From IMG/VR virus record IMGVR_UViG_3300032261_000007, positions 1 through 55,954 of that record: a DNA stretch of 55,954 nucleotides; one strand, given 5' to 3'. The position numbers and the translations under genes were made by a program. Each line of letters opens with the position of its first letter. Positions within the stretch are counted from its first letter, which is position 1. The notes under the pieces are model-generated. The model did not search any database and was not told where the DNA came from. It saw only the letters and a list, made by a program, of their open reading frames with translations. The stretch is from a virus. Lineage: Duplodnaviria > Caudoviricetes. Positions 1-55,954 of this stretch are shown here, in pieces.

Positions 1-1355
1 ATCGCGTCAGAGGCGGCGACAACCGTATGCGATCCAACCGTGGTATTGCGACTGGAATTGAAAGCAATACGACACGTACCCTGTGAGTTGTTCGCGCCCC
101 ATCCGTTCAATGCTAACGATGCGGCACTGGTGCTGTTCTGTAAGCCAGACGTATTAACGTCAATCCAACAACCGGAAATGCTGTTCAGACTCGTGCCGAT
201 AACGACCTTGCCGTCGGAGTTGATCTTAAGTCGAGTCTGCGGCGTACCGCTGCCGCTTGGCGAGACCTGCAACAATAGAATGCCAGAAACGCTGCCAGCG
301 GTTGGCGCGACATCGTTCTGAACGATGATCGCCGCCGCCTGTTGAAAAACCGGAGTAGCGCTCGCATCAACACCGTAAAAACTGAGTTGGCCTAATTGAG
401 CACCGCCGGAAATGGTCGTCATCGTGCCGATGGTAGTTCCCGCACTCTTATTAAATACGAGAACAGTTGGGTTGCTGCTGTTATCCCAACGATATAGCGA
501 CAGCGGGCCGTTCTGCGTCGTGCGATGCATCTCCACCAGATTTGCGCCAATACTGCCGCTGCCCGCGCCGCCGCTAAAAATGCTGTAGCCGTTATGATCG
601 AACCGCACGACTTCGTTATTGTCGGCGGTCGCCGACGACGTTTGAATCGACAGATAACCCGGCACGTGGCCCGTCGTCGGCGTCGCGTCAACGCCGATAT
701 AGAATCGCGCCGCGTTCTGGAAGCCGGTGCCGTCGGTGCCGCAAAACGTCAGTTGTGCGATACCCGAGCCGCTGGTCAGCGCGGTCATGGTGCCGATGGT
801 GGCACTGGCCGACATGCACATGAAGCAGCGAACTTCCGAGCCACCCCATCGGGTCAGCCCGAACGGTGCGGTGCCTGAGACATTGAGTGTCGGCGCATTG
901 TTTTGCGAACCTTGGCTGTAATAAGTGTAATTGCCGCCGAGCCAGAAATTGCCCGCGCCGTCGAGCCGCTGGCGTTCGGTCAGCGTGCCCGCCGTCATGG
1001 TCGAGAATCGCAAATCGAACGCTTCGGTGCCGGACGTGATGTTGGTCGATACGCAATCAATCGCACCGCCAATCTTGTAAGTCGGCGTGGCCGCGGTCTG
1101 GACTTCAAATTGCAGACCAGCACCAATGCCAATAGCGGGCGTGCCGGTAGTGCGATGCGAAAGGAAGGTGTTTCTGGTAACGGCGTTTGCCACGCTATTT
1201 GTGACGATTGACAGATATTGAAACTGCACGTTGCCGCTGGCATCGCGGTAAAACAGTTTGCCGTCAGCCTCGTTGATCGCGATCTGGCCAACCACCATTG
1301 ACGCGGGCGAGTTGCCCGTCGTGGTCGAATGCAGAATCTTGGTCGGGATCGTCAT
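1..1355 (-). CDS. Tail fibre protein, truncated by the window edge (absent from the ORF track)
   Basis: ATG at 1355 directly follows the stop of 1356..1796; frame read by hand stays open to position 1 (MTIPTKILHSTTTGNSPASMVVGQIAINEADGKLFY...). About 90-100 aa repeats of the type S.xTIGTMT...L.F.G.D...F..AA. Last gene of the tail module. Confidence 0.75.
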   Translation of the reverse strand, partial: MTIPTKILHSTTTGNSPASMVVGQIAINEADGKLFYRDASGNVQFQYLSIVTNSVANAVTRNTFLSHRTTGTPAIGIGAGLQFEVQTAATPTYKIGGAIDCVSTNITSGTEAFDLRFSTMTAGTLTERQRLDGAGNFWLGGNYTYYSQGSQNNAPTLNVSGTAPFGLTRWGGSEVRCFMCMSASATIGTMTALTSGSGIAQLTFCGTDGTGFQNAARFYIGVDATPTTGHVPGYLSIQTSSATADNNEVVRFDHNGYSIFSGGAGSGSIGANLVEMHRTTQNGPLSLYRWDNSSNPTVLVFNKSAGTTIGTMTTISGGAQLGQLSFYGVDASATPVFQQAAAIIVQNDVAPTAGSVSGILLLQVSPSGSGTPQTRLKINSDGKVVIGTSLNSISGCWIDVNTSGLQNSTSAASLALNGWGANNSQGTCRIAFNSSRNTTVGSHTVVAASDA

Positions 1356-1796
1356 CTAAAACCATCCGCCGTCAGTGGGGCCAATGCTCTCGAAACTGCC
1401 GCCATTGAAAAAAATCAGCGCTGTACAGCCCGCATCGACCGTCATTGACGCCACGCCATCAATCACCGTGCTGACTGGATTGATTATCACTTGACCGGAC
1501 ATATCGTTGTCGAAAATGTACCAATAGCCGGTGCCACTGAGAAACACTGGCAACGTCACCACGCATGTCGTTCCCAAAATAAACCGCAGCACACTCGACG
1601 TGTCGGTGTTCAGCACGGTGTAAGTCGACGTACTGATCACGGTGAGACCGTAAGCCGGATTGAGATTCGCGCCATTGAGTCCAGGCTGACCAGCGGGACC
1701 GGGCGGCCCCGCTGGCAACGCCTGACCGACCGCCAGCGCCGCGCCCGCAACGGTCTGAATCGCTGACGGCAATAGCGCGAATGACAGAATGGTCAT
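1356..1796 (-). CDS. Tail-fibre-associated protein with short collagen-like stretch
   Basis: GPPGPAGQPGLNG triplets followed by a beta-rich domain ending DGGWF; tightly coupled to neighbours. Confidence 0.6.
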   Translation of the reverse strand: MTILSFALLPSAIQTVAGAALAVGQALPAGPPGPAGQPGLNGANLNPAYGLTVISTSTYTVLNTDTSSVLRFILGTTCVVTLPVFLSGTGYWYIFDNDMSGQVIINPVSTVIDGVASMTVDAGCTALIFFNGGSFESIGPTDGGWF

Positions 1797-2461
1797 GCTT
1801 GCGGCACTTGCACGGTGAGAAGCGTAGCGTTGAACAACGAGGCATCGGAAATGCCGAACGCAATGGTCACAGCAGCGGGCACCTGCGGCATCATGTTGAC
1901 GACATGACCGTCCGCAATCGCGAGAATGTCCATGACATAAGCGCCGACCGGCACCGGCAATATCGCACCGGCTGGCACGTTGAAACCGAGCACGCCAGTC
2001 ACGCCGAAGTTAAGCATGGTCGAGTCGGCGGTCTGCGCGGTCAGAAAAATGCGTTCATCCGATATCGACTGCCGCAACGAGGCAATGAATGAGATACCGC
2101 TCAGATCGAGCGGTGCCGGATTAAACGTCAACGTCGCTTCCGGCGTCGAAGCCGTAGCCAAGATCGGACTGCCTGCCATACTGACACAGGTCAGCGTTGT
2201 CGTGCTTGGGATCGCGCCAACATAGCCGCCGCCGATCAATCCGGGCGTGGCCGATATTTGCATACCGGGCTGAATGCCCAAAGCACTCGGCACGCCGATC
2301 AAGTTGGAACTGGCCGTGAGAATACAGCCCTGCAGCGGGACCGGCGGGCCGAATCCCGGCTGGCTGAAATACATCGAGTCCAGCCAATCGCTGTTGTTCG
2401 GCACGAAGAACGACGTATTCGCGCCGTCGATCTTCGGCAGCGAGAGAATATTGGTTGCCAT
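1793..2461 (-). CDS. Tail/baseplate accessory protein
   Basis: 222 aa; PLDLSGISFIASLR...YVMDIL resembles BppU-like/adaptor domains; lies between fibre genes. Confidence 0.5.
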   Translation of the reverse strand: MATNILSLPKIDGANTSFFVPNNSDWLDSMYFSQPGFGPPVPLQGCILTASSNLIGVPSALGIQPGMQISATPGLIGGGYVGAIPSTTTLTCVSMAGSPILATASTPEATLTFNPAPLDLSGISFIASLRQSISDERIFLTAQTADSTMLNFGVTGVLGFNVPAGAILPVPVGAYVMDILAIADGHVVNMMPQVPAAVTIAFGISDASLFNATLLTVQVPQA

Positions 2462-4321
2462 CTAACAAATTCGCTTGACGACGCAAGTGCCGCTCAGAGT
2501 CGAGTTAGTGCCCCATGCGCCGCCACTCAACGGCTGACTGACGTCGATGGTGCCGAGTGACGTCCAAACCGTATTGTCCTGCCACGCCATGAAGCCAGCC
2601 GCCGGACCGCCCGCTAACGCGCTGTCGTATTTGATCGTCTTGGCAATCGTGTAAGTGGATATTGTCATGTGCATATAAAACGGCCCAATGTCGTTGAGCG
2701 TATCGGCTGGATTGCCCTGTGGTCCGTCAAACAAGTCAAACAAAAAGGCACCGGCTGGCGTGCCCCAATTGTTCGAGATTGGACTCTGATTCAGATAAGG
2801 CGGGTTGGGTATGATCGTCGGTCGCATATCCGAGTTGAGCACTTCCCATGTAACGATAACCGCGCCATAACTGGTGTTGTTTGCTTGCAAACGTAGGTCA
2901 GTGTTGCGCGAATTGCTGACTTGGACGTACAGCAACAGATCATAAAGACCCTGCACCGTCGCGATATGCAACGGCAGCGACGTTGCGTTAGTAAAGGTGA
3001 TGGTGATCTGATCGCCGACGGCCATTGCCATATCGCTCGCGGGTGGCGACGACAAATCGAAACTGTCGTATGGCCAGCGCGCATTGACCAACTGCCAATA
3101 GGTGCCGTCGTAGACAAAGAGGCAGATCACGCCAACGCGCAGATCACGCGGCTGCAAGGTCAGATTGTTGCGGCGAATAGTGGCTGGCGATGTGCCGTTG
3201 GCTTGCAGCGTAGCGCTGCCGGAATTGGTATAGGCGATCTGAACTTCGACGGTCAGCCCGGCGGCCAGCGACGTGATCGCGGGCGAGAACACGCCGTGCA
3301 CTGCGTTGATCGCGCCGGAATCGACCGCAAACGGAATGTTGATCGTATAGGTGTTATTGTTGGTCGTGGTCGAAGTGAAGCCGAAGAAGTTCAGCGTTTG
3401 CCACGCCGCGCCGTCCCACAACAGCGCCAGTATCTCGCCGGGATTGATGTCGCCCGAAGCCAGTTGCGCGCCGTTGGCGCGATGCACCGGCTGCGCGCCG
3501 AGACCGTTCAGATTGAACGTGACGTTGCCGGTGTTCTGAAAAGCGACGCGCACCAGCACGCCGGTCCCCGGCACCAATTGCGTGACCGGCGGATAGATCG
3601 TTGCCGCCATGGCGTTAAGCACGCCGTTATCGACGCAATAGGTCCACAGATTGGTCTGCACGTCGTTCGGCACCGACGGCAAGGTCGGGAAGAACGGCGC
3701 AAAGGTATTAAGAACGATATTCGCGCCAGTGATCGCGACCTGACCATTGACGACGGTGATGTAATACAACCCGGTGTAACCGGCATCCGGCGTTGGATTG
3801 ACTTGCGTCCCGGTCGGCGCTGGCGATCCGGCTTTGAGCGCAATCGTGCACTGCACTGACCGGATCGTGTATTGCGACATGCCGTCATTGCCGGGGCCGC
3901 TGTACGGCTGTGACGGGTTCGACGCATTGTAATAGGGCAGCACAGCGCTGCCGGTATCGACATCGGACAGGATTGCTTCGACCAAATAGACCTGACTGTA
4001 ACCGGGCGTGCTCGGCGGCGTGACCGTCAGCGTGACCGGATTAGCCAGAATGCCCTGCTTGACGATGTTGTGCGTGTCGGTGCCGAGATCGCTGTACGCG
4101 GTGGCATCGGTCATGTCCAACGTATAGATCGCACCATTGCCAACCACGACCTGCAGACTTGCGGGTACGGTGGGCGTGCACTGTAAATTATGCACTTCGG
4201 TGGTGGTGCCGAGAATGCCTTGCAACGCATAGCCAAGCCCGATCATCCCAAACTTGTTGGTGTTCAGAACGTCAGACGTCTGCGGCAGCGCCGCCGAATA
4301 GACGATGGCGCGATCTACCAT
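2462..4321 (-). CDS. Tail fibre protein (baseplate-proximal)
   Basis: Follows baseplate wedge genes; two tandem ~85-aa domains (YCVDNG..NTG..NGLG..WDG..WQ and FAVDSG..NSG..NGTS..YDG..WQ). Confidence 0.75.
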   Translation of the reverse strand: MVDRAIVYSAALPQTSDVLNTNKFGMIGLGYALQGILGTTTEVHNLQCTPTVPASLQVVVGNGAIYTLDMTDATAYSDLGTDTHNIVKQGILANPVTLTVTPPSTPGYSQVYLVEAILSDVDTGSAVLPYYNASNPSQPYSGPGNDGMSQYTIRSVQCTIALKAGSPAPTGTQVNPTPDAGYTGLYYITVVNGQVAITGANIVLNTFAPFFPTLPSVPNDVQTNLWTYCVDNGVLNAMAATIYPPVTQLVPGTGVLVRVAFQNTGNVTFNLNGLGAQPVHRANGAQLASGDINPGEILALLWDGAAWQTLNFFGFTSTTTNNNTYTINIPFAVDSGAINAVHGVFSPAITSLAAGLTVEVQIAYTNSGSATLQANGTSPATIRRNNLTLQPRDLRVGVICLFVYDGTYWQLVNARWPYDSFDLSSPPASDMAMAVGDQITITFTNATSLPLHIATVQGLYDLLLYVQVSNSRNTDLRLQANNTSYGAVIVTWEVLNSDMRPTIIPNPPYLNQSPISNNWGTPAGAFLFDLFDGPQGNPADTLNDIGPFYMHMTISTYTIAKTIKYDSALAGGPAAGFMAWQDNTVWTSLGTIDVSQPLSGGAWGTNSTLSGTCVVKRIC

Positions 4322-4336
4322 CTCAAAAATCCTCGT

Positions 4337-5164
4337 TTAAGGGCTTCGGTTCAGGTGGCGGCGCGGATTAAGCATTGTCGGAATGAATTTGCCGAGCCAA
4401 TGCGGGTTGGTTTCCAGCGCTTGGAATAGCGGCGTGGGCGGTCCTATCGATGCCAACAGCGCCGGTTGCGCGCCAAGCAACACTTCGGTGCCGATCTGTG
4501 TCCAGACAATCAGTCCGGTCGGCTTGTTGCGCACGATGGTATTGTAAATGTCCTGATCGGTGACGCCGATCTCGGGCGTCTCGGTGGCGATGTACTGGAT
4601 CGCACCAACACCGTAGCCGCCAAGCGTCGGTGTGCCACCCCAACCTTGGACATAGGGCACGCCGGTCGAGCGCAGCGCGGCGCGCGAGACCTTGAGAAAG
4701 ACCTGACCGGGAAGCTGGATCGAGCCCCAACCGCCCGCCCGGCCGTAAGCAAAATTGCCTTCGCCATAGCCGCCCGCATCGAACGGATTCCATGGCTCGA
4801 AAATAAACGGCGGCACGGTCAGCAACAGCGTCAACGCATTCATCATGCCCTTGCGCGTCACCCGTTCGGCAAGGATGGCGTTGGTGATCTGAATGCGGAA
4901 ATTAGTGTCGTCAGTGGTGCCGCCCGCACCGCGTAACAGCGTGCGGTTCAGAAAATCGTAGGCAATCAGATCGAGGAAAATGCCGCTAGCGGTGGCGATG
5001 CGACTTTGCTGGCGGATGAAAATCAGCCACTGGTACAGCCACGCCATGCTGTCGGCCAAGCCGCCGAGCACCGCGTCGCGCAGCGGTGCGCCCCACATAA
5101 ACCAGCGGCCGGGGATTAGCTGCCGGACCCGGTGGACGATGTCCTGTGAGTCGCCGGTCGCCAC
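4337..5164 (-). CDS. Baseplate wedge subunit (gpI-like position)
   Basis: Directly downstream of baseplate J; RIATASGIFLDLIAYDFL motif typical of wedge proteins. Confidence 0.65.
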   Translation of the reverse strand: MATGDSQDIVHRVRQLIPGRWFMWGAPLRDAVLGGLADSMAWLYQWLIFIRQQSRIATASGIFLDLIAYDFLNRTLLRGAGGTTDDTNFRIQITNAILAERVTRKGMMNALTLLLTVPPFIFEPWNPFDAGGYGEGNFAYGRAGGWGSIQLPGQVFLKVSRAALRSTGVPYVQGWGGTPTLGGYGVGAIQYIATETPEIGVTDQDIYNTIVRNKPTGLIVWTQIGTEVLLGAQPALLASIGPPTPLFQALETNPHWLGKFIPTMLNPRRHLNRSP

Positions 5165-5168
5165 GGCA

Positions 5169-6371
5169 TCAGTTCACTTCTGCGGTACGGCACTTGACCG
5201 TCGCATAGGCGATCGTGTTCTGGCCGTCCTGCGTCAGCCGCGATGTGGTGATTGACGCCATATCCGGCGTCTCGTCTAGAATTGGATGCCCGTTCAGCGT
5301 CACCGCAGTGACCTTGGTGACGCCCGCTTGCGAATAGGCGTAACCGGGCAGCATGGTGTATTCAAGATCATTGCCGAGCCCGAGCCCATCGATTTGCGTT
5401 GCGATATTAGCAGCGACCAAGGCAACCACATCGTTGTGCACGTAGGTCGCCGCAGTCGCAACATCCATCGCTACGCTGGCCCAAATGATCACGGGCGGGA
5501 ACACATCGAATTGCATGCCGAGCGGGCGCACCGCCTCACCGGCCGTGCGGATCGTCGCCAGAAAGCTTGGCGACGGATTACCACTGCCATCATCAGCAAT
5601 CACAAAGAAATAACCGGGCCGCCACGAGCCGTCGTAATTGTAACCCTCAGTCAAATTCCAAGTGACATTGGTCTCAGTACCCTCGATGGATGCCGCCAGC
5701 CCGTAATAATCGCCGCGCGCCAGCCCGAGAATGTAATCGCTGAACCGCTTCTTAAGCGCAGTATCGCTTTCAAAGTCGGTGCCGTTGGAATAGGCGCTGT
5801 TATTAACGACGGTATCGATGCCGGTCATCGTCGTCGCGATGATCGAGATCGCGCCCGCGGCGACATTCCCGGCCGACCCGGCCACGGTATTGACCACCGG
5901 CACGATCAGCGACGTGATCCACGGAGCCATGGTGTAGCCGGGCGGCGACGGCTGATAGGTCACATAGGTCGGATCGGCGGTCACCGTGAAGGTCTGTGAG
6001 CCGTCGTTGGTCAGCAGCGTCGCCCCAACCGGGACGAACAGCGCCGCCGGTCCCGCCGACAGCCGGGTGAAGGTAACCTGCCCGCTGGACGGCTGCGCCC
6101 CGAGCCGCGGCGATGTGGTGCCGGGCACCACCGGCATGAAGTCGGCCGTGAAGGTATCAACGTCATTGCCGGTCGATGTCGATAACCGGGTCGATGCCAG
6201 CAACGCCAGCATCATCGACTGAAACCACAGAAACACCGCGGCAAAGCCTTCGGCGATCGCCCGCAAGGTCGAGCCGATGGCGAAGTTAATCAGCTTTGCG
6301 GCACGGCCCTGAATCCCGGCGACTGTGTTCTCGACAATGGTCGCGAAGCTTTGTGTCGGCAACGTCGGCAT
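5169..6371 (-). CDS. Baseplate J/gp47 family protein
   Basis: GSTLRAIAE, GQVTFTR, GSAGNVAAGAI and GTDFESDTALKKRF motifs. Confidence 0.88.
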   Translation of the reverse strand: MPTLPTQSFATIVENTVAGIQGRAAKLINFAIGSTLRAIAEGFAAVFLWFQSMMLALLASTRLSTSTGNDVDTFTADFMPVVPGTTSPRLGAQPSSGQVTFTRLSAGPAALFVPVGATLLTNDGSQTFTVTADPTYVTYQPSPPGYTMAPWITSLIVPVVNTVAGSAGNVAAGAISIIATTMTGIDTVVNNSAYSNGTDFESDTALKKRFSDYILGLARGDYYGLAASIEGTETNVTWNLTEGYNYDGSWRPGYFFVIADDGSGNPSPSFLATIRTAGEAVRPLGMQFDVFPPVIIWASVAMDVATAATYVHNDVVALVAANIATQIDGLGLGNDLEYTMLPGYAYSQAGVTKVTAVTLNGHPILDETPDMASITTSRLTQDGQNTIAYATVKCRTAEVN

Positions 6372-6377
6372 GACGGC

Positions 6378-6746
6378 TCATGACGTAATGGTGAAGGATA
6401 CGGCAACGCCGGTCGCGGCATCCCAATAGTGGATGCCGATGCCGACGCTGTCGGGTTGGTTCGGCGAAGCGGCGACATTCAGTTGCGCAGGTGGGAACGG
6501 TGCCACCGCCGCTTCCAGCGCAAGTTGCGCAGCGCAGATCGCCTTGATGTCGTAGACCTGCCACGGATCGCCGATCTTTTGCGGCAGCCCGGCTCCGTAT
6601 TCGGGATGCCAGACATAGCCTTGCACCGCGGTGAACAGCCGCCGTTCCAGCCGCTGGCGCACTTCGTCGTCGCCATCGACCGTCAATAGATCGCCGGTCG
6701 AATCGGCTTGGAAGTCGGTGTGCCACTCGCACCAAATGTCAGGCAT
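6378..6746 (-). CDS. Baseplate wedge protein (gpW/gp25/gp46-like)
   Basis: GDLLTVDG..QRLERRLFT..YVWHPEYGAGL; sits between spike and J. Confidence 0.75.
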   Translation of the reverse strand: MPDIWCEWHTDFQADSTGDLLTVDGDDEVRQRLERRLFTAVQGYVWHPEYGAGLPQKIGDPWQVYDIKAICAAQLALEAAVAPFPPAQLNVAASPNQPDSVGIGIHYWDAATGVAVSFTITS

Positions 6747-6748
6747 GA

Positions 6749-7426
6749 TCAGTCATCAATATCACCTTCGACCGTCAGCCATGGCCACGTGGTGTTCTGC
6801 GCGTTGGTTGACCATGTCTTCGAGACATTGTCGGTGCGCTGGCCCTTGATCTGCACGGTGCGGTCTTTCTGGATAGTATCGGTCTTGTTGCGGCCAACCT
6901 GCGCGACTTGATCAGTGTCGGTCTGCGTGGTGATGGTGCCCTTGTTGTCGAGCGTCACCGTCACCTTCTTGGCATTCTTGGTCTGGTCTTGCTGGCCCTT
7001 CATCGGCGTGGTCTTGACGCCGGTTTTGAGCGTCAGCGAACCGTCCTTGTTGAAGCGGACCTGCTGCCCCCACTTCGTCCACATCACCATCTCGCCGGAC
7101 TCGACCCGCGGCGGCTTGTCCTCGTCGCTGTGCAGCCGCTGCACGATCTTGCCCGACTCGAAGTCATTCTCCTGATAGCGGACGATGACCTGATCGCCGG
7201 TCTCCTTGCCGTCGCCGGTTTCCAAGCCGACAGCAATGCCGTAGCCGTTGCCGTTATGGCCTTCCTCGATCGGCAGCCAATCGGTCTCAACGTCATCCGG
7301 TTTGAGCATGACCTTGGCGAGATGCGTATCCGGGTCGTAGCTGGTGACCAGCCCGTGGCGTTCGGAATAGCGCGCTGCCGCCCATCGCTCGATGCAACGA
7401 AAGATCACGTTCTCTAGCGTGTCCAT
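6749..7426 (-). CDS. Baseplate central spike (gpV-like)
   Basis: OB-fold signature GLVTSYDP..AKV..ETDWLP..GDQVIV, then a beta-strand C-terminus; start moved to MDTLEN at 7426. Confidence 0.78.
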   Translation of the reverse strand: MDTLENVIFRCIERWAAARYSERHGLVTSYDPDTHLAKVMLKPDDVETDWLPIEEGHNGNGYGIAVGLETGDGKETGDQVIVRYQENDFESGKIVQRLHSDEDKPPRVESGEMVMWTKWGQQVRFNKDGSLTLKTGVKTTPMKGQQDQTKNAKKVTVTLDNKGTITTQTDTDQVAQVGRNKTDTIQKDRTVQIKGQRTDNVSKTWSTNAQNTTWPWLTVEGDIDD

Positions 7427-7430
7427 TGTC

Positions 7431-8468
7431 TCACCATAACTCGGGTGCGCCGCCGCCACCGCCGCCGCCGCCGCCGGTCGAAGCCGTGATCGCCATGCGA
7501 TAGCCGGTCATGCCAAAATCATGATCGACTTGATCGATCGTGTAGCTGTCGTCGAAGCAGGTAGTACCGCTCAACGTCAGCCCTTGATGCACGTCGATAT
7601 TGACGTCGCCGACGCATTCGGCACGCACTTCACGCTGGTGCCGGTCGTGCTCGTGCGCCCGCGCCTGCGCCCACTGATCGGCCTGTTCCTGCTCCAAATG
7701 CTGGATGCGCTGGTGATAGGTGATGCCGCCGCTTGAGCCAAAGCTAGAATTTCCGGTGATTAGCTTTTTCTTCTTCGGATGCCATGACGGGACTTTGACC
7801 TGACCGCCCCGAGCAGCTTGCACGTTGATAATGACCTGCAGGTCGAGCGCGTCGGAAACGTCGTAAGGCGGCCCCATTTTCCAAAACACCGAATAGCCGC
7901 CGCCGGTCTGATCTTGAATCTGATAGATCAACGTGCCGAACCGATCGACAAAGAACCGCGCGCCGTCGTACTGCGCCAGCAGATGAATCACCGTGGCATA
8001 GCTGATGCCGTCCGTCAGCTTGACGAAGTCGTCCTTGATCTTCTTGCCCGCCATCAGCTTGCTAGCTTCGGCCTGACAGGGAATGCCGCAGCGTCCGGCC
8101 AGCGTCTGCGTGATTTGCGAGCCTTTCTGGTTCTTGAAGGTCTCCGAGCTTTTCTGCTCGTGCAGCTTGTAGCCGACGTCCTGCCCCCACAGATTGATGA
8201 TGCCGCCAAGATAATTGTAGGTGACTTTCAGGACCGAACCGGTGATCAATACGCCAGTGCCGGACACGTTCTGCGCCCATACTTCGGTGCTGTTCTCGGT
8301 GAGATCGCAGAAGGCGTGATAAGCGCCCGGATAGTTCATCGGGATATTGACGTTGAAGCTCGACTGCCCGCGGGTGGCGACCTGATGCACCGCGCCGTGC
8401 TCGATCGGCCAAGTCCCGTTGCAGCTTATCCACGCCCGATGCGGCGCAACTCCAAAGGAGATCGCCAC
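7431..8468 (-). CDS. Baseplate hub / late control D-like protein
   Basis: 345 aa between the LysM-like gene and the spike; C-terminal YTIDQVDHDFGMTGYRMAITA. Confidence 0.72.
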   Translation of the reverse strand: MAISFGVAPHRAWISCNGTWPIEHGAVHQVATRGQSSFNVNIPMNYPGAYHAFCDLTENSTEVWAQNVSGTGVLITGSVLKVTYNYLGGIINLWGQDVGYKLHEQKSSETFKNQKGSQITQTLAGRCGIPCQAEASKLMAGKKIKDDFVKLTDGISYATVIHLLAQYDGARFFVDRFGTLIYQIQDQTGGGYSVFWKMGPPYDVSDALDLQVIINVQAARGGQVKVPSWHPKKKKLITGNSSFGSSGGITYHQRIQHLEQEQADQWAQARAHEHDRHQREVRAECVGDVNIDVHQGLTLSGTTCFDDSYTIDQVDHDFGMTGYRMAITASTGGGGGGGGGAPELW

Positions 8469-8469
8469 G

Positions 8470-8694
8470 TCATAACCCCAAGATTCCGGTTGGTGTACCG
8501 CCGGGGATAGTTGGCGGGATCAAAAGGTCTTGCTGTGCCGTGATCCACGGGTCGGTCAACCCGTTCATCTTGGCGATCGGCACCCATTGCAACGCATCAC
8601 CGAACTCCGACATCGCAACATGGAATAGCGTCGTGAAGCTGACGCGATCAGTTTTCGCCGGGACAGTCGCGGCGATATAGCCAACGGTTGCCAT
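8470..8694 (-). CDS. LysM-like tail protein (gpX-like)
   Basis: TLFHVAMSEFGDALQWVPIAKMNGLTDP..LLIP pattern. Confidence 0.75.
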   Translation of the reverse strand: MATVGYIAATVPAKTDRVSFTTLFHVAMSEFGDALQWVPIAKMNGLTDPWITAQQDLLIPPTIPGGTPTGILGL

Positions 8695-8696
8695 GA

Positions 8697-9131
8697 TCAG
8701 AACCTGAAAGCACGCAAAGCGAGCAAGCGTTGAAATTTGCCCATGAACGACACGCCGGTCTCGGGCGGCGGCGGCGGCAGAACCGGCGCGAAGATTTGCG
8801 TCGGCGGCACTGTCGGCAGCGGCCCAAGCTGATCGAGATTAGCCGCGGCGCGACCGCACACACCGCGCAGCAGCGATAGGTTGGCTTGATCCTGCGCCGC
8901 ACCGACTAGCTCATTGATGCCGCTGATCATGCCTTCCGGTTGGGTCGGGGCGTCCCATGTATCGAGATCGTCGGCCGCGGCCGCGACGGCATTGTCGATC
9001 AGCACCACCAAGGCGGCCGCGTTCAACTGCAGCGCGGCAATGGTCGGGGCCGATGCTTGTTCAAGCGGTACGGCGGCTGCGACCTGCGCCTGCAGGCTGG
9101 TCAGCGCGGTCGTGACATTGGCCGGGATCAT
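8697..9131 (-). CDS. Tail module hypothetical protein
   Basis: Helical Ala-rich 144 aa; coupled to neighbours. Confidence 0.55.
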   Translation of the reverse strand: MIPANVTTALTSLQAQVAAAVPLEQASAPTIAALQLNAAALVVLIDNAVAAAADDLDTWDAPTQPEGMISGINELVGAAQDQANLSLLRGVCGRAAANLDQLGPLPTVPPTQIFAPVLPPPPPETGVSFMGKFQRLLALRAFRF

Positions 9132-9667
9132 TAGCCACCAACACCCGTAGTGCCGCCGGTCACGCCGCCCGGCGCACCCGGCACCGAACCTTCCGGTGTG
9201 CCTGACGGAGCAATCGTCTGCGCGCCGGTATTGAGATCATTCGTCACCAGATTGCTGGTCGAGCCCGGCGTGCCAACACCGCCGCCAACACCGCCGCCGC
9301 CGCCAAAACTCGGATTAGTGACCACAGTACAAGTGATCGCGTACTCGACCCACACCGGCAGCCGCCGCACCCGGTAGACAAAGTCTTGGATAATGACCGG
9401 CTTGAACTGGCCGCCCCATATCAATTGATAGACCAAGCCAGATGCCCGCATGGCGTCGAGCGCGAGGCACTTGGCATAGGCGGCGTTCTCAAAGAAATGG
9501 CCGCGCCATACCGCCTGCATCTCGTCGGGACCGAGCGTATCGATCACCCGCGATCCGCCGGGCAGCTTGTGCACCACCATAGCCTGCTGCCCGCCGCCGG
9601 ACATGACGTCGGGCGTCGAGTAGCCGGTAAAGGCGATGCCGCCTAGCATTAAGACGTCGGTGGCCAT
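9131..9667 (-). CDS. Tail tube initiator (gpU-like)
   Basis: After tape measure; GGQQAMVVHKLPGGSRVIDTLGPD..WRG; start moved to MATDVL, overlapping the TMP stop. Confidence 0.68.
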   Translation of the reverse strand: MATDVLMLGGIAFTGYSTPDVMSGGGQQAMVVHKLPGGSRVIDTLGPDEMQAVWRGHFFENAAYAKCLALDAMRASGLVYQLIWGGQFKPVIIQDFVYRVRRLPVWVEYAITCTVVTNPSFGGGGGVGGGVGTPGSTSNLVTNDLNTGAQTIAPSGTPEGSVPGAPGGVTGGTTGVGG

Positions 9668-12423
9668 CAGGTCGTCGCGTACTGTGAATCCGGCGGTGCC
9701 CAACCGCCCCAAGCGTTATGGAACGGTGCCTGCCCCGGCACGCCCATCATGCCAGCAAGCTGCGTCGAGATCGCTTCACTGATCCGCCGCCCGTCGATAT
9801 TGAGACTGACCACAATCGGGCGGGCGTCCTTCGACGGCGCATTCCAGATCGCGTTGCGGGTCGCCGCCTCGATCTCGGCCGGACTGGCGGCGCTGTGCCG
9901 CTCTGGCGTCGGCGTGATCGCCTGACCGGACGGCCCACCGGGCAACCCGGGCACTGCCGGAAGACCCGGCACCGAGCCGGGCGGCGCGCCCGTCGGCGCG
10001 ACCGGCACGCCGGGCCGCGGCGTAAAACCGAACAGCCCGGGAATGCCCGGACCGGACACAACGCCTGCGGCTGGTGCCACCGTAGTGGCCAATGGTTGCG
10101 CGGGCGATGTCGGCTTCCAACCCATCAACTGCAGCGCCCAATTCTTGATGGTGCTGAAGATGGCATTGAGCGCGTTGTCGATCGCTGCCGCCGCCTCGTT
10201 GTGCATCTTCAATTCCCAAGCAACGAGGCTTGCCGTCCACGTATTGACCCGCGCCCATACCTGTTGCGCATCGAGATTGGCAAACCCGGCAACCACATTG
10301 GTTTGCCACCACTGACCGATCCGATTTGATACTCCTTGAGCATCGAGATTGGAAAATGCGCCGACGACGTTTCTCTGCCACCACTGCCCGATCTGATTCG
10401 ACACGCCTTGGAGATTAGAAAACGTCCCGACGACGTCTCTCTGCCACCACCCGGATATTCCACGCGATACCGAATCGTCAGCCAGCCAGCGATTCCATGG
10501 TTCGGTGATATGCGTGCGCGCCCATTCGTCCATGCGCCACGCCATCTGAACATTCCAGCCTGCCGGTGGCTCTTGCTGTTTTTGTTGTTCCGGCGTCGGT
10601 CCCGTCGTCGCCTTCACGACCGGGTCCACGATGTTACGATGCAGCCAAGCCGTCAGCGTTTCGGACACGCTCGTGCTGTGCATCCAGCCTGATACCGGGC
10701 CTTCAACTTCCCGCGCGAACCACACATTGAGCGACTCGCTTATGCTGTGGCTGTTCATCCAATCGCGGAACGGCTGGCCAACATTCCTATCGATCCAGTC
10801 GCTGATCACGGTATTAAGCGGCGTGCCTTCGGTGAAAGCATCATGAATGAATTTGTTGGTTGATTGCGCCGCGGCGGCCATCTCCGCCTTGAATGCGGCA
10901 TCGCCTTTCTTAGCCTCGTCGATCAGCGCATCCCACAGCGCGCCACCAAGCGATTCGATTTGCTCCTTATGGACTCCGTGTTCTTCAATGTCCTTGATGG
11001 CGCGGGCGACTTCAGGATGCTGCGATAGCTGATAGATCAGTGACGACAGCGCCGCGATGATCGCAACAGCACCACCGATCGGCGTGAAGGCTAACGTAGT
11101 CAACAGCGCTGCGATCCCGGTGCCGGTCATGATCAAGGCAATGTTGCCGATCGCTTTGGTGAAGCGCTCGACCGTTTCCGGGTTTATTGTTCTGAGATAA
11201 TCGTAAAGGTGAATCAAACCGGCCAGCACGGTCTCTTCGAGTACGACCTTGATGTCCTTCGACGGGCCGCCGATCTGAACGATGATGTCGTGGAACACAT
11301 TGCCGATGGCTTTTTTGATCGCTTCGGGATCGTCGGACAGCATCGCCCGCTCAGCCTCTTCGGCCGTCATCGCGTGCTGCGCCCGCTGCCGCGCCGCTTC
11401 CAACGGTGCCACTTCACCCGGCGCGCGCGGCCAAATGCGACCTTCGGTCAGCATTCGCATCCACGGCGCAGCCGCAGTCTGGCTGCCGAACATCTGCCCT
11501 AGTTCGGCAGCGATCCGTTGCTCGTCCGGGCCGTACTTTTGCAGCAGCGCCGGACCGAGCGAACGCTGCATGAACTCATAGGGATTGGTCGTCGCTTGCC
11601 GCAGCATGTGCGGCGTCAAGCCTTCCGGCCCGCCGAATATGTCGTAGACCCATGCTGGCGGTTTGCCCTTCGCTAGTTCTTCTGGCAGCTTTTCCAGCCG
11701 CTGCAACCCTTGAGCAATGCCGCCGCCGACATTGGTCAGATACGGATAGAACTCGGGCGACATCCCCGGCGCGGCCGCACCCATGCGCCGCACCGACTGC
11801 AGCATCATTCCCGGCGTCATGGTGCGCCCCGACGCAAAGTACATTTGCGTCATCAGCTTCTGCAGATCGAGGAACTGCTGTTGCTGCGCCCGCGTACTAA
11901 GACCGAGCGTTTGCGCAAGCTGAACGACCGTATCGGTGCCTTTCTCACCGAGTACCCCGGCAGTCTGTGCAGTCGGGCCGAGCAGTTTAAGCGCCGAATC
12001 CATCGAGCCGGTGACCGCCGCCAGCCGATTGATCAGCGACATATTTTGTTCGGGCGACGTCAGCGGCATGACGCGGGTCTGCGCCTGCGCCGCCGCGATC
12101 GCCTTCTGCACATCGACCTGTTGCCAGCCCGCCTCGTTCATGTGGGCGATCTGTTCGGCCATGCTCTGGTACTTGGTGGCGACCAGATCGATCGCACCAA
12201 GCGTGCCAGCACCCATCGCCAACAGACCGCCAGCGCCAAGGAAACCGATACCGCGCAGGCTGGCAAAGGTCGCCGCGGTGCGCTGGCCCATCTGTTCCAG
12301 CTTATCGGCGGCGTCCATGGCGGCGTCGCCGAGCTTGCCGAGCATCCGCGCCAATCCGACTACGACTTTGGTGGCCTCGTCATCGACGGCCAACCGCATC
12401 GCAATTTCATAGATGTCAGCCAT
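9667..12423 (-). CDS. Tape measure protein
   Basis: About 918 aa, helical, hydrophobic segments, Trp-periodic repeats, C-terminal VSLNIDGRRISEAI; start moved to MADIYEI. Confidence 0.8.
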   Translation of the reverse strand: MADIYEIAMRLAVDDEATKVVVGLARMLGKLGDAAMDAADKLEQMGQRTAATFASLRGIGFLGAGGLLAMGAGTLGAIDLVATKYQSMAEQIAHMNEAGWQQVDVQKAIAAAQAQTRVMPLTSPEQNMSLINRLAAVTGSMDSALKLLGPTAQTAGVLGEKGTDTVVQLAQTLGLSTRAQQQQFLDLQKLMTQMYFASGRTMTPGMMLQSVRRMGAAAPGMSPEFYPYLTNVGGGIAQGLQRLEKLPEELAKGKPPAWVYDIFGGPEGLTPHMLRQATTNPYEFMQRSLGPALLQKYGPDEQRIAAELGQMFGSQTAAAPWMRMLTEGRIWPRAPGEVAPLEAARQRAQHAMTAEEAERAMLSDDPEAIKKAIGNVFHDIIVQIGGPSKDIKVVLEETVLAGLIHLYDYLRTINPETVERFTKAIGNIALIMTGTGIAALLTTLAFTPIGGAVAIIAALSSLIYQLSQHPEVARAIKDIEEHGVHKEQIESLGGALWDALIDEAKKGDAAFKAEMAAAAQSTNKFIHDAFTEGTPLNTVISDWIDRNVGQPFRDWMNSHSISESLNVWFAREVEGPVSGWMHSTSVSETLTAWLHRNIVDPVVKATTGPTPEQQKQQEPPAGWNVQMAWRMDEWARTHITEPWNRWLADDSVSRGISGWWQRDVVGTFSNLQGVSNQIGQWWQRNVVGAFSNLDAQGVSNRIGQWWQTNVVAGFANLDAQQVWARVNTWTASLVAWELKMHNEAAAAIDNALNAIFSTIKNWALQLMGWKPTSPAQPLATTVAPAAGVVSGPGIPGLFGFTPRPGVPVAPTGAPPGSVPGLPAVPGLPGGPSGQAITPTPERHSAASPAEIEAATRNAIWNAPSKDARPIVVSLNIDGRRISEAISTQLAGMMGVPGQAPFHNAWGGWAPPDSQYATT

Positions 12424-12940
12424 CGCTGCCGCCCCCACCCGCCGCGGCGACGGCCTTATCGACCATGCCGGTGATGTCGAGCAATTCGAACTGGTCGGAC
12501 GTCAGGCTGATGTGCACGCCCTTGCCGACCAGCGCGACAACTTCTTTCTCCTTGTGCATCGCCGCGCCCATCAGAAACGATCGCGGCGGGATGCCGCGCC
12601 GAGTGCCTAGCTCCATCCAGACGCCCTTCGGATTGTTGGTGCCGACCCGGGCCTCGTGCTCGTCGGACGAATACTGGATCGAGTCGCGCAGTTCGCCGGT
12701 CATCAGCAACGGATCGTTCGGCGCAAACCCTTTATTCTCACGCGCGATCTGCGTCGCTAGCTGCAACTGCGGCCAGCCGTATTCGTAGGTGCCGATCACC
12801 CGCTTGGCTTCCTTCTGGATAATCAGCGCCGCATGATCGAGCAAAGCATGCCGTACTTCCGGCTGCTGCTGTGCGCGCCGGTTCAAAAGCTCAGCCATCT
12901 CGTGTGGCGAGACCCTATGATAGCCGACCGGAACTGCCAT
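12416..12940 (-). CDS. HK97 gp10-like neck/tail component
   Basis: TGELRDSI..VGTN..ELGT..IPPRSFL motifs. Confidence 0.78.
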   Translation of the reverse strand: MAVPVGYHRVSPHEMAELLNRRAQQQPEVRHALLDHAALIIQKEAKRVIGTYEYGWPQLQLATQIARENKGFAPNDPLLMTGELRDSIQYSSDEHEARVGTNNPKGVWMELGTRRGIPPRSFLMGAAMHKEKEVVALVGKGVHISLTSDQFELLDITGMVDKAVAAAGGGGSDG

Positions 12941-14806
12941 CTAGTCCCTTTGACTGCCTGCGGTACGAACGCCGAGAATGTCGAAGATGCGATCGCCCCA
13001 AATCTCGGTCTGCGATCTCGGCCGCTGCCATACACCGGGTGCGGTTTCCCGCGACTTGTCTGATGGCGCAGTGGCCGCCGGAATAATATTGGTCGGATAA
13101 TTCGGATTGCGCCGGATGTTCGGAATGCCGCCGAGCTTGGTGATCGCATTCCACATCGCCGAATCGGTCGGCGTCGGGATGACGCGATCGTCGGTCGGCC
13201 TGACCGACGCATCGGCAGGCGTCGCGATCTGCTGATTGGTATCCTCAGTGGTCGGCAGCCCGGTCGTTTCCGTCGGCGTGCCAATATCGACATGCGGCCC
13301 CTTGCGGCCGAGATAAGCAGTGGCAACGGCGTGCCGCGCCTCGCGTTCTTCCGGCGTTTCGTTGGCGACCGCGCCACCGCGCCGTTCGGCCTCAACCTGA
13401 CGCTGTTGCTCGACCCGATACGATCGCGCGTGCGGCGTGCCGGGATGATCACCGTAGACTTCGCCGCTCTGCCGGTTGACGACATACTGGCCGGACCGCA
13501 CTTCTTCCGAGAAGTTAGGATCGCCGCGGCTGCCTTGGTCGGTGAAGCCTCTGACCAGATTGCTGCCCGCCAGCGCCTTGTCCATCTCGTGGTAGTCGTT
13601 GCCGTAGCGATCGACTTGGTTGCGCAGATAGGATTCGTTGATCTCGCCGCGCTGGACCGGACCGTAAAACTGGCCGTATTTGCCTTTCAGATAATCACTC
13701 AGCGTAATGTCGGGATGCGTGCGCCGCAGCGCGTTCAAGCGATTGAACAGCGACTCGGCGACTTCCGTGCGCTTGCCCGCGGATTCTTCGTGGGTCAGCA
13801 CGCCCGCCAGAAAGCGCTTCAGCCGCGGATTGGCGTCAAGCTCGTCCTTGATCCATCTGCGCTCGTTGCGCAGATACGCACTCGACGGTCCGCGATCGGG
13901 CTCATTGCTGGTCATCGAGCCAACCGGAGTCTCGGCGTCGGTATCTGGACCGCCCGGATGGCCGACTTCACGCGGCAGCAGCGGCGGCATCTTTGACGCT
14001 TCTTCGGCGATATTGCCGTAAGCGGTCGGTCCCGGACTCTCCTGCATGTGCATCAAGTCGTATTGGCCGCCGCTGTGGAAATAGCCGCCCCATGAGAACG
14101 GCATTTTGTCGGCGCGCGATTGCCGCGCCACATCAAGCGCAAACTCGTGGTAAGCGGCAAACTCGTGGGTGCCGGGGCCTAGCCCGATATTGCGCAGCCA
14201 GCCGACGCCGGGCTCGTAAAGCTGCATGTCGAGCGCGCGGCCTTGCCGGTGCAGCGATGTCGGCCGCCCATGGGTCGGCGAATAGCCCGACGTAATCTTC
14301 CACTTCCAGCCCGGGTGCTTGGCCATGAACTCGTTGGCACCCTTCTTGACGTTCTCGACCAGCCGCGGATCGACGCCGCGAAGCTGCACTTCGGATTCCG
14401 GCGGTGCATCCTTGGCTTGCTTCGGTGCCGCTTCTCCACTCGGGCTACCCGGCAAGCCTTTGACGCCCGCCATGCTGTCGGGGCCGTAATAGCCGCGACG
14501 GCCCGGACCCTTCGGCGGTAAGCGTTCTTCGGGACGAATACGGTCCTTGGTGTCGTCGGGGCGGGGCCGTGCCCGCGGGCCGATATGCGGCCGGAACAGC
14601 GGTCCGGTGCCGCGCGACGGCCGACCAAATCCGCGCGGCCCCATCGGTTCGCTGCCGGGATGGCCGCCGCCGGGGAAGCCGGGCAGCGGTGCCATATGCT
14701 CGTCGGGCATGACCGCGAACTCGTCGGCACTGGCATCCTCGTCGATGTCAATGTCGATGTCGCCGACCTTCTTTTGGTCGAGCAGAATCACGCCAGCCTT
14801 GGTCAT
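12941..14806 (-). CDS. Virion-associated peptidoglycan hydrolase (M15-type peptidase plus SleB/Hydrolase_2-like domain)
   Basis: LRGVDPRL..ITSGY..SLHRQGRALD..WGG..DLMHMQ (M15 Zn motifs); HEE..EVAESLFNR..GQFY (SleB-like). Confidence 0.65.
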   Translation of the reverse strand: MTKAGVILLDQKKVGDIDIDIDEDASADEFAVMPDEHMAPLPGFPGGGHPGSEPMGPRGFGRPSRGTGPLFRPHIGPRARPRPDDTKDRIRPEERLPPKGPGRRGYYGPDSMAGVKGLPGSPSGEAAPKQAKDAPPESEVQLRGVDPRLVENVKKGANEFMAKHPGWKWKITSGYSPTHGRPTSLHRQGRALDMQLYEPGVGWLRNIGLGPGTHEFAAYHEFALDVARQSRADKMPFSWGGYFHSGGQYDLMHMQESPGPTAYGNIAEEASKMPPLLPREVGHPGGPDTDAETPVGSMTSNEPDRGPSSAYLRNERRWIKDELDANPRLKRFLAGVLTHEESAGKRTEVAESLFNRLNALRRTHPDITLSDYLKGKYGQFYGPVQRGEINESYLRNQVDRYGNDYHEMDKALAGSNLVRGFTDQGSRGDPNFSEEVRSGQYVVNRQSGEVYGDHPGTPHARSYRVEQQRQVEAERRGGAVANETPEEREARHAVATAYLGRKGPHVDIGTPTETTGLPTTEDTNQQIATPADASVRPTDDRVIPTPTDSAMWNAITKLGGIPNIRRNPNYPTNIIPAATAPSDKSRETAPGVWQRPRSQTEIWGDRIFDILGVRTAGSQRD

Positions 14807-14985
14807 CGCCGCTCAACCAATTGCATCAAGTTCCAGTCCCATTCCTTGCCGCTTTCCATTTCCGAGAACACAATCGAATAGGCCAGCCCTTCGCCGGTCC
14901 CAAGATAGTGCGCCACATCAAAAGGGACGCCGTTCCGAATCAGCCAACAGGCGCGTCGGAAGCCAGCGTCCCTGACAAGTTTTTT
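14803..14985 (-). CDS. -1 frameshift extension of the tail assembly chaperone (gpGT-like)
   Basis: Slippery A_AAA_AAC at 14979-14985; the -1 frame reads LVRDAGFRRACWLIRNGVPFDVA...EWDWNLMQLVERR* and its stop overlaps the next ATG. Confidence 0.75.
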   Translation of the reverse strand, partial: KKLVRDAGFRRACWLIRNGVPFDVAHYLGTGEGLAYSIVFSEMESGKEWDWNLMQLVERR

Positions 14986-15380
14986 GCTTCTTCCAGCGGC
15001 TCGACAGCCGGTGCCGCTTTGACACTCAAGCGCACCAGCGCCCGGCCCGCAGCGGCGAGACCTTCAGCATCAAGCTCGTCAAAGATCGAGCGCAACTCAT
15101 TATACGAGCGCGGGAAGGCGATGATCTTTTGCTGGCCTTCCTCATGGATTTCACACACCGCCGCCGCCAGCAATAGCGGCGCGCGATGCGACAGATCAAA
15201 GCGGGTGCCGTCCGGCCGCGGCACCATCTCGAAACCGGACAGATGCGGTGTCATGCCGACGATCTCGGTCTGCTCTGAGGGGTGCAATAGCCGCACCGTG
15301 ATGATGCGGCCGAAGTCATCGGCCTCTTTTTCACGCAAGCGATACCGCTCACGCGCCTGTCTGGCGGTGAGAGCAACCAT
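14940..15380 (-). CDS. Tail assembly chaperone
   Basis: Follows tube gene; ends EEAKN with slippery heptamer. Confidence 0.75.
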   Translation of the reverse strand: MVALTARQARERYRLREKEADDFGRIITVRLLHPSEQTEIVGMTPHLSGFEMVPRPDGTRFDLSHRAPLLLAAAVCEIHEEGQQKIIAFPRSYNELRSIFDELDAEGLAAAGRALVRLSVKAAPAVEPLEEAKNLSGTLASDAPVG

Positions 15381-15401
15381 GATATTTCCCCCTGCTTGGC
15401 G

Positions 15402-15839
15402 TTACGATATTCGGATTTTGTCGCTGGCTAATCCGTCAAGCCGGATCGGTATCGTCTTCTCCCGGCTGATGTCGCCATGATCGATCAGGTACATCACGCA
15501 GTTGGTGTACTGATAGCGCGAGATCGAGTTGTCGGTGTTGTGGATGTACTCGTTGAGCACACCGGGCAGCATGATCTGGCTGGCTTGGAACGCGGCCGAA
15601 TAATCGACCATGTAGTCTTCCAACGTCGGCACCGCGCGCGTAATCACGAACTCGACACGATAACCGTCCGGCACATAGCCGAACCGCGGCACATTGTTGT
15701 ACGGCATAGTCTTGAGATCGTGTTTCTGTCCGTGGATGCGGACGCTCTGCACGTCGCCAATATCGACGATCGCGCCGGTATCGCCACGAAACCAGATGAA
15801 CGTGTAGTCTACGCCGACATTCATACCGTTGACTGGCAT
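15402..15839 (-). CDS. Tail tube protein
   Basis: 145-aa beta-rich gene directly after the sheath; strong SD (AAGGAG). Confidence 0.75.
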   Translation of the reverse strand: MPVNGMNVGVDYTFIWFRGDTGAIVDIGDVQSVRIHGQKHDLKTMPYNNVPRFGYVPDGYRVEFVITRAVPTLEDYMVDYSAAFQASQIMLPGVLNEYIHNTDNSISRYQYTNCVMYLIDHGDISREKTIPIRLDGLASDKIRIS

Positions 15840-15872
15840 GACCTAATCTCCCTTTCCTTTCCTTAGTTAAAA

Positions 15873-17816
15873 CTAGAACGCGGTGTTGACGGCGCTGCCG
15901 AGCGTATTCGGCTGTGCCGCAAGCGAAGCCGCCGACGGTGGCGTTGATTGCACGTTGACGGTGACGTTACCGCCGCCCATGAACTTGACGACGAAATAGC
16001 GGACGACGTTCAGATAACGAACCTGCCAGTACAAGAACAAATAACCAAGTGCTTGTAGGTTAGGCGGGTTATTTGTTAAGTCGCAGGTCACCAGCCACGG
16101 AATGTCGATCATGCCTTGACCGTTGATGCCGAGTCCGACTTGCGGTGAGGCAAGCTGCGCCGACAGACCGTCGAACAATGCCTTGGCCTGCGCCCGGGTC
16201 ATGTCATTCGGCTGGATCGACTGCAGGCGGCCAACGAACGAGCCCGCCGCTTTCGACTGCGACGTGCGGATCAGGAAGTTGGTCATCCGCGTATATTCGA
16301 TGCCGTTCGCCGCGGTGTTAGACGAAGCGTTGCGGCCGGTAGCGAACGAATAGTAATAACCGCCGGGCGACGACAGTGGCCCCAACACGGTGTCGATGCC
16401 GCCGGTATTGATCAGCGACAATTCAACGTCGCTGTAGGTCTGGCCCGACTGCGTGCGCTGCGTGGACGAGATGCCCTGCAGCGGCTTGTTCAACGGCGAT
16501 TGCTGCGGCGACAGGTTGCCGAGAATGCCGAGACCGAACGCACTCGGGTTGATCTGCCGCGACAGCCCGTTATAGCTGTCATAGAACGTCGGCCAATCCC
16601 CCAAGATCAGCCAGAACCACGGCGTGTCGATGCCGGACGAGATGCGCGTGGCAAGGCAGTTGGAAATGGTATCGCCCGATACCGTGCCAAACACCGCCAA
16701 GCAGGTTTCGCTGAGCGCAAACGATCCGATCGCCGCATAGTCGGCATTAGTGGTCAGGTCGCACAGCGTGAAGCCGTCAACATTAGCAGCCCGCAACGCA
16801 TACATGCCCTTGCGTGGCACGATGTCCTGGCCCATCAGGATGGCGTCAGTCACGCCGGAATCGCCGTCGGTGCCGCCGGTCATGGTCAGCGGCGTCGCCA
16901 AAGTCGGCCCCGCCGTTGACGAGCCAGCCGATGCCACCACAATCATCGACGGGGCATGCGTGATGGTGCCGGTGTTGATCGCGTTAGCGGCATTGATCCA
17001 GAACTGGTTGCCGACGCCGCCGATATTGTTGAACTGTTCCGGCACCAAACCCGGGAAGCTCACGATCAGCATGTAAGTATTGGCTTGCGAGCCGTTGACG
17101 ACGTCGAAGGTCACCTGATTGCCGAGCGTGCCGCTGTATTTTGCGGTCAAGGTCAAGCCGGTGCCGCCGACGCCAGAACCGCCGGTCAGCGTTGCGCCCG
17201 ACAGCGTGATCACCGTCGAGGATTTTGCCAACGCGATCGAGTTGCCCGCCGTGCCGGGCGATGCCGCCAAGATAGTCAGCACCAAGCCGTTGAGCGAATA
17301 GGTGCAACCTTTCAAGTTTGGATCGTTGGAGTTTTGCAGCACGTACAACAAGTCTTGTAGCGTCTGCTGCACCGTCGCTGCGATCAGCGCGCTGGTGAAC
17401 GTGATCACCGTGCCGTTGATGGTCAGCGTATCGTTGACCGTTGGATTGCCCGAGAACGTCGCCGTGCCGCTAGCATAAGTGCCGCCGGTCCCGACTGACA
17501 GCGTTGCTGCTACGTCGGTGCCGTCCGAAACGCGCACGCACTGGAAGCCGATCGCACCGCCGACCTGACACGCCGCCGAAACATAGGACGCAATGTCGTG
17601 GTTGCGCACTTTCGGCGGACCGAGCTGGACCGCGCAATCGACCGGCTTCGAGACCGGGATCAACGCATTCAGCGGACCCCACGAGCCAACGCCCACCAAG
17701 CCCTCGATGTTGGTCGGAAGGCCGAGCAGCAGCGGAGTCGGAAGGATAATATCCCCGTAAACGCCGGGAACGGTAAGCGCAGCAAGATTTTGCTGACCAT
17801 CTAAAAACACAGGCAT
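15873..17816 (-). CDS. Tail sheath protein
   Basis: VPGVY, GVGSWGPLN, LTAKYSGTLGN, GGTDG and CDLTNN motifs; 647 aa. Confidence 0.9.
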   Translation of the reverse strand: MPVFLDGQQNLAALTVPGVYGDIILPTPLLLGLPTNIEGLVGVGSWGPLNALIPVSKPVDCAVQLGPPKVRNHDIASYVSAACQVGGAIGFQCVRVSDGTDVAATLSVGTGGTYASGTATFSGNPTVNDTLTINGTVITFTSALIAATVQQTLQDLLYVLQNSNDPNLKGCTYSLNGLVLTILAASPGTAGNSIALAKSSTVITLSGATLTGGSGVGGTGLTLTAKYSGTLGNQVTFDVVNGSQANTYMLIVSFPGLVPEQFNNIGGVGNQFWINAANAINTGTITHAPSMIVVASAGSSTAGPTLATPLTMTGGTDGDSGVTDAILMGQDIVPRKGMYALRAANVDGFTLCDLTTNADYAAIGSFALSETCLAVFGTVSGDTISNCLATRISSGIDTPWFWLILGDWPTFYDSYNGLSRQINPSAFGLGILGNLSPQQSPLNKPLQGISSTQRTQSGQTYSDVELSLINTGGIDTVLGPLSSPGGYYYSFATGRNASSNTAANGIEYTRMTNFLIRTSQSKAAGSFVGRLQSIQPNDMTRAQAKALFDGLSAQLASPQVGLGINGQGMIDIPWLVTCDLTNNPPNLQALGYLFLYWQVRYLNVVRYFVVKFMGGGNVTVNVQSTPPSAASLAAQPNTLGSAVNTAF

Positions 17817-17843
17817 GGTGTTGTCTCCTTATTGCGCGACCGC

Positions 17844-18011
17844 TTAGCCCGTTGGCGGCGTCTGATCCGGTGGCGGCTGATCGGGAACGAAAACGCGCAC
17901 GACGCGGAAGTCGTGATCGGCAAGCACCTTGGCGATCTCGTCAGGATCGGTGATTTCCTGACCTTTGACGTAGCCGTGGAACGGTTGGGTAACGACGTAT
18001 TTGTAGGCCAT
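17844..18011 (-). CDS. Small protein upstream of sheath (55 aa)
   Basis: Hand-translated MAYKYVVTQPFHGYVKGQEITDP...; SD GAGGA upstream; fills the gap between genes. Confidence 0.6.
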   Translation of the reverse strand: MAYKYVVTQPFHGYVKGQEITDPDEIAKVLADHDFRVVRVFVPDQPPPDQTPPTG

Positions 18012-18023
18012 CGCGAATGTCCT

Positions 18024-18998
18024 CTAGGTTTGCGCGTTGATCGGCGGCGCGTTGTATTGCGGGCTAAGACCGTACTCGTTGGTGATCTGCACCGAGACCG
18101 ACGTAACGACGAAGCCGGGGAACGTGGTCAGCGTCGCGTACTCGGCGAGATAAACCAGATCACGGCGGTAGATGGTGGCGACCTGCTGCTCGTCGGTCTG
18201 TGTCGTATGCGACGGCAACAGCAACGCCATGGTGCCGTCGGGCAGATTCATCTTCAGGCAGGCGCGCGGATTGTCGTATGGCCCCTGCTTGAGCACATTA
18301 TCGACCGCCGCGGCGAGCACACTGCGCGAATGATGATCCGGTGCCCATACCGTCACCATGATGCCTTGGCGCTGGCGATGTGATGTCTTGCCCAAGACTC
18401 CAGTCGCGCCTTGCCGCACATCGAGTTGATACTTGGCCGGTACGGTGAGCGTCGTCGCGGTACTGGTGGCGGCATAGCCTTGCGCCACCGCTTGCGCCGC
18501 AAGATCGGCAAGAAGGCTAGCGGTTGTCGTATCACCGCCATGCGCGCCCGCTGATGGTTGATTGCCTGCCGAGATCGCATAAGTGCGATCGATAATGATC
18601 GACAGATATTCGCCCGCGACCGGCTGCCCGCTGACCGTAATGACGGTGCCCGCGGTGCTGACAGTCAAACCGTAAGCGGGCGGCGTGATGACATAGGTCT
18701 CGTCGAGCACCTGATAGATCGCAGGTGCCGCCGCGCCGGGCACTGGATAGATCGAGATGTTGACGACCGGGCCGTTCGGCCGCGGCGCGGGCGTTGCCCC
18801 GGGCGACGGCAGATATTTGCCGCTGACGTCGAGATCGAGTTGATCCGGCAGCGGCCAGCCCTCGTAAATCCGCACATCCATCGGCTGCGTAAAGCCGGGC
18901 GGGACCGGCGCAATCGACGGCTGGCTGGTGCCGTTCGGATAGACGATCGCAGCAACCTGCTGCGTCAGAAACGCGGTGACGTCGGAAAGATCGGCCAC
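18024..18998 (-). CDS. Tail completion/terminator-like protein
   Basis: Position between head closure and sheath; RIYEGWP and IYRRDLVY motifs. Confidence 0.6.
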   Translation of the reverse strand: MADLSDVTAFLTQQVAAIVYPNGTSQPSIAPVPPGFTQPMDVRIYEGWPLPDQLDLDVSGKYLPSPGATPAPRPNGPVVNISIYPVPGAAAPAIYQVLDETYVITPPAYGLTVSTAGTVITVSGQPVAGEYLSIIIDRTYAISAGNQPSAGAHGGDTTTASLLADLAAQAVAQGYAATSTATTLTVPAKYQLDVRQGATGVLGKTSHRQRQGIMVTVWAPDHHSRSVLAAAVDNVLKQGPYDNPRACLKMNLPDGTMALLLPSHTTQTDEQQVATIYRRDLVYLAEYATLTTFPGFVVTSVSVQITNEYGLSPQYNAPPINAQT

Positions 18999-19001
18999 CG
19001 C

Positions 19002-19400
19002 TTACGCCTCAAGCCGAATGCATTCCAACTGCCAGCCGATGGACGTCCACATCGCCGACGCGACGCCGTAGCGGTACATATCGTCGTCGATAACAATGTC
19101 GCGATCGCGGATGGCGTTCTTCGGCACCGCAGTCGGCGGAATGTTGATCGTCCACGACGGTCGATAGACAATATCGGCGGGCAACAACGACGAGCGCGTG
19201 CGCCCGGCAGCCTTAGACGTGATCGCGCAAGGCACCGCGGTGAACAGCACGTCTTCGCCTTCGACGTCGGTCCCGATCGTCGGCTGCTCGCCGCCGGAAT
19301 AACCAACATCGCCGATCTGCGTCGAGCCGGTGCCGGTGCCCGCGACAGTGCGCTGGCGATGAATATCGCAGGTACGCTCGTACAGCGTCTGCGTGGTCAT
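19002..19400 (-). CDS. Head closure / head-tail joining protein
   Basis: 132-aa beta-rich; IRDRDIVID..RYGV; position after adaptor. Confidence 0.6.
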   Translation of the reverse strand: MTTQTLYERTCDIHRQRTVAGTGTGSTQIGDVGYSGGEQPTIGTDVEGEDVLFTAVPCAITSKAAGRTRSSLLPADIVYRPSWTINIPPTAVPKNAIRDRDIVIDDDMYRYGVASAMWTSIGWQLECIRLEA

Positions 19401-19864
19401 TCGTGCTGTTCCTCGGGCTCGACTTCAGTGCGCTCCTGACCGGCAGGCGGGATCGGCAAATAATTGTCGTGCATGCCGACCTTGAAGATCGACGGCACAT
19501 GCTCGCCCGGGTCCATACCGCGGCCACCAAACAACGAAGTCGCGTTCGGCAGATTGCCAGCGCTGGCACCGCTCTGTGTCGCCAGCGTATCGAACCGGAT
19601 CGCCGACGCGCTGTAAGCCTTGAAAGCTTGGCTGAAGGACAGCTTCATGGTGCCCGCGGCCTGATCAACCTTGCGGGCAAAGCGATTGGCGATCTTGCGG
19701 CAGCAATCCGCAGCCGCGCCGTACAGCGAGCCGTTCGAGGCCACCGCTTCAGCGATCTCCTCGTCCTGCAGCAACGGATCGGTCGAATCCGCATCACCGA
19801 TCTGATCGCGGATGTAATAGACCGGATTGCTGTTTAACTGGTCGTAACTATAGGACCATGTCAT
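19397..19864 (-). CDS. Head-tail adaptor
   Basis: MTWSY..IRDQIGD..LLQDEEI..AAADCC..IA..FAR pattern. Confidence 0.72.
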   Translation of the reverse strand: MTWSYSYDQLNSNPVYYIRDQIGDADSTDPLLQDEEIAEAVASNGSLYGAAADCCRKIANRFARKVDQAAGTMKLSFSQAFKAYSASAIRFDTLATQSGASAGNLPNATSLFGGRGMDPGEHVPSIFKVGMHDNYLPIPPAGQERTEVEPEEQHE

Positions 19865-20163
19865 GCGGCGGCATCCGTGAACTTGGTTGACGTGATGACA
19901 AACAAACTGTCAGCGACGGCATCGATATTGCCGCTGCCTTCCCACCGATAGAACCAGACGCCCGCCAGCAAACAGACGATGCCGAAACTGAAACTCCCGA
20001 CTGCCGGATGCACGAAATTCTGCGTGATGATCTGTTCGGTATTGCTTGGATCGAGCACGCGCAGCTTGACCGTAGTCGGATCAACCGGCGCTGGCGGCGT
20101 CTGCGTCGGATCGGTAAACGCGACCGATAGCGTCACTGGCGAGCCGTAATCGTACAAGTTCAT
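19861..20163 (-). CDS. Small Ig-like virion protein
   Basis: VTLSVAF..VDPTTVKLRVLDP..G.W.YRWEGSG. Confidence 0.55.
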   Translation of the reverse strand: MNLYDYGSPVTLSVAFTDPTQTPPAPVDPTTVKLRVLDPSNTEQIITQNFVHPAVGSFSFGIVCLLAGVWFYRWEGSGNIDAVADSLFVITSTKFTDAAA

Positions 20164-23100
20164 GCGTCGCTCACTTCTGCTTCGCCGCCCACCGCATCGC
20201 CCGGAATTGCCTTGCTGCCCGGCGCATCGCCAACCGTTGCCAATTTTGCCGCGCTATCGGCGATGACAGGCGCATCAGTCACCCGATCGCTCGCCATCGC
20301 GATATAAGTGGCGCGATCACTGACAACCGCGATGCCTTTGGGCGCGCTCGGCCGGTTGACGAAGAGACCGGCAATGCTTTGCCAGATTGCGGTCAGGCGA
20401 CCAATCAGACCGGCAATCCCCACCATCTGACCGGCGCGCAACGCGGCGCGAGCCGTCAACATGCCGCGCAGGAATATGGTCGCGATATTGCGCGACGATT
20501 GGCTGGTCATCGCCACAAACGTGCGGCCCGCCAATGCGGCGCGGCCGACCACACTGCTTCGTGACTGCAACGCAGCGGTCAGCGTTGCAGTAAGCGCGGC
20601 TTTACCGACCAAAACCGCACGCCCGCGCGACTGCACGACCGTCAGCGCGCGCAGGAACAGATAATCGACGAAGATGCCGGACGATTTGACGGCGGCCGTC
20701 ATCCGCGCCGCCAGCGCCGCCCGCCCGATCAGAAACGACGCCGCCATGTTCTGTGCGGCGGTTCGAGCCGCCAGCGCGGCAGTCAGCGCCGGGATGATCG
20801 CTCGTGATCGGGTTTGCGCGGCAAGCTGCCCGGTCAAGAAAATGAAGATCGCCGCAACGATCCCGCCGCGACCTGCCGATGCCGCGGTCATCCGCGCCTG
20901 CAACGGCACCGATCCGACCAGCGCGGCTGCGCCTTTGACCGACGCTGCCATCCGCGCCGCAAGAGCCGCAATCTCGCCGGTAACCGCCCGCGCTTTGGCC
21001 TGTGCCGTCAGCGCGCCATGCAAAGCCGCGGCACCAACCAACGCCGCCCGGCTGTAGGTTTGGGCCGCGATCCTGGCCGCCAAAGCGGCCGACCCGACCA
21101 ATACCGCCCGGTTTTGCACCGTGGCCGCCGTGCGGGCGCTTAAGCTCGCCACAGCCTTGATCGCTGCCCGCGCACCGGCCTGCGCCTGCAGCACTGCCGC
21201 CAGCGCAACCGCCAGTGAAGAGGCAATGAGGCCGCGGCCAGCACTCGCCGCGGTAAGCCGGGCCGCCAAGGCAGCCGCCCCGATTACCGCCGCCCGGCTG
21301 CGGGCTTGCGCAGTGGTCCGGGCGATCAAGTTGGCGGTAGCGGTGGCGGCACCGCGCGCCGACATGATAGCAGCAGCGCGAGCCATCAGCGGCACCGCGC
21401 CCGTTGCCAGCGCCCGTGCCTGCGTTTGGGCTCTTAGCACCGCGCTCAGCGCCAGTGCCGCCGCCTGGAATAATGCGCCGTGTGCGGCGGTAGCGGTAGT
21501 GCCTCGTGCCGCCAGCCCGACCGCGCCAGTCAGATTAGTCCGGCTGGTAACGGCAGCGGCAATCCGGCCCCAAAAATTGAACTTGACCGCCGCTATGAGC
21601 CCGCTGGTCTGGACGACAAGTCTGCCCGCCAGCGGCAAAGCGAAGCCGACAAGCCCGCGCGAGGTCGTGACAGCGCTTATACGCGCCGCCAGAATGACGT
21701 TGCCGAGCACCGTGGCGCGATTTTTTACCGCCGCGGTAGTTCGGCCCGCCAAGACTGCCGCCGCCGTAAGACCGGCGTTGCCCTGCGCGCGCATGCTGGC
21801 GGTTGCGCGAAGCAACAAGCCAACACCAGCACGAGCACTGGCAGCGGTCGCCGCCCGGGCCGCCAATATCACCGACCCGGCCAGCGTGCTGCGCGCGGTG
21901 GCTTCGGCAGTGAGCCGAGCGGTGAGGGGAACCGCACCCGTCACCACCGCACGCGCCGACGACAGCGCCTTGAGTGCGGCAGCGAGATACAAGAGCGCTG
22001 CAGTCGAAACCGTACTGCGACCGGCTGCCGCCGCGATCGTGCGCCCGACCAGCGGCACCACGCCGCTGAATCGCGATCGGGCGCTGGCCAGCGCCGTCAA
22101 TGTAGCCGTGATCGGCACCGTGCCGACGAGCGCTGACCGGGCAACCGCTTGCGCCTTGGTTGCCGCGGTCAAAGCCGCTCGACCGACAGCCGAAGCTCGT
22201 GCTGTCGCGGCGCTTGCACCGCGCGCTGCCAGCCCCATCGTGGCGGCAGCGCGTGCGACGGCTTGGAACTTGGCCGTCGCCGCTAACGCTGCCCGGCCGA
22301 TCATGGCCGCCCGCGAGACGGCATTAACGACCGAACGGGCCGCCAACGCCGCCCGGCCGGTCAACGTGGCCGTCGTATAGCCAAGCTCAGCGAAGGCACG
22401 ACCGGCAAGCGCCGCCCGCGCGGTCATCGCCGCCGTCGTGTAACCAAGTTCGGCGAACAACCGGCCTGCCAACGCGACCGCTTGCGCCTGCTTTTGCGAG
22501 AACGTGGTGATCGGCAGCGCGGTGAGCGTCTGCGCCGCGATCGTGCCGAAATAGACCGGCAGTTTGTAGACCGTCGAGATCGCTGAATTGGTCCAGCCGA
22601 CCTCGCACATCGTGTTGCCTTGCAACGCCGCTCTGGCGGTGAGCGGGGCCAAGGTGTAGCCGACTTCGCTAGTGGCTCGACCGGCGAGAATCGGGAATTG
22701 CGTAAACGCGGTCGGCGTGATGACAGCGGTGTTGATGCGGAAAAAGACGTTGTCGCCGTTCGAACCGCCGATAGTGGTTTCCTGCCACTCCAACTGAAAG
22801 AACAGATATTCGTACATCAACGTGATCGCGCCGGGCGTCCACGTTGTCGTACCCATGCCATTGACGTCAGTGGTGGTCGATAGCGTGACCGCGCTGCCGA
22901 CCAACGAGCCTGATGTCAGTTCGCGGGCGGATGTGCCGTTGGCGTTCTTCGACGCCCACACCCGCAAATTCAAATGGCCGATGCAGCCCGCTGTCGAGGC
23001 ACGAAGATTAAGCCCGAGCGTCCAAGCGCCAGCGAGAAAACTGCCGTTGTACGCGGTCGGCGAGATAAACGAATCGCCCGCTGTCGTCGCGCCCGAGCCA

Positions 23101-23333
23101 GTGCCTGCGGTCGGACGAGTCTTAGCGGATATGAATGATGTGGATGCGCCGGTCGCAATCGATGCCGCCGTCGCACCTAAAAACGCTTGATAGTAATTGA
23201 CCGGTAGTTTGTTGACCTGCCAGCCGAACGCCGTGTTACCCGCCGTCGGCGCAGTGCCACCGTCCTGCAACTGCCCGAACCAGCCGGGCGAAACCGCAGC
23301 CGAGCCGAGAATATAAAACGGCCCGCCCGCCAT
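20160..23333 (-). CDS. Large Ala-rich repeat protein (putative virion filament/decoration)
   Basis: 1057 aa; ~210-aa globular N-terminus then ~22-aa repeats (AALAARxxAxxxxRAxxxG). Confidence 0.7.
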   Translation of the reverse strand: MAGGPFYILGSAAVSPGWFGQLQDGGTAPTAGNTAFGWQVNKLPVNYYQAFLGATAASIATGASTSFISAKTRPTAGTGSGATTAGDSFISPTAYNGSFLAGAWTLGLNLRASTAGCIGHLNLRVWASKNANGTSARELTSGSLVGSAVTLSTTTDVNGMGTTTWTPGAITLMYEYLFFQLEWQETTIGGSNGDNVFFRINTAVITPTAFTQFPILAGRATSEVGYTLAPLTARAALQGNTMCEVGWTNSAISTVYKLPVYFGTIAAQTLTALPITTFSQKQAQAVALAGRLFAELGYTTAAMTARAALAGRAFAELGYTTATLTGRAALAARSVVNAVSRAAMIGRAALAATAKFQAVARAAATMGLAARGASAATARASAVGRAALTAATKAQAVARSALVGTVPITATLTALASARSRFSGVVPLVGRTIAAAAGRSTVSTAALLYLAAALKALSSARAVVTGAVPLTARLTAEATARSTLAGSVILAARAATAASARAGVGLLLRATASMRAQGNAGLTAAAVLAGRTTAAVKNRATVLGNVILAARISAVTTSRGLVGFALPLAGRLVVQTSGLIAAVKFNFWGRIAAAVTSRTNLTGAVGLAARGTTATAAHGALFQAAALALSAVLRAQTQARALATGAVPLMARAAAIMSARGAATATANLIARTTAQARSRAAVIGAAALAARLTAASAGRGLIASSLAVALAAVLQAQAGARAAIKAVASLSARTAATVQNRAVLVGSAALAARIAAQTYSRAALVGAAALHGALTAQAKARAVTGEIAALAARMAASVKGAAALVGSVPLQARMTAASAGRGGIVAAIFIFLTGQLAAQTRSRAIIPALTAALAARTAAQNMAASFLIGRAALAARMTAAVKSSGIFVDYLFLRALTVVQSRGRAVLVGKAALTATLTAALQSRSSVVGRAALAGRTFVAMTSQSSRNIATIFLRGMLTARAALRAGQMVGIAGLIGRLTAIWQSIAGLFVNRPSAPKGIAVVSDRATYIAMASDRVTDAPVIADSAAKLATVGDAPGSKAIPGDAVGGEAEVSDA

Positions 23334-23626
23334 CAGTCATCGACCCACGCAAACGTATAAGTGCAGCCGGGTTTATCGGCAATGTTGGACGGGTCTTGAG
23401 GCCACAGCGCGCACGCGCTCAGATAATAAGAATTTTCCTGACCGGACGGCACCGCGCCGGTATGACCGGCGCAAAAGCCGTTGCCGTTCGGATCGCCCAT
23501 ATGCCATTCGAACAGCGGGCAATAACCTTCGACAACAGCGGGGCGCGGTCTGTTCTCGTCAGTGAACGGATCGCCGACGCAACATTGCCCACAGCGGCAG
23601 CAATAGCCGGAACGGACCCATGACAT
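23333..23626 (-). CDS. Cys-rich CxxCxxCC (YkgJ-like) metal-binding protein
   Basis: CCRCGQCC..CP..C..C..P..C pattern. Confidence 0.6.
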   Translation of the reverse strand: MSWVRSGYCCRCGQCCVGDPFTDENRPRPAVVEGYCPLFEWHMGDPNGNGFCAGHTGAVPSGQENSYYLSACALWPQDPSNIADKPGCTYTFAWVDD

Positions 23627-23635
23627 GGTGATCCC

Positions 23636-24262
23636 TTAGAACGTGCCGCCATCGGATGTGATCAGATTTCGGAAATTGGTGCCGTCGAACGCGATATGCG
23701 CCACGCATTGCGGATCAAGCGTCATGTTGGCGGCACCGTCGATGGTCCCGCTCGCAGGTGTGAACGTCACCAGTCCGGTCGTTAACGCATTCGTATAGTG
23801 GCAGTGCCAGCCGTAACCGATTGCGCCCGCCGTCGATAACGTGACGGCGCATGACGCCGCCGTGGTGAACACAATCCAACCGTCAAGATCGGCGATCACC
23901 GTGGTGTAGGTCGTGCCGGTGACGGTGGTCGGGTTAACAAAACTGTCGAAAGCGTCCTCGACCGAATAGATCAAACCGACTTGCGGCGCGGCGCTGAAAT
24001 TGACCTTGGCATTGGCGGCAGAGGACAATCGGATCGTGGTGCGCGCCAGAACTGGCCCGGTGGTGTTGTAAGCGCCTTCGCCGTATTCCCACTGCGACAG
24101 ATCGGCAGACTGCGCGCGATAACGATAGGTGATGCCGTTGACCGCACCCGCGCTCGCTGGCGTCAGAAAGCCTTGCACCGCCGCCGACACCGTCCAGTCG
24201 GTAAGCGCGCCCGCCGTCGGGACGAACAGCACCGAATCCAGATAGCCGTAGTTCGTTGCCAC
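23636..24262 (-). CDS. Virion fibre/decoration protein
   Basis: GTG start at 24262 just after the upstream stop; QWEYGEG..LARTTI..SS..VNF motif; C-terminal domain similar to 1356..1796. Confidence 0.6.
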   Translation of the reverse strand: MATNYGYLDSVLFVPTAGALTDWTVSAAVQGFLTPASAGAVNGITYRYRAQSADLSQWEYGEGAYNTTGPVLARTTIRLSSAANAKVNFSAAPQVGLIYSVEDAFDSFVNPTTVTGTTYTTVIADLDGWIVFTTAASCAVTLSTAGAIGYGWHCHYTNALTTGLVTFTPASGTIDGAANMTLDPQCVAHIAFDGTNFRNLITSDGGTF

Positions 24263-24264
24263 AT

Positions 24265-25149
24265 TTACGCCTGCGACAGAATAAGCTGACCGGCCGAGAA
24301 CGATGCGGTGACGTTGGCGGCGATCGCCTGCTGCACGATCTGGCGGAAGTTGCCGCCGCCGGTCGATGTGGTGTTGACGCCGAGATTGAACGTGACACCG
24401 GATGGTGATGCCGATGTCAGCACGCCAGCCCACGTGCCGCCCGTGGTCGGCAAGGTCGCGCCGTATTTCGCCGTCACCACGCACGGCGTCGCGGCAGCCG
24501 GAACGTCAGCAGCAAGATCGGTCGATAACACGCCCGGCGTTGCCGACGTGCAAGTAAACGGAATCCATTTGAAGTTGCCGAGATAATCCCATGCGATCAT
24601 ATTGCCCGCAGTGACCGCATCATAAAGCGCCCACGACGTCACCGTGCCCCACGAGCCACCGGCTTGCGCAAACGTCACTGCCGCGCCGCTGGTCGAAGCC
24701 GCTGGCACCGTCGCCGGTTCGTTGCCGGACGAAGCAACAGCAGCGGGCCATGCCGAGAATTGTAACTGATCGGTCGAGCCGTTCGATGCAACGGCAGCGT
24801 TCGCGGTCAGAACCAACGCAGTGCCGGTATAGGTCGAGACGGTGCCAACCTGTGCGCCGCCCGCAATGGTGTTGTCCCAAACATTCATGCCCGGCACGAC
24901 CCAACCGGGATTGGTCGCCGCCGTGATGTTGGGCGTCGATGTCGTCCACGTCGCGGTCGCGGCGACCTGTCCCGAGACTTGCACGCGAGCATAACCCGTG
25001 CCACTGGCCTCGGTGCCGCCAGTACCGGCATCAGACGTTGGCGCAGTGACAAATAAGGCTAGGAAACGATTGACGAGCGCTGGCATTGCGCGGCGGCCCG
25101 CCATCCAATCGAGCGTCGCTTGTGCTGCATAGTCGGCTTGACCTGACAT
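24265..25149 (-). CDS. Virion structural protein (fibre-family)
   Basis: LALF..P..DAGTGGTE.SG.GYAR and WGTVT...YDA.TAGN motifs common in phage structural genes. Confidence 0.65.
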   Translation of the reverse strand: MSGQADYAAQATLDWMAGRRAMPALVNRFLALFVTAPTSDAGTGGTEASGTGYARVQVSGQVAATATWTTSTPNITAATNPGWVVPGMNVWDNTIAGGAQVGTVSTYTGTALVLTANAAVASNGSTDQLQFSAWPAAVASSGNEPATVPAASTSGAAVTFAQAGGSWGTVTSWALYDAVTAGNMIAWDYLGNFKWIPFTCTSATPGVLSTDLAADVPAAATPCVVTAKYGATLPTTGGTWAGVLTSASPSGVTFNLGVNTTSTGGGNFRQIVQQAIAANVTASFSAGQLILSQA

Positions 25150-25161
25150 GCTGGTGATCCT

Positions 25162-25443
25162 TTAGGGTTTGGAGTCGCCGCGCACGACAGCTTCAGGCAC
25201 TTCGACAGCACCTTCGATCTTGCCGTACTTGTCGGCACAGTCCTGACAGAGATAAAAAACGTGCTCGGCCCATTCCGGCGAGACCAGCCCGCCATCGCAG
25301 GCGCAGTTGGCGCAATAGACCCGTTCCATGAACAGGCGACCGACCGGCGTCAGCGCTTCGGTCTGCTTGTTGGCGCGATCGAACTTGAGCCGCGAATCCG
25401 GTAAGCCCTGCTCGAACTCGCGATTCCACGACAACCGCGTCAT
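25162..25443 (-). CDS. Small Zn-finger-like protein
   Basis: CANC...CQDC. Confidence 0.6.
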   Translation of the reverse strand: MTRLSWNREFEQGLPDSRLKFDRANKQTEALTPVGRLFMERVYCANCACDGGLVSPEWAEHVFYLCQDCADKYGKIEGAVEVPEAVVRGDSKP

Positions 25444-25931
25444 ACGCCTTCACCGAACTCGACCGAAAGCTCGATCGGGATCGTGGTGCCGGTAGCAATG
25501 GTGGTGATCTCCATGTCGATCGGCTGCGTGCCGCCCGACATCAGCTTGAACCGATTATCCGGCTCGGTGCCAACCCAACCGCCCATGCCGCCGGTTTGCG
25601 CAAAGCCGACCGACAGCCGCTGCACCAAGGTGGTGCCCGCTACGATGCCGGTGGAATCGACAACCCATTGCGATTGCTGCGCCAGCACACTGCCGAGCCG
25701 CATGTTCTTCGCGGTGATGGTAGCGACGCCGCCGCCGCTATAGATGGTGCCGGTATTGTGCTTGACGCGCATGCACGCGCCGCCCGCCGTTCCCGACCGC
25801 GCCGCCACATAGCACGCCGCCAACGATACCGTTTCCTGATTGGTGATCGTATGCGCCGCAATGTGCGTCGATTCGGTAGCAGCCGTGCCGTTAGTTTGCG
25901 TGACCCGGTTCAAGTCATAATAGAACGGCAT
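25440..25931 (-). CDS. Virion protein, paralog B
   Basis: 163 aa, colinear with 25934..26425. Confidence 0.7.
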   Translation of the reverse strand: MPFYYDLNRVTQTNGTAATESTHIAAHTITNQETVSLAACYVAARSGTAGGACMRVKHNTGTIYSGGGVATITAKNMRLGSVLAQQSQWVVDSTGIVAGTTLVQRLSVGFAQTGGMGGWVGTEPDNRFKLMSGGTQPIDMEITTIATGTTIPIELSVEFGEGV

Positions 25932-25933
25932 GT

Positions 25934-26425
25934 TCAGATGCCTTCGCCAAATTCAGCGGTCAATTCCAGCGGCAGCGTCGTGCCCGCGGCGATCGATGTG
26001 AACTCGGTATCGATCGGATTGACGCCGTTCGGCTGCATGATGATGCGATTGGTGATCTCGGTTGCTTGCCAGCCGCCCGAGCCGCCGGTCTGCGCAAAGC
26101 CAAACGACAAGCGTTGCGTCAGCGCGGTGCCCGCAGTGATCGCCACCGAGTCGTTCGTCCAATTCGACAGCGCAGGCATGACTGCGCCGAGCCGCATATT
26201 GCGGGCTTGCGGCGTTTGCGCGGTGCCACCGGCATAGATCGTGCCGGTATTGGTCTTGACCCGGACCGCACCGCCGCCTGCGGTCGCGCCGCGACCAGCG
26301 GCATAGAGCGCGGTGATCGACAGCGTCTCTTGGTTCGCCGTCGTGTGCGCGGTGAGATGCGTGACTTCGGTGCCACCGACCGAGCCGGTCGCGGTGACGC
26401 GGTTGATGTCGTAATAAAAAGCCAA
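25934..26425 (-). CDS. Virion protein, paralog A
   Basis: 163 aa, colinear with 25440..25931. Confidence 0.7.
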   Translation of the reverse strand: MAFYYDINRVTATGSVGGTEVTHLTAHTTANQETLSITALYAAGRGATAGGGAVRVKTNTGTIYAGGTAQTPQARNMRLGAVMPALSNWTNDSVAITAGTALTQRLSFGFAQTGGSGGWQATEITNRIIMQPNGVNPIDTEFTSIAAGTTLPLELTAEFGEGI

Positions 26426-26436
26426 GGCGATCTCTC

Positions 26437-26853
26437 CTATTGCGTGACGCCCGACGTATCGAGATCAACTTCCAGCGTGGTGCCCGCATAGGTGCCGACC
26501 GTGGTCAGCTTGGTGCGCCATTGCGAGCCGACGATACCGTCATTGACGGTGCCCGCCGCCAGCGTGCCATCAGTCGCCGCTGCCGCGGTGGTCTTCGGCG
26601 TCAGCGAACTGACGTTGAACAGTGTGCGCAGATTGACCAGCGCAATCGCAATCGCGGCAACATCGCACCACGTCTTGCCGCCATCGAACGACGTTTGCAG
26701 CCACACCGTGCCCGACGTGCCGCCCGAGCCGTAAGTGAAATTGACCTGCACGCCGACATTGGTCGGCACGCCGACCGGCGATCGGATTTGCAGCACCGGC
26801 CCGACTTGCGCGGTGACCGCCGTGGTGATCGGCGTTGACAGCAGCGCGGGCAT
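26437..26853 (-). CDS. Beta-sandwich virion protein
   Basis: Thr/Gly-rich; VWLQTSFDGGKTW.D motif. Confidence 0.6.
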   Translation of the reverse strand: MPALLSTPITTAVTAQVGPVLQIRSPVGVPTNVGVQVNFTYGSGGTSGTVWLQTSFDGGKTWCDVAAIAIALVNLRTLFNVSSLTPKTTAAAATDGTLAAGTVNDGIVGSQWRTKLTTVGTYAGTTLEVDLDTSGVTQ

Positions 26854-27270
26854 TTATTTGGTCCGCCACGTGCCAGCGCTGAAACAATAGAAAATCGTGA
26901 CGCCACTCGCGACCGTCAACGAATACGCGGCGTTCTGGCCGAGCGCGTTGATCTTGTCGCCGCCCGACGCGCCGCCCTGAGCCGCCGACGACGGCCAGAT
27001 ATTGGCGGCATTAGTCGTGGCATCGTTGGTGATGACGATTGACGCGCCAGCGATAGCCGGTGGCAATCGCAAACTGTCGCCCGCAGTGCCGACCGTAGTG
27101 ATGCGGTTCTGTGAATTGTTGACCAGTTGCGCGCCCGCCTGCGTGTTGTTCGGCGACGCCGATGCAGTGATGTTGTCGAGCGACGAGCCGTAGAACTGGC
27201 CGCCCTGCGATTGATATTGCGTCGAGACAATGGTCTTACCCTTGGCCCGATCAACAAAGCCTGTCGGCAT
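26854..27270 (-). CDS. Putative capsid decoration protein
   Basis: SD AGGAAAGG; ITTVGTAGDSLRLP..INAL; second gene after MCP. Confidence 0.55.
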   Translation of the reverse strand: MPTGFVDRAKGKTIVSTQYQSQGGQFYGSSLDNITASASPNNTQAGAQLVNNSQNRITTVGTAGDSLRLPPAIAGASIVITNDATTNAANIWPSSAAQGGASGGDKINALGQNAAYSLTVASGVTIFYCFSAGTWRTK

Positions 27271-27285
27271 GATCGTAATCCTTTC

Positions 27286-27618
27286 CTATTTGACCCGCGC
27301 CAGCGTTTCCGCTGCCTCGCGGGTCAGCGGCTCGTCGTTGAGCCGATGTCCTTCGATGACGTTGAACTGACCTTTGCCGACCGCAACGATAAAACGATCG
27401 CCGGGCGCAGGCGCAGCCTCGCGGCGCACCACTTCGGTGCGGGTCGGATAGACTTCGATATAGCCAGCACTCGACAGCGCGCGCCGATTGGCCAGCGGGA
27501 TCGAGCGGACTTCGTCGGCGGACAGATGCTCGCCAGCCTTCATGCGCACATTGCCGCGCGTGAAGCCCATGCGAATGCGTGCACCGCCGATATCGTGCTC
27601 GGCAATTTCCAAAGGCAT
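27286..27618 (-). CDS. Hypothetical protein after major capsid
   Basis: 110-aa ORF colinear with the operon. Confidence 0.55.
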   Translation of the reverse strand: MPLEIAEHDIGGARIRMGFTRGNVRMKAGEHLSADEVRSIPLANRRALSSAGYIEVYPTRTEVVRREAAPAPGDRFIVAVGKGQFNVIEGHRLNDEPLTREAAETLARVK

Positions 27619-27739
27619 GATTGTGAGTCCCTAGAGAAGCGGGAACGGCGAGGGTCGGGGGGTGGTCAGAGGGGGATCAGACCATGACTGGCTCGCCGCC
27701 CATCAATACAGCAGCGACGGGGTGACGGGAATTTGATCG

Positions 27740-28759
27740 CTACTGCACGATTCCGCTGAAGTGGTAGCCAAGATCGGCACCGATCACGAGCATATCGAAC
27801 GCCATCTCGCCTTCGGTCCGTATCGTTTCCAGACCAAGCCACGGCATCGGGATTTGCGCGACCCGAATGCCCATGGTGTTGATGCCGGTAAAACCGGACC
27901 ACGGGAAGATATAGCCCGCCGACGGCACCATGATCCCCGGCTCCGGTGCCGCGTGAACAAACAACGCATCCTTGGAAGCGACGAAAGAATACGTTGGCGT
28001 TGCCACTGAACCCGCACCGCCGACTGCTTGCTCTGGCGTGGTGTTGTAGACCGCTTTCGAAACCACGAGCTTCTCGATGTCGAAGCTCGCCGCCAGAAGC
28101 TCGGGCGTGATCTTCGAGGCATCGGCCCGGGTCGTATACTTGATGCGGTCCACGACCAACGGGTGCTTGCGTAAACCCTGATAGACCGGGAAAGCGAGCA
28201 GCCCGCAGTTCAGTTCGAAGCCGGTGTTCTGCAGGATGGTGGTCTGCGCCGTGGCGATGTCGGTGTACGGGTCGCCGTTGGCGTCGTCGTTCCAGAACGG
28301 CGGTGCGCCCGATCCCGGCGTGCCGCCCGCGGTGCCAGTGACATCAGTGCCCCACACACCGTTAGTCAGAAACTTCTGCATGAAGATGCGGTCGCGTTTG
28401 ATCAGCAGCTTTTGCATGCAGAAGCGTGTGGTTGAGACGTCCATATTGACGGCAGGATCGGCGTTGCGCCGGGTCTGCGCGCCAAGGTCTTTGTGGTATG
28501 CCCACACGTTCGCCGAATAGCTGTTAGTTGACAGATTGAAGCCGCCGCCAACTGATTCGGCCACGTCGGCGCGCTCTTGCGCCTCGTCGCGGTAGAAGTC
28601 ATCTTTCGAAAACATGAAATATTTATCAGTTTGATGCTCTACCGGGACGTTGGCGAACACTTGGTCCGCAACGTAGTGGGTTTGATCCTGAATGTAGGCT
28701 GTTGCGATCTGCGTCAGAGCAGCCTGCACATGGACCTGCTGTAAAAAGGGCTGTGGCAT
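27740..28759 (-). CDS. Major capsid protein
   Basis: 339 aa after scaffold and cement genes; HV..ALT.IA.AY.Q..ADQVF..VPV start and LRKHP motif; strong SD. Confidence 0.85.
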   Translation of the reverse strand: MPQPFLQQVHVQAALTQIATAYIQDQTHYVADQVFANVPVEHQTDKYFMFSKDDFYRDEAQERADVAESVGGGFNLSTNSYSANVWAYHKDLGAQTRRNADPAVNMDVSTTRFCMQKLLIKRDRIFMQKFLTNGVWGTDVTGTAGGTPGSGAPPFWNDDANGDPYTDIATAQTTILQNTGFELNCGLLAFPVYQGLRKHPLVVDRIKYTTRADASKITPELLAASFDIEKLVVSKAVYNTTPEQAVGGAGSVATPTYSFVASKDALFVHAAPEPGIMVPSAGYIFPWSGFTGINTMGIRVAQIPMPWLGLETIRTEGEMAFDMLVIGADLGYHFSGIVQ

Positions 28760-28786
28760 TGGGATGATCCTTTCTGTGCTGCTGCG

Positions 28787-29188
28787 TCAGCCGTTTGGCG
28801 TATAGACCAGCATGTCGATCATGGCGTTCGCGCCAGCCGCCGACTCAAGCGCCATTCCGACCTTGCGACCGGACGAAAACGTAATCGCTCTGCCGTTAGT
28901 ATCGGACTGCAACTCCTGACCGGCGGTTACCGCCGCGCCAACGACAACCTTGGTGATGCCGTTGATCGCAACGTCACAGGCTTGACCTTGCGCTGGCGCG
29001 TTTTGCAACACGCCGTAACTCACGGCACCCGCCACGGTCTGCAAAGTCAGAGTGCGCGGACCTGACAGATACACAATGAGAAACTGACCCGAGCCTTGCG
29101 GGCCGTAGAGCGGTGAAGCCGGATTCCAGTAGTTGGCTGCTGCCTGACACTGTGCACCGTCCTTCATCAATGGGGCTTCTGTCGTCAT
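28787..29188 (-). CDS. Capsid cement protein (DUF2190-like)
   Basis: GVLQN.P..GITKVVVGAAVTAG..SD.NGRA..G.ALE.A. Confidence 0.78.
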   Translation of the reverse strand: MTTEAPLMKDGAQCQAAANYWNPASPLYGPQGSGQFLIVYLSGPRTLTLQTVAGAVSYGVLQNAPAQGQACDVAINGITKVVVGAAVTAGQELQSDTNGRAITFSSGRKVGMALESAAGANAMIDMLVYTPNG

Positions 29189-29215
29189 GACAATGATCCT
29201 TTCCTGACGGTGCGC

Positions 29216-30493
29216 TTACGCGGCGCGGCCCGACTCACGCGCGTCTTGAATGCGCAGAGATTTGTTCGCCGGGTCTGTGTAGACCTTGGAGAACGCTTGC
29301 TCGGGCGTGAGCTTTTCGCCCGGGTGATCTTTCAGATATTTCTGTGCCAGCGCGGCGAACTGGTCATAGGCCGTGCCGCCGCCGCCCAAGCCAGTGCCGC
29401 CGAACTCCTTGAACGCCCCGGCTTCCTTGGCCGCGGCAAAGCCGGACTTGGTCAGCGTCAACAGCTTGTCGATCGCTTCCCGGTCGCCCGCATAAGCCTT
29501 CTGCAGCGTTACGCCTTCGGCTTCCGGCAGCCCGACATCGACCGCGCGCTTGTTGAACGCGATCAGCGCCGCGGCGTCTTCCAGCTTCTTGACGCGCTCG
29601 ATCGCGTCTTTGCCGTCGGCGATCTGCTTGCGAATGCCAGCGGGCAGCGCAAGCAATGCCTTCTCTTCCTTCTCTTCGTCTTCCTCATCCTTGCGGCGAC
29701 GCGCTTTCTCCTTCTTTTCTTCTTCGTCGTCTTCCTCTTCCTCTTCCTTGTCGCCGTTGCCATTGCCGTTACGACGGCCGCGCTGCTTCTCGATCATGGC
29801 CGCGATCGCCTTGAGCGCATCTTCCTCGCTCGCGTCGTCTTGGAGACCGAGCGCTTTCAGAATTGCCGACATGGGTAACTCCTTTTTGTCGGTGGGTTGC
29901 TGCAGGGCTCGGTCGCCGAGCAGCGGTGATACGTGTTCGTGAAACTGCGTGAACGTCTTGGCCAGCATGTCCTCGCGGTCCACGTCGGCCTCGTCGTCCA
30001 TGATCGACTTCACGGATTCAGCGAGCCCGGCCAACGCCGCCTCGAAACCATCGCGGGCGTCGCGTTCCGGTTCTCGCTTGAACAGATCGGCGAAGAAGTC
30101 GGCGACACGCTCGCCAACCGGCGCGTGTTTGAAGGCATCGGACAGTTCGCCGCTCAGCCCGAGCGCTTTAGCACGCCGCCGGATATGCGCCTTGGCTTTG
30201 GCCGGGTCTTTGGCCCGCCCAATCGCCTGCATGGCGTTGTGCAGATCGGATTTGTTGTGGATCGGGAACGAGCCGTCCGGCAGTGCCGCGCCGGACGAGG
30301 CGGCGCTGCGACGCTGTTCGGCCGAGAACTCGCGCTTGAGATATTCGGCGGCCGGTTCGGCGTCACTCCAGTTTGCAAAGTTATAAAGCGGTTCCTCTTC
30401 CCGTTTCATCAGCATGATCTTGACTCCTTCGCCAGCACCGCGATCAACCGAACTGACTTCGTTGATGCGCAGCCGCCGCAAAATCTTCGGCAT
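29216..30493 (-). CDS. Scaffold protein with N-terminal protease-type strand and DUF6582-like domain
   Basis: Start moved to MPKILRRLRINEVSSVDRGA; ALPDGSFPI..DL.NA..AIGRA..HI..RA..LG domain; acidic/basic coiled-coil C-terminal half; internal AAGGAG-ATG at 29872. Confidence 0.7.
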   Translation of the reverse strand: MPKILRRLRINEVSSVDRGAGEGVKIMLMKREEEPLYNFANWSDAEPAAEYLKREFSAEQRRSAASSGAALPDGSFPIHNKSDLHNAMQAIGRAKDPAKAKAHIRRRAKALGLSGELSDAFKHAPVGERVADFFADLFKREPERDARDGFEAALAGLAESVKSIMDDEADVDREDMLAKTFTQFHEHVSPLLGDRALQQPTDKKELPMSAILKALGLQDDASEEDALKAIAAMIEKQRGRRNGNGNGDKEEEEEDDEEEKKEKARRRKDEEDEEKEEKALLALPAGIRKQIADGKDAIERVKKLEDAAALIAFNKRAVDVGLPEAEGVTLQKAYAGDREAIDKLLTLTKSGFAAAKEAGAFKEFGGTGLGGGGTAYDQFAALAQKYLKDHPGEKLTPEQAFSKVYTDPANKSLRIQDARESGRAA

Positions 30494-30494
30494 G

Positions 30495-30965
30495 TCATGG
30501 CCTCTTGCAGTGAATCCATTTGGCCGCGATCGCGGCGCGCGCGGCATCGAGCGTCATCGCCCCGCTGCAGACTTTTTTGTTGAAGGCGTTCTCGTCCACG
30601 TCCTTGACGTGCGCCGAGCACGGATCGGTCACCGCGAAAATCTGCGGCCACAGATTGTTTGGATTGGTCGGATGACCGCCAAGCTCCAGCGGGATGAAGT
30701 GGTCTTCCTCGTAATCGAGCGGGTTGCCGGTCAGTCCGAGCCCGCGCATTTGGATGCGCTTCAATGTGCTGGTGTAGTAAACCGGCGGCCGTACCGTCGC
30801 AGTCCAGCCCGGCTTGCAGATCGTGGTGGCGATGTTGGCTTGCGTGACCTTCGGATTATAGACGCCCGCCACAATCAAGTCGGTCGCCTTGCTCTTGGTG
30901 GTGGCGCACCCGCAGAACATGAGAATGCACAGCGCGCTGCCGACCAAGACCCTGATAGTTGGCAT
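30495..30965 (-). CDS. HNH-family nuclease with lipoprotein-like signal
   Basis: YEEDHFIPLELGG..NLWPQ..KD..EN; hydrophobic N-terminus ending FCGC. Confidence 0.68.
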   Translation of the reverse strand: MPTIRVLVGSALCILMFCGCATTKSKATDLIVAGVYNPKVTQANIATTICKPGWTATVRPPVYYTSTLKRIQMRGLGLTGNPLDYEEDHFIPLELGGHPTNPNNLWPQIFAVTDPCSAHVKDVDENAFNKKVCSGAMTLDAARAAIAAKWIHCKRP

Positions 30966-31104
30966 TGATCAGCGCCGCCGTGGCCAGCGCGATCGCCAGC
31001 ATGACTTCATGCTTGCTCTCGCCCCGCATGTCAGTGCAGATGCGCGCCGCAATCGTCTTGATGCGCTCGACGCGCGATTCAACATTCCATTGCTTCTCGG
31101 ACAT
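30856..31104 (-). CDS. Hypothetical protein
   Basis: 82-aa ORF overlapping the HNH start by about 110 nt. Confidence 0.4.
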   Translation of the reverse strand: MSEKQWNVESRVERIKTIAARICTDMRGESKHEVMLAIALATAALINANYQGLGRQRAVHSHVLRVRHHQEQGDRLDCGGRL

Positions 31105-31147
31105 GATTCTCGGTTAGGGAGCGCTCGCGGCGTTGACGCCCTATGCG

Positions 31148-31480
31148 TCAGCCTTCAGCGACCGTATCTCGTGCGGAGATTCTCGTCGCGTCGATGATCG
31201 AGCAGGTGGGATGCCGCTCCTTCGCTCGGGTTGCCGCCGTGAGCGCTAGCCGTTTGGCACGAGCTTGGGCGCGGCCGATCTGCGCCCGTTCACGCCAGAT
31301 TTCATAAGCTTCAGGGCTGTACCAACGCTGACCGACACGGCGCAGCCCGCGATCGGTGTTCTTCTCGCGATCAACGTAGTCGCGCAGCCATGCGACCGCC
31401 CGCCGATAGCGTAGCCAGTCGCCGGTCATGAACGCATCGACCATCTGCGCGAGCATGGCATCGCGCTGATCGAAGTGCAT
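31148..31480 (-). CDS. Hypothetical protein
   Basis: Starts 1 nt after the upstream stop. Confidence 0.5.
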   Translation of the reverse strand: MHFDQRDAMLAQMVDAFMTGDWLRYRRAVAWLRDYVDREKNTDRGLRRVGQRWYSPEAYEIWRERAQIGRAQARAKRLALTAATRAKERHPTCSIIDATRISARDTVAEG

Positions 31481-31481
31481 G

Positions 31482-31709
31482 TCAGCCCCAAATGATCGGC
31501 TGACAACGTCGCAGTTCGCATTCGATCTCGGTCTTCGACTGCTTGATCGGCTTCGGCCGCGGTTCAGCCGCCGCCGATAGCGTGCGCCAGCCCAAATCGG
31601 TCAGCACCCAAGCGCCATTGATATTCTCGACATAACCGTCACGCTGTAGCTGGAAGATGCGCGCGATCTGGCTTTCGTGAACTGGTCGCGGTGCGGGCGG
31701 TGTGAACAT
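31482..31709 (-). CDS. Small winged-helix-like protein
   Basis: LQRDGYVE..WVLTDLGW pattern. Confidence 0.5.
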   Translation of the reverse strand: MFTPPAPRPVHESQIARIFQLQRDGYVENINGAWVLTDLGWRTLSAAAEPRPKPIKQSKTEIECELRRCQPIIWG

Positions 31710-31788
31710 CGGCAGCCCCTTCGCGTATGAGTTGCAAGTTGCAAAACCGCAATCAAATCACCATGTTCAAGATGTGGAGTACCTAAAA

Positions 31789-31995
31789 ATGCCCGTCATC
31801 AAATACGGCAGCTATGACGGCTATGCCGTGCGGTTCACCCGCTATGAAGCGTGGATATTGGCCGACGGCCACTGGCAAAAGACCGGCGTGGCGCAAGTGC
31901 TGCACGAGGCGGCGCTGCTGACCAAAGAACAATTCCACCGCGTCTACGGGGCCTTGCCGCCGATGCCGAGTGCCGCTTTCCAGTCGCCCGAATAG
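31789..31995 (+). CDS. Small antisense-strand protein, candidate immunity/antitoxin for MuF-SAS
   Basis: GGAG at 31776-31779, ATG 31789; possible promoter GTTGCA-N17-CCATGT (31738-31766); overlaps the MuF 3' end by 52 nt. Confidence 0.6.
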   Translation: MPVIKYGSYDGYAVRFTRYEAWILADGHWQKTGVAQVLHEAALLTKEQFHRVYGALPPMPSAAFQSPE

Positions 31996-33377
31996 CTATC
32001 GAGCACCCGCTTATAAATCTCTTCACTCTTGGCGATCGCGGCATCATAAGCTTCGGGATCGGGATGCGGCCCATCCGGCGCGGTGTCCTGCATGATCTTG
32101 TACTGGACATGCCCGCCGCCCGGTCCCTTGGCATCCAGCATCTTCTGATCCATGAACTGCACTTCGCCGATCAGCCCATCCGGCATCCGCACGTTGATGG
32201 CACGATCGGCATAGTTCAGATCGGTCAGCTTCCACGGCTCGGTCACGATCTCGTAGCGCTGCGCTAGCCGCTCGATCGCCTCGTCGGCCTGCTCCGGTCG
32301 ATCGATCACGAAGGTCATGCGCACCACGTCGGTGACTTGCGCGACCTGACCGCCGCGGGCCGGGTCTTCTGCCTTCTCGATGACGCGGTTAATGCCCTTC
32401 TGCGTCCCGACCTTCGAGCCGTTTTCCTTCAGCTTGATGTCAAGGTCTTTGGCGATCTGACGGCCAGCCGCCACCAGACGCGCCTGATCGTCCGGTGCGG
32501 CGGCCACCACGTCGCCGATTGTTTGCAGCGGCGAGCGGTTGGCCCAATCCTTGATGACGCCCTTGCGCGCCTTGAAAGCGTCGCGCGGGTCGGCGTTTTC
32601 AGGAAGCTCTGGCGTGTAATCGTCGGGCTCGTAACCGGCGACTCGTTCTTCACGCGGTGTCGGTTCGTATTCGTCGGAGATGACAAGCTCGACTTCGCAC
32701 ATGCAATTGGGATGCAGCGGCGGACCGTCGCCCGCATCGCCAAAATCTTCGTCGATGTCCTTCACCCCTTCCGCTTCAGCAGCCTGACATAGCGGGCAGG
32801 GATCGCCGTCGGTCGTCCACGTCTTCTTGACCGGCACGCCGCGCTCGTTGGCCAACCGGCCCATCTCCAGCGTGGCGTCATTCTGCGCGAAGCTGATCTC
32901 GGTCCGCGCGATCATCTCGGCACGATAGTCGGAAAACACGCCGGTATCCGTCAGCTTGTCGGCAAGCTGATCCATATCCCAATGCAGCGCCACCGCATCG
33001 GTGACCAATTGGTTGACGACGTCCCGGGTCTTGTCGCTGATCGCCCACTTGGCATCCGGGTTATCGACCAGTTCGCCGTTCTCGTTGACCGTCTTGCCGA
33101 CCAGATTCGCGCCGCGTTCCTTGGCAAAATCGGTGGCGAAGGTGTGCAGCCGGTTGGCCACGTCGGTCGCCGTGACCGCGCCTTCCGGCAGTTCGTGCAC
33201 CGGGTTGTTTAGCTCGATGCCGTTGAAGGCATACATTCCCGCGCCTTCCGACGCGGCCGCCATCGAGCGCTGCGCCTCGCGGACGAAGTCGTCGATGCCC
33301 GGACCGTTGAGCACGCCGTCTTCGATGTCTTCGTCTTCGGCCTTGCGGACCAGCGCCGCAGCCATACGATTGGCCAT
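31944..33377 (-). CDS. MuF/head morphogenesis protein fused to a RelA/SpoT-like nucleotidyltransferase domain
   Basis: MuF: RAEMIARTE..KKTW..CPLC..PPLHPNCMC. C-terminal: RVIEK..DVVR..NYAD..N..G..EVQ..AK..GH..Y. Confidence 0.8.
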   Translation of the reverse strand: MANRMAAALVRKAEDEDIEDGVLNGPGIDDFVREAQRSMAAASEGAGMYAFNGIELNNPVHELPEGAVTATDVANRLHTFATDFAKERGANLVGKTVNENGELVDNPDAKWAISDKTRDVVNQLVTDAVALHWDMDQLADKLTDTGVFSDYRAEMIARTEISFAQNDATLEMGRLANERGVPVKKTWTTDGDPCPLCQAAEAEGVKDIDEDFGDAGDGPPLHPNCMCEVELVISDEYEPTPREERVAGYEPDDYTPELPENADPRDAFKARKGVIKDWANRSPLQTIGDVVAAAPDDQARLVAAGRQIAKDLDIKLKENGSKVGTQKGINRVIEKAEDPARGGQVAQVTDVVRMTFVIDRPEQADEAIERLAQRYEIVTEPWKLTDLNYADRAINVRMPDGLIGEVQFMDQKMLDAKGPGGGHVQYKIMQDTAPDGPHPDPEAYDAAIAKSEEIYKRVLDSYSGDWKAALGIGGKAP

Positions 33378-33444
33378 GATGTGCAGAAAGCGTTGCTTCT
33401 GCCACGCGAACAGTCGCTGTATCCGGTGATACAGCCGCGCCGCG

Positions 33445-34239
33445 TTAGTATGATCGAAAGGGCGCGCGCCCGAGCCGCCTGCCCCGGGCCTTTTCCACGT
33501 CCAAATTTAACGGCGAGTCGTCATCGCTGCTCTCAAAGGGCACCGACGACCCGCCGATCGAAAACTCCGGTAGGATGCCGCGCTTGTGGGCCGCCCAAAG
33601 CTCCGGGTCTTCAATCTGGTAGCCGACGATCCAGCCGATCTGATCATCCTTTTGGGTTAGCCCGAATGCCTTCATAAAATCAGGAGTAGTCAAAAAGGAC
33701 ATCACCAAACGGCCGGTGCCTTTGATATGGTGCATCACGCCGTGCTCGCGGGCATAGAGCATGTATTCCAGCACCGCGTTTTCCAGTTCCTTGACCGGGA
33801 TAATGTCGCCCTGCTTGTCGATGATGTATTTGCCGTCCTTGGCGACCACACTGGCCCAACCAAAGATCATCTGCCGTTCCGGTTCGGCCTTGGCGATGTC
33901 CAGCGTCAGCGACCAGCGCTTCTCGGCACCGATGTCGGATTCGCTGGTATCGTCGCCCGGCTTCTTCGATCGCGCGGCCGCAGCTTCGATCGCCATCTGG
34001 CGCTGACGGCGACGGCGCGCATGCTGATTGCCGAGTGCAGTCTGTGCATGCACGTCGCCGCCGCCGGGCTGCTGCTTGACCGTTTCACAAAATAGCTTGG
34101 CGGTCCCGCCGCGATGTTGTCGCCAGATGCCGTAACACTCGCCGAGCGCAGCTTGCTGTTCCTTGCCTTCGCCCATGACCTGCTTGACGCAGCGGCCGAC
34201 GAAGCTGCTTTGCGACTCGCCGCTGCTTGGTGTCGGCAT
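33445..34239 (-). CDS. XkdF-like prohead serine protease
   Basis: IFGWASV..DKQGDII..ELENA..GVMH..FSIGG; N-terminal MPTP..ESQSSFVGRC..QA...CY..W domain. Confidence 0.8.
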   Translation of the reverse strand: MPTPSSGESQSSFVGRCVKQVMGEGKEQQAALGECYGIWRQHRGGTAKLFCETVKQQPGGGDVHAQTALGNQHARRRRQRQMAIEAAAARSKKPGDDTSESDIGAEKRWSLTLDIAKAEPERQMIFGWASVVAKDGKYIIDKQGDIIPVKELENAVLEYMLYAREHGVMHHIKGTGRLVMSFLTTPDFMKAFGLTQKDDQIGWIVGYQIEDPELWAAHKRGILPEFSIGGSSVPFESSDDDSPLNLDVEKARGRRLGRAPFRSY

Positions 34240-34401
34240 TACAATGACCTTGTCTCACGGTCCAAACTGACCGTGGTAAAGTGGGATTCAACAGCGATGT
34301 TGGGCAGCGGTGCTTGCCACGGCCTTGAGGGCTACCGACGGCGCGGTCTAGTTCTCAAGGTGTCGCCGACCAGCGAGCTATCCCGGGACCGTGAGACGCC
34401 A

Positions 34402-34629
34402 TCAGGCATCCTCAAACTTTTTGAACGGCGTGAACGTGATGTTCTCGTCGGTCTTGCCGCGGTATTCGCCGCACCAGCCATCTTCGGTGACCGGCGGCCA
34501 GCCGCCCTGCGTGATCAAGCCTTGCGGCGTCGGAATCAAATGCATGGTCGGCGCATGCGCACGGCACGCGCCCTGCTTCGGCTGCAGCCGTTCACGCACG
34601 AAAAACCTGCACGATTTACAGCTTTCCAT
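34402..34629 (-). CDS. Small Cys-rich protein
   Basis: CKSCRFF..G.CR..AP..WP....WCGE pattern. Confidence 0.62.
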   Translation of the reverse strand: MESCKSCRFFVRERLQPKQGACRAHAPTMHLIPTPQGLITQGGWPPVTEDGWCGEYRGKTDENITFTPFKKFEDA

Positions 34630-34630
34630 T

Positions 34631-34897
34631 TTACGTGATGCTAATGGGAGTTACCGCGGCTGCGGCTGCGTTCGCCGCCTGCGATCGCTGCCAGCCGCCG
34701 ATCGCATAGACCTGATCGGCAAACAACTGCGTGACCCAACCGGCCAGCAACTGCGTATTGGTCATCCCGGGAACCGACGACGGCAACGTCGCCACATAGT
34801 TCAACACCGTCTGCAAATCGGTATCGCTGATCGTCTTGTTCACTTGCACATTGGGCGCAAGACTCGACCCGCTCAGCGAAAGAGTAATCGTCGCCAT
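34631..34897 (-). CDS. Hypothetical protein
   Basis: 88 aa, coupled to 34402..34629. Confidence 0.55.
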   Translation of the reverse strand: MATITLSLSGSSLAPNVQVNKTISDTDLQTVLNYVATLPSSVPGMTNTQLLAGWVTQLFADQVYAIGGWQRSQAANAAAAAVTPISIT

Positions 34898-34988
34898 TAT
34901 TTAATCTCGCTTCGATGTGACCGACGTCACAGTATACCGCGCTTAGGCATGACAGCGTTCGCGCCGTTGAAACGGTGAGGAGCCGGTC

Positions 34989-35171
34989 ATGTCCAAATCT
35001 GTTGTCGCGGCAGCGATCGCTTGTGCGATTGGTGTTGCCGTCACATTAGCCGCCACCAAGACGCACGAGTTCGTGCGGCCGATCGTCGTGCCTGCGGTCG
35101 ATGAATCGCCGCTGCACGTTCACTTGCAAGGCAACCCGCACGGCGTTAGCCAGGATGCACCGCAGCCGTAG
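34989..35171 (+). CDS. Small secreted/membrane protein on the opposite strand (moron-like)
   Basis: SD GAGGAG; hydrophobic N-terminus VVAAAIACAIGVAVTLAA. Confidence 0.55.
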   Translation: MSKSVVAAAIACAIGVAVTLAATKTHEFVRPIVVPAVDESPLHVHLQGNPHGVSQDAPQP

Positions 35172-35317
35172 TTATCCACAACTTTGCATCTTGTGGATTA
35201 CGCCGCGGTGTGCATAACTGCGTGCGCTCGGTGAGCCTCGTAAAGCAAATGTTGGGCAATAGCCGCAGCCCGGTCGTGGTGTCCATACGCTGTTAAACCG
35301 GCGGGTTTTTATCCACG
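35172..35317. promoter_or_regulatory. DnaA-box cluster
   Basis: TTATCCACA 35172-35180, TGTGGATTA 35192-35200, TGTGCATAA 35209-35217, TTATCCACG 35309-35317. Confidence 0.55.
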
Positions 35318-35381
35318 AGGGTCGCGACGGAGTTCACCGGGCACCTTTCTCATGTTCCCAAGCATCATGACTGGCTTAGCC

Positions 35382-35415
35382 AAGGACCGGATTTGCCCCC
35401 GGTCCTTTCTCTTTT
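35382..35415 (+). terminator. Intrinsic terminator
   Basis: AAGGACCGG-loop-CCGGTCCTT followed by TCTCTTTT. Confidence 0.6.
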
Positions 35416-35520
35416 ATGGATGATCGTTAAGCCACAGCCACAGCCGCCAGCACGTCGCCATGAAAGTCAGCGCAATAATCCAGTCGGCGATCACTTTGGC
35501 CAGCAATAGCGCGTCAGTGT

Positions 35521-36063
35521 TCACCACTTGAACGGTTCGCCATTGATGGTGAAGCCTTCGCGGCCCGGTGCCATGTGCCGTTGCTGGCCAAGAAACTGCG
35601 ACTTGGCAGTCAACTGCTCGCGATCCAGCGCTTCAATCTCCTTCGGATCGGCGCGTTTTACCAATGGCGGGCGGTACAAATCGACAACGGGCGGCGGAAT
35701 TGGTGCCATTCCACGCAACTGGCGCAATCTGTTGTGGGTCTCGCGGAACGTCGGGCTAAGCTTAGCCCAATTCGCCTCTTCGTAGGTCGCACCGTAACGC
35801 TCGGTCTCGACCTTCATCCGCTCGACGACGGGCGGCCGGTCGCGACGGACGACTTCGACGAGGCCGGAATAGGCTTCCTTGCCAGCCTGCTCGCCATCAT
35901 CTTCGCCGCCAGTTTGCGTCGCCGCCAACCCGTCTTGGACGCCCGGCTGAAGCGAAGCCGTTGTTCGATCGGTACTTTGGCTCGATGTTTCATATGAAGC
36001 ATTCTGAGCCGCTAGCCGCTCACGCTCAAGTCGCCGCCGTTCTTTCCGTGCCTTGCTTGCCAT
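35521..36063 (-). CDS. Hypothetical protein
   Basis: 180 aa, overlaps the portal 3' end. Confidence 0.5.
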   Translation of the reverse strand: MASKARKERRRLERERLAAQNASYETSSQSTDRTTASLQPGVQDGLAATQTGGEDDGEQAGKEAYSGLVEVVRRDRPPVVERMKVETERYGATYEEANWAKLSPTFRETHNRLRQLRGMAPIPPPVVDLYRPPLVKRADPKEIEALDREQLTAKSQFLGQQRHMAPGREGFTINGEPFKW

Positions 36064-37591
36064 GGCGTCGATCCAGTACCTGCTTGGCCGCCGCGCCCAT
36101 CAGCATCTTGATCAGCCCGGCCTGCGTGATCTGCTGCTGCTGAACTTGCGGCGATGCGCCTTCGTCATCCAATTCGGGGAAGCCCGCGGCGTCACGCACG
36201 TAGGCTTCTAATTCATCGTTCGGGAACAGCGGCATCCCGGCTTTGGCGATGTTCGCAATGAACGCGCCCAAGCTGTCGAGATCGAGCCGCTGCGGCATAT
36301 CGGGAATAAACCGCGGCACCATGGCTTGCGGCATGCCGTTCATCTTGAACAGCCGCGGCAGGGCGAACCGATTGAGCACTTGCGCCGCGGCGTTGAGCCA
36401 GCCCTCGATCGCGGCGTAGAACATATCGACCCGGGTCATCGCCAAGTTATTGGTGCCGCGGACTTCGTGGCCGAGCTTGATGAAATCGGCCAATAGCGTC
36501 ATCAGCATCTGCACCGAATGCCGCTCGATGGTCTTGTCGGGATCAACGGTCTGCCGACCGTGCTGCGGCGTCACCAGTTGGAAATCGTACATCCGCAGGT
36601 TGGTCGGCTTGCCTTCCTCGTCGCGGTAGGGATCGCTTGGCAACAGCGCGCCCATCTGCTCGTCAATACGGACCCGCGAGATCGCCTGCTTGTACATGGT
36701 GAAGGCGCGCTGCGCCGCGGCCACGTCGGGATCGGCGCTATTGGTCGAAGCCGCCTTGTCGATCAGATCGGACGGCACATAGAGCACCGGGAAGCCGCCC
36801 ATGCGCTCGAACAAGATCGATTCCAATTCTTCCAGCCGCTTGACGAAGTAATAGTCGCGATAGGCATTGCGCAGCACACTGCGCCCTTCCGGGTTGTTCT
36901 TGTGGCTGGTCGGCCGGAATAGCAGCAGCTTCTCGATCGGAATGTCGATCAGCGTGCCCACCCATGGCTGTTGCGTCACGCCAGTGATCTGACCGTTGTC
37001 ATCGAGAAACCACTTGATCACGGTCTCTTGGCCGCGGATCGGCAAGCGCCGCCAGCCGATCAGTCCGTCATTGTATTTCGACGTCGGCAGATTCTCGGGC
37101 TCGTTGACCGGCAATTCCTCTTCGGCGATTTGCTGTTCTTTCGGCTCCGGGCCAAGCCGCCGCTTATAGACGATCTCGTGCAGCGAATAGCCATAAGGCA
37201 GCATCGACAGCATCTCGACGACGAAGTCGTCCCACGTGTGGGTCATGTCGTCGCGTAGCGAGTCGGCGAACGCCGCAAACTTGTCGGCCTGCGCATTGTT
37301 GTCGATCGCCGGATCGACCCGCCACGTCACCTTGCGCATCGCTTGCTGGATCGTGAAGATCATCGCGCCGATGATCGACGAGTTATCCATCATCTCGCGA
37401 TAGGTCCGCGCCGCCTCGCGGCCGACCAGTTCACGCAGAAACTCTTCCCGTATCCAGCCGCCGTATTGGCGTAAGCCATACGAGCCATAATCCGAGAAGT
37501 TCAGCCCGTAGCTAAGCTCGGGCGCGCGCCAGCCAAGCGACGAATCTGACAGTGCCGACGGCGTGCGGCGGATCGGTGTGGCGTCAGCCAT
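36026..37591 (-). CDS. Portal protein (DUF935-like)
   Basis: 521 aa; YREM, MLPYGYS.HEIVYK, NPEGRSVLRNAYR and LNR..LPRL motifs. Confidence 0.88.
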   Translation of the reverse strand: MADATPIRRTPSALSDSSLGWRAPELSYGLNFSDYGSYGLRQYGGWIREEFLRELVGREAARTYREMMDNSSIIGAMIFTIQQAMRKVTWRVDPAIDNNAQADKFAAFADSLRDDMTHTWDDFVVEMLSMLPYGYSLHEIVYKRRLGPEPKEQQIAEEELPVNEPENLPTSKYNDGLIGWRRLPIRGQETVIKWFLDDNGQITGVTQQPWVGTLIDIPIEKLLLFRPTSHKNNPEGRSVLRNAYRDYYFVKRLEELESILFERMGGFPVLYVPSDLIDKAASTNSADPDVAAAQRAFTMYKQAISRVRIDEQMGALLPSDPYRDEEGKPTNLRMYDFQLVTPQHGRQTVDPDKTIERHSVQMLMTLLADFIKLGHEVRGTNNLAMTRVDMFYAAIEGWLNAAAQVLNRFALPRLFKMNGMPQAMVPRFIPDMPQRLDLDSLGAFIANIAKAGMPLFPNDELEAYVRDAAGFPELDDEGASPQVQQQQITQAGLIKMLMGAAAKQVLDRRHGKQGTERTAAT

Positions 37592-37790
37592 GCGAGCGCG
37601 TCAGATTCTTGAGGATGATGCCGCACACCGCGCAGACATCGCCGTGCCAGCCGATGGTCTGCTGATAGATTGCATTCGGGCGGCCGTTCTCGCGGCGATG
37701 CGAGCAGCGCTTGTATTGATACTGATACGGCGTCTTGTTGTACCGCACATAAGGCGACTTACCACCTTGCTGCGATGGTGTGCGCATCAA
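37584..37790 (-). CDS. Small Zn-binding hypothetical protein
   Basis: CSH...CAVC; overlaps both neighbours. Confidence 0.4.
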   Translation of the reverse strand: MMRTPSQQGGKSPYVRYNKTPYQYQYKRCSHRRENGRPNAIYQQTIGWHGDVCAVCGIILKNLTRSHG

Positions 37791-38269
37791 TGTCCCCGCC
37801 TATGTTGTTCGAGACGAATCAATCGTTCGTCGATCTTGTCGATCTGCTTCTGCAATGCCGCATCTCTGGCTTCGACTTCGCCAGACGACAGCAGTTTGTT
37901 GAGCAGTTGATCAAAGCGAGTAATGTCGAGCTTGGTGCTGCGCAGATCGTCAACCACGACGCCGATGGCGTCGGTGTGGCGACGAATATCTTCGCGATCG
38001 GCTGAAGCGCTGTCGCGAATCGCATTCAGTTCGCTGGTATAGCGCTCTATATCGACTTTGTTAGAACGTATGTTCGCCGTGACGCGATCATTTTCTTCAA
38101 GCTGGCGGCGGATCGCCTGTCGATCATTCGCAGTCAATTCCTTGACGGTGTTGACCTGGCTTTGCACCGCTGCCCACAACCCGCCGAATAGCGCCAGCAC
38201 CAGCGACGCCGCCGAGATCAAAACCGCCCAATTAACCCGCGGGCCACCATTGCGCAGTCTGGCGAGCAT
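37787..38269 (-). CDS. Single-TM coiled-coil protein
   Basis: WAVLISAASLVLALFGGLWAAV then heptad-like repeats. Confidence 0.6.
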   Translation of the reverse strand: MLARLRNGGPRVNWAVLISAASLVLALFGGLWAAVQSQVNTVKELTANDRQAIRRQLEENDRVTANIRSNKVDIERYTSELNAIRDSASADREDIRRHTDAIGVVVDDLRSTKLDITRFDQLLNKLLSSGEVEARDAALQKQIDKIDERLIRLEQHRRGH

Positions 38270-38287
38270 CAGTCATCCCGTTCCCCG

Positions 38288-38458
38288 TCACTGCAGTGCG
38301 AAGATCGCCGTGCCCAAGCCAGCAAAACCAATCCCGGCGAGCAGAAATATCCAAAGAAACGGTGAGTTCATGTCCAGCGGGTGGTGGCTGATGTTGACGA
38401 TTGAGAACAACACCAGCCCCGCACCGAGCGCGACCAAGAATGCCCCGGCCGCGATCAC
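38288..38458 (-). CDS. Small two-TM protein (holin-like candidate)
   Basis: Hand-translated 56 aa with two hydrophobic helices; GTG overlaps the upstream stop. Confidence 0.5.
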   Translation of the reverse strand: MIAAGAFLVALGAGLVLFSIVNISHHPLDMNSPFLWIFLLAGIGFAGLGTAIFALQ

Positions 38459-38676
38459 GTCTTGCCAAGCTCGATGGTGTCGTAATCGAGCAGCACTTGT
38501 TTGATCTGGCTGGCGTCGTGATAGACGTTCTGATACGGCCCGCTATCGCCCTGCTTGCGGCAGTGCAGATCACCGGGCCGCCCGGCCTTGGCCAAGATCA
38601 CCAGCCCGACCTTGTCCGAAAACCAAGCCCGGTATTCGTGCGGTGCGCCAAGCGCATTGGAAAAGAACGCTTCCAT
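38455..38676 (-). CDS. Hypothetical protein
   Basis: Start moved to MEAFFS, overlapping the upstream stop. Confidence 0.45.
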   Translation of the reverse strand: MEAFFSNALGAPHEYRAWFSDKVGLVILAKAGRPGDLHCRKQGDSGPYQNVYHDASQIKQVLLDYDTIELGKT

Positions 38677-39065
38677 CACCAGCGATCCCATCCGCGATGC
38701 CAGCCGAAGCCGGGTGCGCCCCAACCGAAGCCGGGACGGACGCCAAAGCCCGAGCCCCAACCGCCAACACCGGGTGCGCCCCACGCGCCGCCATAGGCGG
38801 GCGGGCACGAGCAGCCGCCGCCATAGGCGGCACCGTAGGTCGCCGCACCAACCGCGGCCGCGGTGGCCAGCGGTGCGCCGACCCGCCAGCCGACGCCGAC
38901 ATTGCGCCGCATGACGCGCCGATGCACACCCGCTACCGAGAACGGCGTTAGTGGCCGTCCAATGCGCGCTTGAGCGTCACTGACCGTGATCGACGTGCCG
39001 TCAAATGACAGCGACATCGCGGCCAATACCGTAGCAGAAGCGAGCAGAACTTTACGCATTCCCAT
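38676..39065 (-). CDS. Secreted Gly-rich protein
   Basis: Signal peptide to AQA, then RIGRPLTP.SVAGV.RR, a motif I recognise from proteobacterial secreted hypotheticals. Confidence 0.65.
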   Translation of the reverse strand: MGMRKVLLASATVLAAMSLSFDGTSITVSDAQARIGRPLTPFSVAGVHRRVMRRNVGVGWRVGAPLATAAAVGAATYGAAYGGGCSCPPAYGGAWGAPGVGGWGSGFGVRPGFGWGAPGFGWHRGWDRW

Positions 39066-39261
39066 TGTCTCCGCTTTCGAGGATCACTTGCGCCTGCTCA
39101 ACTGTTTCCATCACCTGTTGCTTCAAGGCAGAGATGATCAAAACAGCGTTACAGTCGCCACCCGCCCGCTCGCTCGGAAGCGGTGGGCGGATCATGTAGA
39201 CCCACGACGGGGCAACTAGAATCTTGGTGCGATCTGGTCGCGTGAACTGAACGAGCTTCAA
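39052..39261 (-). CDS. Small FlbD-like protein
   Basis: VQFTRPD..ILV.P..V..I..VMETVEQ pattern. Confidence 0.45.
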   Translation of the reverse strand: MKLVQFTRPDRTKILVAPSWVYMIRPPLPSERAGGDCNAVLIISALKQQVMETVEQAQVILESGDNGNA

Positions 39262-39401
39262 AGCTTGGCGGCGCGCGCGGCTTCCGTGACGATCCGATCA
39301 GCTTCCCTGACCAGCGCCGCATTCGTTAGCGACCAATCCTCGTCGCGTTCGGCGTGCTGCTGAACAGCCAGTGCTTCGACCAAAGTCATGTCCCGTTCTC
39401 C

Positions 39402-39713
39402 CTACGATGCAGGCGGCGGCGTGATGAAACAGCGCACGGTGGCGCGACCGTCGCGGCAAATATGATAGTGCCCATCCGGGGAGACTGGCAACGCACGGTT
39501 ACGCTGGACGAACACCGCATCGTGCTCATCATCGAGCACCACACGCCAGCCGCCGTGTATCTCGGTCACTGCACCGTCGGGAAGCTGCTTACAGTCCTGC
39601 GGGCCGCAGCACCATGCTTTGGTGACCGGGTCAGTCAGTTGCTTTTCGGCAATCCACTGTTCGCCTTCATGCGCCAGTGCTTGGGCAATCAAGAGTGCCA
39701 GCAACCAGCGCAA
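39402..39713 (-). CDS. Secreted Cys-containing protein
   Basis: Signal peptide to ALA-H; CCGPQDC..SPDG.YHIC..CF..P. Confidence 0.65.
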   Translation of the reverse strand: MRWLLALLIAQALAHEGEQWIAEKQLTDPVTKAWCCGPQDCKQLPDGAVTEIHGGWRVVLDDEHDAVFVQRNRALPVSPDGHYHICRDGRATVRCFITPPPAS

Positions 39714-39815
39714 CTAGCGCAGCACCTTGCCGAGCAGCCAAGTGACGATCACCCAACCGCCGCCCATGAAGACGCCCCACAGGAACCACTCAAGCATCTG
39801 CGCGCCGCTTGGCAT
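39714..39815 (-). CDS. Tiny single-TM protein (33 aa)
   Basis: Hand-translated MPSGAQMLEWFLWGVFMGGGWVIVTWLLGKVLR; GAAAGG upstream. Confidence 0.4.
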   Translation of the reverse strand: MPSGAQMLEWFLWGVFMGGGWVIVTWLLGKVLR

Positions 39816-39865
39816 ATTGAGCCTTTCAAAGCGGCGCGTGCGATCGCGCCAGTGCGAGTTGAGCA

Positions 39866-40333
39866 TCAAGTCGCAGGAGCCGGGGCCGGGGCAGGCGTCA
39901 CACCGCTGGTGCCTTGGCCGGGCGTATTGGCCGCCACCGCATTGGCCAGCGAGTTGGCATTGGCATTGATTTCATCGACCAGCGACTGCAACGCCGCCGG
40001 GTCTTCCGACGCCATCGCATCTTTTAACTGTGCACTCAGTTGCTGCAGCAATGCGGTCACTGCATTCACCACATTGGTCTCGCTCGCGATCGCGGTACGC
40101 ACGTCGTCTAGGGTCGCCATAGCTTGAGTCTCCCCACTGATAAGCTGATTAAGCTGCTGCTCGATCCGGGCCAATCTGGCATTGAGAAGCGGAGCCCACT
40201 GCCAGAAAAATACCGGCTTGCCACTGTCGGAGAGTTTTGCTTGCGCGTCAACGTCAACCCTTTGCTCCATGCGCTTTAATCGGCGATCCAGCGCCATCAC
40301 GGATTCAGACACGGTCCTAACGGTTTTCACCAT
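39866..40333 (-). CDS. Coiled-coil hypothetical protein
   Basis: Coupled to the TerL stop; possible internal start GGAG..MATLDDV. Confidence 0.55.
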   Translation of the reverse strand: MVKTVRTVSESVMALDRRLKRMEQRVDVDAQAKLSDSGKPVFFWQWAPLLNARLARIEQQLNQLISGETQAMATLDDVRTAIASETNVVNAVTALLQQLSAQLKDAMASEDPAALQSLVDEINANANSLANAVAANTPGQGTSGVTPAPAPAPAT

Positions 40334-41769
40334 CAGTATTCTCGCGGCCCGGAGCCCGGGAAATAACGCGGCGTGCCGACGAACAGCGGGCTGACCACAG
40401 GTGGCGCGGTTGCGCCCTTCAGCATCAAGTCAGTCAGCGCCCATACCATGGCGTCAAGACGATCGGGTGACGGCTCGTTCGATAGCGGCTCCCACGTCGT
40501 CAGTTGCAATTCCAGTTCGGGGAACGGGACAGCGTGGCTGACCTTTCCCTGCTCATAAAGCGCCGCCACCGGCTCAGCGCGCGCCTGCTTTGAATGCCGG
40601 GCATGCACAATCCGCACCGGCATGTTCTTGCGCACCGTCTGAATATTGACGCGGACAAGCTCGCCGCCCTGATTGCCTTCGGCGATGATTCGGTCGGCCT
40701 TGTACTGGTCATAAGCCTTGACCACGGTTTTGGCCCATCGATCCGGCGACAGCCGCCCGCTCAGATCGGCCAGCACATAGGCCCTGCCGTCCACGCCAAG
40801 CGCTGCCACCACGATGCCGGTCAGGCTGGACTGGCCACCCACGGTCACTGCCGGATCGACGCCGACCACAATGCGCTTGAAGTCGGGCAGCGGCGCATTG
40901 ACTCGCGCCGCCTCGATCATCGTCCACGACCATAAAGCTCCTTCTGCCTGCTCAAGAACCTCGCCAAGTAGCTCTTGACGACCAAGTCTTGTCCCTTCGT
41001 ATTTTGCAATGATGCTTGAGTAAAACGGTGAAGCCAAAGCGGCGCGGTTGTCGTAAGTAGTCGCCCGCGTAACCACGCAAGTCGGCTTGTCGCCACTGGC
41101 CAGCCTCAACAGCTCACGGATGATCGGAATCGGCTTCGGCGTGGTCGAGATCATCGCCTGCGGATTGACGCCGACCCGGAGCCCGAACATCGCATTGTCC
41201 CAAGCTTCGGTGGCATTATCGCGGACCTTTGACCGCGGCCAGCTTGCAAGCTCGTCGGCCCACAGCGCGCCATGCTGCGGACCGCGCAGCCGTTCCGGTT
41301 CTTCCGCAGTGTAGAGCGTGGCCGTGCAGCCATTGGCCCAATGCAACTGCCGCTTGGACGGCTCGTAGATCGGGCGGCCCATTAGCTCGCCCTTGCAATC
41401 GAAGTCGCCTTCGAAGCTGTTTTCGAGCAGCCCCGAATCGGCCTCGATCATGACCTTGCGGGCGCTATCGGTGGTCGGCGCAATCAAGCCGATATGGCGG
41501 ATGCGCTGCTTGACCTTCTGCCGCACCCATTCCGATCCGGCCCGGGTCTTGCCCGCACCGCGGCCCGCCAGAAATAGCCAATACGACCAGTCGCCCGGCG
41601 GTGCCTGCTGCTCATCACGACCAACGGAACCCCACGAATGCCAGACATTATCGGCGGTCGCTTCGCCCTCGATGCCTTGCTGGCGCAGCTTGGCGAAGTA
41701 ATCCTTGATCGCAGCTTCGGGATCGGCGGTTGCGTTGGCGGCGTCGGCGATGTCGTTCAGATGCGGCAT
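40333..41769 (-). CDS. terL: Terminase large subunit
   Basis: Walker A AGRGAGKT, Walker B LWADE, LRGPQ, nuclease GVDPA and DRLDA. Confidence 0.95.
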   Translation of the reverse strand: MPHLNDIADAANATADPEAAIKDYFAKLRQQGIEGEATADNVWHSWGSVGRDEQQAPPGDWSYWLFLAGRGAGKTRAGSEWVRQKVKQRIRHIGLIAPTTDSARKVMIEADSGLLENSFEGDFDCKGELMGRPIYEPSKRQLHWANGCTATLYTAEEPERLRGPQHGALWADELASWPRSKVRDNATEAWDNAMFGLRVGVNPQAMISTTPKPIPIIRELLRLASGDKPTCVVTRATTYDNRAALASPFYSSIIAKYEGTRLGRQELLGEVLEQAEGALWSWTMIEAARVNAPLPDFKRIVVGVDPAVTVGGQSSLTGIVVAALGVDGRAYVLADLSGRLSPDRWAKTVVKAYDQYKADRIIAEGNQGGELVRVNIQTVRKNMPVRIVHARHSKQARAEPVAALYEQGKVSHAVPFPELELQLTTWEPLSNEPSPDRLDAMVWALTDLMLKGATAPPVVSPLFVGTPRYFPGSGPREY

Positions 41770-42098
41770 CAGCGCCCACTGACGAGATAATCCCGCAGCG
41801 CCACCGTCGCCTGCGCCATGTCCATGTGCGTATGGTAGAACAGCTTGCCGGTCGGGCCGCCCTGCGATCGCGCGGCGCTATCGAAGTCGGCGAGCCGATT
41901 GGCGTGGCCGCAAAGACAGGTGCCCCAACAGCGCATCGAGAAGCCCTTGGGATCGCCGCGATTGTACTGGCCCGCTTCGTCCACTTCGATCTCATGCAAT
42001 TCGCCACGCTCAAGCTGGCCGAGCACATTGACCAGCGCATCGCGCTGCTCCGCACTCAATCCAAGCTCAGCCGCAGTCTTGAAGCATGGTGCAAGCAT
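41769..42098 (-). CDS. Hypothetical protein
   Basis: SD AGGAG; stop overlaps the TerL start. Confidence 0.6.
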   Translation of the reverse strand: MLAPCFKTAAELGLSAEQRDALVNVLGQLERGELHEIEVDEAGQYNRGDPKGFSMRCWGTCLCGHANRLADFDSAARSQGGPTGKLFYHTHMDMAQATVALRDYLVSGR

Positions 42099-42195
42099 GA
42101 CCGACTCCTATTGTGATGAAACTATCGCAGCGTCCCGACCGCACGCTCTGATTCGCGTGGCTGACTTACAGCACATCAAGCCATCGGGACCGCAT

Positions 42196-42681
42196 TCACG
42201 CGGCGATCGCTAGACTCCCGGCTGCAAACTCGACCCGGGTCAGTTGCCCAAGAATCGAGACAAACGCAACCTCGCGGTCGCGGGTGGTCATTCGGTCGAA
42301 CGTGCCAATCAGCCCGCTGAGCGGTCCTTGCTTGACGCGCACACGCTGGCCTTGGCGGAAGCCTCTACGGATAGTGATGACGCCGTCGCGATCTTCACGC
42401 GCCTTGATCTCGCCGATCACTGCGTCATGCAATAGCGCGGGCCGATCATCCTGCACAAAAACGGCATCGACGCCGCAGGTGGTACGGATCAGATACCAAA
42501 CCGGAACGAACAGAACAAAAAAGTAACGACCAAACAAATAACTCTCGACCATCTGCTTATGGCCGCGGAAGAACCTGCGTTCACGGAATCTCGGGAAGTA
42601 TGTTTCGAAACCGCGATCCTCAAGGAAGGTGCGGGCTACAGCTTGCTTGCCGTTTTCTGATGTCGCAACCAGCCACGGCAT
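42196..42681 (-). CDS. NusG/RfaH-family transcription elongation factor
   Basis: NGN: W.V..L..RGFE.YFP..LF.RYFFV..I..T.GV; KOW: F..GQRVRVKQGPLSG..G. Confidence 0.85.
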   Translation of the reverse strand: MPWLVATSENGKQAVARTFLEDRGFETYFPRFRERRFFRGHKQMVESYLFGRYFFVLFVPVWYLIRTTCGVDAVFVQDDRPALLHDAVIGEIKAREDRDGVITIRRGFRQGQRVRVKQGPLSGLIGTFDRMTTRDREVAFVSILGQLTRVEFAAGSLAIAA

Positions 42682-42803
42682 TCAGCGACTCACTGGAAGC
42701 CGTAGCGTTCCCCCGGACCGGCTTCGGGTTGTTCAATGACGGATTCATAACTAATCGCGCCAGAGTCGCGCAAGCGATAGTTCTCCACAGCCTATCCGAT
42801 AGT

Positions 42804-43259
42804 TCAGGAGCCGCCGCCGTTGCCGCGCACCGCGACTAGCGTCGGCGTATCATCGGGCTCGGGCTCGATGACTTTCGGTTCCGGTTGCTTCCTACGCACT
42901 GCAGCCAATGTCAGCACGAACGCTTCGAGTGCATCGACCGCTGGCGTGCCGCGCGATGCCGTATCGCGCGGTGGCTGTATCTCGATCGAGCGGAAAGTCG
43001 GCGACTGATACGGTGCCAGCGCCCGGGCATAGAACGCTGCTTTATCAGCCAGATAGTGAAACTTGCGGGCGTTCGCTTCCGCTTCGTCATCGTCGGGGAT
43101 CGGCCACTGCTTCGGCATATATGCTTTAGCGGCCTCGACATATTGCAGCATGAAGTCTTCCAGCACTTGCTTGGCCAATGGAATGCCTAGCGCACGGTGC
43201 TCCATTGTCAGCTTGCGCTGCACCGTGACTTTGTTCGGCGAACCTCTCGGTCTGGCCAT
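42804..43259 (-). CDS. Terminase small subunit candidate
   Basis: MARPRGSPNKVT N-terminus and A..LAPY..P motif; near TerL. Confidence 0.55.
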   Translation of the reverse strand: MARPRGSPNKVTVQRKLTMEHRALGIPLAKQVLEDFMLQYVEAAKAYMPKQWPIPDDDEAEANARKFHYLADKAAFYARALAPYQSPTFRSIEIQPPRDTASRGTPAVDALEAFVLTLAAVRRKQPEPKVIEPEPDDTPTLVAVRGNGGGS

Positions 43260-43269
43260 AACGAGTATT

Positions 43270-43593
43270 TTATACCTGATTCGGTTTTTCGTTCAGCGCC
43301 GCGTCGATCATCGCTTGCCAAATCTCACAGTGCCACCATTGCGGCTCATAATCAGGATCATCCTTGTGTGGTATTCGCCAATCGTCGTCCCATAGTTCCG
43401 CCTTGTCTGGATCGGCGTTCTCACCGGCCTTGATCATCTTCTCGGTTGGCTCGCGCATCGCCGTAATGGCTGCACGGGCCAGAACGATTGTGCTGACTGG
43501 ACAGCCGACGTTATTCGCATCAGACCAAGCGATCTCAAGCGCGACGGCAACACGGTCGATCATCTCGGAATCTTGGATCGCCAGCAAGGTCAT
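43270..43593 (-). CDS. Hypothetical protein
   Basis: ARAAI.AMREPT..MI.AG..WQAMIDAAL, common in alphaproteobacterial phages. Confidence 0.65.
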   Translation of the reverse strand: MTLLAIQDSEMIDRVAVALEIAWSDANNVGCPVSTIVLARAAITAMREPTEKMIKAGENADPDKAELWDDDWRIPHKDDPDYEPQWWHCEIWQAMIDAALNEKPNQV

Positions 43594-43880
43594 TGCAGCT
43601 TCTCCTTGCGCTTGGCCATGATCAGCCGCTGCGCCATCACGATGTCGCGGTTAGCGCTGCACAGCATCAGTTCATCCGGCGACAGCGGGCGCAGCCGCTT
43701 GTCATGGCCGAACGCCATCAGGTTCCCGCACTCGGTACAGATCGTCACGTCACCCGGCCGCGGCTCACGGCCGTGCTGCTGTTGCGCATCGAACGGTGCG
43801 CCGCAGTTCAGGCAACGATCAGGCTGTGGCGGGAACGGGCGATCAACTCGCCGCTTGCGACGGAACTGGTACGTGCTCAT
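43590..43880 (-). CDS. Zn-ribbon protein
   Basis: CLNC..P.PGDVTICTECG; start moved to MSTYQF. Confidence 0.55.
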   Translation of the reverse strand: MSTYQFRRKRRVDRPFPPQPDRCLNCGAPFDAQQQHGREPRPGDVTICTECGNLMAFGHDKRLRPLSPDELMLCSANRDIVMAQRLIMAKRKEKLQ

Positions 43881-44409
43881 TGCCTTCGCTTTGCGGCGCT
43901 TCGCCATTATGCCGTTCCGGCTTGTAATAACCGACGAGGATTGCGCCCAAGCTCGACAGCACGCCGCGCAGTTCCGACGCTTCGGCCACCGCGTTGTCAC
44001 GCTGCATCAGACAATCGCGCACCCGTGCTTCGATGATGCGCTCGGCGTCTTCTCTGCGTTTCTCGATGGCGTGGTCTTCGTCTTCTCTAACCCTAATCCG
44101 CGCTTCCAGTTCGGCGATCCGCACTTTCAACGTAGCGTTCTCCCGGCGCATCCGGTCGCGGTCAGCGTGCGACTGCTGCAGCGCGACCAGTCCCTGCTCG
44201 ACCACCTTCATGCGCTCGGCGGGTAGCTCCAACGATGCCGCCGCGGCTGCCTCAACGAAGTCTTCGCGCGTGGCTGGCGGCGCATATTCGATCGGCGGGC
44301 GCGGTGTTTCGAACTCTTCGGGTTGATGCCGCGGTAGCCGTGGCATGGTCCTGACCGCTTCGCCGATCTCTTCTTCCATACTCGGTTTAGGAATAGATGC
44401 CTTACCCAT
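43843..44409 (-). CDS. Coiled-coil hypothetical protein
   Basis: GAGGA before the ATG at 44409. Confidence 0.55.
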   Translation of the reverse strand: MGKASIPKPSMEEEIGEAVRTMPRLPRHQPEEFETPRPPIEYAPPATREDFVEAAAAASLELPAERMKVVEQGLVALQQSHADRDRMRRENATLKVRIAELEARIRVREDEDHAIEKRREDAERIIEARVRDCLMQRDNAVAEASELRGVLSSLGAILVGYYKPERHNGEAPQSEGNEHVPVPSQAAS

Positions 44410-44563
44410 GCGAGTCCTCACCCAATGCTGATTGCTGAGAATCAAAAGCCTAATGGACGGTCGCGCCATTTGCAATCTGTTATCGGCCGATCGCGGCACT
44501 TATCCCCAACGTAACCATGATGAAGATAAAGCCGACCATTGCCAGATCGCTGACCGACATGGC

Positions 44564-45448
44564 TCACCCGAACAGCCCGATACCATGCGCTTCATTGTTA
44601 GCCAGCGGCGCGTTGTTCTGCACGTGCAGCGGCGACGGATGTGATACGGCGAAATCATTGTTCTTAGCCCCGGAGCCAAAGACAATATCGTGGTTGGTAT
44701 TGTTCTCCAGCCACAAACCCCACGCCCGGTTCTGCCCGCCAGCCACCATATTGATGCCGGTATCAGTGCAGCTTTCGACGGTGCCGCCCGAGAACATGCA
44801 GCCGCCAGCGTCCTGCAACTGAATGCCGACCCGCACGCCTTCGATGATCGGATTAAGGAACCTGCAGTCGGTCGTTTGCCACACCGACGGCTGTGTCACG
44901 TGGTCGAGCCAGATGCCGACGCAATCGTAAGAGCCGCCACCGCACATGCCATAGCCCGCATCGAACGCCGTCACCGTCGGGTTCTGCAATTCGGTGCAGA
45001 CGCACCAATACAGCGCAATCGCCTTACACGGATTGCCGCCGCGCGGTGCGCCAGCGCCGTAAGCCCTGATGCGAAAGTATGAGTGATGCACCGAGTTGAT
45101 GACCACGGTATCGGCCGCAGCGTCGGTCGGCACCACCCGGATACCGTCAACCCACATATTGAATTTGCCGCCGCCGCCCGGCCCGGTCGAAATGCCGTCA
45201 AAGGTCAGCGCGGTGCCGCTGCCGGTGTAATGCCATTCGCACTGCCCTTCGCCCGCGATCTCAAGATTGTGGAATGCCAGATTGGGACAAGCACTGTACT
45301 GATATTGGCCTTCGGGGAAGACGAACCGCGGCATCGATCGCCGGTTCAGCCGGTTGCTGATGTCGGCCACCATCGCGGTGAACTGCGCGGCATTGTCGGC
45401 GGCTCCGGTCGGATCGAACCCGTACTGATCGACGACGTTGATAGCCAT
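44564..45448 (-). CDS. Pectate-lyase-like beta-helix protein
   Basis: NV...G..G..D...F..FPEG.Y N-terminal motif followed by beta-helix-like repeats. Confidence 0.7.
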   Translation of the reverse strand: MAINVVDQYGFDPTGAADNAAQFTAMVADISNRLNRRSMPRFVFPEGQYQYSACPNLAFHNLEIAGEGQCEWHYTGSGTALTFDGISTGPGGGGKFNMWVDGIRVVPTDAAADTVVINSVHHSYFRIRAYGAGAPRGGNPCKAIALYWCVCTELQNPTVTAFDAGYGMCGGGSYDCVGIWLDHVTQPSVWQTTDCRFLNPIIEGVRVGIQLQDAGGCMFSGGTVESCTDTGINMVAGGQNRAWGLWLENNTNHDIVFGSGAKNNDFAVSHPSPLHVQNNAPLANNEAHGIGLFG

Positions 45449-45459
45449 GGCGCAGCCAT

Positions 45460-45491
45460 AAAAAAGCGCCCCGGCATTTCACCGGGGCGTT
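45460..45491 (-). terminator. Intrinsic terminator
   Basis: Minus strand CGCCCCGG-TGAAATG-CCGGGGCG then CTTTTTT. Confidence 0.7.
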
Positions 45492-45530
45492 GGGGAGTTG
45501 GCGTGGTTGCGTGCAATCACGGACTGCAGG

Positions 45531-46037
45531 TTACTTTGATTCTCGGATCGCTGCCAGCGCCGCCTTGCCTTCCAGCGGCATCTTGCGCAGTTCTCCCCGC
45601 CTTTTTGCTCGGCTCTTATCAGCCGATGCTTTGGCCTTGACCTTCTTGATGACAGCCTTGGCTGCCAGTATGTCGGCCTTAGCCTTCTCGTCGGCCTCGT
45701 TCCGGGGCTTGAGCCACGGCTGGCTACGAACATCGAGCGGGTCGTCCGCGGCAGCACGAGCCGCCTTGTCCCGGCCGATGATGGTATCGGCAAAGCCGTA
45801 GTCTTCCGGCTTCACCGGGTCGGGCTTCATCAACTCGACCGGCTTGGCGATCGGCTTGCGCTCGTCGTCGGGCTCCTTAGCCAGCAGCGCATTCAACCGT
45901 CGGCGCTTGGTGCACGCCTTGACCCACGCATTGTGAGTCCGGTTGATCCGTCGCTCTAGCCGCTCGATCAGGGCTTCGACCTGTTGCAGCTTGACAACGG
46001 TGCTGGTAGTCTTCGCCTTGTTGGTACTCATCTTCAA
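45531..46037 (-). CDS. Basic hypothetical protein
   Basis: Lys/Ala-rich; AAGGAG upstream (true start may be MSTNK). Confidence 0.6.
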   Translation of the reverse strand: MKMSTNKAKTTSTVVKLQQVEALIERLERRINRTHNAWVKACTKRRRLNALLAKEPDDERKPIAKPVELMKPDPVKPEDYGFADTIIGRDKAARAAADDPLDVRSQPWLKPRNEADEKAKADILAAKAVIKKVKAKASADKSRAKRRGELRKMPLEGKAALAAIRESK

Positions 46038-46093
46038 CTTCTCCTTTCGTCTGGTTGCTGCCGCCCGGGTTGTCGCCCGGGCGGCTCTTTCGT

Positions 46094-46384
46094 TTAGAGA
46101 ACGTCTCGGTGAACGTACTCGATCTTGCGATCCAGCCGTTCATACTCGTCACCAACCTTGGCCCACCAACCTTGGTGGTCGAAGGTGATCTCGTCGTGGG
46201 GATGAACGTCCATCACGTTGATGACGACGCTCTGGCCCTTGTTGATCTTGAAGACCTTGCCCCAATCCCGTTTGTAGGACCGAAGCGCATTCTTGATGGC
46301 GATCTCTTTCTCAGGGGCACGCCCCCAAGCACTGCCGCCACCAACCAAGATCACAGCGAGATAGTCATGGACTGATTTGTCCAT
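46094..46384 (-). CDS. Hypothetical protein
   Basis: TAAGGAG before MDKSVH. Confidence 0.65.
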   Translation of the reverse strand: MDKSVHDYLAVILVGGGSAWGRAPEKEIAIKNALRSYKRDWGKVFKINKGQSVVINVMDVHPHDEITFDHQGWWAKVGDEYERLDRKIEYVHRDVL

Positions 46385-46404
46385 CTCAGACTCCTTATTC
46401 ACAA

Positions 46405-46471
46405 TGTCAAACAGCACCGGCACTCGCCGGATCAGCTAGGCTCATTCCCAACTGACACTCACATTATATCA
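46405..46471 (-). promoter_or_regulatory. Extended -10 promoter followed by hairpin and boxA-like element
   Basis: TGaTATAAT (46463-46471), hairpin CCGGC-GAGT-GCCGG (46417-46430), TGCTGTTTGACA (46405-46416). Confidence 0.55.
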
Positions 46472-47247
46472 CTTCTGAAAATCCGCACCACAACTTGATT
46501 GTTTGTTCGCATCAAACAAACAACAAACAAAGAAAAAGTCTAATGACTGCGGAGCAAATCACCAGCTAAGTGCTTGTGCCTTATTTCGCGAATCGCGGTT
46601 GTGTCGGCGACTTTCAGACCGATCGAGCAACGCAAGCCATTGCGATCGCACGTCGCGACATTGTGATAGTCCGGGTTGCGCAACCTAGAACAAACCGCGC
46701 GGTCGCGAGCAACGCTCGGCGACCCACACCAATACGATCAGAAACAGGCAAGCGACTATCACGCCAACCAACAGATCAGCGACTTCGATCATGGCACGAC
46801 TTCCGGCAGCAGCTTTTCGGCTTGTTCGAGGGTTTCGAGAAACGTCAGCGCCGCGCGCGCCAGCACGTGCGATCGCACCGTGTCATAGTCGTTCGACATA
46901 TCTTCGAGCAGCAGACGCAGGCGCGGACGCTGCTCGGCCAGCATAAGCTGCGCGAGGCGCACAGCGTCGAGCGCTGGCTTGCGGTGCAAGACATTCACGG
47001 CTTTTGCTGAACCCCATGTGATTCGTCAGCGTAAATGAAACCGGCGGGATCACAAGAACCCGCCGGTCCGGTGCACAACTATTTTGGCGGCTTGCACGAT
47101 TTCACGGCTGAGTATCCCGATAGGTGACAGCAAGCCGAACCGTGCCTTGTAGCGCCTAGCCCAACGCGGGAAGTCAATGCAAAACCCACATCAGTCGATC
47201 ACGCTTGCCCGTTGCCGCCGCGGCTGCAGGCAGGTGTCCGCTGTCAC

Positions 47248-47808
47248 CTAACTGTCAATCTTCTCACGCTCGATCAGATTGGCGGAGTGTGCCAGATCGG
47301 CGTTGCCGATCAGCTTGCGCAGCCCATCGAGCAGTGGCTTGACGCCCTTACGGCCAATGTCGGGCGGGCTGGTGCCGCTGTACCCGGCCAGCCGGAACGG
47401 CGCGTCATACTCGGCCGTATTGTCCGGCACCGGCAAGCCAGCGACCTTATACAGCAAGACCATCAGTTCAAGCGCCTGTTCTTTTTCCTCACTCTCGCGC
47501 CTGCGCTTGGCCAAGTCTTCGGCTTCCTTGACCTTCACCAGTTCCTCGTACTGCGCAAACTCGCCGAGTAACTGACCCGGCTCGATCGTCGCCTTCTCGG
47601 TGGTGAAGCTGCCCTCGTCATCGACGTGCAAGATGAAGTGGCCGGTGATCTCGGACTTGTAATCATGCGGGCTGCCGTCGTCGGCAACCCGGTGAATAGT
47701 GACCTGCTGCACGCGAAACCGGGTCAACTGCCCGTCGCGCCGCACAGCGTAGACGGCACCGATCTTAGCCTTCGATGCCGGTACTGCTGCTGCTTTCTTC
47801 CTGCTCAT
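47248..47808 (-). CDS. Hypothetical protein
   Basis: AAGGAG before MSRKK. Confidence 0.6.
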   Translation of the reverse strand: MSRKKAAAVPASKAKIGAVYAVRRDGQLTRFRVQQVTIHRVADDGSPHDYKSEITGHFILHVDDEGSFTTEKATIEPGQLLGEFAQYEELVKVKEAEDLAKRRRESEEKEQALELMVLLYKVAGLPVPDNTAEYDAPFRLAGYSGTSPPDIGRKGVKPLLDGLRKLIGNADLAHSANLIEREKIDS

Positions 47809-47971
47809 GATCATTCTCCTTCTCGGTTGGTACAAAAGTCATTGCGATCGCGGTCGGAATACCATCGTGCATCGTGCACTCGCGAGCCAGATACAGCCAG
47901 CCGCCCGGGACTCGCATCCGCATGGTGTCGCCGCACATCCCGCGCCCTTCTACTCGTTCCCATTCGTGCAT
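47765..47971 (-). CDS. Small phage protein
   Basis: TAAGGA SD; T.R..VPGGWLY..FVP motif. Confidence 0.6.
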   Translation of the reverse strand: MHEWERVEGRGMCGDTMRMRVPGGWLYLARECTMHDGIPTAIAMTFVPTEKENDHEQEESSSSTGIEG

Positions 47972-48027
47972 CGCAATTATTCCTTAAAAGATGGCCGGGC
48001 ATTCGCGCCCGGCCACGTTGCCTCAGA

Positions 48028-49068
48028 TCACGCAGCCTTCTCGACGACCTTGAACTCACCTTCGATGATCTTGCCACCGAAAGCCTCAAGCTCGTCGGCC
48101 CGATCGTAGGACTCGACGTCGTGCGCTGTCCGCGTCACCGCGTTGGCGATGCCCCACCGGGACAAGTCGCCACCGCTGATCAAGTGGCTCAGCACACTGC
48201 CGCGCTCGCCTTCGTTCAAGCTCAGCCGCTCGGCCAGCAACTCGACGGCCTTGACCGGATCGCCTTCGATCTTCTCACCAGCGGCTTCTTTCATCTTGCC
48301 GACTAGCTTGCTGAAGGTCTGCTCGGTGAGCACTGCCCGGACCACGTCCCTAGCTTTGAGCAGGAACGCTTTGTCGTCGGCCCGCAGCGTCTCGTCGGTC
48401 AGCATCTCGTAAACGTCTTCGGTCGTATCTGCGCGACTGCCGACGTGATACTTACGGAAACCGCCAACCGGGAAGCGCATGCCGTTCAGGCAGACCAGCC
48501 GGTGAGCGAACGGCCACACCGCCATCGCGCCGTTGCCGATCTCACCATTGGTGATCTCGATACCGGCTTCGACGATATCGCCGACCTTGATCTCGGATCG
48601 CAGGGTCGGGAGCGTTGCCTTCAAGTACATCCGCGAGTCGGTCAGTGCCAATGACTGGAACTGAAGCTCGGGATGAGTCTGAAACTCAGGCAGCACCGCG
48701 GCCAGCGTATCCTCGTGCTCGATCCGCTGATACCGATCGGACAAGAACGCTCGGACCCGACCGCGTAACACGCGGACCATCCGACGCTCGTGATCCTGCT
48801 TGAACCAACGATTGCAGTTAGCCGCGTACAGGTCCGGCGCTTCGGCGCGCATCTTGTCAGCGTACTTGGCCGGGATGCCAAGCCGCGTATCAAGCTGCCG
48901 GTGCGTGTAGTCATCCATTGGCCACGCGCCCTGACCGTTCACGGCCAGCGTCTTGCCGTCATCCTGTACGACTAGCTGACGCGAGTCGGCGATCATGTCG
49001 CGCTTTTGCGCGCGCGCATCTTCGACAGCCTGCGCCAATTCAATCACTGACTTGTACTGTGTTTTCAT
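48028..49068 (-). CDS. DUF932/DUF945-like phage-plasmid protein
   Basis: RAFLSDRY, N.E.G.G, RLVCLNGM, HVG and W...NAVT motifs; strong SD. Confidence 0.78.
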   Translation of the reverse strand: MKTQYKSVIELAQAVEDARAQKRDMIADSRQLVVQDDGKTLAVNGQGAWPMDDYTHRQLDTRLGIPAKYADKMRAEAPDLYAANCNRWFKQDHERRMVRVLRGRVRAFLSDRYQRIEHEDTLAAVLPEFQTHPELQFQSLALTDSRMYLKATLPTLRSEIKVGDIVEAGIEITNGEIGNGAMAVWPFAHRLVCLNGMRFPVGGFRKYHVGSRADTTEDVYEMLTDETLRADDKAFLLKARDVVRAVLTEQTFSKLVGKMKEAAGEKIEGDPVKAVELLAERLSLNEGERGSVLSHLISGGDLSRWGIANAVTRTAHDVESYDRADELEAFGGKIIEGEFKVVEKAA

Positions 49069-49125
49069 GGGATTTGGCTCCTTTCAGCCGGGTTGGTTAC
49101 CATTTGTGCCCTTTGCACAATGCAA

Positions 49126-49154
49126 ATATAAGCGCTGGTGGAACCGAATGCAAC
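49126..49154 (-). promoter_or_regulatory. Leftward sigma70-type promoter
   Basis: GTTGCA-N17-TTATAT on the minus strand, upstream of the DUF932-like gene. Confidence 0.55.
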
Positions 49155-49189
49155 CCCAAAAACCCTGATTTTGCAGCCTATTAGGCCCC

Positions 49190-49218
49190 CTTGTATTCTA
49201 GGACCAGTGGTCCTATAT
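49190..49218 (+). promoter_or_regulatory. Rightward sigma70-type promoter with overlapping palindromic operator
   Basis: CTTGTA-N17-CTATAT (alphaproteobacterial consensus CTTGAC-N17-CTATAT); perfect TAGGACCA-G-TGGTCCTA at 49199-49215. Confidence 0.7.
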
Positions 49219-49221
49219 CTA

Positions 49222-49560
49222 AGGTGCAGGTCGGCAGTACCGGGGCGGATGCCCCTCGTGGCCGGTTCCCGGGACCCCTTCTTCCTGCTTCTCCACGGCG
49301 CGCGAAGAGCGGCCGTCACCAGTTCCGCCAGTCGGGCGGGGCGAGAAGGTTCCGGGCGGGATCAAGCCCCATTGAGCCACGGAATCATTGCGGTCTGCCC
49401 GCTGTAACGACGGCCGAGTCGGCCAAGCCACTGAAGACTCTTTCTTTGTGTGCACTTCGGTGCTCGCAAAGAAAGGGTCGTAACCTTTGCGGCGGGACAG
49501 CTTCGAGCCCGCCGTTCATTGGGCGGGTTACTCCCGCCCCGCGATTTCCAGTCTGAACCT
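49222..49560 (+). ncRNA. Structured ~340-nt leader or ncRNA of unknown family
   Basis: Ends pair (AGGTGCAG/CTGAACCT); nested helices; UUCG-capped long hairpin; no SD-led ORF. Confidence 0.55.
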
Positions 49561-49586
49561 TCTTCACCCAACCAACGGAGTCCTGA

Positions 49587-49823
49587 ATGTCTGCCTTCAA
49601 ATCGCATCTGAAGTCGATCGCCAAAGCCGTTTCTTGGCGGTTCGTCGGCGCGCTCGACAGCTTCGCGATTGCCTATCTCGTCACCGGCCATGCCGGTGCC
49701 GCGGCGGGCTTCGTCGGCTTCGAGATCGCCACCAAGAGCCTCTGGTACTACTTGCACGAGCGCGCTTGGGAGCATCCCGTCCTGGTGAAAGCGTTCGGCA
49801 AAGCGCCGAACGCTGCTCACTAA
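49587..49823 (+). CDS. DUF2061-like small membrane protein
   Basis: SIAKAVSWR..D....Y..TG..E..TK..YY.HER.W. Confidence 0.8.
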   Translation: MSAFKSHLKSIAKAVSWRFVGALDSFAIAYLVTGHAGAAAGFVGFEIATKSLWYYLHERAWEHPVLVKAFGKAPNAAH

Positions 49824-49854
49824 TCCCCACCATCAACCAACAGGGAGTCAAGCA

Positions 49855-49938
49855 ATGCTTGCTTTCTTGAAGTGGGTGTTCACGACCGACGAAGTAGTTC
49901 CTTCGCCGGTCTTCGCCGAGATCATGTCGGCGAAGTGA
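49855..49938 (+). CDS. 27-aa peptide
   Basis: GGGAG SD; MLAFLKWVFTTDEVVPSPVFAEIMSAK. Confidence 0.45.
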   Translation: MLAFLKWVFTTDEVVPSPVFAEIMSAK

Positions 49939-49983
49939 TCACTAAGGGCGGCCTTCGGGCCGCCTCATAGTGTTCACAGTTTT

Positions 49984-50825
49984 TGCCGATCGAGCGTGCG
50001 CACGCTGTGTGACGGTCGGCTACGTTCTTGCTTCGCCTTGGGTGGGTCAAGGCTACAGCGACCGGCAGAGAAAAACATCTGAGTACGAGTCGCAGAGCGG
50101 AGTGGAAATCTCCGCACAGTTCGAACGGCGCACGGTCGCCGTAAGCGTGAAGCCTATAGGGCAGGATGCCTTGGGCTGGTGATCGCATCCGTGACGCCGC
50201 GCGGGCGGCGACAGCGTCGGCCGACGCACCCGCATCAATTCGGGGCGTTAGTGCAGCGGCCAAGCACGTCGGTCCCTCAAACCGAAAACGCCGGGTTCGA
50301 GTCCCGCACGCCCTACCAAAACGACGAGCGTGGTCCGTACCGGCAAGTGAAAGACCTTGCCACGGAGTACTCAGCGCAAGCTGCGAAGCCACGACCGGCC
50401 CGCCAATGGCTTGAGGGCGGGCACCTTAAATCATCTGCACCACGTAAGAGTCCGGCCCAAAAGAGCCGCTAACAAACGAGTATCGGCTAAGCGCCGACGG
50501 CGGGGATAAGCTGGCACGTAGCGTGGCAGGCGCGAGCCTAACGACCACTGTTGCGGTGCAGATAAAGACGCAAGCGTTCGTTCGAGCAGCGAGCCCGGTC
50601 ACCGCGAACCCAAAGCGGCCCGGGCGGCAGACCCGGCTTTTGCCTGCAGGAAACCCACTGCCGAACGACGCGGAGCTTGCGGGGAACCACCGGCCGATCG
50701 GAATTGCCCAACGGGCCAAACGGGATCGGCGGTTGGTTTCGGCGGGGCGTTCCGGCCTATGGCCGTGCGGTCAAACCGCAGCCTTGCACGCTGGCGTCGC
50801 GTGCAACGCCCCACCGATACCAACC
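49984..50825 (+). ncRNA. Large ornate structured RNA candidate (GOLLD-like or novel) containing a tRNA
   Basis: About 840 nt with no credible gene; many hairpins and GNRA loops; long-range pairings. Confidence 0.6.
50242..50318 (+). tRNA. tRNA-Glu(CUC), atypical
   Basis: Acceptor GGGGCGT/ACGCCCT, D arm GTGC/GCAC, anticodon stem TCGGT/ACCGA with loop CC-CTC-AA, GTTCGAG T loop, encoded CCA. Confidence 0.8.
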
Positions 50826-50842
50826 AACCACAGGAGTCTTCG

Positions 50843-51187
50843 ATGACCACCCGAAAGGACAAGCGCCGGGCTCGTTTCACCCGTGGTGCGCCGTTGTTTA
50901 AGTGCAACGTCTGCCACCGGCTGACCCGCAACCCGGACCACAGCGGCACGATGCTGTGTGCCGAGTGCTATGAGCTTGCCGGGCTCGACAACTACGTGAA
51001 CGACAACGGCATGGTGCTCGACGCCAAGATCGTCGCCGAGCGCGATGCGCTGTTCGCTGACGCGGTCAAGCACGGCGGCGACGGCGAGCGCATCAAGAAG
51101 TGCTGCGACTATCTCTGGCCCGACGAGGATCAATTCGCGATCCCCGCCGACCTTTCTATTCCCGCGTTCCTGAAGCGGGCAGCCTGA
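50843..51187 (+). CDS. Zn-finger early protein
   Basis: AGGAG SD; CNVC...CAEC. Confidence 0.65.
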   Translation: MTTRKDKRRARFTRGAPLFKCNVCHRLTRNPDHSGTMLCAECYELAGLDNYVNDNGMVLDAKIVAERDALFADAVKHGGDGERIKKCCDYLWPDEDQFAIPADLSIPAFLKRAA

Positions 51188-51199
51188 AGGAGCCAAATC

Positions 51200-51364
51200 A
51201 TGACACCGCAATACTGGTACTGCGAGGATTGCGATCAGGTCTACCGACCCTTGTGGGCCGATGACCGATCGTTGCCGCGGGCACCGCGCGATCTGCGCTG
51301 CTCGGACTGCGGCAAGAAACTAACGCCCTATCAGTATCCCAAATACGAAGGAGCCAAGCCATGA
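51200..51364 (+). CDS. Zn-ribbon peptide (54 aa)
   Basis: GAAGGAG SD; CEDC...CSDC. Confidence 0.55.
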   Translation: MTPQYWYCEDCDQVYRPLWADDRSLPRAPRDLRCSDCGKKLTPYQYPKYEGAKP

Positions 51365-51516
51365 ACGTCAACGATCTGGCGCGCTGGATCGTGGAGCACG
51401 GTGCCGACAAACCGGCCGAGCAGCCGGAAGTCGGCACCCCGCTTTATCTGCCGGTGCCCGAGTACATTCCAACCCCAACCAAAAAGGAGATCGATTATGA
51501 AATCGACTATGCCTGA
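51361..51516 (+). CDS. Small hypothetical protein (51 aa)
   Basis: GAAGGAG SD; ATGA overlap with the upstream stop. Confidence 0.5.
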   Translation: MNVNDLARWIVEHGADKPAEQPEVGTPLYLPVPEYIPTPTKKEIDYEIDYA

Positions 51517-51544
51517 TGCCTTCTTCCGTAGCAAGGAGACGACC

Positions 51545-51766
51545 ATGATTAGGTGTCAATGGACAACAGAGCGTGTCGACTGTACCGGCTCAAAGTATGG
51601 CCTTTATAGCAGAGGCGGCGGCCAATGCAGCCGACGGGCAACCTACACAGACGGCAAGAATTTTGTGTGTACGCAACACGCCAAAGAGCCTGCCACTGTT
51701 CTGCGAATGGCTACCGGCAAGATCAAAGAGGGATTTATCAAAATCCCGCTAGGAGACGATGAATAA
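51545..51766 (+). CDS. Small Cys/His protein
   Basis: AAGGAG SD; C..QCSR..C.QH. Confidence 0.55.
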   Translation: MIRCQWTTERVDCTGSKYGLYSRGGGQCSRRATYTDGKNFVCTQHAKEPATVLRMATGKIKEGFIKIPLGDDE

Positions 51767-51841
51767 TTGTTCTGAGCACCCGGTCGTGCGTGACGAAGTC
51801 CGCAAGATCGTAACTGAAACCCAAACCGAAGGAGCCAAGTC

Positions 51842-52015
51842 ATGACCACCTTTAGAAAGATCACTGAGTGGGCGTTGCAGTCCGATACTGAACTGACAGA
51901 GGGCGACTTGGTCACCGTCAACTTGAAGAGCGGTGCGACCAAGCAAGTCAAGGTCGGTGATTTCATCCGATCGGGATACGGCAAGTTCCTGTATCACGTC
52001 GCGGATGACGAGTGA
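51842..52015 (+). CDS. Small beta-barrel-like protein (57 aa)
   Basis: GAAGGAG SD; GDLVTV..KSG..K.V.V. Confidence 0.6.
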   Translation: MTTFRKITEWALQSDTELTEGDLVTVNLKSGATKQVKVGDFIRSGYGKFLYHVADDE

Positions 52016-52063
52016 ACCGCAAGAGCTTGGCAGCGCCGCAGCGCTGCCTTGCCGTGCGATTCA
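52013..52063 (+). repeat. Stop-codon-anchored stem-loop element, copy 1
   Basis: TGAACCGCA-AG-AGC..GGCAGCGC/GCGCTGCC-TTGC-CG-TGCGATTCA. Confidence 0.75.
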
Positions 52064-52080
52064 AACCGAAGGAGCCAACT

Positions 52081-52395
52081 ATGCGTAAACTCTTAATCGC
52101 AATCGCCGCAGCGCTAGCGCTGGCAATGATGCCGACGCCGACGCAGGCAGCCACTTTAGACATCCCATACGCGATCGCAGCTAATATCCTGTACGACCGC
52201 TACTGCGAAGCGCTGCCGCAGGACGTGCTGCGCGATACCTACCTGACCGCTTCGATCATGCAGCCGGAAGAATTAGAGCGCGGCGAGCGCGACGCCCACG
52301 CCGTAATGGCGCGAGTCGGCCCGACCGCTTTCTGCGCGGGCATCAAGACTGGCAATGACCCACGCCTTGGCAATAACCTGCCAGATTTATGGTGA
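52081..52395 (+). CDS. Secreted small protein
   Basis: Signal peptide MRKLLIAIAAALALA..TQA. Confidence 0.65.
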   Translation: MRKLLIAIAAALALAMMPTPTQAATLDIPYAIAANILYDRYCEALPQDVLRDTYLTASIMQPEELERGERDAHAVMARVGPTAFCAGIKTGNDPRLGNNLPDLW

Positions 52396-52444
52396 ACCGT
52401 AGCAGCTTTGCCGCCCCATGCGGGCGGCATTGCGGTGCGATTCA
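52393..52444 (+). repeat. Stop-codon-anchored stem-loop element, copy 2
   Basis: TGAACCGTA-GC-AGC..TGCCGCCC/GGGCGGCA-TTGC-GG-TGCGATTCA. Confidence 0.75.
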
Positions 52445-52543
52445 TACACGGACAAGGCTCTGGCGGGTCAGGACTAAAAAACCGAATCCCGGTGGGTAGC
52501 GCGTGGTGATGTGGATCGCACCACCCTCACCGAAGGAGCCATC

Positions 52544-52780
52544 ATGCAAACCGCAATCCGACGCGGCACCGTCGTCTATGACGTGGCCGATCCCCGGCAT
52601 CATGGGATCGTCCGCACGCTGCACCTGTGCCACGGCAAATTCTTTGCCAACGTGCAGTGGATCGAAACCGGCTGGCTTTCCTACCGCTTACCCGTCGCCG
52701 ACTTGCGACGGGTCGCGGCCGAAGACGCCACCCTAACCGAGTGCGACCTGATGCGTCGCGCACTGAAGGAGCCAAAATGA
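52544..52780 (+). CDS. Small SH3-like hypothetical protein
   Basis: GAAGGAG SD; G.VV..PRH.G.V..ANVQW. Confidence 0.6.
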   Translation: MQTAIRRGTVVYDVADPRHHGIVRTLHLCHGKFFANVQWIETGWLSYRLPVADLRRVAAEDATLTECDLMRRALKEPK

Positions 52781-52992
52781 AAACCATGACACGCGCTGGA
52801 AAGCGTGCCGCCAAGATCGCCGACAAGCGCATCGAACGCGCCTATAACGCCACCTGTCCCGGCATCATGATCGACATCATGAACATCGGCAAAATCTTTG
52901 CCTATGGCCGAACGCAGATCGCGCAGGGCGTTGACGACGCCGCGCTGGCGTTGGCGATCCACGCCTATGTTCAAACCATCCGCGAAAACTGA
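52777..52992 (+). CDS. Hypothetical protein
   Basis: GAAGGAG SD; ATGA overlap. Confidence 0.6.
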   Translation: MKTMTRAGKRAAKIADKRIERAYNATCPGIMIDIMNIGKIFAYGRTQIAQGVDDAALALAIHAYVQTIREN

Positions 52993-53005
52993 AGGAGCCC
53001 GCACC

Positions 53006-53302
53006 ATGACAAACGTCGTATGGGGCACGGCCTTCTTCGTCAGCAAGGCCGCGGCCATCACCTACTATCGACCGTATCACTACGAAGACGTGGTCGAAGC
53101 CGTGAACCGCAAGCTCGCCGAAGGCGAGATTCACATCGGTCCGCCACCGCTCGAACCGGGCGAGTCGCTGGTCATTATCGATCAAGGCACGCGCTATGCC
53201 ATCCGCGAGTCCGACAAGCAATCGGCCGATCGGCGACAAGCCGAGCACGATGCCAGCCGGATCGCTAGTGATAACGATGACAGCCGGTTCGGCGACTACT
53301 GA
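53006..53302 (+). CDS. Hypothetical protein
   Basis: GAAGGAG SD before MTNVVWG. Confidence 0.6.
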   Translation: MTNVVWGTAFFVSKAAAITYYRPYHYEDVVEAVNRKLAEGEIHIGPPPLEPGESLVIIDQGTRYAIRESDKQSADRRQAEHDASRIASDNDDSRFGDY

Positions 53303-53352
53303 ACCACAGCAGCGATGGCCACGCCAGCGGCGTGGCGTTGCGGTGTGATTCA
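53300..53352 (+). repeat. Stop-codon-anchored stem-loop element, copy 3
   Basis: TGAACCACA-GC-AGC..GCCACGCC/GGCGTGGC-GTTGC-GG-TGTGATTCA. Confidence 0.75.
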
Positions 53353-53368
53353 AACGAAAGGAGCCAAC

Positions 53369-53596
53369 ATGAAATATGTCAGCATCAATTCGCACGTCAT
53401 CCGTTCCAATGCCGTGCACGGCACCGACGAGCCGCCGATCCGCGTGGCTTGCAGCCGCCTCGATCCCAAGCCCACCTATGCCCGCGAGTTAAAAATCGTC
53501 GGCCCGGCGCGGCTTGTCTACGATCCGCGCGAACGAATCATGCGCTGCGGCGCACGTCTGGTGCTTGAGTGCGCCGACGTCGAGATCACCCGCTAA
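53369..53596 (+). CDS. Conserved phage hypothetical protein
   Basis: N.H.IR.N...GTDEPPI..GP..LVY..CGAR pattern; AAGGAG SD. Confidence 0.65.
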   Translation: MKYVSINSHVIRSNAVHGTDEPPIRVACSRLDPKPTYARELKIVGPARLVYDPRERIMRCGARLVLECADVEITR

Positions 53597-53614
53597 CCAG
53601 AAAGGAGCCAAACC

Positions 53615-54208
53615 ATGACCGACCTACCGATCGAGCGCATAGCCCGTGTCATCAAGCACAGCGGCTATGACATCACCGTGACCGACGAGTACCGCTTCAA
53701 GATCAGCGGTCCTGACTACGACAAAGATGAATATCCGGCGGACACGCTGAGCGCAGCCAAGCGGAAGATCGACGACCACATCAAGACCCTGCACAAGCAG
53801 CAACAGATTCGAAAGCGATTGAACCTGAAGCTGCGCAACCGTGCCGGCGTGTTGGTCACCATGCGGGGCTTCCACGCCAAGAACGGCAACATGCTGAGCA
53901 CGCCCGACGTGCCGCGGTACACCGACGTCTATCCCGATGTGCCTTGGATCGTCGAAGCGCTGGCTAAGCGTGCCGAGCTTAACACCGCGATGAATAAGAT
54001 CGACGGTGAGTTGCGACCGTTCGGCTTGAAGTCCAACCAGTACGGTCACCGCGACGCCGACGCCTACGAGCGCGAGCTAAACAAATGGCTCGACGAGCTT
54101 AAGGTCAAGACGGCCGCGGCCATCAAACGGGTGCAAGACGCAATACCGGCGCGTGGCAATCTCGCGGCAGATACCCGGATAACAAACCCTAACCAGCAGG
54201 GCATCTGA
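53615..54208 (+). CDS. Hypothetical protein
   Basis: 197 aa; AAGGAG SD. Confidence 0.65.
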   Translation: MTDLPIERIARVIKHSGYDITVTDEYRFKISGPDYDKDEYPADTLSAAKRKIDDHIKTLHKQQQIRKRLNLKLRNRAGVLVTMRGFHAKNGNMLSTPDVPRYTDVYPDVPWIVEALAKRAELNTAMNKIDGELRPFGLKSNQYGHRDADAYERELNKWLDELKVKTAAAIKRVQDAIPARGNLAADTRITNPNQQGI

Positions 54209-54266
54209 TCACCTCCCCTTCAGTGGCTTGGCCCGCTCGACCACCAAGCCTGAAAGGAGTCTAACC

Positions 54267-54479
54267 ATGGGACTGTATGTAGTTCACCTAATCCAAGCAG
54301 CGTACCGGCAGCGGCCCGACAAGCCGCCGCTCAAGGTGCTTTATAATGGCGACGATCGCGCTGCCGCGCTCGACGCCGTTACGGCTGCGCATGAACGCCC
54401 GGAAAATACCGGATTGTACGTGCGCTTTTACGACTTCCATATGTTCGGCGGCGGCATGAAAGACACGGCAATCACATGA
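54267..54479 (+). CDS. Hypothetical protein
   Basis: AAGGAG SD before MGLYVV. Confidence 0.55.
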   Translation: MGLYVVHLIQAAYRQRPDKPPLKVLYNGDDRAAALDAVTAAHERPENTGLYVRFYDFHMFGGGMKDTAIT

Positions 54480-54730
54480 GAACGATCAAAGCCGTGATCC
54501 TGCTCGCCCTGCTGCTGTTGCACCCGCTGCCAGCCTACGGCGGCGACCTGTACCGTATCGGACCCGGGCCGCCCTACGGCTACGGCTATTCCGGCCCCGG
54601 CAGCTATACCAACGTGCCCGACCCAAGCTGGCCGGACCTGCACGCCATCCAACAGCGAGACCGCTATGACACCCGGCCGCCTGCGCCTGCTCCTGACCGA
54701 GCACGGGCTGAACCAGACCGAAGCCGCTAG
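54476..54730 (+). CDS. Small secreted Pro/Gly/Tyr-rich protein
   Basis: Signal peptide; ATGA overlap. Confidence 0.45.
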   Translation: MRTIKAVILLALLLLHPLPAYGGDLYRIGPGPPYGYGYSGPGSYTNVPDPSWPDLHAIQQRDRYDTRPPAPAPDRARAEPDRSR

Positions 54731-54881
54731 GCTGTGCGGCGTCGAGCCCCGGACCGTGCGGCGCTGGCTGGCCGGTGACCGGCCGATCCCGCACTGGATC
54801 GATCGGCTGTTCTGGCTGATCGATCTGGCTAGATCAAAGAAGGCGACCGACGCCCGGCAGATGCTCAAGACCCTCGAATAA
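54666..54881 (+). CDS. XRE/Cro-type HTH regulator
   Basis: GLNQTEAARLCGVEPRTVRRWLAG..PIP. Confidence 0.8.
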   Translation: MTPGRLRLLLTEHGLNQTEAARLCGVEPRTVRRWLAGDRPIPHWIDRLFWLIDLARSKKATDARQMLKTLE

Positions 54882-54927
54882 AAAGCCGCCCGGCTGGCCT
54901 TGCAAACCTAACGACCGGGCGGCTCTT
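54880..54927. terminator. Stem-loop at the strand convergence (probable terminator for minus-strand genes)
   Basis: AAAAAGCCGCCCGG-N21-CCGGGCGGCT. Confidence 0.5.
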
Positions 54928-55003
54928 CCAACAAACCGAAGGAGCCAATCCTACAGATTGTCATGAAGACCCGGACTATAGCCCGACGCTTCCGCCCGCA
55001 CCA

Positions 55004-55396
55004 TCATGATTCGTTCTCTTTCTCGATTCGTTCCCGCCGCTTGGCCGCGGCAAAAGCCGCGTTCTGCAGATTGATCCAGTGCATCAGCGGAGCAACCACC
55101 ACCTGCGGCACAGCCTTCGATTCACCGTTCGGCCAACACCCATAGATCGCCTTGAACTTGGCGCTGGCATAGCCGGGCTTGTAACCCTTCTGCTCCGCGT
55201 ACCACGCCAACCGGGCGAAGGTCAGCGTGCGGGCATCGTGTTCGGGTATGCCGTCAAAGTCCGCGGTCGCCATCCACCATTTGAGCTTGCGCTGGACCCG
55301 GACCGCAAACGCCCCGCAGTTGGAGCAGCGCAGTCGGCCGCGCGGGCGCTTCTCAATCGTCCGTCTCCGACCGCACGACGCGCAGGTGACCAACAT
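55004..55396 (-). CDS. Zn-ribbon protein with a phage-helicase C-terminal-like domain
   Basis: CASC..CSNC; YA..KGYKPG.A..KFK..YG.WP. Confidence 0.55.
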   Translation of the reverse strand: MLVTCASCGRRRTIEKRPRGRLRCSNCGAFAVRVQRKLKWWMATADFDGIPEHDARTLTFARLAWYAEQKGYKPGYASAKFKAIYGCWPNGESKAVPQVVVAPLMHWINLQNAAFAAAKRRERIEKENES

Positions 55397-55583
55397 TGAC
55401 CGGCTCTTTCCGACGTGCGACCGCCCCTCGATAGTCCCGAGCGATCGCTTCCAAGACTTGGATGTGGTGGAACGAGGCTTCGACCTTGAAGGCTTTCACG
55501 CCGTGACTGTCGTTCTGCCACCACTGCCGCAGCGCAAGCTCGTGCTCGATCGCTGCTAGCTTGTCTTCAAAGCTGAAGCTCAT
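55353..55583 (-). CDS. Hypothetical protein
   Basis: GAGGA before MSFSFEDK. Confidence 0.55.
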   Translation of the reverse strand: MSFSFEDKLAAIEHELALRQWWQNDSHGVKAFKVEASFHHIQVLEAIARDYRGAVARRKEPVNVGHLRVVRSETDD

Positions 55584-55749
55584 GCTGATCCTCGACCTGC
55601 GCTTGCGCTTCTTCCTCACGCACGACCCGGCACAATTCGGTCTGCAGGATGGCGACGTTCTTGCGGTCTCCCGGGCTGCGCTCGTGCCCGAACGTCTTCA
55701 ATGCCAGCGCCAGATTGCGCGCCACGGTAGCGACTTGCTGATCACTCAT
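55567..55749 (-). CDS. Hypothetical protein
   Basis: AAGGAG SD before MSDQQ. Confidence 0.55.
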   Translation of the reverse strand: MSDQQVATVARNLALALKTFGHERSPGDRKNVAILQTELCRVVREEEAQAQVEDQHELQL

Positions 55750-55954
55750 TTGACCGGCTCCTTGGTTGGTTGCATGCTTATCCGGTTGTTACCCACTATT
55801 CCTCCTGTGCATGGCCAAATCCCCCAAGACGCTGTCTCGGCCTTTTCTTCAACGGGTCGCGCCGTTTTTCATCAGGGTGTCGGCGAGATGTTCTTGGGCC
55901 TCTATAATCATGCCCGCCTCAATTAGTGCGATTGCTTTCTTGATCGCATCCCGC

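Follow-up and report, generated by a model that had tools for sequence, protein, structure and literature searches.

A +1 frame break retained between XkdF-like and MuF head genes of tailed phages, probably crossed by programmed ribosomal frameshifting

Introduction

Established cases of programmed +1 frameshifting in bacteria and bacteriophages are few; the excerpt of PMC5009743 on which we draw names prfB, genes of Listeria phages, and YopN-TyeA. According to the same excerpt, bacterial UUU_Ynn sequences are sites prone to +1 shifting, and the YopN-TyeA protein of Yersinia is a +1 fusion. At the influenza A PA-X site, UCC_UUU_CGU, shifting is very infrequent and no stimulator is apparent, and the cps and tsh genes of Listeria phage PSA shift by +1 on a proline codon, CCC_UGA or CCC_UCC, where a stop codon or a pseudoknot stimulates the shift (PMC5009743). 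In the excerpted text of Jamet et al. 2017 (PMC5576092), MuF proteins are described as polymorphic toxins of temperate phages with RelA-like domains among their variable C-terminal domains; the toxin is thought to travel in the head and to be delivered with the DNA, the muf genes lie immediately downstream of the portal gene, and the word 'frameshift' is nowhere mentioned.

The locus considered here lies in a window of 55,954 nucleotides, the whole stretch of Caudoviricetes DNA, from a soil phage, that was analysed (IMG/VR record IMGVR_UViG_3300032261_000007). On its minus strand, the gene of an XkdF-like protein is followed, in the +1 frame, by coding sequence for a MuF protein whose C-terminal domain is predicted to have a small alarmone synthetase (SAS) fold, and the original prediction was that a +1 shift at CCC_TTT_CGA joins the two products. 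Set against the excerpted accounts above, the locus is like the bacterial UUU_Ynn sites and YopN-TyeA in that tRNA-Phe would sit on UUU in the P site with a pyrimidine following, the A site need not hold a stop codon, adjacent ORFs would be fused, and translation is bacterial; it differs in concerning phage head genes, in the conservation of its site across a diverged clade, and in that shifting is here predicted from sequence. With the PA-X and amalgavirus UUU_CGN sites it shares the core NCC/NCN_UUU_CGN and the +1 direction, whereas those sites belong to RNA viruses read by eukaryotic ribosomes. Their CGU codon is rare in the host, while CGA at our locus follows in large part from the Asp codon that the new frame has there. 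As in Listeria phage PSA, a tailed phage would here use a programmed +1 shift in its structural genes to give a short and a long product; unlike in PSA, the proline codon varies (CCC, CCT, CCG) and the products would be XkdF and XkdF-MuF instead of capsid and tail extensions.

Our search of the literature outside subscription journals returned no paper with both XkdF and MuF. Judged by titles and the beginnings of abstracts, it also returned no report of a programmed frameshift of this sort in a phage head-morphogenesis protease. In the excerpted text of the PRFect paper, MuF appears only beside ADP-ribosyltransferase, among candidate false positives.

Results

The junction and its reading frames

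At the end of the XkdF-like ORF the minus strand reads GCG CCC TTT CGA TCA TAC TAA, exactly the ending on which the original prediction was built, and the product made without a shift has the C-terminal tail ...EKARGRRLGRAPF-RSY before the stop (Table 1). The +1 frame is closed upstream by a TAA at 33509-33507 and open from 33506; read from TTT_C it gives (F)DHTNAARLYHRIQRLFAWQKQRFLHI and then reaches an ATG at 33377. Neither the 16 codons of this frame before the site nor the 26 between the site and ATG 33377 include an ATG, GTG or TTG, and thus the claim that the frame runs open into the MuF methionine without an earlier start codon holds in the window. The further claim that this methionine has no Shine-Dalgarno sequence is likewise borne out, none of the GGAG/GAGG type being visible by eye in the 20 nt before ATG 33377 (AGCAACGCTTTCTGCACATC). 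A shift at the site would give a predicted fusion of 261 + 503 = 764 aa; only within it, as its C-terminal part, would the +1-frame MuF-SAS sequence be made into protein.

Table 1. Features of the junction and of the genes on either side, in window coordinates.
Feature	Position	Strand	Basis or detail
XkdF-like ORF, 264 aa, putative prohead serine protease	33445..34239	-	ORF list, Pfam PF14550
Possible 7-bp hairpin, GCCCGGG, 8-nt loop, CTCGGGC	33468..33489	-	RNAalifold; ends 8 nt before TTT
Overlap zone, 0 and +1 frames both open	33448..33506	-	No canonical start in +1 frame
Proposed shift site CCC_TTT_CGA	33454..33462	-	CCC 33462-33460, TTT 33459-33457, CGA 33456-33454
0-frame stop TAA	33445..33447	-	Three codons past TTT
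+1-frame MuF-SAS coding sequence	31944..33458	-	From TTC, 503 codons, stop 31946-31944
Annotated MuF ATG, read here as an internal Met	33375..33377	-	Not conserved as a start
MuF domain, PF04233	32691..33017	-	Residues 121-229 of the 477-aa ORF
C-terminal domain, 221 aa, predicted RelA/SpoT-type (small alarmone synthetase, Tas1-like) fold	31947..32609	-	AF2 and Foldseek

A break shared by relatives

In tblastn comparisons, the XkdF and MuF frames differ by +1 wherever XkdF directly precedes MuF, with the exception of in-frame loci. The broken loci (L002, L003, L004, L005, L007, L008, L132, L134, L136-L140, L153 and L162), taken together with the window after removal of copies from the same contig or with the same sequence, amount to 11 distinct DNA lineages, all of which carry the +1 break at the identical codon. 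Eight junctions read CCC TTT CGA and one each CCT TTT CGA, CCG TTT CGA and CCT TTT CGC, so that TTT_CG is invariant while the arginine codon is CGA in 10 lineages and CGC in one. Re-pairing from UUU to UUC is possible throughout, the +1 frame remains open in 11/11, and a 0-frame stop follows 1-3 codons past TTT in every lineage. The two distinct in-frame fusion loci instead read CCT TTT GAG (L009) and CCT TTT GAC (L231) and lack the extra base. This comparative test supports the proposed +1 shift at CCC_TTT_CGA, which had been expected to leave such a trace in aligned junctions.

Because the break recurs at the identical codon in 10 further distinct but related lineages, it is more than a chance occurrence. 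In a tree of the protease, the 10 rows in which this protein is whole (L004, where it is not, was omitted) fall on one side of a single branch with support 98/97, a grouping which implies one retained event and not 11 independent ones. On the evidence of the aligned junctions, the break has evidently been inherited and retained across deep divergence. Natural in-frame XkdF-MuF fusions (P0023, 498 aa, and P0028, 428 aa, as well as L009 and L231) have the same domains in the same order and the same RxPF(D/E) junction motif; they differ from the window in using one frame, with XkdF and MuF at 1:1, no extra base, and no short XkdF product.

Searches for closer context gave little. Among the isolated phages of INPHARED we found only distant matches to the XkdF domain and no close relative, and the genome_contigs search yielded neither a close relative nor a host assignment. 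The original prediction also linked the frameshift to an antisense gene, a link we consider unsupported since antisense open frames have no positional conservation in the relatives.

Start codons in the +1 frame

MuF might be a separate gene whose translation begins within the overlap or shortly past it, through termination-reinitiation or from a non-canonical codon, and this would dispense with a frameshift altogether. We regard this as unlikely, although it has several points in its favour. The distance of 1-3 codons from the site to the 0-frame stop has the geometry of coupled reinitiation, and 4 of the 11 lineages have a TTG, GTG or ATG upstream of the site in the +1 frame. Furthermore, MuF proteins of a sister clade (P0003, P0005, P0006 and others, known here from proteins) seem to begin with their own methionine just upstream of the motif (MMLQP..., MK[IV]xRAPFD), from which it appears that MuF can function unfused. 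Homologues with a Shine-Dalgarno-led MuF start, a possibility raised alongside the original prediction, were not found within the clade of the window, and it is the sister clade that seems to have a start of its own.

Several observations nevertheless speak against separate translation. Firstly, in the other 7 of the 11 lineages the +1 frame contains neither ATG nor GTG nor TTG from its last stop up to the site. Secondly, TTT_C is invariant while the neighbouring codons vary. Thirdly, the P-F-D motif spans the break and would be lost on reinitiation after the stop: in L005, L007 and L162 the 0 frame alone encodes the conserved Pro and the +1 frame alone the Asp or Ala, which pins the shift to the Phe codon. 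The lack of a Shine-Dalgarno-like sequence before the ATG of the window tells against this account, as it does against the one considered next.

Conservation past the site

An old frameshift mutation might have split a fused gene, leaving XkdF and an N-terminally shortened MuF made from the first internal start, which in the window is ATG 33377. The break does resemble the gain of one base in the short T run of the Phe codon when compared with the in-frame CCT TTT GAG/GAC, and the 477-aa MuF ORF of the gene caller begins at this ATG. However, the intervening sequence behaves as protein. Eighteen homologues are conserved right after the site with the consensus RAPFDxxxAxxxxHxxxRLFAxQxxRLLHNLHNEW, and protein-level conservation in homologues, unfused and in-frame ones among them, extends over the 26-27 codons that separate the site from ATG 33377; since the 27 codons preceding it are conserved in this manner, ATG 33377 is not the true N-terminus. 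Variation in the +1 frame peaks at third codon positions, a periodicity signal which is weak and in the expected direction. Past the site, the +1 frame reaches its first start codon at no conserved position, anywhere from 11 to 74 codons on in the 11 lineages. We thus hold a mutational relic to be quite improbable.

Purifying selection acts on the MuF sequence past the break, with dN/dS values of 0.16-0.53 in 6 pairs (dS 0.39-1.89). The window being a metagenome-assembled viral contig, one might suspect an indel introduced by sequencing or assembly, as the original prediction itself allowed, or a gene that is dead in this single contig, but such readings can be given hardly any credence when 10 other distinct lineages from other contigs share the break, contigs from 4 other metagenome runs (none flagged as a possible source of the window) span 33440-33483 with 0 gaps, and the 7 loci with a complete gene have MuF ORFs that stay open beyond the break, at 230-572 codons, with dN/dS below 1.

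The A-site codon and candidate stimulators

The original prediction held CGA to be a slow codon. This part of the argument is weak, since the conserved Asp codon (GAY) of the +1 frame dictates the G and the A; in our rough gene set for the window CGA makes up 164 of 1217 Arg codons (13%), and it is not rare in the phage. Other in-frame TTT_CGN dicodons occur in the ORFs of the window, 9 in all and one further TTT_CGA among them, and the motif by itself is therefore unlikely to give efficient shifting.

Among the upstream hairpin, the downstream structure and a Shine-Dalgarno-like sequence, we found no convincing stimulatory element. The hairpin is a tentative candidate: in the alignment 87% of cells are paired, with 1 compensatory pair, but a register slid by +2 pairs 75%. 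In L005 the stem is disrupted and in L007 it is weaker, and GCGCGC repeats account for part of the pairing. Synonymous sites close to the shift site have a conservation of 0.71, modestly above the mean of 0.595, and other parts of the gene exceed this value. Downstream, RNAalifold suggests a weak helix some 45 nt away, with a single compensatory change in 1 of its 6 pairs. A Shine-Dalgarno-like AGGCGG is conserved and ends 15 nt before TTT, which is not known to be a spacing that favours +1 shifting.

Other modes of slippage were also considered. A slip of tRNA-Pro on CCC_U, as in Listeria phage PSA, is excluded by the proline codons CCT (L005 and L162) and CCG (L007). A -2 shift would allow no re-pairing, and transcriptional slippage was rejected with C and T runs only 3 bases long.

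The XkdF-like protein

Residues 115-234 of the 264-aa XkdF-like protein match the Peptidase_S78_2 domain, PF14550, above the gathering score of Pfam (E 1.2e-11; score 45.1 bits, cut-off 24), and its PHROG matches include 'head maturation protease'. The designation as a head protease in the original prediction agrees with the Pfam match and has no basis beyond PF14550. A profile search of the PDB with this protein gave no match, and its AF2 model (pLDDT 46) was too poor for a structure search. The tail PFR plus 0-3 residues ends 33 of the 119 listed clusters of XkdF homologues. For a divergent subfamily with this tail (P0098 type) we found no DNA in viral_contigs, where only the in-frame fusion L231 and unrelated contexts came to light.

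The MuF protein and its C-terminal domain

The MuF domain was likewise assigned above the gathering score of Pfam (E 2.5e-8; score 35.1 bits, cut-off 29.6). The C-terminal domain beyond it matched no Pfam family at E <= 10, and hence not PF04607, and no sequence in the PDB. Its AF2 model (pLDDT 85.4) had 36 PDB matches at E <= 0.001 in Foldseek, of which the best was Tas1 (6ox6_A; E 1.6e-6, TM 0.57/0.64), with 8vx3 (an exported SAS), RelP and SAS1 also among the top matches; an Atlas lead came from one cluster, 17% of whose members bear RelA_SpoT. The modelled fold thus supports a domain that is alarmone-synthetase-like, and the 'MuF-SAS' label of the original prediction is upheld by predicted structure, with Tas1 and small alarmone synthetases in first place, but not by sequence. 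The C-termini of homologous MuF proteins vary, carrying PF03496, PF13563 or no such domain, in genes of 230-572 codons.

Discussion

Weighing these observations, we think it probable that a programmed +1 ribosomal frameshift at CCC_TTT_CGA yields the 764-aa XkdF-MuF-SAS fusion. Most ribosomes would read ...CCC UUU CGA UCA UAC UAA and release the 264-aa protein. In a fraction of them, the P-site peptidyl-tRNA-Phe would move from UUU (33459-33457) to UUC (33458-33456), where re-pairing is a full Watson-Crick match, with CGA in the A site during the slip. Decoding would then resume at GAU (GAT 33455-33453), giving the junction ...GRAPF-DHTNAAR.... This reading predicts the junction peptide APFDHTNAAR.

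We infer that the shift is ribosomal and of low efficiency. By analogy with Gag-Pol, such a fusion may limit dose, set the ratio of MuF to XkdF, and carry MuF, in this phage together with its alarmone-synthetase-like toxin domain, into the prohead. A wider proposal, which we put forward tentatively and consider somewhat doubtful, is that a clade of soil phages uses UUU_CGA as a conserved bacterial +1 recoding signal, extending to at least 33 PFR-tailed clusters, with the abundant XkdF-like protein bringing a rare XkdF-MuF-toxin fusion into the prohead in a low, fixed proportion; a hairpin refolding 8 nt behind the P site might push the ribosome forward.

Were the frameshift real, it would add to the known +1 cases one that is conserved, apparently widespread, and built on a plain UUU_C with no stop codon, and would give a clean setting in which to ask how an error-prone tetranucleotide becomes a signal that is used. 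It also suggests how phages could set a low copy number for MuF-type pilot or toxin proteins in the head. For annotation, the MuF ORF from ATG 33377 is probably not free-standing, and gene callers truncate MuF or assign spurious starts in the relatives.

Compared with the MuF polymorphic toxins in the excerpted text of PMC5576092, the protein has the same plan of a MuF domain followed by a variable C-terminal domain, here with a predicted SAS/Tas1-like fold. A search for a cognate immunity gene gave no Pfam match for the 75-aa and 110-aa ORFs downstream of muf. Unlike the toxins of that account, muf here lacks a start codon of its own and follows the XkdF-like gene instead of the portal gene. 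The latter, at 37591-36026, belongs to the same head module without being adjacent to muf, and between the two lie a 180-aa ORF, an unassigned stretch and the XkdF-like ORF.

The XkdF-MuF junction

The XkdF-like ORF ends in GCG CCC TTT CGA TCA TAC TAA (see table), and the MuF frame lies at +1 relative to it. In that frame ATG, GTG and TTG are absent both from the 16 codons preceding the CCC_TTT_CGA site and from the 26 codons between the site and the annotated start. The sequence observations behind the original prediction, in which a +1 frameshift fuses the head protease to a MuF-SAS toxin (SAS, small alarmone synthetase), proved accurate in all details checked.

Coordinates of features discussed in the text
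Feature	Position	Strand	Remark
Large terminase	41769-40333	minus	
Mu-type portal	37591-36026	minus	
Short ORFs only	34240-35520	both	between 180-aa ORF after portal and XkdF-like ORF
XkdF-like ORF, 264 aa	34239-33445	minus	Peptidase_S78_2 / XkdF domain, PF14550, E 1.2e-11
TAA bounding the +1 opening upstream	33509-33507		
Predicted 7-bp hairpin	33489-33468		ends 8 nt before TTT
CCC of the site	33462-33460		
TAA of XkdF-like ORF	33447-33445		
MuF ORF, 477 aa	called from ATG 33377	minus	PF04233
C-terminal 221 aa of MuF protein	31947-32609	minus	
Antisense ORF	33001-33429	plus	
Antisense ORF	32337-32792	plus	
Antisense ORF	31851-32267	plus	
Small ORF	31482-31709	minus	
Small ORF	31148-31480	minus	
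443-aa ORF	29216-30547	minus	long Glu/Lys/Asp-rich stretch
tRNA-Glu (anticodon CTC)	50242-50318	plus	sole tRNA of the window

The stop-to-stop translation of the MuF frame, used as a query, retrieved 51 relatives, 18 of which were aligned. Across these 18 homologues, the residues between the site and the annotated Met align with a conserved N-terminal block (RPFDHTNAARLYHRIQRLFAWQKQRFLHI in the window; consensus RAPFDxxxAxxxxHxxxRLFAxQxxRLLHNLHNEW). Five homologues (P0003, P0004, P0005, P0014, P0020) carry ...KA(R/Q/K)GxRxxRAPFD... in a single frame, a reading that corresponds to the window's 0-frame tail EKARGRRLGRAPF followed by its +1-frame continuation DHTN..., and P0023 and P0028 are natural in-frame XkdF-MuF fusions with both Pfam domains. 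Judged from this alignment, the coding region extends upstream of the annotated Met. In a sister clade formed by the same five proteins with P0006, P0012 and P0018, a Met occurs a few residues before the RAPFD motif (MMLQP... or MK[IV]xRAPFD), and MuF appears to start there on its own. Fusion is thus not needed for MuF function in general, and separate-gene, frameshifted and in-frame-fused architectures are all found at this junction.

The stretch is present in 19 soil-metagenome runs, and contigs from four runs not flagged as its possible source cross 33440-33483 without gaps, against the indel error that the original prediction named as a refutation. Upstream of the site, run X12 differs at 33494, where the plus strand has C for T and a Glu of the XkdF tail (GAA) becomes Gly (GGA); this is population variation. 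Past the break, MuF stays open for 230-572 codons in the seven loci with a complete gene. The MuF part has dN/dS values of 0.16-0.53 in six pairs (dS 0.39-1.89), similar to those of the XkdF part (0.14-0.31). We conclude that the break is genuine and that the gene part behind it is alive.

Conservation of the break

DNA of relatives came from five scans, three of them covering viral contigs and the other two metagenome contigs and genome contigs respectively; the XkdF and MuF parts were located on it by tblastn. Wherever XkdF directly precedes MuF in these loci, the two frames either differ by +1 or coincide. Once duplicates of a contig or sequence are merged, 11 distinct lineages are broken (the window, L153, L002, L003, L004, L005, L007, L008, L136 with L137, L140 and L157, L138 with L139, and L162) and two loci, L009 and L231, are in frame. 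The broken 0-frame junctions read CCC TTT CGA in eight lineages, CCT TTT CGA in L162, CCG TTT CGA in L007 and CCT TTT CGC in L005. Of the conserved features anticipated for homologous junctions, TTT_CG and the open +1 frame recur in 11 of 11, the CCC in only eight. The 0-frame stop lies 1-3 codons past TTT in every broken lineage. Since the in-frame junctions read CCT TTT GAG (L009) and CCT TTT GAC (L231), the broken form differs by a single added base, in the Phe codon or beside it. A canonical start is absent from the open +1 stretch in 7 of the 11 and possible upstream of the site in four; the nearest downstream start is 11-74 codons away, at no fixed position.

XkdF identity to the window falls from 83% to about 41% among these relatives. 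In a tree of the XkdF part, built without L004, whose locus was excluded for covering just 72 codons of this gene, the 10 broken rows lie on one side of a single branch (support 98/97). The break probably arose once, and the evidence accordingly resides in its retention through deep divergence rather than in repeated origin. An ending in ...PFR plus 0-3 residues, a probable protein-level signature of the same arrangement, occurs in 33 of the 119 listed XkdF homologue clusters (the best 120 of 279 from the XkdF ORF protein search, minus the query's own). Three further homologues (P0073, P0074, P0076) end exactly in ...RTPF, or in ...SFRYP / ...RFRYP; these may be site variants, for example with the stop codon immediately behind TTT. 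The order is reversed in many of the more distant relatives, with the MuF match upstream of the XkdF gene (L166, L167, L170, L173-L176, L184-L186, L189, L192, L198, L205, L233, L236, L238, L242, L243, L246, L248, L249, L253, L255-L258, L260, L272, L273).

Probable frame change on the phenylalanine codon

Fused, unfused and broken members of the aligned family all share the motif P-F-(D/E/A). In L005, L007 and L162 the +1 frame gives L-F or R-F at this position, so that Pro is encoded in the 0 frame only and Asp or Ala in the +1 frame only, which places the frame change on the Phe codon. The sole invariant feature at the junction is TTT_C. The tRNA-Phe anticodon, GAA, reads UUU by wobble, and one base forward it would pair fully with UUC. 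A tRNA-Pro slip in the manner of Listeria phage PSA is ruled out by the CCT and CCG variants; a -2 shift would not permit re-pairing, and the base runs are too short for transcriptional slippage.

We therefore favour a programmed +1 ribosomal frameshift on UUU_C. Translation would yield the 264-aa XkdF-like protein without a shift and, with it, a 764-aa XkdF-MuF-SAS fusion (261 + 503 residues) joined at ...LGRAPFDHTNAAR.... On the pattern of Gag-Pol and of frameshifted phage structural proteins, the ratio of the two products may keep the MuF dose low, and the XkdF part may take MuF into the prohead. On sequence grounds we consider it likely that ribosomes shift +1 at this site, and the comparative junctions, the placement on the Phe codon and selection on the MuF part all support this core of the original prediction.

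Several observations count against this reading, including the possible upstream starts of four lineages and the apparently self-starting MuF of the sister clade. The A-site CGA is not independent evidence for a slow codon, since the +1-frame Asp codon, which is conserved, begins with its G and A; L005 has CGC there, and Ala in the +1 frame. A rough gene set of the window has CGA at 164 of its 1217 Arg codons and in-frame TTT_CGN nine times, including one other TTT_CGA, so the motif alone is unlikely to be efficient. The hairpin predicted by RNAalifold has one compensatory pair, located in the window; L005 disrupts the helix and L007 weakens it; in a control, a register slid by +2 pairs 75% of cells owing to GCGCGC repeats. 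Conservation at synonymous sites reaches 0.71 over the final 12 codons (mean 0.595), a level exceeded in other parts of the gene.

UUU_CGN is reportedly a named motif in amalgaviruses. Influenza PA-X shifts at UCC_UUU_CGU, at a very low level and with no stimulator in evidence, and Listeria phages shift +1 on CCC, according to the review by Atkins et al. (PMC5009743). We found no frameshift link between XkdF and MuF in the literature searched, and the word "frameshift" is absent from the main text of Jamet et al. 2017 (PMC5576092) on MuF polymorphic toxins. The mechanism is familiar; the gene pair, conservation and apparent spread are new.

Genomic context

The window (a viral metagenome record, 55,954 bases, G+C ~60%) carries a cement protein and other head genes farther along the same minus-strand head module. 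Two ORFs scanned between 34240 and 35520 gave no family match. The 443-aa ORF has a scaffold-like look and matches Mu-like_Pro below threshold (E 0.0093; 16 bits, cut-off 25.2). Alongside XkdF, this phage may encode a distinct scaffold or protease gene. Nothing evident connects the tRNA-Glu with the shift site. Long antisense open frames cover the MuF gene (31851-33429), and the shift had been linked to an antisense gene. That link is not supported: across five relatives these frames keep no common position, and such frames are expected of G+C-rich coding DNA rather than indicating a gene.

In Pfam and PDB, residues 300-520 of the stop-to-stop translation match nothing at the sequence level. 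A confident model of the C-terminal 221 aa, built from six sequences (pLDDT 85.4), was closest in Foldseek to Tas1 (6ox6_A, E 1.6e-6), an exported SAS (8vx3), RelP and SAS1; the SAS label stands at the level of predicted fold, not of sequence. Among relatives sharing the frameshift, the C-terminus is a different one (e.g. PF03496, PF13563) or missing, with MuF frames of 230-572 codons, so the recoding is tied to the XkdF-MuF junction rather than to the toxin. The two small ORFs immediately following the SAS-like domain have no match in Pfam and are candidates for immunity proteins.

Follow-up and report, generated by a model that had tools for sequence, protein, structure and literature searches.

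In the c4 system of phages P1 and P7, known for the heteroimmunity of the two phages, RNase P cuts an RNA of roughly 70-80 nt out of the leader, and pairing takes place via two short loops. RNase III stems, such as those flanking the 16S and 23S rRNAs or those found in the T7 early mRNA, are duplexes of at least 20 bp between sequences lying kilobases apart in one transcript, alongside long local hairpins that separate functional units. The P1 operon is described as consisting of c4, icd, and ant1/2, with the C4 RNA, made from the start of the operon, blocking the rest of it (PMC8198154). The HK022 put element is about 70 nt long, folds into two stem-loops, and is located after both early promoters (PMC9378689). 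The canT element, located in a stretch of 452 nt, has no effect in trans and depends on its orientation (PMC9378689, PMC11658703), and LoaP is described as needing a small UNCG hairpin in the leader of its target operon (PMC12691694).

The phage locus analysed here shares features with several of these systems. Like P1/P7 c4 and P4 CI, it has a predicted structured RNA at the start of an operon, with exposed bases complementary to a downstream site in the same operon. As with the cis-acting putL/putR, EAR, canT, and pLS20 conAn2 (PMC9378689, PMC11658703), the structured leader RNA follows the promoter of a long mobile-element operon. The presence of a NusG-like phage protein together with a hairpin-rich leader is, in addition, reminiscent of LoaP systems.

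The DNA in question, 55,954 bp long, comes from IMG/VR, where it is a linear virus record with an estimated completeness of 81%; this whole stretch is referred to as the window. DNA near-identical to it occurs in 20 soil metagenome runs, and the 24 runs listed include no RNA run. The leader region (49222-49560) lies within a 518-nt gap between the divergent DUF932 (- strand) and DUF2061 (+ strand) genes, and the rightward genes, from 49587 to about 54900, are small and carried by the + strand. The features of the locus and their coordinates are collected in Table 1. In the leftward operon, the large terminase gene is immediately preceded by the NusG-like gene, a position that suggests that read-through along this long late operon is under the control of a protein.

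Table 1. Features of the window relevant to the leader region and the rightward operon.
Feature	Coordinates	Strand	Remarks
Leftward gene block	1-49068	almost all -	Includes the large terminase and the NusG-like protein
Large terminase gene	40333-41769	-	
NusG N-terminal-domain protein	42196-42681	-	PHROG "transcription antiterminator"; Pfam NusG, E 7.9e-07
DUF932 gene	48028-49068	-	Left flank of the leader region
Putative rightward promoter	49191-49219	+	-35 TTGTAT (49191-49196), 17-nt spacer, -10 TATATC (49214-49219)
5' sub-domain	49226-49288	+	Closed by GCAGG/CCUGC; small hairpin at 49242-49255
Three-way junction	49289-49347	+	UUCUC/GAGAA closes hairpins A and B
Hairpin A	49295-49316	+	Loop GAAGA; both-sided changes in 5/8 pairs
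Hairpin B	49322-49342	+	Loop AGUCG; two invariant U.G pairs
Variable-length hairpin, GGUUCCG/CGGAAUC	49348-49386	+	One pair changed on both sides
Small hairpin S1 (GCGG UCUGC CCGC)	49390-49402	+	Kept in 5/5 sequences
Hairpin S2 (GGCCG AGU CGGCC)	49412-49424	+	Invariant in 5/5 sequences
Single-stranded linker AAGCCACUGAAG	49425-49436	+	Varies between phages
Long hairpin M2, UUCG apex (49456-49459)	49436-49479	+	19 pairs, one internal mismatch
Separable 3' unit M3	49466-49552	+	Hairpins 49473-49488, 49489-49515, and 49521-49539 (loop UURCU)
DUF2061 gene	49587-49823	+	Pfam PF09834, E 2.3e-16; first coding sequence after the leader
Terminator-like hairpin after small ORF	49946-49966		Rightward operon
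tRNA-Glu (CUC), intact	50242-50318 (Rfam match 50242-50315)		Rightward operon; sole Rfam match in the window
Gene preceding the distal arm	53615-54208	+	Rightward gene
Distal arm	54218-54242	+	Untranslated gap between genes 53615-54208 and 54267-54479
Gene following the distal arm	54267-54479	+	Rightward gene
Helix-turn-helix protein, 71-82 aa, conserved	54666-54881 (window); 562-810 (L015)	- in L015	Last gene of the rightward operon in both phages

One relative in IMG/VR, L002, was found by neighbour-protein and RNA-pattern scans, with 76% identity in DUF932. Metagenomes yielded five contigs (L008, L009, L010, L011, and L013), and L012 comes without the upstream region. L011 is identical to the window and L013 is identical to L002 in the leader region, while L009 and L010 are more diverged. 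L008 (1-358) is a natural, partial recombinant within the leader, matching L002 up to hairpin B and the window beyond it. The comparison thereby covered five distinct versions of the 5' part and four of the 3' part, each of them from the same phage lineage. Searches with blastn of GenBank phages and PLSDB plasmids gave no match to the leader region; DNA-pattern scans of IMG/VR found no relative beyond L002, a pattern scan of metagenome contigs gave 0 matches, and genome-contig scans with protein alignments found no relative, apart from one irrelevant DUF2061 locus. In L005, a DUF932 phage that is further removed (44% identity), the upstream genes are ordinary ones, and neither covariance model matches it. 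Four DNA runs were compared with the window; their contigs come from a strain almost identical to it and show a single SNP in the leader, 49248 G>C, which was present in three of the four; the position is unpaired, and L002 has A there.

A rightward promoter is proposed upstream of the leader because the site is conserved in the relatives, the positions and spacing of its hexamers being kept in four phages (window, L002, L009, and L010). A consensus promoter scan returned 0 sites; TTGTAT-17-TATATC scores 8/12 hexamer matches, below the threshold. The rightward transcript would be expected to start near 49225-49227. The placement of the RNA in the preliminary description, from a promoter start to a point before the DUF2061 Shine-Dalgarno sequence, agrees with the window, but the consensus scan flags no promoter at its beginning. 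The promoter spacer holds the palindrome AGGACCAGTGGTCCT (49200-49214), which changes symmetrically in L009 to AGGCACAGTGTGCCT. By reading of the sequence, the leftward promoter is better than the rightward one (TTGCAT-17-TATATT in the window, TTGACA-17-TATATT in L009), and it was noted to be followed by a further palindrome, TTGTGCCCTTTGCACAA, in the window (49100-49165). These palindromes look like operators, with a specificity that would differ between relatives, and the helix-turn-helix protein at the end of the rightward operon is a candidate to bind them.

The leader region is non-coding, and conservation in its first domain is higher than in the genes on either side. Against L002, single-base gaps occur at three places in the first 140 nt, and such gaps also occur against L009 (within 49222-49360); further insertions of 8, 8, 75, and 2 nt separate the leader from L002, and the stretch that the leader has in common with L010 is in another reading frame there. 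A coding reading was ruled out, since no frame is conserved and the frames are broken by 1-nt indels. The first domain (49222-49360) is 88.3% identical to L002, which exceeds the identity of the flanking genes (76.0% for DUF932 and 76.9% for DUF2061). Rfam 15, run on the whole window at gathering thresholds, placed no family on the leader and reported only the tRNA. Relaxing the cut-off to an E-value of up to 10 for 48900-50500 gave mir-2068 (19.2 bits against a gathering threshold of 99) and Xoo2 (15.1 bits against 45) as the best overlapping hits, and the relatives had no match at E up to 0.1. The lack of a known family stated in the preliminary description has thus been upheld, no curated family having reached its gathering threshold. 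A literature search for DUF2061 paired with an RNA motif found no paper on that pairing. The leader is a real, conserved, and previously uncatalogued structured RNA region, known up to now from a single lineage of soil phages, and it constitutes a new RNA family with a putative function.

The preliminary description depicted 49222-49560 as one fully folded molecule of about 340 nt. The sequence strings that it quoted are present where it had placed them, and the minimum-free-energy fold of the window alone does pair both ends. With -164.9 kcal/mol against a mean of -143.1 for shuffled sequences (z -3.53; 0/100 shuffles as good), and with the opposite strand at z -2.14 (3/100 as good), the modelled fold appears somewhat better than chance and better on the + strand, in a region of about 65% G+C, where stable folds are cheap. 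The relatives do not preserve this drawing. The 3' partner of the end pairing AGGTGCAG/CTGAACCT is absent in L002, and the arrangement differs in L009 and L010; the closure CGTGGC/GCCACG occurs in the window only. The pairing CTGCCCGCTGTAA/TTGCGGCGGGACAG (49396-49408 with 49487-49500) loses 7 of its 13 pairs in L002, by reading, and competes with the local hairpin 49489-49515, which covaries. Similarly, ATTGCGG/CCGCGAT competes with a local GCGG/CCGC hairpin that is kept in all five versions. The helix system CCCGGGA..CCTTCT/AGAAGG..CCGGG fits the window, L002, and L009, but it has zero covariation and competes with the RNAalifold consensus. The UUCG hairpin of about 20 bp (M2) was confirmed, with a conserved base and an apex of variable length.

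Covariation divides the original proposal: the local hairpins covary, but the global fold, the end pairing, and three of the four other long-range pairings fail or conflict. Single-sequence minimum-free-energy folds of four versions likewise have the local hairpins in common and not the long-range pairs. The unity of the molecule also had to be abandoned, as the 3' unit is separable from the 5' unit; between the covariance-model matches of the 5' unit and M3 lie 24 nt in the window, 99 nt in L002, 499 nt in L009, and 802 nt in L010. The 499-nt gap of L009 holds DUF2061, the small ORF, and their hairpin, and the 802-nt gap of L010 consists of other non-coding sequence. What is retained of the earlier interpretation is a conserved, non-coding element at the RNA level on the + strand, but not a single closed fold.

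The local helices were derived with RNAalifold (two and three sequences) and two covariance models, which gave a consistent set. The 5' sub-domain has one both-sided change, G-C to C-G (RNAalifold on window, L002, and L009), and is strongly diverged or different in L010. The helix UUCUC/GAGAA that closes the three-way junction is invariant in four sequences and does not form in L010; the junction fold accounts for 80% of the ensemble, with z -2.32 and -33.1 kcal/mol on the + strand against -28.6 on the - strand. The loop of hairpin A, GAAGA in the window, L002, L008, and L009, is GCAGA in L010. Hairpin B has a both-sided change in one of its eight pairs as well as one wobble change, and it is invariant with its flanks in the window, L002, L008, and L009. 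The variable-length hairpin, with an interior of 25 nt in the window, 41 nt in L002, and 13 nt in L009, is deleted in L010, where S1 is longer through extra A-U and G-C pairs. The linker of L009 is unlike those of both the window and L002. The long hairpin M2 reaches -29.9 kcal/mol (z -7.0) on the + strand against -20.6 on the - strand, and in L002 it shows three both-sided changes and a 75-nt apical expansion, whereas L009 and L010 carry other apical parts on a GACUCUU base. M3, in which the linker GUUCAUUG (49514-49521) is conserved, was found by covariance model R1 as one copy per phage, at 75-94 bits.

In the 5' core (five sequences), 99.4% of the 173 cells are paired and both-sided changes occur in 7/37 pairs, with 0-1 of 500 shuffles reaching the covariation values and slid partners being 38-52% paired; the respective values for M3 (four sequences) are 94% of 84 cells and 10/21 pairs, with 0/500 shuffles and 43-61%, all of these counts coming from few, related sequences in alignments fitted to the models and thus being supportive rather than proof. 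One L009 hairpin was misaligned by the model, which lowered and did not raise the covariation numbers. G.U cells, by our own count, number 16/173 in the 5' core and 9/84 in M3, and the module z-scores are only -2.3 to -2.4, M2 excepted. The local hairpins covary and favour the + strand, and the modules occur in different arrangements among related phages.

Several further observations concern these arrangements. The 5' half of the small M3 hairpin (49473-49488) shares bases with the 3' strand of M2 (49460-49479), so the two cannot form together, as the same bases are used; by this structural modelling, the overlap may be a switch. L009 and L010 have a comparable small alternative hairpin beside their separated copies. 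Another long hairpin module, with a conserved interior, AAUGCCGACACUUCACAGC...AGCGGCUCACG, was seen in L009 (about 370-450) and L010 (about 2085-2165, - strand); in L010 it takes the M2 position with an M2-like stem base, and in L009 it lies just before the next gene. DUF2061, a conserved small ORF of 27-33 aa (window 49856-49939), and the covarying GC-rich hairpin behind it behave like one cassette. This cassette (window 49587-49966) follows M3 in the window, L002, and L010, and in L009 (about 850-1260, - strand) it stands between M2 and M3. A second conserved non-coding block lies at 50434-50570, where identity to L010 reaches 94% across 47 nt. The helix UCUGCAC/GUGCAGA, in which L009 has one both-sided change (C-G to U-A), closes this block around internal hairpins; it has no Rfam match, and its L009 counterpart comes directly after the M3 unit. 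At the place in L002 that matches the window tRNA-Glu (about 2985-3040, - strand), an apparent 3' part of a tRNA can be read, where cmscan called no tRNA.

The leader contains an arm that is complementary to a distal untranslated site, and the two sites co-vary in one relative. In a search of the leader against the window, 49421-49436 proved perfectly complementary over 16 nt to 54218-54233 of the same strand (E 0.004), and on extension 23 of 25 positions can pair between 49412-49436, comprising S2 and the linker, and the distal arm, 4.8 kb downstream on the same strand. A pattern search for the complement gave 2 matches against 0.05 expected, and 0/100 shuffles had two. The longest perfect long-range complement in the rightward region is 16 nt in the window, which otherwise has two 12-mers only, and 14 nt in L002, where this counterpart is the only one of at least 12 nt; in the whole L002 contig, only these two sites match within one mismatch. 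Between the window and L002, the leader arm has three substitutions (49419, 49429, and 49432), all three of them compensated in the distal arm (U.G to A-U, C-G to U-A, and U-A to C-G), and of the five differences in the distal arm, three are the exact partners of the leader changes. The cognate duplexes, of 23/25 pairs in the window and 24/27 in L002, were calculated at -45.1 and -42.9 kcal/mol, and the swapped partners at -34.5 and -36.6; for the remaining 76-nt segments of the operon the mean is -24.9 kcal/mol (sd 4.7), the best unrelated one reaching -37.4. Both arms are visible in two phages, the window and L002, as the L009 and L010 loci end short of the distal site.

We infer that the two arms, as RNA, form a duplex with each other. 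The genes right after the distal arm differ between the window and L002, and the distal untranslated region has no local structure shared by the two phages (consensus -2.2 kcal/mol). Occlusion of a ribosome-binding site by a local hairpin in that region was considered and dropped, there being no shared local fold. Given the terminator-like hairpin and the tRNA between the arms, one continuous transcript is putative.

The explanation that we prefer, with a probability of about 0.5, is a cis-leader RNA of modular build, an exposed part of which would pair with the untranslated region at the distal site. In place of a single globular RNA, the rightward operon would begin with a 5' leader made of modules that fold independently, one after another: a 5' unit of about 215 nt with the three-way junction and small hairpins, the long hairpin, and the separable 3' unit of 85 nt. 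S2 and the linker would pair with the distal site, either within one long transcript or after processing, and the resulting duplex of 23-24 bp would regulate the genes at the end of the operon, the final one of which encodes the conserved helix-turn-helix regulator, by providing a site for double-strand-specific (RNase III-type) cleavage or by antisense control of translation. As in c4, the bases of the putative pairing vary between related phages and are matched in the target (here in 2/2 phages). The C4 family gave no match to its Rfam model among hits at the gathering threshold or at E up to 10, and the arrangement differs from c4 in that the target is 3-5 kb away and not close by, and in that one imperfect duplex takes the place of the two short loops. 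Measured against RNase III stems, M2 with its about 20 bp and the arms with their 23-24 bp are similar as far as can be told from sequence; the predicted M2 and the predicted arm duplex are both long enough for RNase III, whose substrates have double-stranded RNA that runs almost uninterrupted for some 20 bp or more. M2 would likely be a second double-strand processing or stability element.

The main rival to the cis-leader pairing explanation, which we consider unlikely, is that the leader or one of its modules is a cis-acting processive antitermination RNA that binds the polymerase and brings about read-through of the hairpins and tRNA in the operon, whether alone, as HK022 put, Bacillus EAR, and Tn916 canT do, or in a LoaP-like manner with the phage NusG-like protein. 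The leader comes immediately after an early-type promoter in a mobile element, as putL and canT do, the operon has the terminator-like hairpin and the tRNA to be read through, the phage encodes a NusG N-terminal-domain protein, and the invariance of hairpin B and its flanks is what a protein-contact site would be expected to show. Against this, no sequence or model similarity to any curated family was found, and a leader of this kind is missing from the leftward operon of 49 kb, where the need for read-through would be greatest; the covariance models pick up no further copy anywhere in the window and none after the leftward promoter. Unlike put, there is one leader of more than 300 nt with several modules, after the rightward promoter only. 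The LoaP-like variant faces the difficulty that the NusG-like gene belongs to the other operon and that the sole UNCG loop is not conserved; a LoaP-type UNCG hairpin was accordingly rejected, with UUCG present in the window only and replaced by a branched 110-nt apex in L002, a UGA loop in L009, and another hairpin in L010. The co-varying distal complementarity would also be left unexplained by antitermination. A lambda N-like system was considered as well, the loop of hairpin A being one that we liken to the lambda nutL boxB loop; in lambda-type nut sites, which consist of boxA and boxB, the GNRA-like pentaloop of the boxB hairpin is bound by an arginine-rich N protein from the same operon. 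The window encodes a 142-aa protein with an arginine-rich N-terminus, the corresponding first proteins of L002 and L009, translated by eye, do not have one, and no conserved arginine-rich partner was found among the three.

It is improbable that the element acts at the DNA level, with the arms as inverted binding or recombination sites and the GC-rich repeats as protein sites of a control region or origin. The region does lie at the switch between leftward and rightward genes, next to the operator-like palindromes, and inverted repeats that change together would also be expected if one protein recognised both or if recombination homogenised them. Such a reading does not sit well with the compensatory changes that keep many local hairpins or with the G.U pairs, which are mismatches on the other strand. 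An origin or iteron array was rejected for want of a repeat family; the region contains no iterons, just one weak direct repeat of 2 copies at 71%. No recombinase was recognised beside either arm, as the 197-aa protein encoded next to one matches nothing in PHROG or Pfam, and the two phages are collinear in the order of their genes from one arm to the other, which speaks against insertion or inversion behaviour; an invertible or transposable segment between the arms is for now rejected on these two grounds. Just as improbable is a discrete, stable, trans-acting RNA (a ribozyme, a protein sponge, or the like) that is released from the leader and acts on factors of the host or the phage. In T4, the tRNA cluster gives rise to stable RNAs of unknown function, and the transcript here also carries a tRNA, which makes it a target of processing enzymes; a specific binding surface is suggested by the 45 nt around hairpin B and the junction, a core that is invariant. 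Against this reading, neither a closing helix nor a 3' end is conserved, none of the modules is followed by a terminator, the relatives do not keep the global fold, and the members of the family differ by whole modules. Nothing was found that points to the ribozyme or protein sponge of the preliminary description, and nothing in the sequences would indicate catalysis.

Beyond the cis-leader pairing explanation itself, a bolder and rather doubtful proposal is that the first 1.5 kb of the operon is an island of at least three unrelated, conserved, structured RNA modules and the tRNA, with the modules shuffled between relatives, and that the duplex is an RNA-only device for timing or immunity specificity. 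If this were true, a co-evolving duplex of 23-24 bp with a site 3-5 kb downstream would enclose nearly all of the early operon, in the way that rRNAs are enclosed by processing stems, and the device would be of a kind undescribed for tailed phages. Phage early leaders are where put antitermination and the c4 and CI immunity RNAs were first found, and RNA-based controls of this sort have few examples outside the enteric model phages; the present case comes from an uncultured soil phage lineage. Should the pairing at the RNA level not be real, the element would still be a new family of structured phage RNA. Should it be real, the locus would offer a testable case of operon-wide RNA control, with the prediction that any relative whose linker differs has a distal site to match it.

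What the first reader, a model, noticed from the sequence alone, without database searches (positions are those of the whole stretch)
49984..50825. Large ornate ncRNA candidate (~840 nt) with an embedded tRNA
Seen: the longest gene-free stretch in the window, almost entirely helical: GCGGAG/CTCCGC, GGCAAG/CTTGCC, GCCCGCC/GGCGGGC, CAGC-GCAA-GCTG, AGGC-GCGA-GCCT, long-range ATCTGCACC (50433-50441)/GGTGCAGAT (50555-50563), three GAGTA motifs, and CTGAGTAC (50079-50086)/GTACTCAG (50367-50374), which could pair across the tRNA. Established: GOLLD and ROOL are very large phage-associated RNAs linked to tRNAs. Inference: a divergent GOLLD-like or new giant RNA in an alphaproteobacterial phage.
Basis: partly seen in the sequence, partly recalled or inferred. 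Interest (0 to 1): 0.85.

Follow-up and report, generated by a model that had tools for sequence, protein, structure and literature searches.

The report
New small structured phage RNA
The 840-base gap is not one giant RNA but a patchwork of non-coding pieces, one of which is a 131-base folded RNA conserved in ten uncultivated phages, matching no catalogued RNA family and of unknown function.

Summary
As exact inverted repeats they are no more frequent than chance. The 5' 258 nt fold no better than shuffles.

No Rfam 15 family matches except tRNA-Glu(CUC) at 50242-50318. GOLLD and ROOL give nothing even at E<=10.

One piece is real. I found it in 9 other uncultivated phage or metagenome contigs, and the 6 records searched whole hold one copy each. 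On 10 sequences, 18 of 36 pairs show compensatory changes and 94.7% of cells pair, against 31-56% when partners are slid. Pairing favours the + strand.

The tRNA and the flanks are not conserved. Two further modules (50575-50730) are shared with one relative only.

Verdict: a mosaic non-coding region holding a new, compact structured RNA family, not a GOLLD-like giant RNA. Function is unknown. My best guess is a stand-alone RNA cut from early transcripts. A cis-regulatory leader is the main rival. Expression could not be tested.

The parts
49946..49965 (+). GC-rich hairpin (GGGCGGCC-TTCG-GGCCGCC) directly after the small peptide ORF that ends at 49939, followed by CATAGTGTTCAC. It marks the upstream edge of the non-coding region. 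Analogous hairpins stand at the same place in L002, L005, L085 and L086.
   Evidence: Read from the sequence. It was not called as a terminator by the scan. In L085 the analogous hairpin is followed by TTTTGTTAT. Function is inferred.
49970..50241 (+). Lineage-specific 5' non-coding segment
   Evidence: No homolog in any of the fetched loci. It folds no better than shuffles (z -0.77 and -1.24). No Pfam or PHROG hit for the overlapping ORFs that were scanned.
50242..50318 (+). tRNA-Glu, anticodon CUC, with encoded CCA
   Evidence: ARAGORN. Rfam tRNA 51.7 bits, cut-off 29. Absent at this position in the other 9 loci.
50319..50432 (+). 114-nt spacer with three local hairpins (GGCAAG/CTTGCC, CAGC-GCAA-GCTG, GCCCGCC/GGCGGGC). 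Lineage-specific.
   Evidence: Predicted fold z -2.28, with 6 of 200 shuffles as good. No homolog, so no covariation test is possible.
50433..50563 (+). Conserved core: a 131-nt three-way-junction RNA. P1 50434-50441/50555-50562. Arm P2-P3-P4 with conserved internal loops. Arm P5-P6.
   Evidence: Covariance models R1 and R2 score it at 162.7 and 145.7 bits. 10 members. 18 of 36 pairs have compensatory changes and 94.7% of cells pair, against 31-56% when slid. Pairing is 94.7% on the + strand and 86.9% on the - strand. No frame is open in all members.
50575..50672 (+). Module 2: a long-range helix (GCGTTCGTTCGAGCAG / CTGCCGAACGACGC) enclosing two hairpins. Shared only with L005.
   Evidence: RNAalifold on 2 sequences. 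In the 13-pair outer helix, 4 pairs changed on both sides, 2 on one side and 0 are broken. blastn gives 72% identity to L005 only. The MFE alone is unremarkable (z -1.17).
50693..50730 (+). Module 3: hairpin CCGATCG...GGGATCGG. Shared with L005, invariant.
   Evidence: Alignment and fold. There is no variation, so no covariation evidence.
50731..50825 (+). Very stable 3' domain: 21-nt inverted repeat arms (90% complementary) enclosing three hairpins, ending 7 nt before the ribosome-binding site.
   Evidence: the repeat finder I1. z -5.12 for 50686-50830, with 0 of 200 shuffles as good. L005 has a different long helix at the same position (read). Not conserved in sequence.
50843..51187 (+). First downstream gene: a 114-aa Cys-rich protein preceded by AGGAG.
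   Evidence: ORF list. phrog_3633, unknown function, E 1.3e-07. GC3 0.83.

Best explanation
SHOWN. The gap 49970-50842 is a non-coding stretch in the rightward block of small genes of an uncultivated tailed phage. It is a mosaic. It holds a real tRNA-Glu(CUC), lineage-specific filler, two structured modules shared with one close relative, and one widely conserved unit at 50433-50563. That unit is a 131-143-nt RNA with a closing helix P1 and two arms (P2-P3-P4 and P5-P6). Its helices covary while the junction and internal-loop nucleotides stay nearly fixed. It occurs once in each of the 6 records searched whole. It always lies on the same strand as the gene that follows, in otherwise unrelated gene neighbourhoods. 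It matches no Rfam 15 family.

INFERRED. The core is a self-contained RNA gene module, in the way a phage tRNA is. It is transcribed as part of a polycistronic message and cut or trimmed back to the stable P1-closed fold. In some phages a neighbouring tRNA or tRNA-like minihelix supplies an RNase P / RNase Z site. The released RNA then acts in trans, through a specific tertiary fold that binds a host or phage factor. The other pieces of the window's gap are not part of one conserved giant RNA.
For: Family and structure. 10 of 10 sources gave one hit each at 70-163 bits. On A9, 18 of 36 pairs and 54 cells have changes on both sides, and 94.7% of cells are paired. 0 of 500 shuffles reach four of the five measures and 1 of 500 reaches the fifth. 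Slid controls give 31-56% paired and 2-5 such pairs. P1 is UCUGCAC/GUGCAGA in the window but CCGAGC/GCUCGG, CCGGGC/GCCCGG, CCAGUC/GACUGG and CCCUAC/GUAGGG in others, as read directly.

Strand. 31 G.U cells; 94.7% paired on + against 86.9% on -.

Not coding. Member lengths are 130-143 nt. The window copy has stops in all three + frames and L087 has stops in all three - frames.

Self-contained. In L088 the core starts 8 nt after a stop codon and ends about 40 nt before the next start, in an intergenic region of about 185 nt. No protein family within +/-9 kb is shared by more than 4 of the 10 loci. Each of the 5 other viral records searched whole has exactly one copy, and so does the window.

Processing hints. 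A tRNA lies 114 nt upstream in the window. An acceptor/T-arm minihelix with CCA lies 4 nt upstream in L002 (22.9 bits). A similar one lies about 220 nt upstream in L086 (17.5 bits). The 12 nt on either side of P1 are 54-55% A+T against a 38-45% background. In L091 an intrinsic terminator starts 15 nt after P1.

Not in catalogues. Rfam. GenBank phages.
Against: No expression data exist: no RNA run holds the stretch. So transcription, ends and processing are all inferred.

Thermodynamics alone do not single out the core. z is -2.20 for the window + strand and -1.20 for L002, and the - strand folds at least as well.

The alignments used for pair counts were fitted to my own structure, which leans the counts towards it. 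Helix 2 is the weakest, at 85.7% paired.

Seven of the nine relatives came from exact pattern scans built on conserved blocks. The invariance of those blocks is therefore partly by construction, and the family size is a lower bound.

The tRNA or minihelix link holds in only 3 of 10 loci, and two of those three are below Rfam's cut-off. The A+T enrichment is mild. In L085 and L086 the core ends 5-18 nt from the ribosome-binding site or start codon, which fits a cis-acting leader better. No binding partner is known or predicted.
Confidence: 0.5

Rival explanations
1. Cis-acting leader element. The core stays on the mRNA and controls the genes that follow, either as a ligand- or protein-sensing aptamer or as a put-like RNA that modifies RNA polymerase to read through terminators.
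For: By my reading of mechanical ORF lists, the core is co-oriented with, and upstream of, an ORF in 10 of 10 loci. It ends 13 nt before the ATG in L085 and 5-18 nt before the likely start in L086. Intrinsic terminators follow in L091 (+15) and L089 (+80). Near-invariant junction and loop nucleotides with covarying stems are typical of aptamers.
Against: The downstream genes are unrelated: Cys-rich small proteins, an AAA ATPase, and proteins of unknown family. Only 2 of 10 loci have a terminator within 400 nt, and neither overlaps P1. The Shine-Dalgarno sequence in L085 is not visibly sequestered. The distance to the next start ranges from about 5 to about 290 nt, with unrelated sequence in between.
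Confidence: 0.25
2. One reading: the whole ~840 nt is one giant ornate RNA (GOLLD- or ROOL-like or a new class) with an embedded tRNA. The 131-nt core would be its conserved nucleus and the rest variable periphery.
For: The whole stretch folds better than shuffles (z -3.78). It has at least four structured parts beside the tRNA. [quoted passage not shown] Seven of the 10 loci have non-coding regions of about 340-900 nt around the core (my reading).
Against: No GOLLD or ROOL match even at E<=10. The 5' 272 nt, the tRNA and the spacer have no homolog in any fetched locus. The 5' 258 nt fold like shuffles. L088 carries the core in an intergenic region of about 185 nt. The other contigs share nothing but the core, apart from short terminator-like and T-arm matches.
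Confidence: 0.07
3. The core is a new self-cleaving ribozyme that processes polycistronic phage transcripts.
For: Its size, its junction architecture with fixed unpaired nucleotides, its single copy, its scattered intergenic positions on the sense strand and the lack of conserved neighbour genes resemble the distribution of small ribozymes in phage genomes. That comparison is recalled, not tested.
Against: There is no similarity to any ribozyme family in Rfam. No cleavage site can be proposed. New ribozyme classes are rare.
Confidence: 0.08
4. A DNA-level element that works as folded single-stranded DNA or as a protein-binding site, such as a priming or initiation signal, an origin or a recombination site.
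For: Compensatory changes would also preserve a DNA cruciform or ssDNA fold. The - strand folds as well thermodynamically. DUF932 neighbours in 3 loci recall plasmid leading regions, which carry ssDNA signals (recalled).
Against: 31 G.U cells make pairing strand-specific (94.7% against 86.9%). The orientation always follows transcription. There are no iterons or direct repeats. It is not next to a terminase or integrase gene in the window.
Confidence: 0.05

Closest known systems
GOLLD and ROOL large ornate phage RNAs (Rfam families; description taken from passages of PMC12286853)
   Same: Phage-encoded, function unknown, sometimes next to or linked with tRNAs. GOLLD has a conserved part and a variable part.
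   Different: No covariance-model match. The conserved unit here is 131-143 nt, not 580-800+. The flanks are not conserved. The tRNA link holds in only 3 of 10 loci. Multimer formation is untested.
Catalogue of 8495 candidate structured RNAs from IMG/VR v3 (PMC10690425; passages seen, supplements closed)
   Same: Same data source and same kind of object: covarying intergenic motifs in uncultivated phages, mostly of unknown function.
   Different: Those candidates average 67 nt, with a range of 29-151. Whether this motif is among them cannot be checked, because the supplementary tables are closed. If it is listed, the motif is already catalogued but still uncharacterised.
Phage tRNA genes and tRNA-linked processed RNAs (general knowledge, recalled)
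   Same: A compact, self-folding RNA module, single copy, embedded on the sense strand among unrelated genes. It is sometimes adjacent to a tRNA or to an acceptor/T-arm minihelix that could direct RNase P or RNase Z cleavage.
   Different: The core is not tRNA-like: no tRNA model hit on it. Its fold is a three-way junction with internal loops.
put RNAs of phage HK022 and other processive antitermination RNAs (recalled)
   Same: Structured RNA in phage operons, sense strand, acting without conserved downstream genes.
   Different: put RNAs are about 70 nt with two stem-loops and come in two copies just after the early promoters. Here there is one copy, 131 nt or more, and in some loci it sits between ORFs far from any visible promoter. 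No sequence or model similarity was tested, since I know of no put model in Rfam.
tmRNA
   Same: In the window and L002 the core contains a short frame starting GCU AAC (Ala-Asn) and ending UAA. L002 also has a tRNA-like acceptor/T-arm just upstream.
   Different: ARAGORN finds no tmRNA. No tmRNA family matches in Rfam. The frame and its stop are not kept in L005, L085 or L086. Rejected.

Membership tests
GOLLD RNA | Match to the Rfam covariance model (conserved 3' domain) | tested here: not met
   cmscan of the whole window at gathering threshold found only tRNA. cmscan of 49800-51000 at E<=10 found tRNA plus two chance hits, FourU and Xoo2, and no GOLLD.
GOLLD RNA | Length of about 800 nt conserved as one unit across homologs | tested here: not met
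   Only 131 nt are shared by the 10 loci.
ROOL RNA | Match to the Rfam covariance model | tested here: not met
   No match.
GOLLD / ROOL | Homo-oligomeric RNA-only cage | not testable with these tools
   Needs cryo-EM or native gels of the transcript.
tRNA (for 50242-50318) | Cloverleaf with anticodon, score above the Rfam cut-off | tested here: met
   ARAGORN tRNA-Glu(ctc). RF00005 51.7 bits against a cut-off of 29.
Riboswitch (generic) | Conserved aptamer upstream of functionally coherent genes, with an expression platform that overlaps the aptamer | tested here: not met
   A covarying, aptamer-like fold is present. But the downstream genes are unrelated, and a terminator is present in only 2 of 10 loci and does not overlap P1. 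Ligand binding is untestable here.
Any Rfam 15 family (4227 models) | Covariance-model match to the core | tested here: not met
   No hit overlaps the core in the window (E<=10), in L002 (E<=10) or in 8 further loci (E<=1).
tmRNA | tRNA-like domain plus a conserved tag reading frame. Detected by ARAGORN or Rfam. | tested here: not met
   The frame is not conserved.
Protein-coding gene | An open frame kept across homologs, codon-position bias, and family hits | tested here: not met

The most novel reading that the evidence does not exclude
The 131-nt core is a new functional RNA class of soil phages with a defined tertiary fold. It could be a new aptamer that senses a host or infection signal, or a new self-cleaving ribozyme. 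In the window's phage it would have been built into a larger modular RNA together with a tRNA, echoing the conserved-core and variable-periphery plan of GOLLD.
Probability: 0.15. Interest if true: 0.8.

Novelty: new variant of a known kind. Interest (0 to 1): 0.5.

Why it matters
Phage genomes hold many conserved non-coding RNAs whose roles are unknown. Compact RNAs with fixed junction nucleotides and heavily covarying stems have in the past often proved to be aptamers, ribozymes or protein decoys. This one is well defined: 10 members, a testable secondary structure and a clear strand. It is absent from Rfam 15, from 50,697 GenBank phage records and, by two exact-pattern scans, from one genome for each of 185,579 prokaryote species. 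The window's phage stretch is held by soil DNA runs of 22 studies. The RNA is short enough for direct biochemical tests.

An apparently 'ornate' 840-nt gap can be a mosaic in which only one small module is under selection.

Tried and rejected
1. GOLLD, ROOL or any other Rfam family: no match.

2. tmRNA-like tag frame (ANK...RRRRG*) in the window and L002: rejected. The frame shifts and the stop is lost in L005, L085 and L086, and ARAGORN and Rfam are negative.

3. Conserved small ORF: rejected.

4. A promoter at the start of the gap: the sigma-70 scan found 0 sites in 49000-51500. I first read TTGACC...TATGTA in L085 and L086 as a promoter. On re-reading, TTGACC is the loop of a terminator-like hairpin. 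This is left open.

5. Mobile insertion of the tRNA block: no flanking direct repeats.

6. Conserved partner protein: none within +/-9 kb in more than 4 of the 10 loci.

7. Link to DUF932: of 80 metagenome loci encoding DUF932 relatives, only L005 has the core. Many of those contigs are too short to include the flank, so this is weak.

8. Cultured-phage homologs: blastn of the 911-nt gap gave no match. The window core gave only 27-nt chance hits at E=5 in Paenibacillus phages. The L089 core gave nothing.

9. Prokaryote genomes: two exact-pattern scans of genome contigs gave 0 hits. The second pattern matches only 5 of the 10 known members, so absence is not shown.

10. Metagenome DNA pattern: 0 hits.

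11. Expression: no RNA holder is listed among the 24 runs. The Logan contigs of 4 soil DNA runs that I laid were identical fragments, with no variants or joints of use.

12. Microdiversity for covariation: none seen.

14. The supplementary tables of PMC10690425 are closed. I could not check whether the motif is already in that catalogue.

15. One literature search, using the terms phage, structured noncoding RNA, covariation, motif and intergenic, showed no paper describing this motif in its 20 listed titles and abstract starts. This is a thin basis for 'not in print'.

Full report
WHAT THE WINDOW IS. The window is a 55,954-base IMG/VR virus record with an estimated completeness of 81%. It encodes a portal protein, a large terminase and a baseplate wedge protein on the - strand. 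Its terminase is at most 48% identical to those of cultured phages. The best matches are Dinoroseobacter, Roseobacter and Brevundimonas phages, but also cyanophages. From about 49.6 kb onwards a block of small genes runs on the + strand: a DUF2061 protein at 49587-49823, a 27-codon ORF ending at 49939, then the gap, then a 114-aa Cys-rich protein from 50843.

CHECKING THE OBSERVATION. The stretch is non-coding. Five ORFs that overlap it have no Pfam or PHROG hit. Those five and two more have GC3 of 0.55-0.68 against 0.67-0.83 in eight reference genes.

The claim 'almost entirely helical, more than chance' holds only in part. The 842 nt fold better than dinucleotide shuffles on both strands (z -3.78 and -5.07, 20 shuffles each). 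Exact inverted repeats of 8 nt or more are not enriched: 7 observed against 8.8 +/- 3.7. The first 258 nt fold like shuffles (z -0.77 and -1.24). Only 50319-50432 (z -2.28) and especially 50686-50830 (z -5.12) stand out.

KNOWN FAMILIES. Rfam 15 finds only the tRNA at gathering thresholds over the whole window. At E<=10 on 49800-51000 it adds only two chance hits outside the gap's structured parts. There is no GOLLD, ROOL, tmRNA, riboswitch or ribozyme match.

HOMOLOGS. The DUF932 protein next door (48028-49068, - strand) led to one related IMG/VR contig, L002, at 76% protein identity. Between the two phages the gap is not conserved except for one block: window 50434-50566 matches L002 at 88%, higher than the 72-77% of the flanking coding DNA. 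L002 has no tRNA there.

A protein-alignment scan of metagenome contigs gave 80 loci. One of them, L005, carries the block again, together with 50564-50744. Pattern scans built on blocks shared by these copies found seven more IMG/VR contigs. A covariance model built from the window and L002 with a structure I proposed scores all ten at 70-163 bits, with one hit each in 10 of 10 sources. It finds nothing else in the other 79 metagenome loci. The rebuilt model R2 finds exactly one copy in each of five viral records searched whole and one in the window.

THE FOLD. The core (window 50433-50563) has three parts. The second is an arm P2-P3-P4 with a large conserved internal loop.

On the ten sequences, 18 of 36 pairs and 54 cells carry changes on both sides, and 94.7% of 358 cells form standard pairs. 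None of 500 column shuffles reaches the observed value for four of the five measures, and 1 of 500 reaches it for the fifth. Sliding the 3' partners by 1-3 columns drops pairing to 31-56% and leaves 2-5 such pairs.

P1 is the clearest case, because five different sequences all stay complementary. The 31 G.U cells make the fold strand-specific: 94.7% paired on + against 86.9% on -.

Member lengths of 130-143 nt rule out a conserved ORF. So do the stops: the window copy has them in all three + frames and L087 in all three - frames.

Three caveats apply:
- The alignments were fitted to my structure, and helix 2 is the weakest at 85.7% paired.
- The MFE of the core alone is not remarkable and does not choose a strand.
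- The near-invariance of the blocks used as search patterns is partly by construction.

THE REST OF THE GAP. Cut into five pieces, only the core has homologs beyond L005. The 5' 272 nt, the tRNA and the 114-nt spacer match nothing in any fetched locus.

Window 50575-50672 forms a long-range helix around two hairpins. It is shared with L005, with 4 two-sided and 2 one-sided changes and no broken pair in 13 outer pairs (two sequences only). A hairpin at 50693-50730 is shared without variation.

The very stable 3' domain at 50731-50825 has no sequence homolog, although L005 carries a different long helix at the same place. Among the leaders of five contigs compared all-against-all, nothing but the core is shared, apart from short terminator-like and T-arm matches.

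In L088 the core starts 8 nt after a stop codon and ends about 40 nt before the next start. The core therefore stands alone.

tRNA LINK. A true tRNA lies next to the core only in the window. L002 has an acceptor/T-arm minihelix followed by CCA just 4 nt upstream of the core (22.9 bits, below the cut-off of 29). L086 has a similar one about 220 nt upstream (17.5 bits). The other seven have none within reach. My T-loop regular expression missed the window's own tRNA, so it is not sensitive.

CONTEXT. By my reading of mechanical ORF lists, the core is on the same strand as the next ORF in 10 of 10 loci. The distance to that ORF ranges from about 5-18 nt (L085, L086) to about 290 nt.

The neighbours differ between loci. 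They are DUF932 and DUF2061 in three loci, an AAA / DUF3150 / DUF2201-VWA trio in two, and small proteins of unknown family elsewhere. No family within +/-9 kb is shared by more than 4 of the 10 loci.

Intrinsic terminators follow the core in only 2 of 10 loci, L091 at +15 and L089 at +80. The 12 nt on either side of P1 are mildly A+T-rich, 54-55% against a 38-45% background.

INTERPRETATION. What is shown is a new, compact, strand-specific structured RNA family in uncultivated phages. In this window it sits inside a mosaic of non-conserved or narrowly conserved non-coding pieces and a tRNA.

How it works is inference. Single copy, self-containment, scattered neighbourhoods and occasional tRNA-like neighbours fit best with an RNA gene module that is released from polycistronic transcripts and acts in trans through its fold (0.5).

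A cis-acting leader, whether aptamer or put-like, is the main rival (0.25). It is favoured by the two loci where the core abuts a start codon and disfavoured by the unrelated downstream genes and the lack of expression platforms.

EXPRESSION. Expression could not be examined. 23 runs of 22 studies, all labelled soil metagenome and taken to be DNA, hold the stretch, and none is on record as RNA. The contigs I laid were identical fragments.

COMPARISON AND NOVELTY. The family is not in Rfam 15. It was not found in 50,697 GenBank phage records. Two exact-pattern scans over one genome for each of 185,579 prokaryote species also found nothing.

A 2023 catalogue of 8495 candidate structured RNAs from IMG/VR v3 (PMC10690425; passages read) may already list it. 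Its supplements are closed, so I cannot tell.

GOLLD and ROOL share with it only the phage setting and the occasional tRNA neighbourhood (passages of PMC12286853). Membership fails on every feature that could be tested.

Noticed in passing
window 49069-49586: The divergent non-coding region between DUF932 (-) and DUF2061 (+) is at least as conserved as the genes: 79.5% identity to L002 over 49078-49445, against 72-76% for coding DNA. A near-invariant block at about 49265-49360 is shared by three phages. The region also holds the palindromes TTGCACAATGCAA and AGGACCAGTGGTCCT. It is an operator/promoter region or possibly a second conserved RNA.
   Followed up: partly
window 50843-51187; L005 141-350 (-): The 114-aa protein ends in ...IPAFLKRAA and the L005 69-aa protein ends in ...IPDFLKRAA. 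This resembles the conserved C-terminal peptide of FtsZ (recalled from memory, not tested) and might mark a cell-division-targeting phage protein.
   Followed up: no
L002 3983-4030 (-): A 48-nt tRNA-like minihelix (acceptor stem plus T arm, no D or anticodon arm) followed by CCA lies 4 nt upstream of the core. Rfam tRNA scores it at 22.9 bits, E 0.07, below the cut-off. L086 6446-6502 has a similar one at 17.5 bits.
   Followed up: partly
window ~49535-49565; L002 ~4445-4475 (-); L005 ~775-800 (-): The hairpin motif GTTCATTG-GGCGGGTT(A/G)CTCCCGCC stands upstream of the DUF2061 gene in the window and L002. In L005 it stands directly upstream of the RNA core. It looks like a small movable hairpin.
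   Followed up: no
L088 1291-4873 (+); L089 4694-8329 (-): The core lies next to a three-gene set: an AAA (MoxR-like) ATPase, a weak DUF3150 match (21.8 bits, under Pfam's cut-off of 24.9) and a DUF2201 metallopeptidase/VWA protein. The set is downstream of the core in L088 and upstream of it in L089.
   Followed up: partly
window 49825-49850, 50826-50842 and other gene starts; L002, L005: Many genes of this phage group are preceded by a CA-rich stretch and GGAGTC (for example AACCAACAGGGAGTC and CCAACCACAGGAGTC). This looks like a conserved translation-initiation context. Read by eye.
   Followed up: no
window 49900-50900: 23 runs of 22 studies, all labelled soil metagenome and taken to be DNA, hold at least two thirds of the sampled words of this stretch. 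Six may be the source sample. The contigs laid from four runs were identical to the window.
   Followed up: partly
L005 5018-5092 (+): ARAGORN calls a tRNA with an undetermined anticodon here (Rfam tRNA 44.5 bits), on the strand opposite to the core, about 4.3 kb away in the locus.
   Followed up: no

Follow-up and report, generated by a model that had tools for sequence, protein, structure and literature searches.

Why do three of the roughly 14 gene junctions in a compact phage module carry one and the same type of hairpin, each starting at the stop codon of the gene upstream, and what would such hairpins do? The window, meaning the whole stretch of DNA that was analyzed, is an entire IMG/VR virus record (IMGVR_UViG_3300032261_000007; 55,954 bp, linear) of an uncultured soil phage, with a GC content of 61% and a completeness estimated by CheckV at 81%. 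The stretch occurs in soil: 20 of the 23 listed sequencing runs contain at least half of the sampled words (19 studies, all soil metagenomes), and none of these runs is recorded as RNA. The closest terminases of cultured phages are less than 50% identical and belong to phages of alphaproteobacteria and cyanobacteria.

Minus-strand genes dominate from position 1 to about 49,800, in a block that encodes the large terminase, the portal protein, an XkdF-like protease, a baseplate wedge protein, a NusG-like protein and a DUF932 protein. Near 45460-45500, the minus strand of the window also has a hairpin with a T-run behind it. A one-directional + strand module of 5 kb extends from 49855 to about 54880 and harbors about 15 small, densely packed ORFs whose proteins belong to no known family. 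A strong Shine-Dalgarno (SD) sequence, AAGGAG(C/T)C, lies before nearly every ORF of this module, most of these sites are preceded by an A/C-rich CAAACC-like motif, and the junctions are minimal or overlapping, for example cTGAaggagcc. Only one promoter-like site was called between 49300 and 55954, on the minus strand at 53202-53174, by a sigma-70-like scan that leaves other promoter types outside its range. The features discussed below are the following, where w1, w2 and w3 are the three hairpin elements and G001 is a related phage record:

49936 to 49976, + strand: separate stop-anchored two-tier hairpin after a 27-aa ORF (-28.9 kcal/mol, z -6.1)
51842 to 52015, + strand: gene of 57 aa with an SD, upstream of w1, conserved in G001
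52013 to 52063, + strand: element w1, a 51-nt hairpin that opens with the TGA stop of the 57-aa gene; the AAGGAG of the next gene lies 5 nt downstream
52081 to 52395, + strand: gene of 104 aa with an SD, signal-peptide-like, between w1 and w2
52393 to 52444, + strand: element w2, a 52-nt hairpin that opens with the TGA stop of the 104-aa gene; a spacer of about 100 nt follows
52445 to 52543, + strand: spacer behind w2, about 100 nt long and in part shared with G001
53006 to 53302, + strand: gene of 98 aa with an SD, upstream of w3
53300 to 53352, + strand: element w3, a 53-nt hairpin that opens with the TGA stop of the 98-aa gene; the AAGGAG of the next gene lies 5 nt downstream
53369 to 53596, + strand: gene of 75 aa, downstream of w3 (phrog_8676, function unknown)

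An earlier note on this DNA, made from the letters, had described a consensus at 52013, 52393 and 53300. Run as a pattern, this consensus has exactly three matches in the window, all on the + strand, and none in 100 dinucleotide shuffles; the number of chance copies expected in the window is none. The same note had placed the start of each element at the TGA of the upstream gene and the end of two of them just before an SD, and both descriptions hold: every TGA is the stop of an SD-bearing ORF, and the two elements close to an SD are w1 and w3. All three are two-tier hairpins of 51-53 nt. Folded together with their flanks, they each form one hairpin (w1 -30.0, w2 -32.0 and w3 -30.9 kcal/mol, with z-scores of -4.9, -3.7 and -4.2, respectively), and the bare elements have stabilities of -24.5 to -29.9 kcal/mol. 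A covariance model built from five copies (model R1) finds only w1, w2 and w3 when searched against the window, with 73-79 bits. The 3' flank of the elements reads AUUCAAAC.

The family has a narrow distribution. A relaxed pattern searched in IMG/VR gave 24 loci, only one of which (L009) is real; it sits in G001, a 50,745-bp contig that is 74% complete and comes from a phage 70-77% identical to that of the window. The DUF932 protein of G001 is 76% identical to its counterpart in the window, and the DNA is 68-88% identical in patches. The whole G001 record contains exactly three copies (r1, r2 and r3), each of them sense with respect to the same module. A scan of metagenomes with the pattern returned 27 loci. 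Just two of them, L074 and L078, are real, and both are near-copies of the two known phages: L078 is a short fragment 98% identical to the window, and L074, also short, closely copies G001 but carries a single additional base within an element. Membership of the family amounts so far to two phage records and two short fragments. Genomes of Bacteria and Archaea, one for each of 185,579 species, yielded 33 pattern matches, none of which folds as the element. DUF932 proteins 69-77% identical to that of the window occur on short contigs. In 79 phage loci that bear DUF932 but are more distant (1.31 Mb), model R1 reached an E-value of 2.4 at best. A generic scan of these 79 loci for families of stop-anchored hairpins was too noisy, with another repeated hairpin at L105 only. 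A pattern restricted to the core of the element found 14 loci in viral contigs, where a hairpin is present, besides L009, only at L177; this locus was rejected as a member of the family, its promoter-like palindrome adjoining TGTATAAT scoring 19.8 bits over the apical part only.

The earlier note had made the standing of the motif depend on a covariance-model search of phages, with copies expected in related genomes, and on the absence of an already described equivalent. Three copies are indeed present in G001. As for described motifs, Rfam at gathering threshold gives only a match to the tRNA in the window, and at E<=5 over 49800-53500 nothing falls on the elements; blastn against phages gave no match, and a full-text literature search found no description of the motif, which is not proof of its absence from the literature.

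The covariation of the element was analyzed on nine aligned copies, eight of them distinct, taken from the window, from L009 and from the short fragment L074. Since the copies were aligned by fitting them to the covariance model, the structure is somewhat favoured. From the base upwards, the element starts with a 4-bp UGAA/UUCA stem that has the stop codon within it. The C·A mismatch above this stem never varies; next come four base pairs that covary, an R·G mismatch and a single further covarying pair. Above these come an invariant bulged A, a GC/GC stem and a small U-rich internal loop (2x2), and the tip is a freely covarying GC-rich stem of 7-8 bp closed by a variable loop. Altogether, the 18-22 pairs and the mismatches make about 23 stacked layers, that is two helical turns, and the irregular centre formed by the bulged A, the R·G mismatch and the U-rich loop lies 9-13 layers from either end.

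Standard pairs occupy 98.7% of the 150 pair cells of the aligned copies, and 7 of the 19 pairs have changed on both sides. None of 500 column shuffles reaches the observed values of pairing and of both-side change, and sliding the partner by 1-3 columns leaves only 22-52.5% of the cells paired. Because of these paired cells, two-sided changes and shuffles, we conclude that the structure is under selection. An outer stem that covaries and an inner hairpin that changes while still pairing, both seen in the earlier note, are therefore confirmed by these counts, and so is the fixed C·A mismatch, which is present together with the bulged A in all eight distinct rows. The internal loop AGC/TTGC, which had also been described as fixed, turns out to be nearly so, with AGT/ATGC in one copy, but its GC/GC is paired in the model and not looped. 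The R·G mismatch and the U-rich 2x2 loop are nearly invariant. On the contrary, the apical stem and loop are wholly different among paralogues, which must therefore be old. Compensation is also seen between orthologues, for example between r2 and w1, where one A-U pair of the lower stem has been lost on both sides and a G-C pair of the upper stem is replaced by U-A. Judging from the aligned copies, selection maintains pairing throughout the element and base identity only at its irregular centre. The combination of invariant irregular bases with a free apical stem and loop argues for recognition at the centre of the stem and not at the loop.

Whether taken as RNA or as DNA, the two strands differ little in how well they fold. 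On the other strand, the invariant C·A would read G·U, and five G·U cells of the + strand would read A·C. The strand and the type of molecule, a sense RNA, were therefore assigned from the context only; all copies of the window and of G001 run in the sense direction of a module whose genes point one way. No alternative fold is conserved across the copies, those lacking the lower and middle stems being 2.5-7.3 kcal/mol worse and differing from copy to copy. What is established for these elements is their sequence and fold, how they covary, how many there are, where they lie and that a relative conserves them; the hairpins represent a real, selected and previously uncatalogued family.

The anchoring at the stop codon has more than one source. 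The UGAA at the 5' side contains the stop and the UUCA at the 3' side overlaps the CAAACC motif; given this overlap and the tight packing of the junctions, the anchoring is partly a result of packing, and the CAAACC motif could by itself have given rise to part of the lower stem. The copy r1, however, lies in the operon leader of G001, before the first gene, where no credible ORF ends at its TGA, and it retains UGAA/UUCA; the lower stem therefore belongs to the element. If the first 14 nt are held single-stranded, as they would be under a terminating ribosome, the apical hairpin alone remains. Two functions linked to the stop codon were considered and rejected: readthrough or selenocysteine insertion, for which the frames past the TGA are conserved neither in length nor in sequence and Rfam at E<=5 places nothing on the elements, and translational bypass, for which matched take-off and landing codons are lacking. 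The hairpin at 49936-49976, taken in the earlier note for a looser relative, is a real stop-anchored hairpin, and in G001 its TGA/TCA has become TAA/TTA so that a double change keeps the stop paired. It is nevertheless left unscored by the covariance model and is therefore a separate hairpin and not a fourth copy.

Among the functions that the earlier note had put forward, processing sites of RNase III type as in the early RNA of bacteriophage T7 fit the anatomy best of its three readings. The RNase III sites of T7 early mRNA are named R0.3, R0.5, R1, R1.1 and R1.3. We folded the T7 early intergenic gaps, which we take to be these RNase III sites, from the GenBank record. In the 0.4/0.5 gap, 52 nt fold into a hairpin of two stems, the lower of which includes the UGA stop among its pairs, and an SD and AUG come directly after this hairpin. 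The hairpin of the 0.7/1 gap begins 1 nt past the UGA, and a further one precedes gene 0.3 in the leader. Both systems share repeated hairpins of about 50 nt, in which two stems, upper and lower, flank an irregular centre, located between small genes of an operon (a presumed one here), starting at or in the upstream UGA and followed by an SD and AUG, with one copy in the leader (r1 here). However, no sequence homology links them: model R1 searched against T7 positions 400-8200 with filters off gave at best 9.6 bits (E 0.79), so that the likeness is an analogy and the homology part of the T7 comparison falls. Moreover, the centre consists here of a bulged A, 1x1 mismatches and a 2x2 loop, whereas the T7 sites have one larger asymmetric loop, and the phage is myovirus-like, with a baseplate wedge protein, and is not known to have an RNA polymerase of its own.

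According to PMC3867540, the idealised RNase III substrate has 22 bp, and only one strand is cut where the target site contains loops, bulges or mismatches; the 3' hairpins left by cutting are stability determinants for the upstream RNA, and the T7 early precursor of about 7000 nt carries five processing signals. With about 23 layers, the elements have the length of a T7-type signal (about 20-22 bp, two helical turns), they show its irregular centre, and they are intercistronic, lying between same-strand ORFs with SD sites in a stop/SD layout. We infer that the module is one transcript and that the elements are active as RNA, and we tentatively prefer, at a probability somewhat short of even, to read the elements as a processing and stabilising signal of RNase III type in a polycistronic mRNA. 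By analogy with T7, w1, w2 and w3 would act in cis as RNA hairpins in the sense transcript of the + strand module, and RNase III of the host, or a similar endonuclease specific for double strands, would cut at the irregular centre. The upstream cistron would then end in the stable apical hairpin, which would block 3' exonucleases, and the downstream cistron would begin with a short unstructured CAAACC-AAGGAG leader. As no RNase III domain is present in either phage record (81% and 74% complete), the enzyme would be that of the host. Besides the similar folding of both strands, the overlap with the CAAACC motif and the missing sequence likeness to T7, it speaks against this assignment that only three of about 14 junctions carry the element, and that a specific RNA-binding protein would explain the invariance of the bulged and mismatched bases just as well.

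Such a protein, of phage or host origin, could use the hairpins as an operator and govern translation of the next gene or antitermination of transcription along the module, the putative protein recognising the bulged A, the mismatches and the U-rich loop. We consider this unlikely, though worth keeping in view. It would account well for irregular nucleotides that stay invariant beside freely covarying stems, for the end of w1 and w3 at 5 nt before the SD, and for the position of r1 in an operon leader. The phage also encodes a NusG-like protein, but its gene belongs to the block on the opposite strand, where it precedes the gene for the terminase. The proteins of the module, being without known family, offered no candidate for the binding protein, and about 100 nt separate w2 from the next SD. 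Lambda nut boxB and HK022 put are antitermination RNAs present in few copies per phage in early transcripts. The elements resemble them by their low number per phage and by the promoter-proximal copy of G001, but they have no boxA-like partner, form a much longer hairpin and, unlike boxB-type sites, do not conserve their loops.

A passive role is also conceivable, in which the hairpins are not cut and either stabilise the mRNA by blocking 3'-5' exonucleases or weakly attenuate transcription by pausing or partly stopping RNA polymerase, so that upstream and downstream genes are set at different levels. The high stability of the bare elements, their intercistronic position and the persistence of the apical hairpin when the first 14 nt are open all agree with it. 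A generic barrier, however, needs neither invariant mismatches nor a bulge, and the elements have no U-tract, though the window does contain a hairpin with a T-run, the one on the minus strand near 45460-45500. We regard this role as improbable. Bacterial REP/BIME sequences are likewise intercistronic, stable and imperfect palindromes, and they can protect upstream mRNA; the present elements differ from them in being absent from the bacterial genomes scanned and limited to three copies that are old and divergent paralogues.

The promoter early stem-loops (PeSLs) of T4-like phages offer a comparison at the DNA level. In PMC2839356 and PMC4122927, they are described as a sigma-70-like promoter with a terminator stem-loop, and as short repeated intergenic motifs among small variable genes, where insertions, deletions and replacements occur between close relatives. 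The elements share the setting of short repeated motifs among small genes, but PeSLs are many per genome whereas there are three here, and an identity with terminators or PeSLs was rejected: w1, w2 and w3 are not among the 15 terminator-like sites called, they lack a U-tract, and none of them adjoins a promoter-like site in the scan of 49300-55954.

Gene content does change at the elements, as the earlier note had anticipated, in the single pairwise comparison of the window with G001, with breaks at the w1 and w2 junctions. The homology spans the 57-aa gene, w1 and the SD, ends just past the next ATG and resumes exactly at the TGA of w2; between these points, the single gene of 104 aa in the window is replaced in G001 by two genes of 94 and 67 aa that are unrelated to it. 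Contigs from soil runs point in the same direction. One of them joins 52005 to 52393 with 7 other letters between (depth 3, shorter side 29 letters), omitting w1 and the 104-aa gene, and in contigs of two soil runs the 98-nt spacer after w2 is replaced by 26 letters with an SD and ATG. These contigs were placed at 80% likeness, a setting prone to joints from other organisms or from repeats, and they lend weak support to gene exchange at the junctions; a joint-like row from 53265 to 53421 (29 other letters), absent from the main joint table, was left out.

Such breaks could mean that the role of the elements is mainly at the DNA level, the stop-hairpin-SD linkers acting, like PeSLs, as joints where homologous or illegitimate recombination swaps single-gene cassettes. 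The homology break between w1 and w2 and the soil contig that omits w1 would fit, as would a junction of G001, TGAACC|TCAAACC, that corresponds to the flanks of the element without its hairpin core. Against this, other breakpoints in the module fall at plain junctions that have no hairpin, where the shared SD context may suffice; compensatory changes indicate selection on pairing, for which recombination has no need; the soil joint is one contig at depth 3, placed at 80% likeness with a shorter side of 29 letters; and the comparison involves one genome pair only. As the main function this is decidedly improbable, but it can coexist with a role of the RNA, and from the position of the breaks a secondary role as recombination joint is plausible. 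A combined picture, that we hold to be on the unlikely side, is that the linkers are portable modules with two jobs, the RNA punctuating and capping the message and the DNA repeats letting ORFs be swapped from start to stop codon without an integrase.

Finally, the elements could be selfish miniature palindromic inserts of REP or MITE type, or attC-like sites for a site-specific recombinase. They are imperfect palindromes with extrahelical bases that are present at some junctions and absent from others, and they resemble integron attC sites by their conserved unpaired bases, their variable central part and their location at the 3' end of single genes. The reading of the earlier note as attC-like folded DNA does not survive closer comparison. 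R''/R' core motifs are absent from the ends of all six copies: R'' (RYYYAAC) and R' (GTTRRRY) are unmatched on either strand in five of them, and r3 has internal or flank matches only. Neither record harbors a tyrosine recombinase, Phage_integrase (PF00589) matching 0 of the 2 records, which are 81% and 74% complete, while the control matched 14 of 14 genomes. In addition, the element is found at three of about 14 junctions only, and each downstream gene has its own SD. A selfish element is opposed by the number of only three copies per phage, by paralogues old enough to have entirely different apical stems, and by the lack of a true copy among the 33 pattern matches of the 185,579 bacterial and archaeal species. 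Both variants are largely refuted, and we consider them highly improbable.

The practical value of these elements is modest and lies in the annotation of operons and junctions in viral metagenomes, with a possible use as insulator part for synthetic operons. Their defined invariant irregular bases (bulged A, C·A and R·G) represent a clean substrate for testing how RNase III of organisms other than E. coli, or another factor, recognises its target. Mosaic breakpoints located exactly at the start and stop codons that flank the linkers provide a testable picture of the swapping of small genes in accessory regions of phages, and linkers with two jobs, if real, would give soil phages a cassette system for their small accessory genes that works without a recombinase. 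If the hairpins are processing signals, the punctuation of messages in the style of T7 would also occur, with a different hairpin design, in an unrelated and uncultured myovirus-like phage of soil.

The module of small one-directional ORFs is bounded by two short coding sequences and carries a tRNA gene close to its beginning:

49855-49938, + strand: 27-aa ORF (MLAFLKW...), first ORF of the module
50242-50318, + strand: tRNA-Glu(CUC)
54666-54881, + strand: 71-aa ORF, last (+) ORF of the module

The module-opening ORF is kept as MLAFFKW... in G001, the related 50,745-bp phage contig. It is followed by a stop-anchored hairpin of its own, and in the window a run of five T lies 3 nt past this hairpin; the ORF and its hairpin may represent a leader peptide with an attenuator.

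ARAGORN detected no tRNA in L009, the corresponding locus of G001. A T-arm-like remnant stretch, GGTTCGATTCCCGC, is still present there at about 3060-3020 (-). The highest conservation of the region lies downstream of the tRNA, in the non-coding stretch 50434-50566 (+), which is 88% identical to G001 versus 68-80% in the other aligned blocks. This stretch matched nothing in Rfam and folds with a z-score of only -2.1.

In most translation start regions of the module, both in the window (49855-54480, +) and in G001, AAGGAG(C/T)C is immediately preceded by a common A/C-rich motif, CAAACC or a variant of it. The spacer of about 98 nt that follows the second of the three stop-anchored hairpin elements (52445-52543, +) is partially conserved in G001, and is replaced in contigs from two soil runs by 26 letters carrying a Shine-Dalgarno site and an ATG; it therefore looks like an optional insert. 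On the reverse strand of locus L028, the G001 junction before the gene at 1582 reads TGAACC-TCAAACC-AACAGGAG, that is, both flanks of an element without the hairpin core. This core-less junction may represent an empty site, or else a scar left by a deletion.

A repeated hairpin of its own, 44-45 nt long and with TAG at its start, is present in L105, one of the distant DUF932-bearing phage loci:

5-49 and 660-704, + strand: repeated hairpin
8340-8383 and 14041-14084 (reverse-strand coordinates), - strand: repeated hairpin

The metagenome fragment L078, which elsewhere shares 98% identity with the window, lacks 28 nt inside the 98-aa gene (window 53210-53237); this would shift the reading frame of the gene. 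The 71-aa protein looks, by eye, like a helix-turn-helix protein, and minus-strand genes begin after its ORF.

On the minus strand, a GC-rich hairpin followed by a run of six T (about 45460-45500) resembles a canonical intrinsic terminator. The 161-aa protein encoded at 42196-42681 (-) scored 30 bits against PF02357, the N-terminal domain of NusG (cut-off 22.2), and the large terminase gene lies downstream of it on the same strand. This NusG-like protein may be a phage-encoded factor that gives processivity or antitermination in the long block of minus-strand genes.
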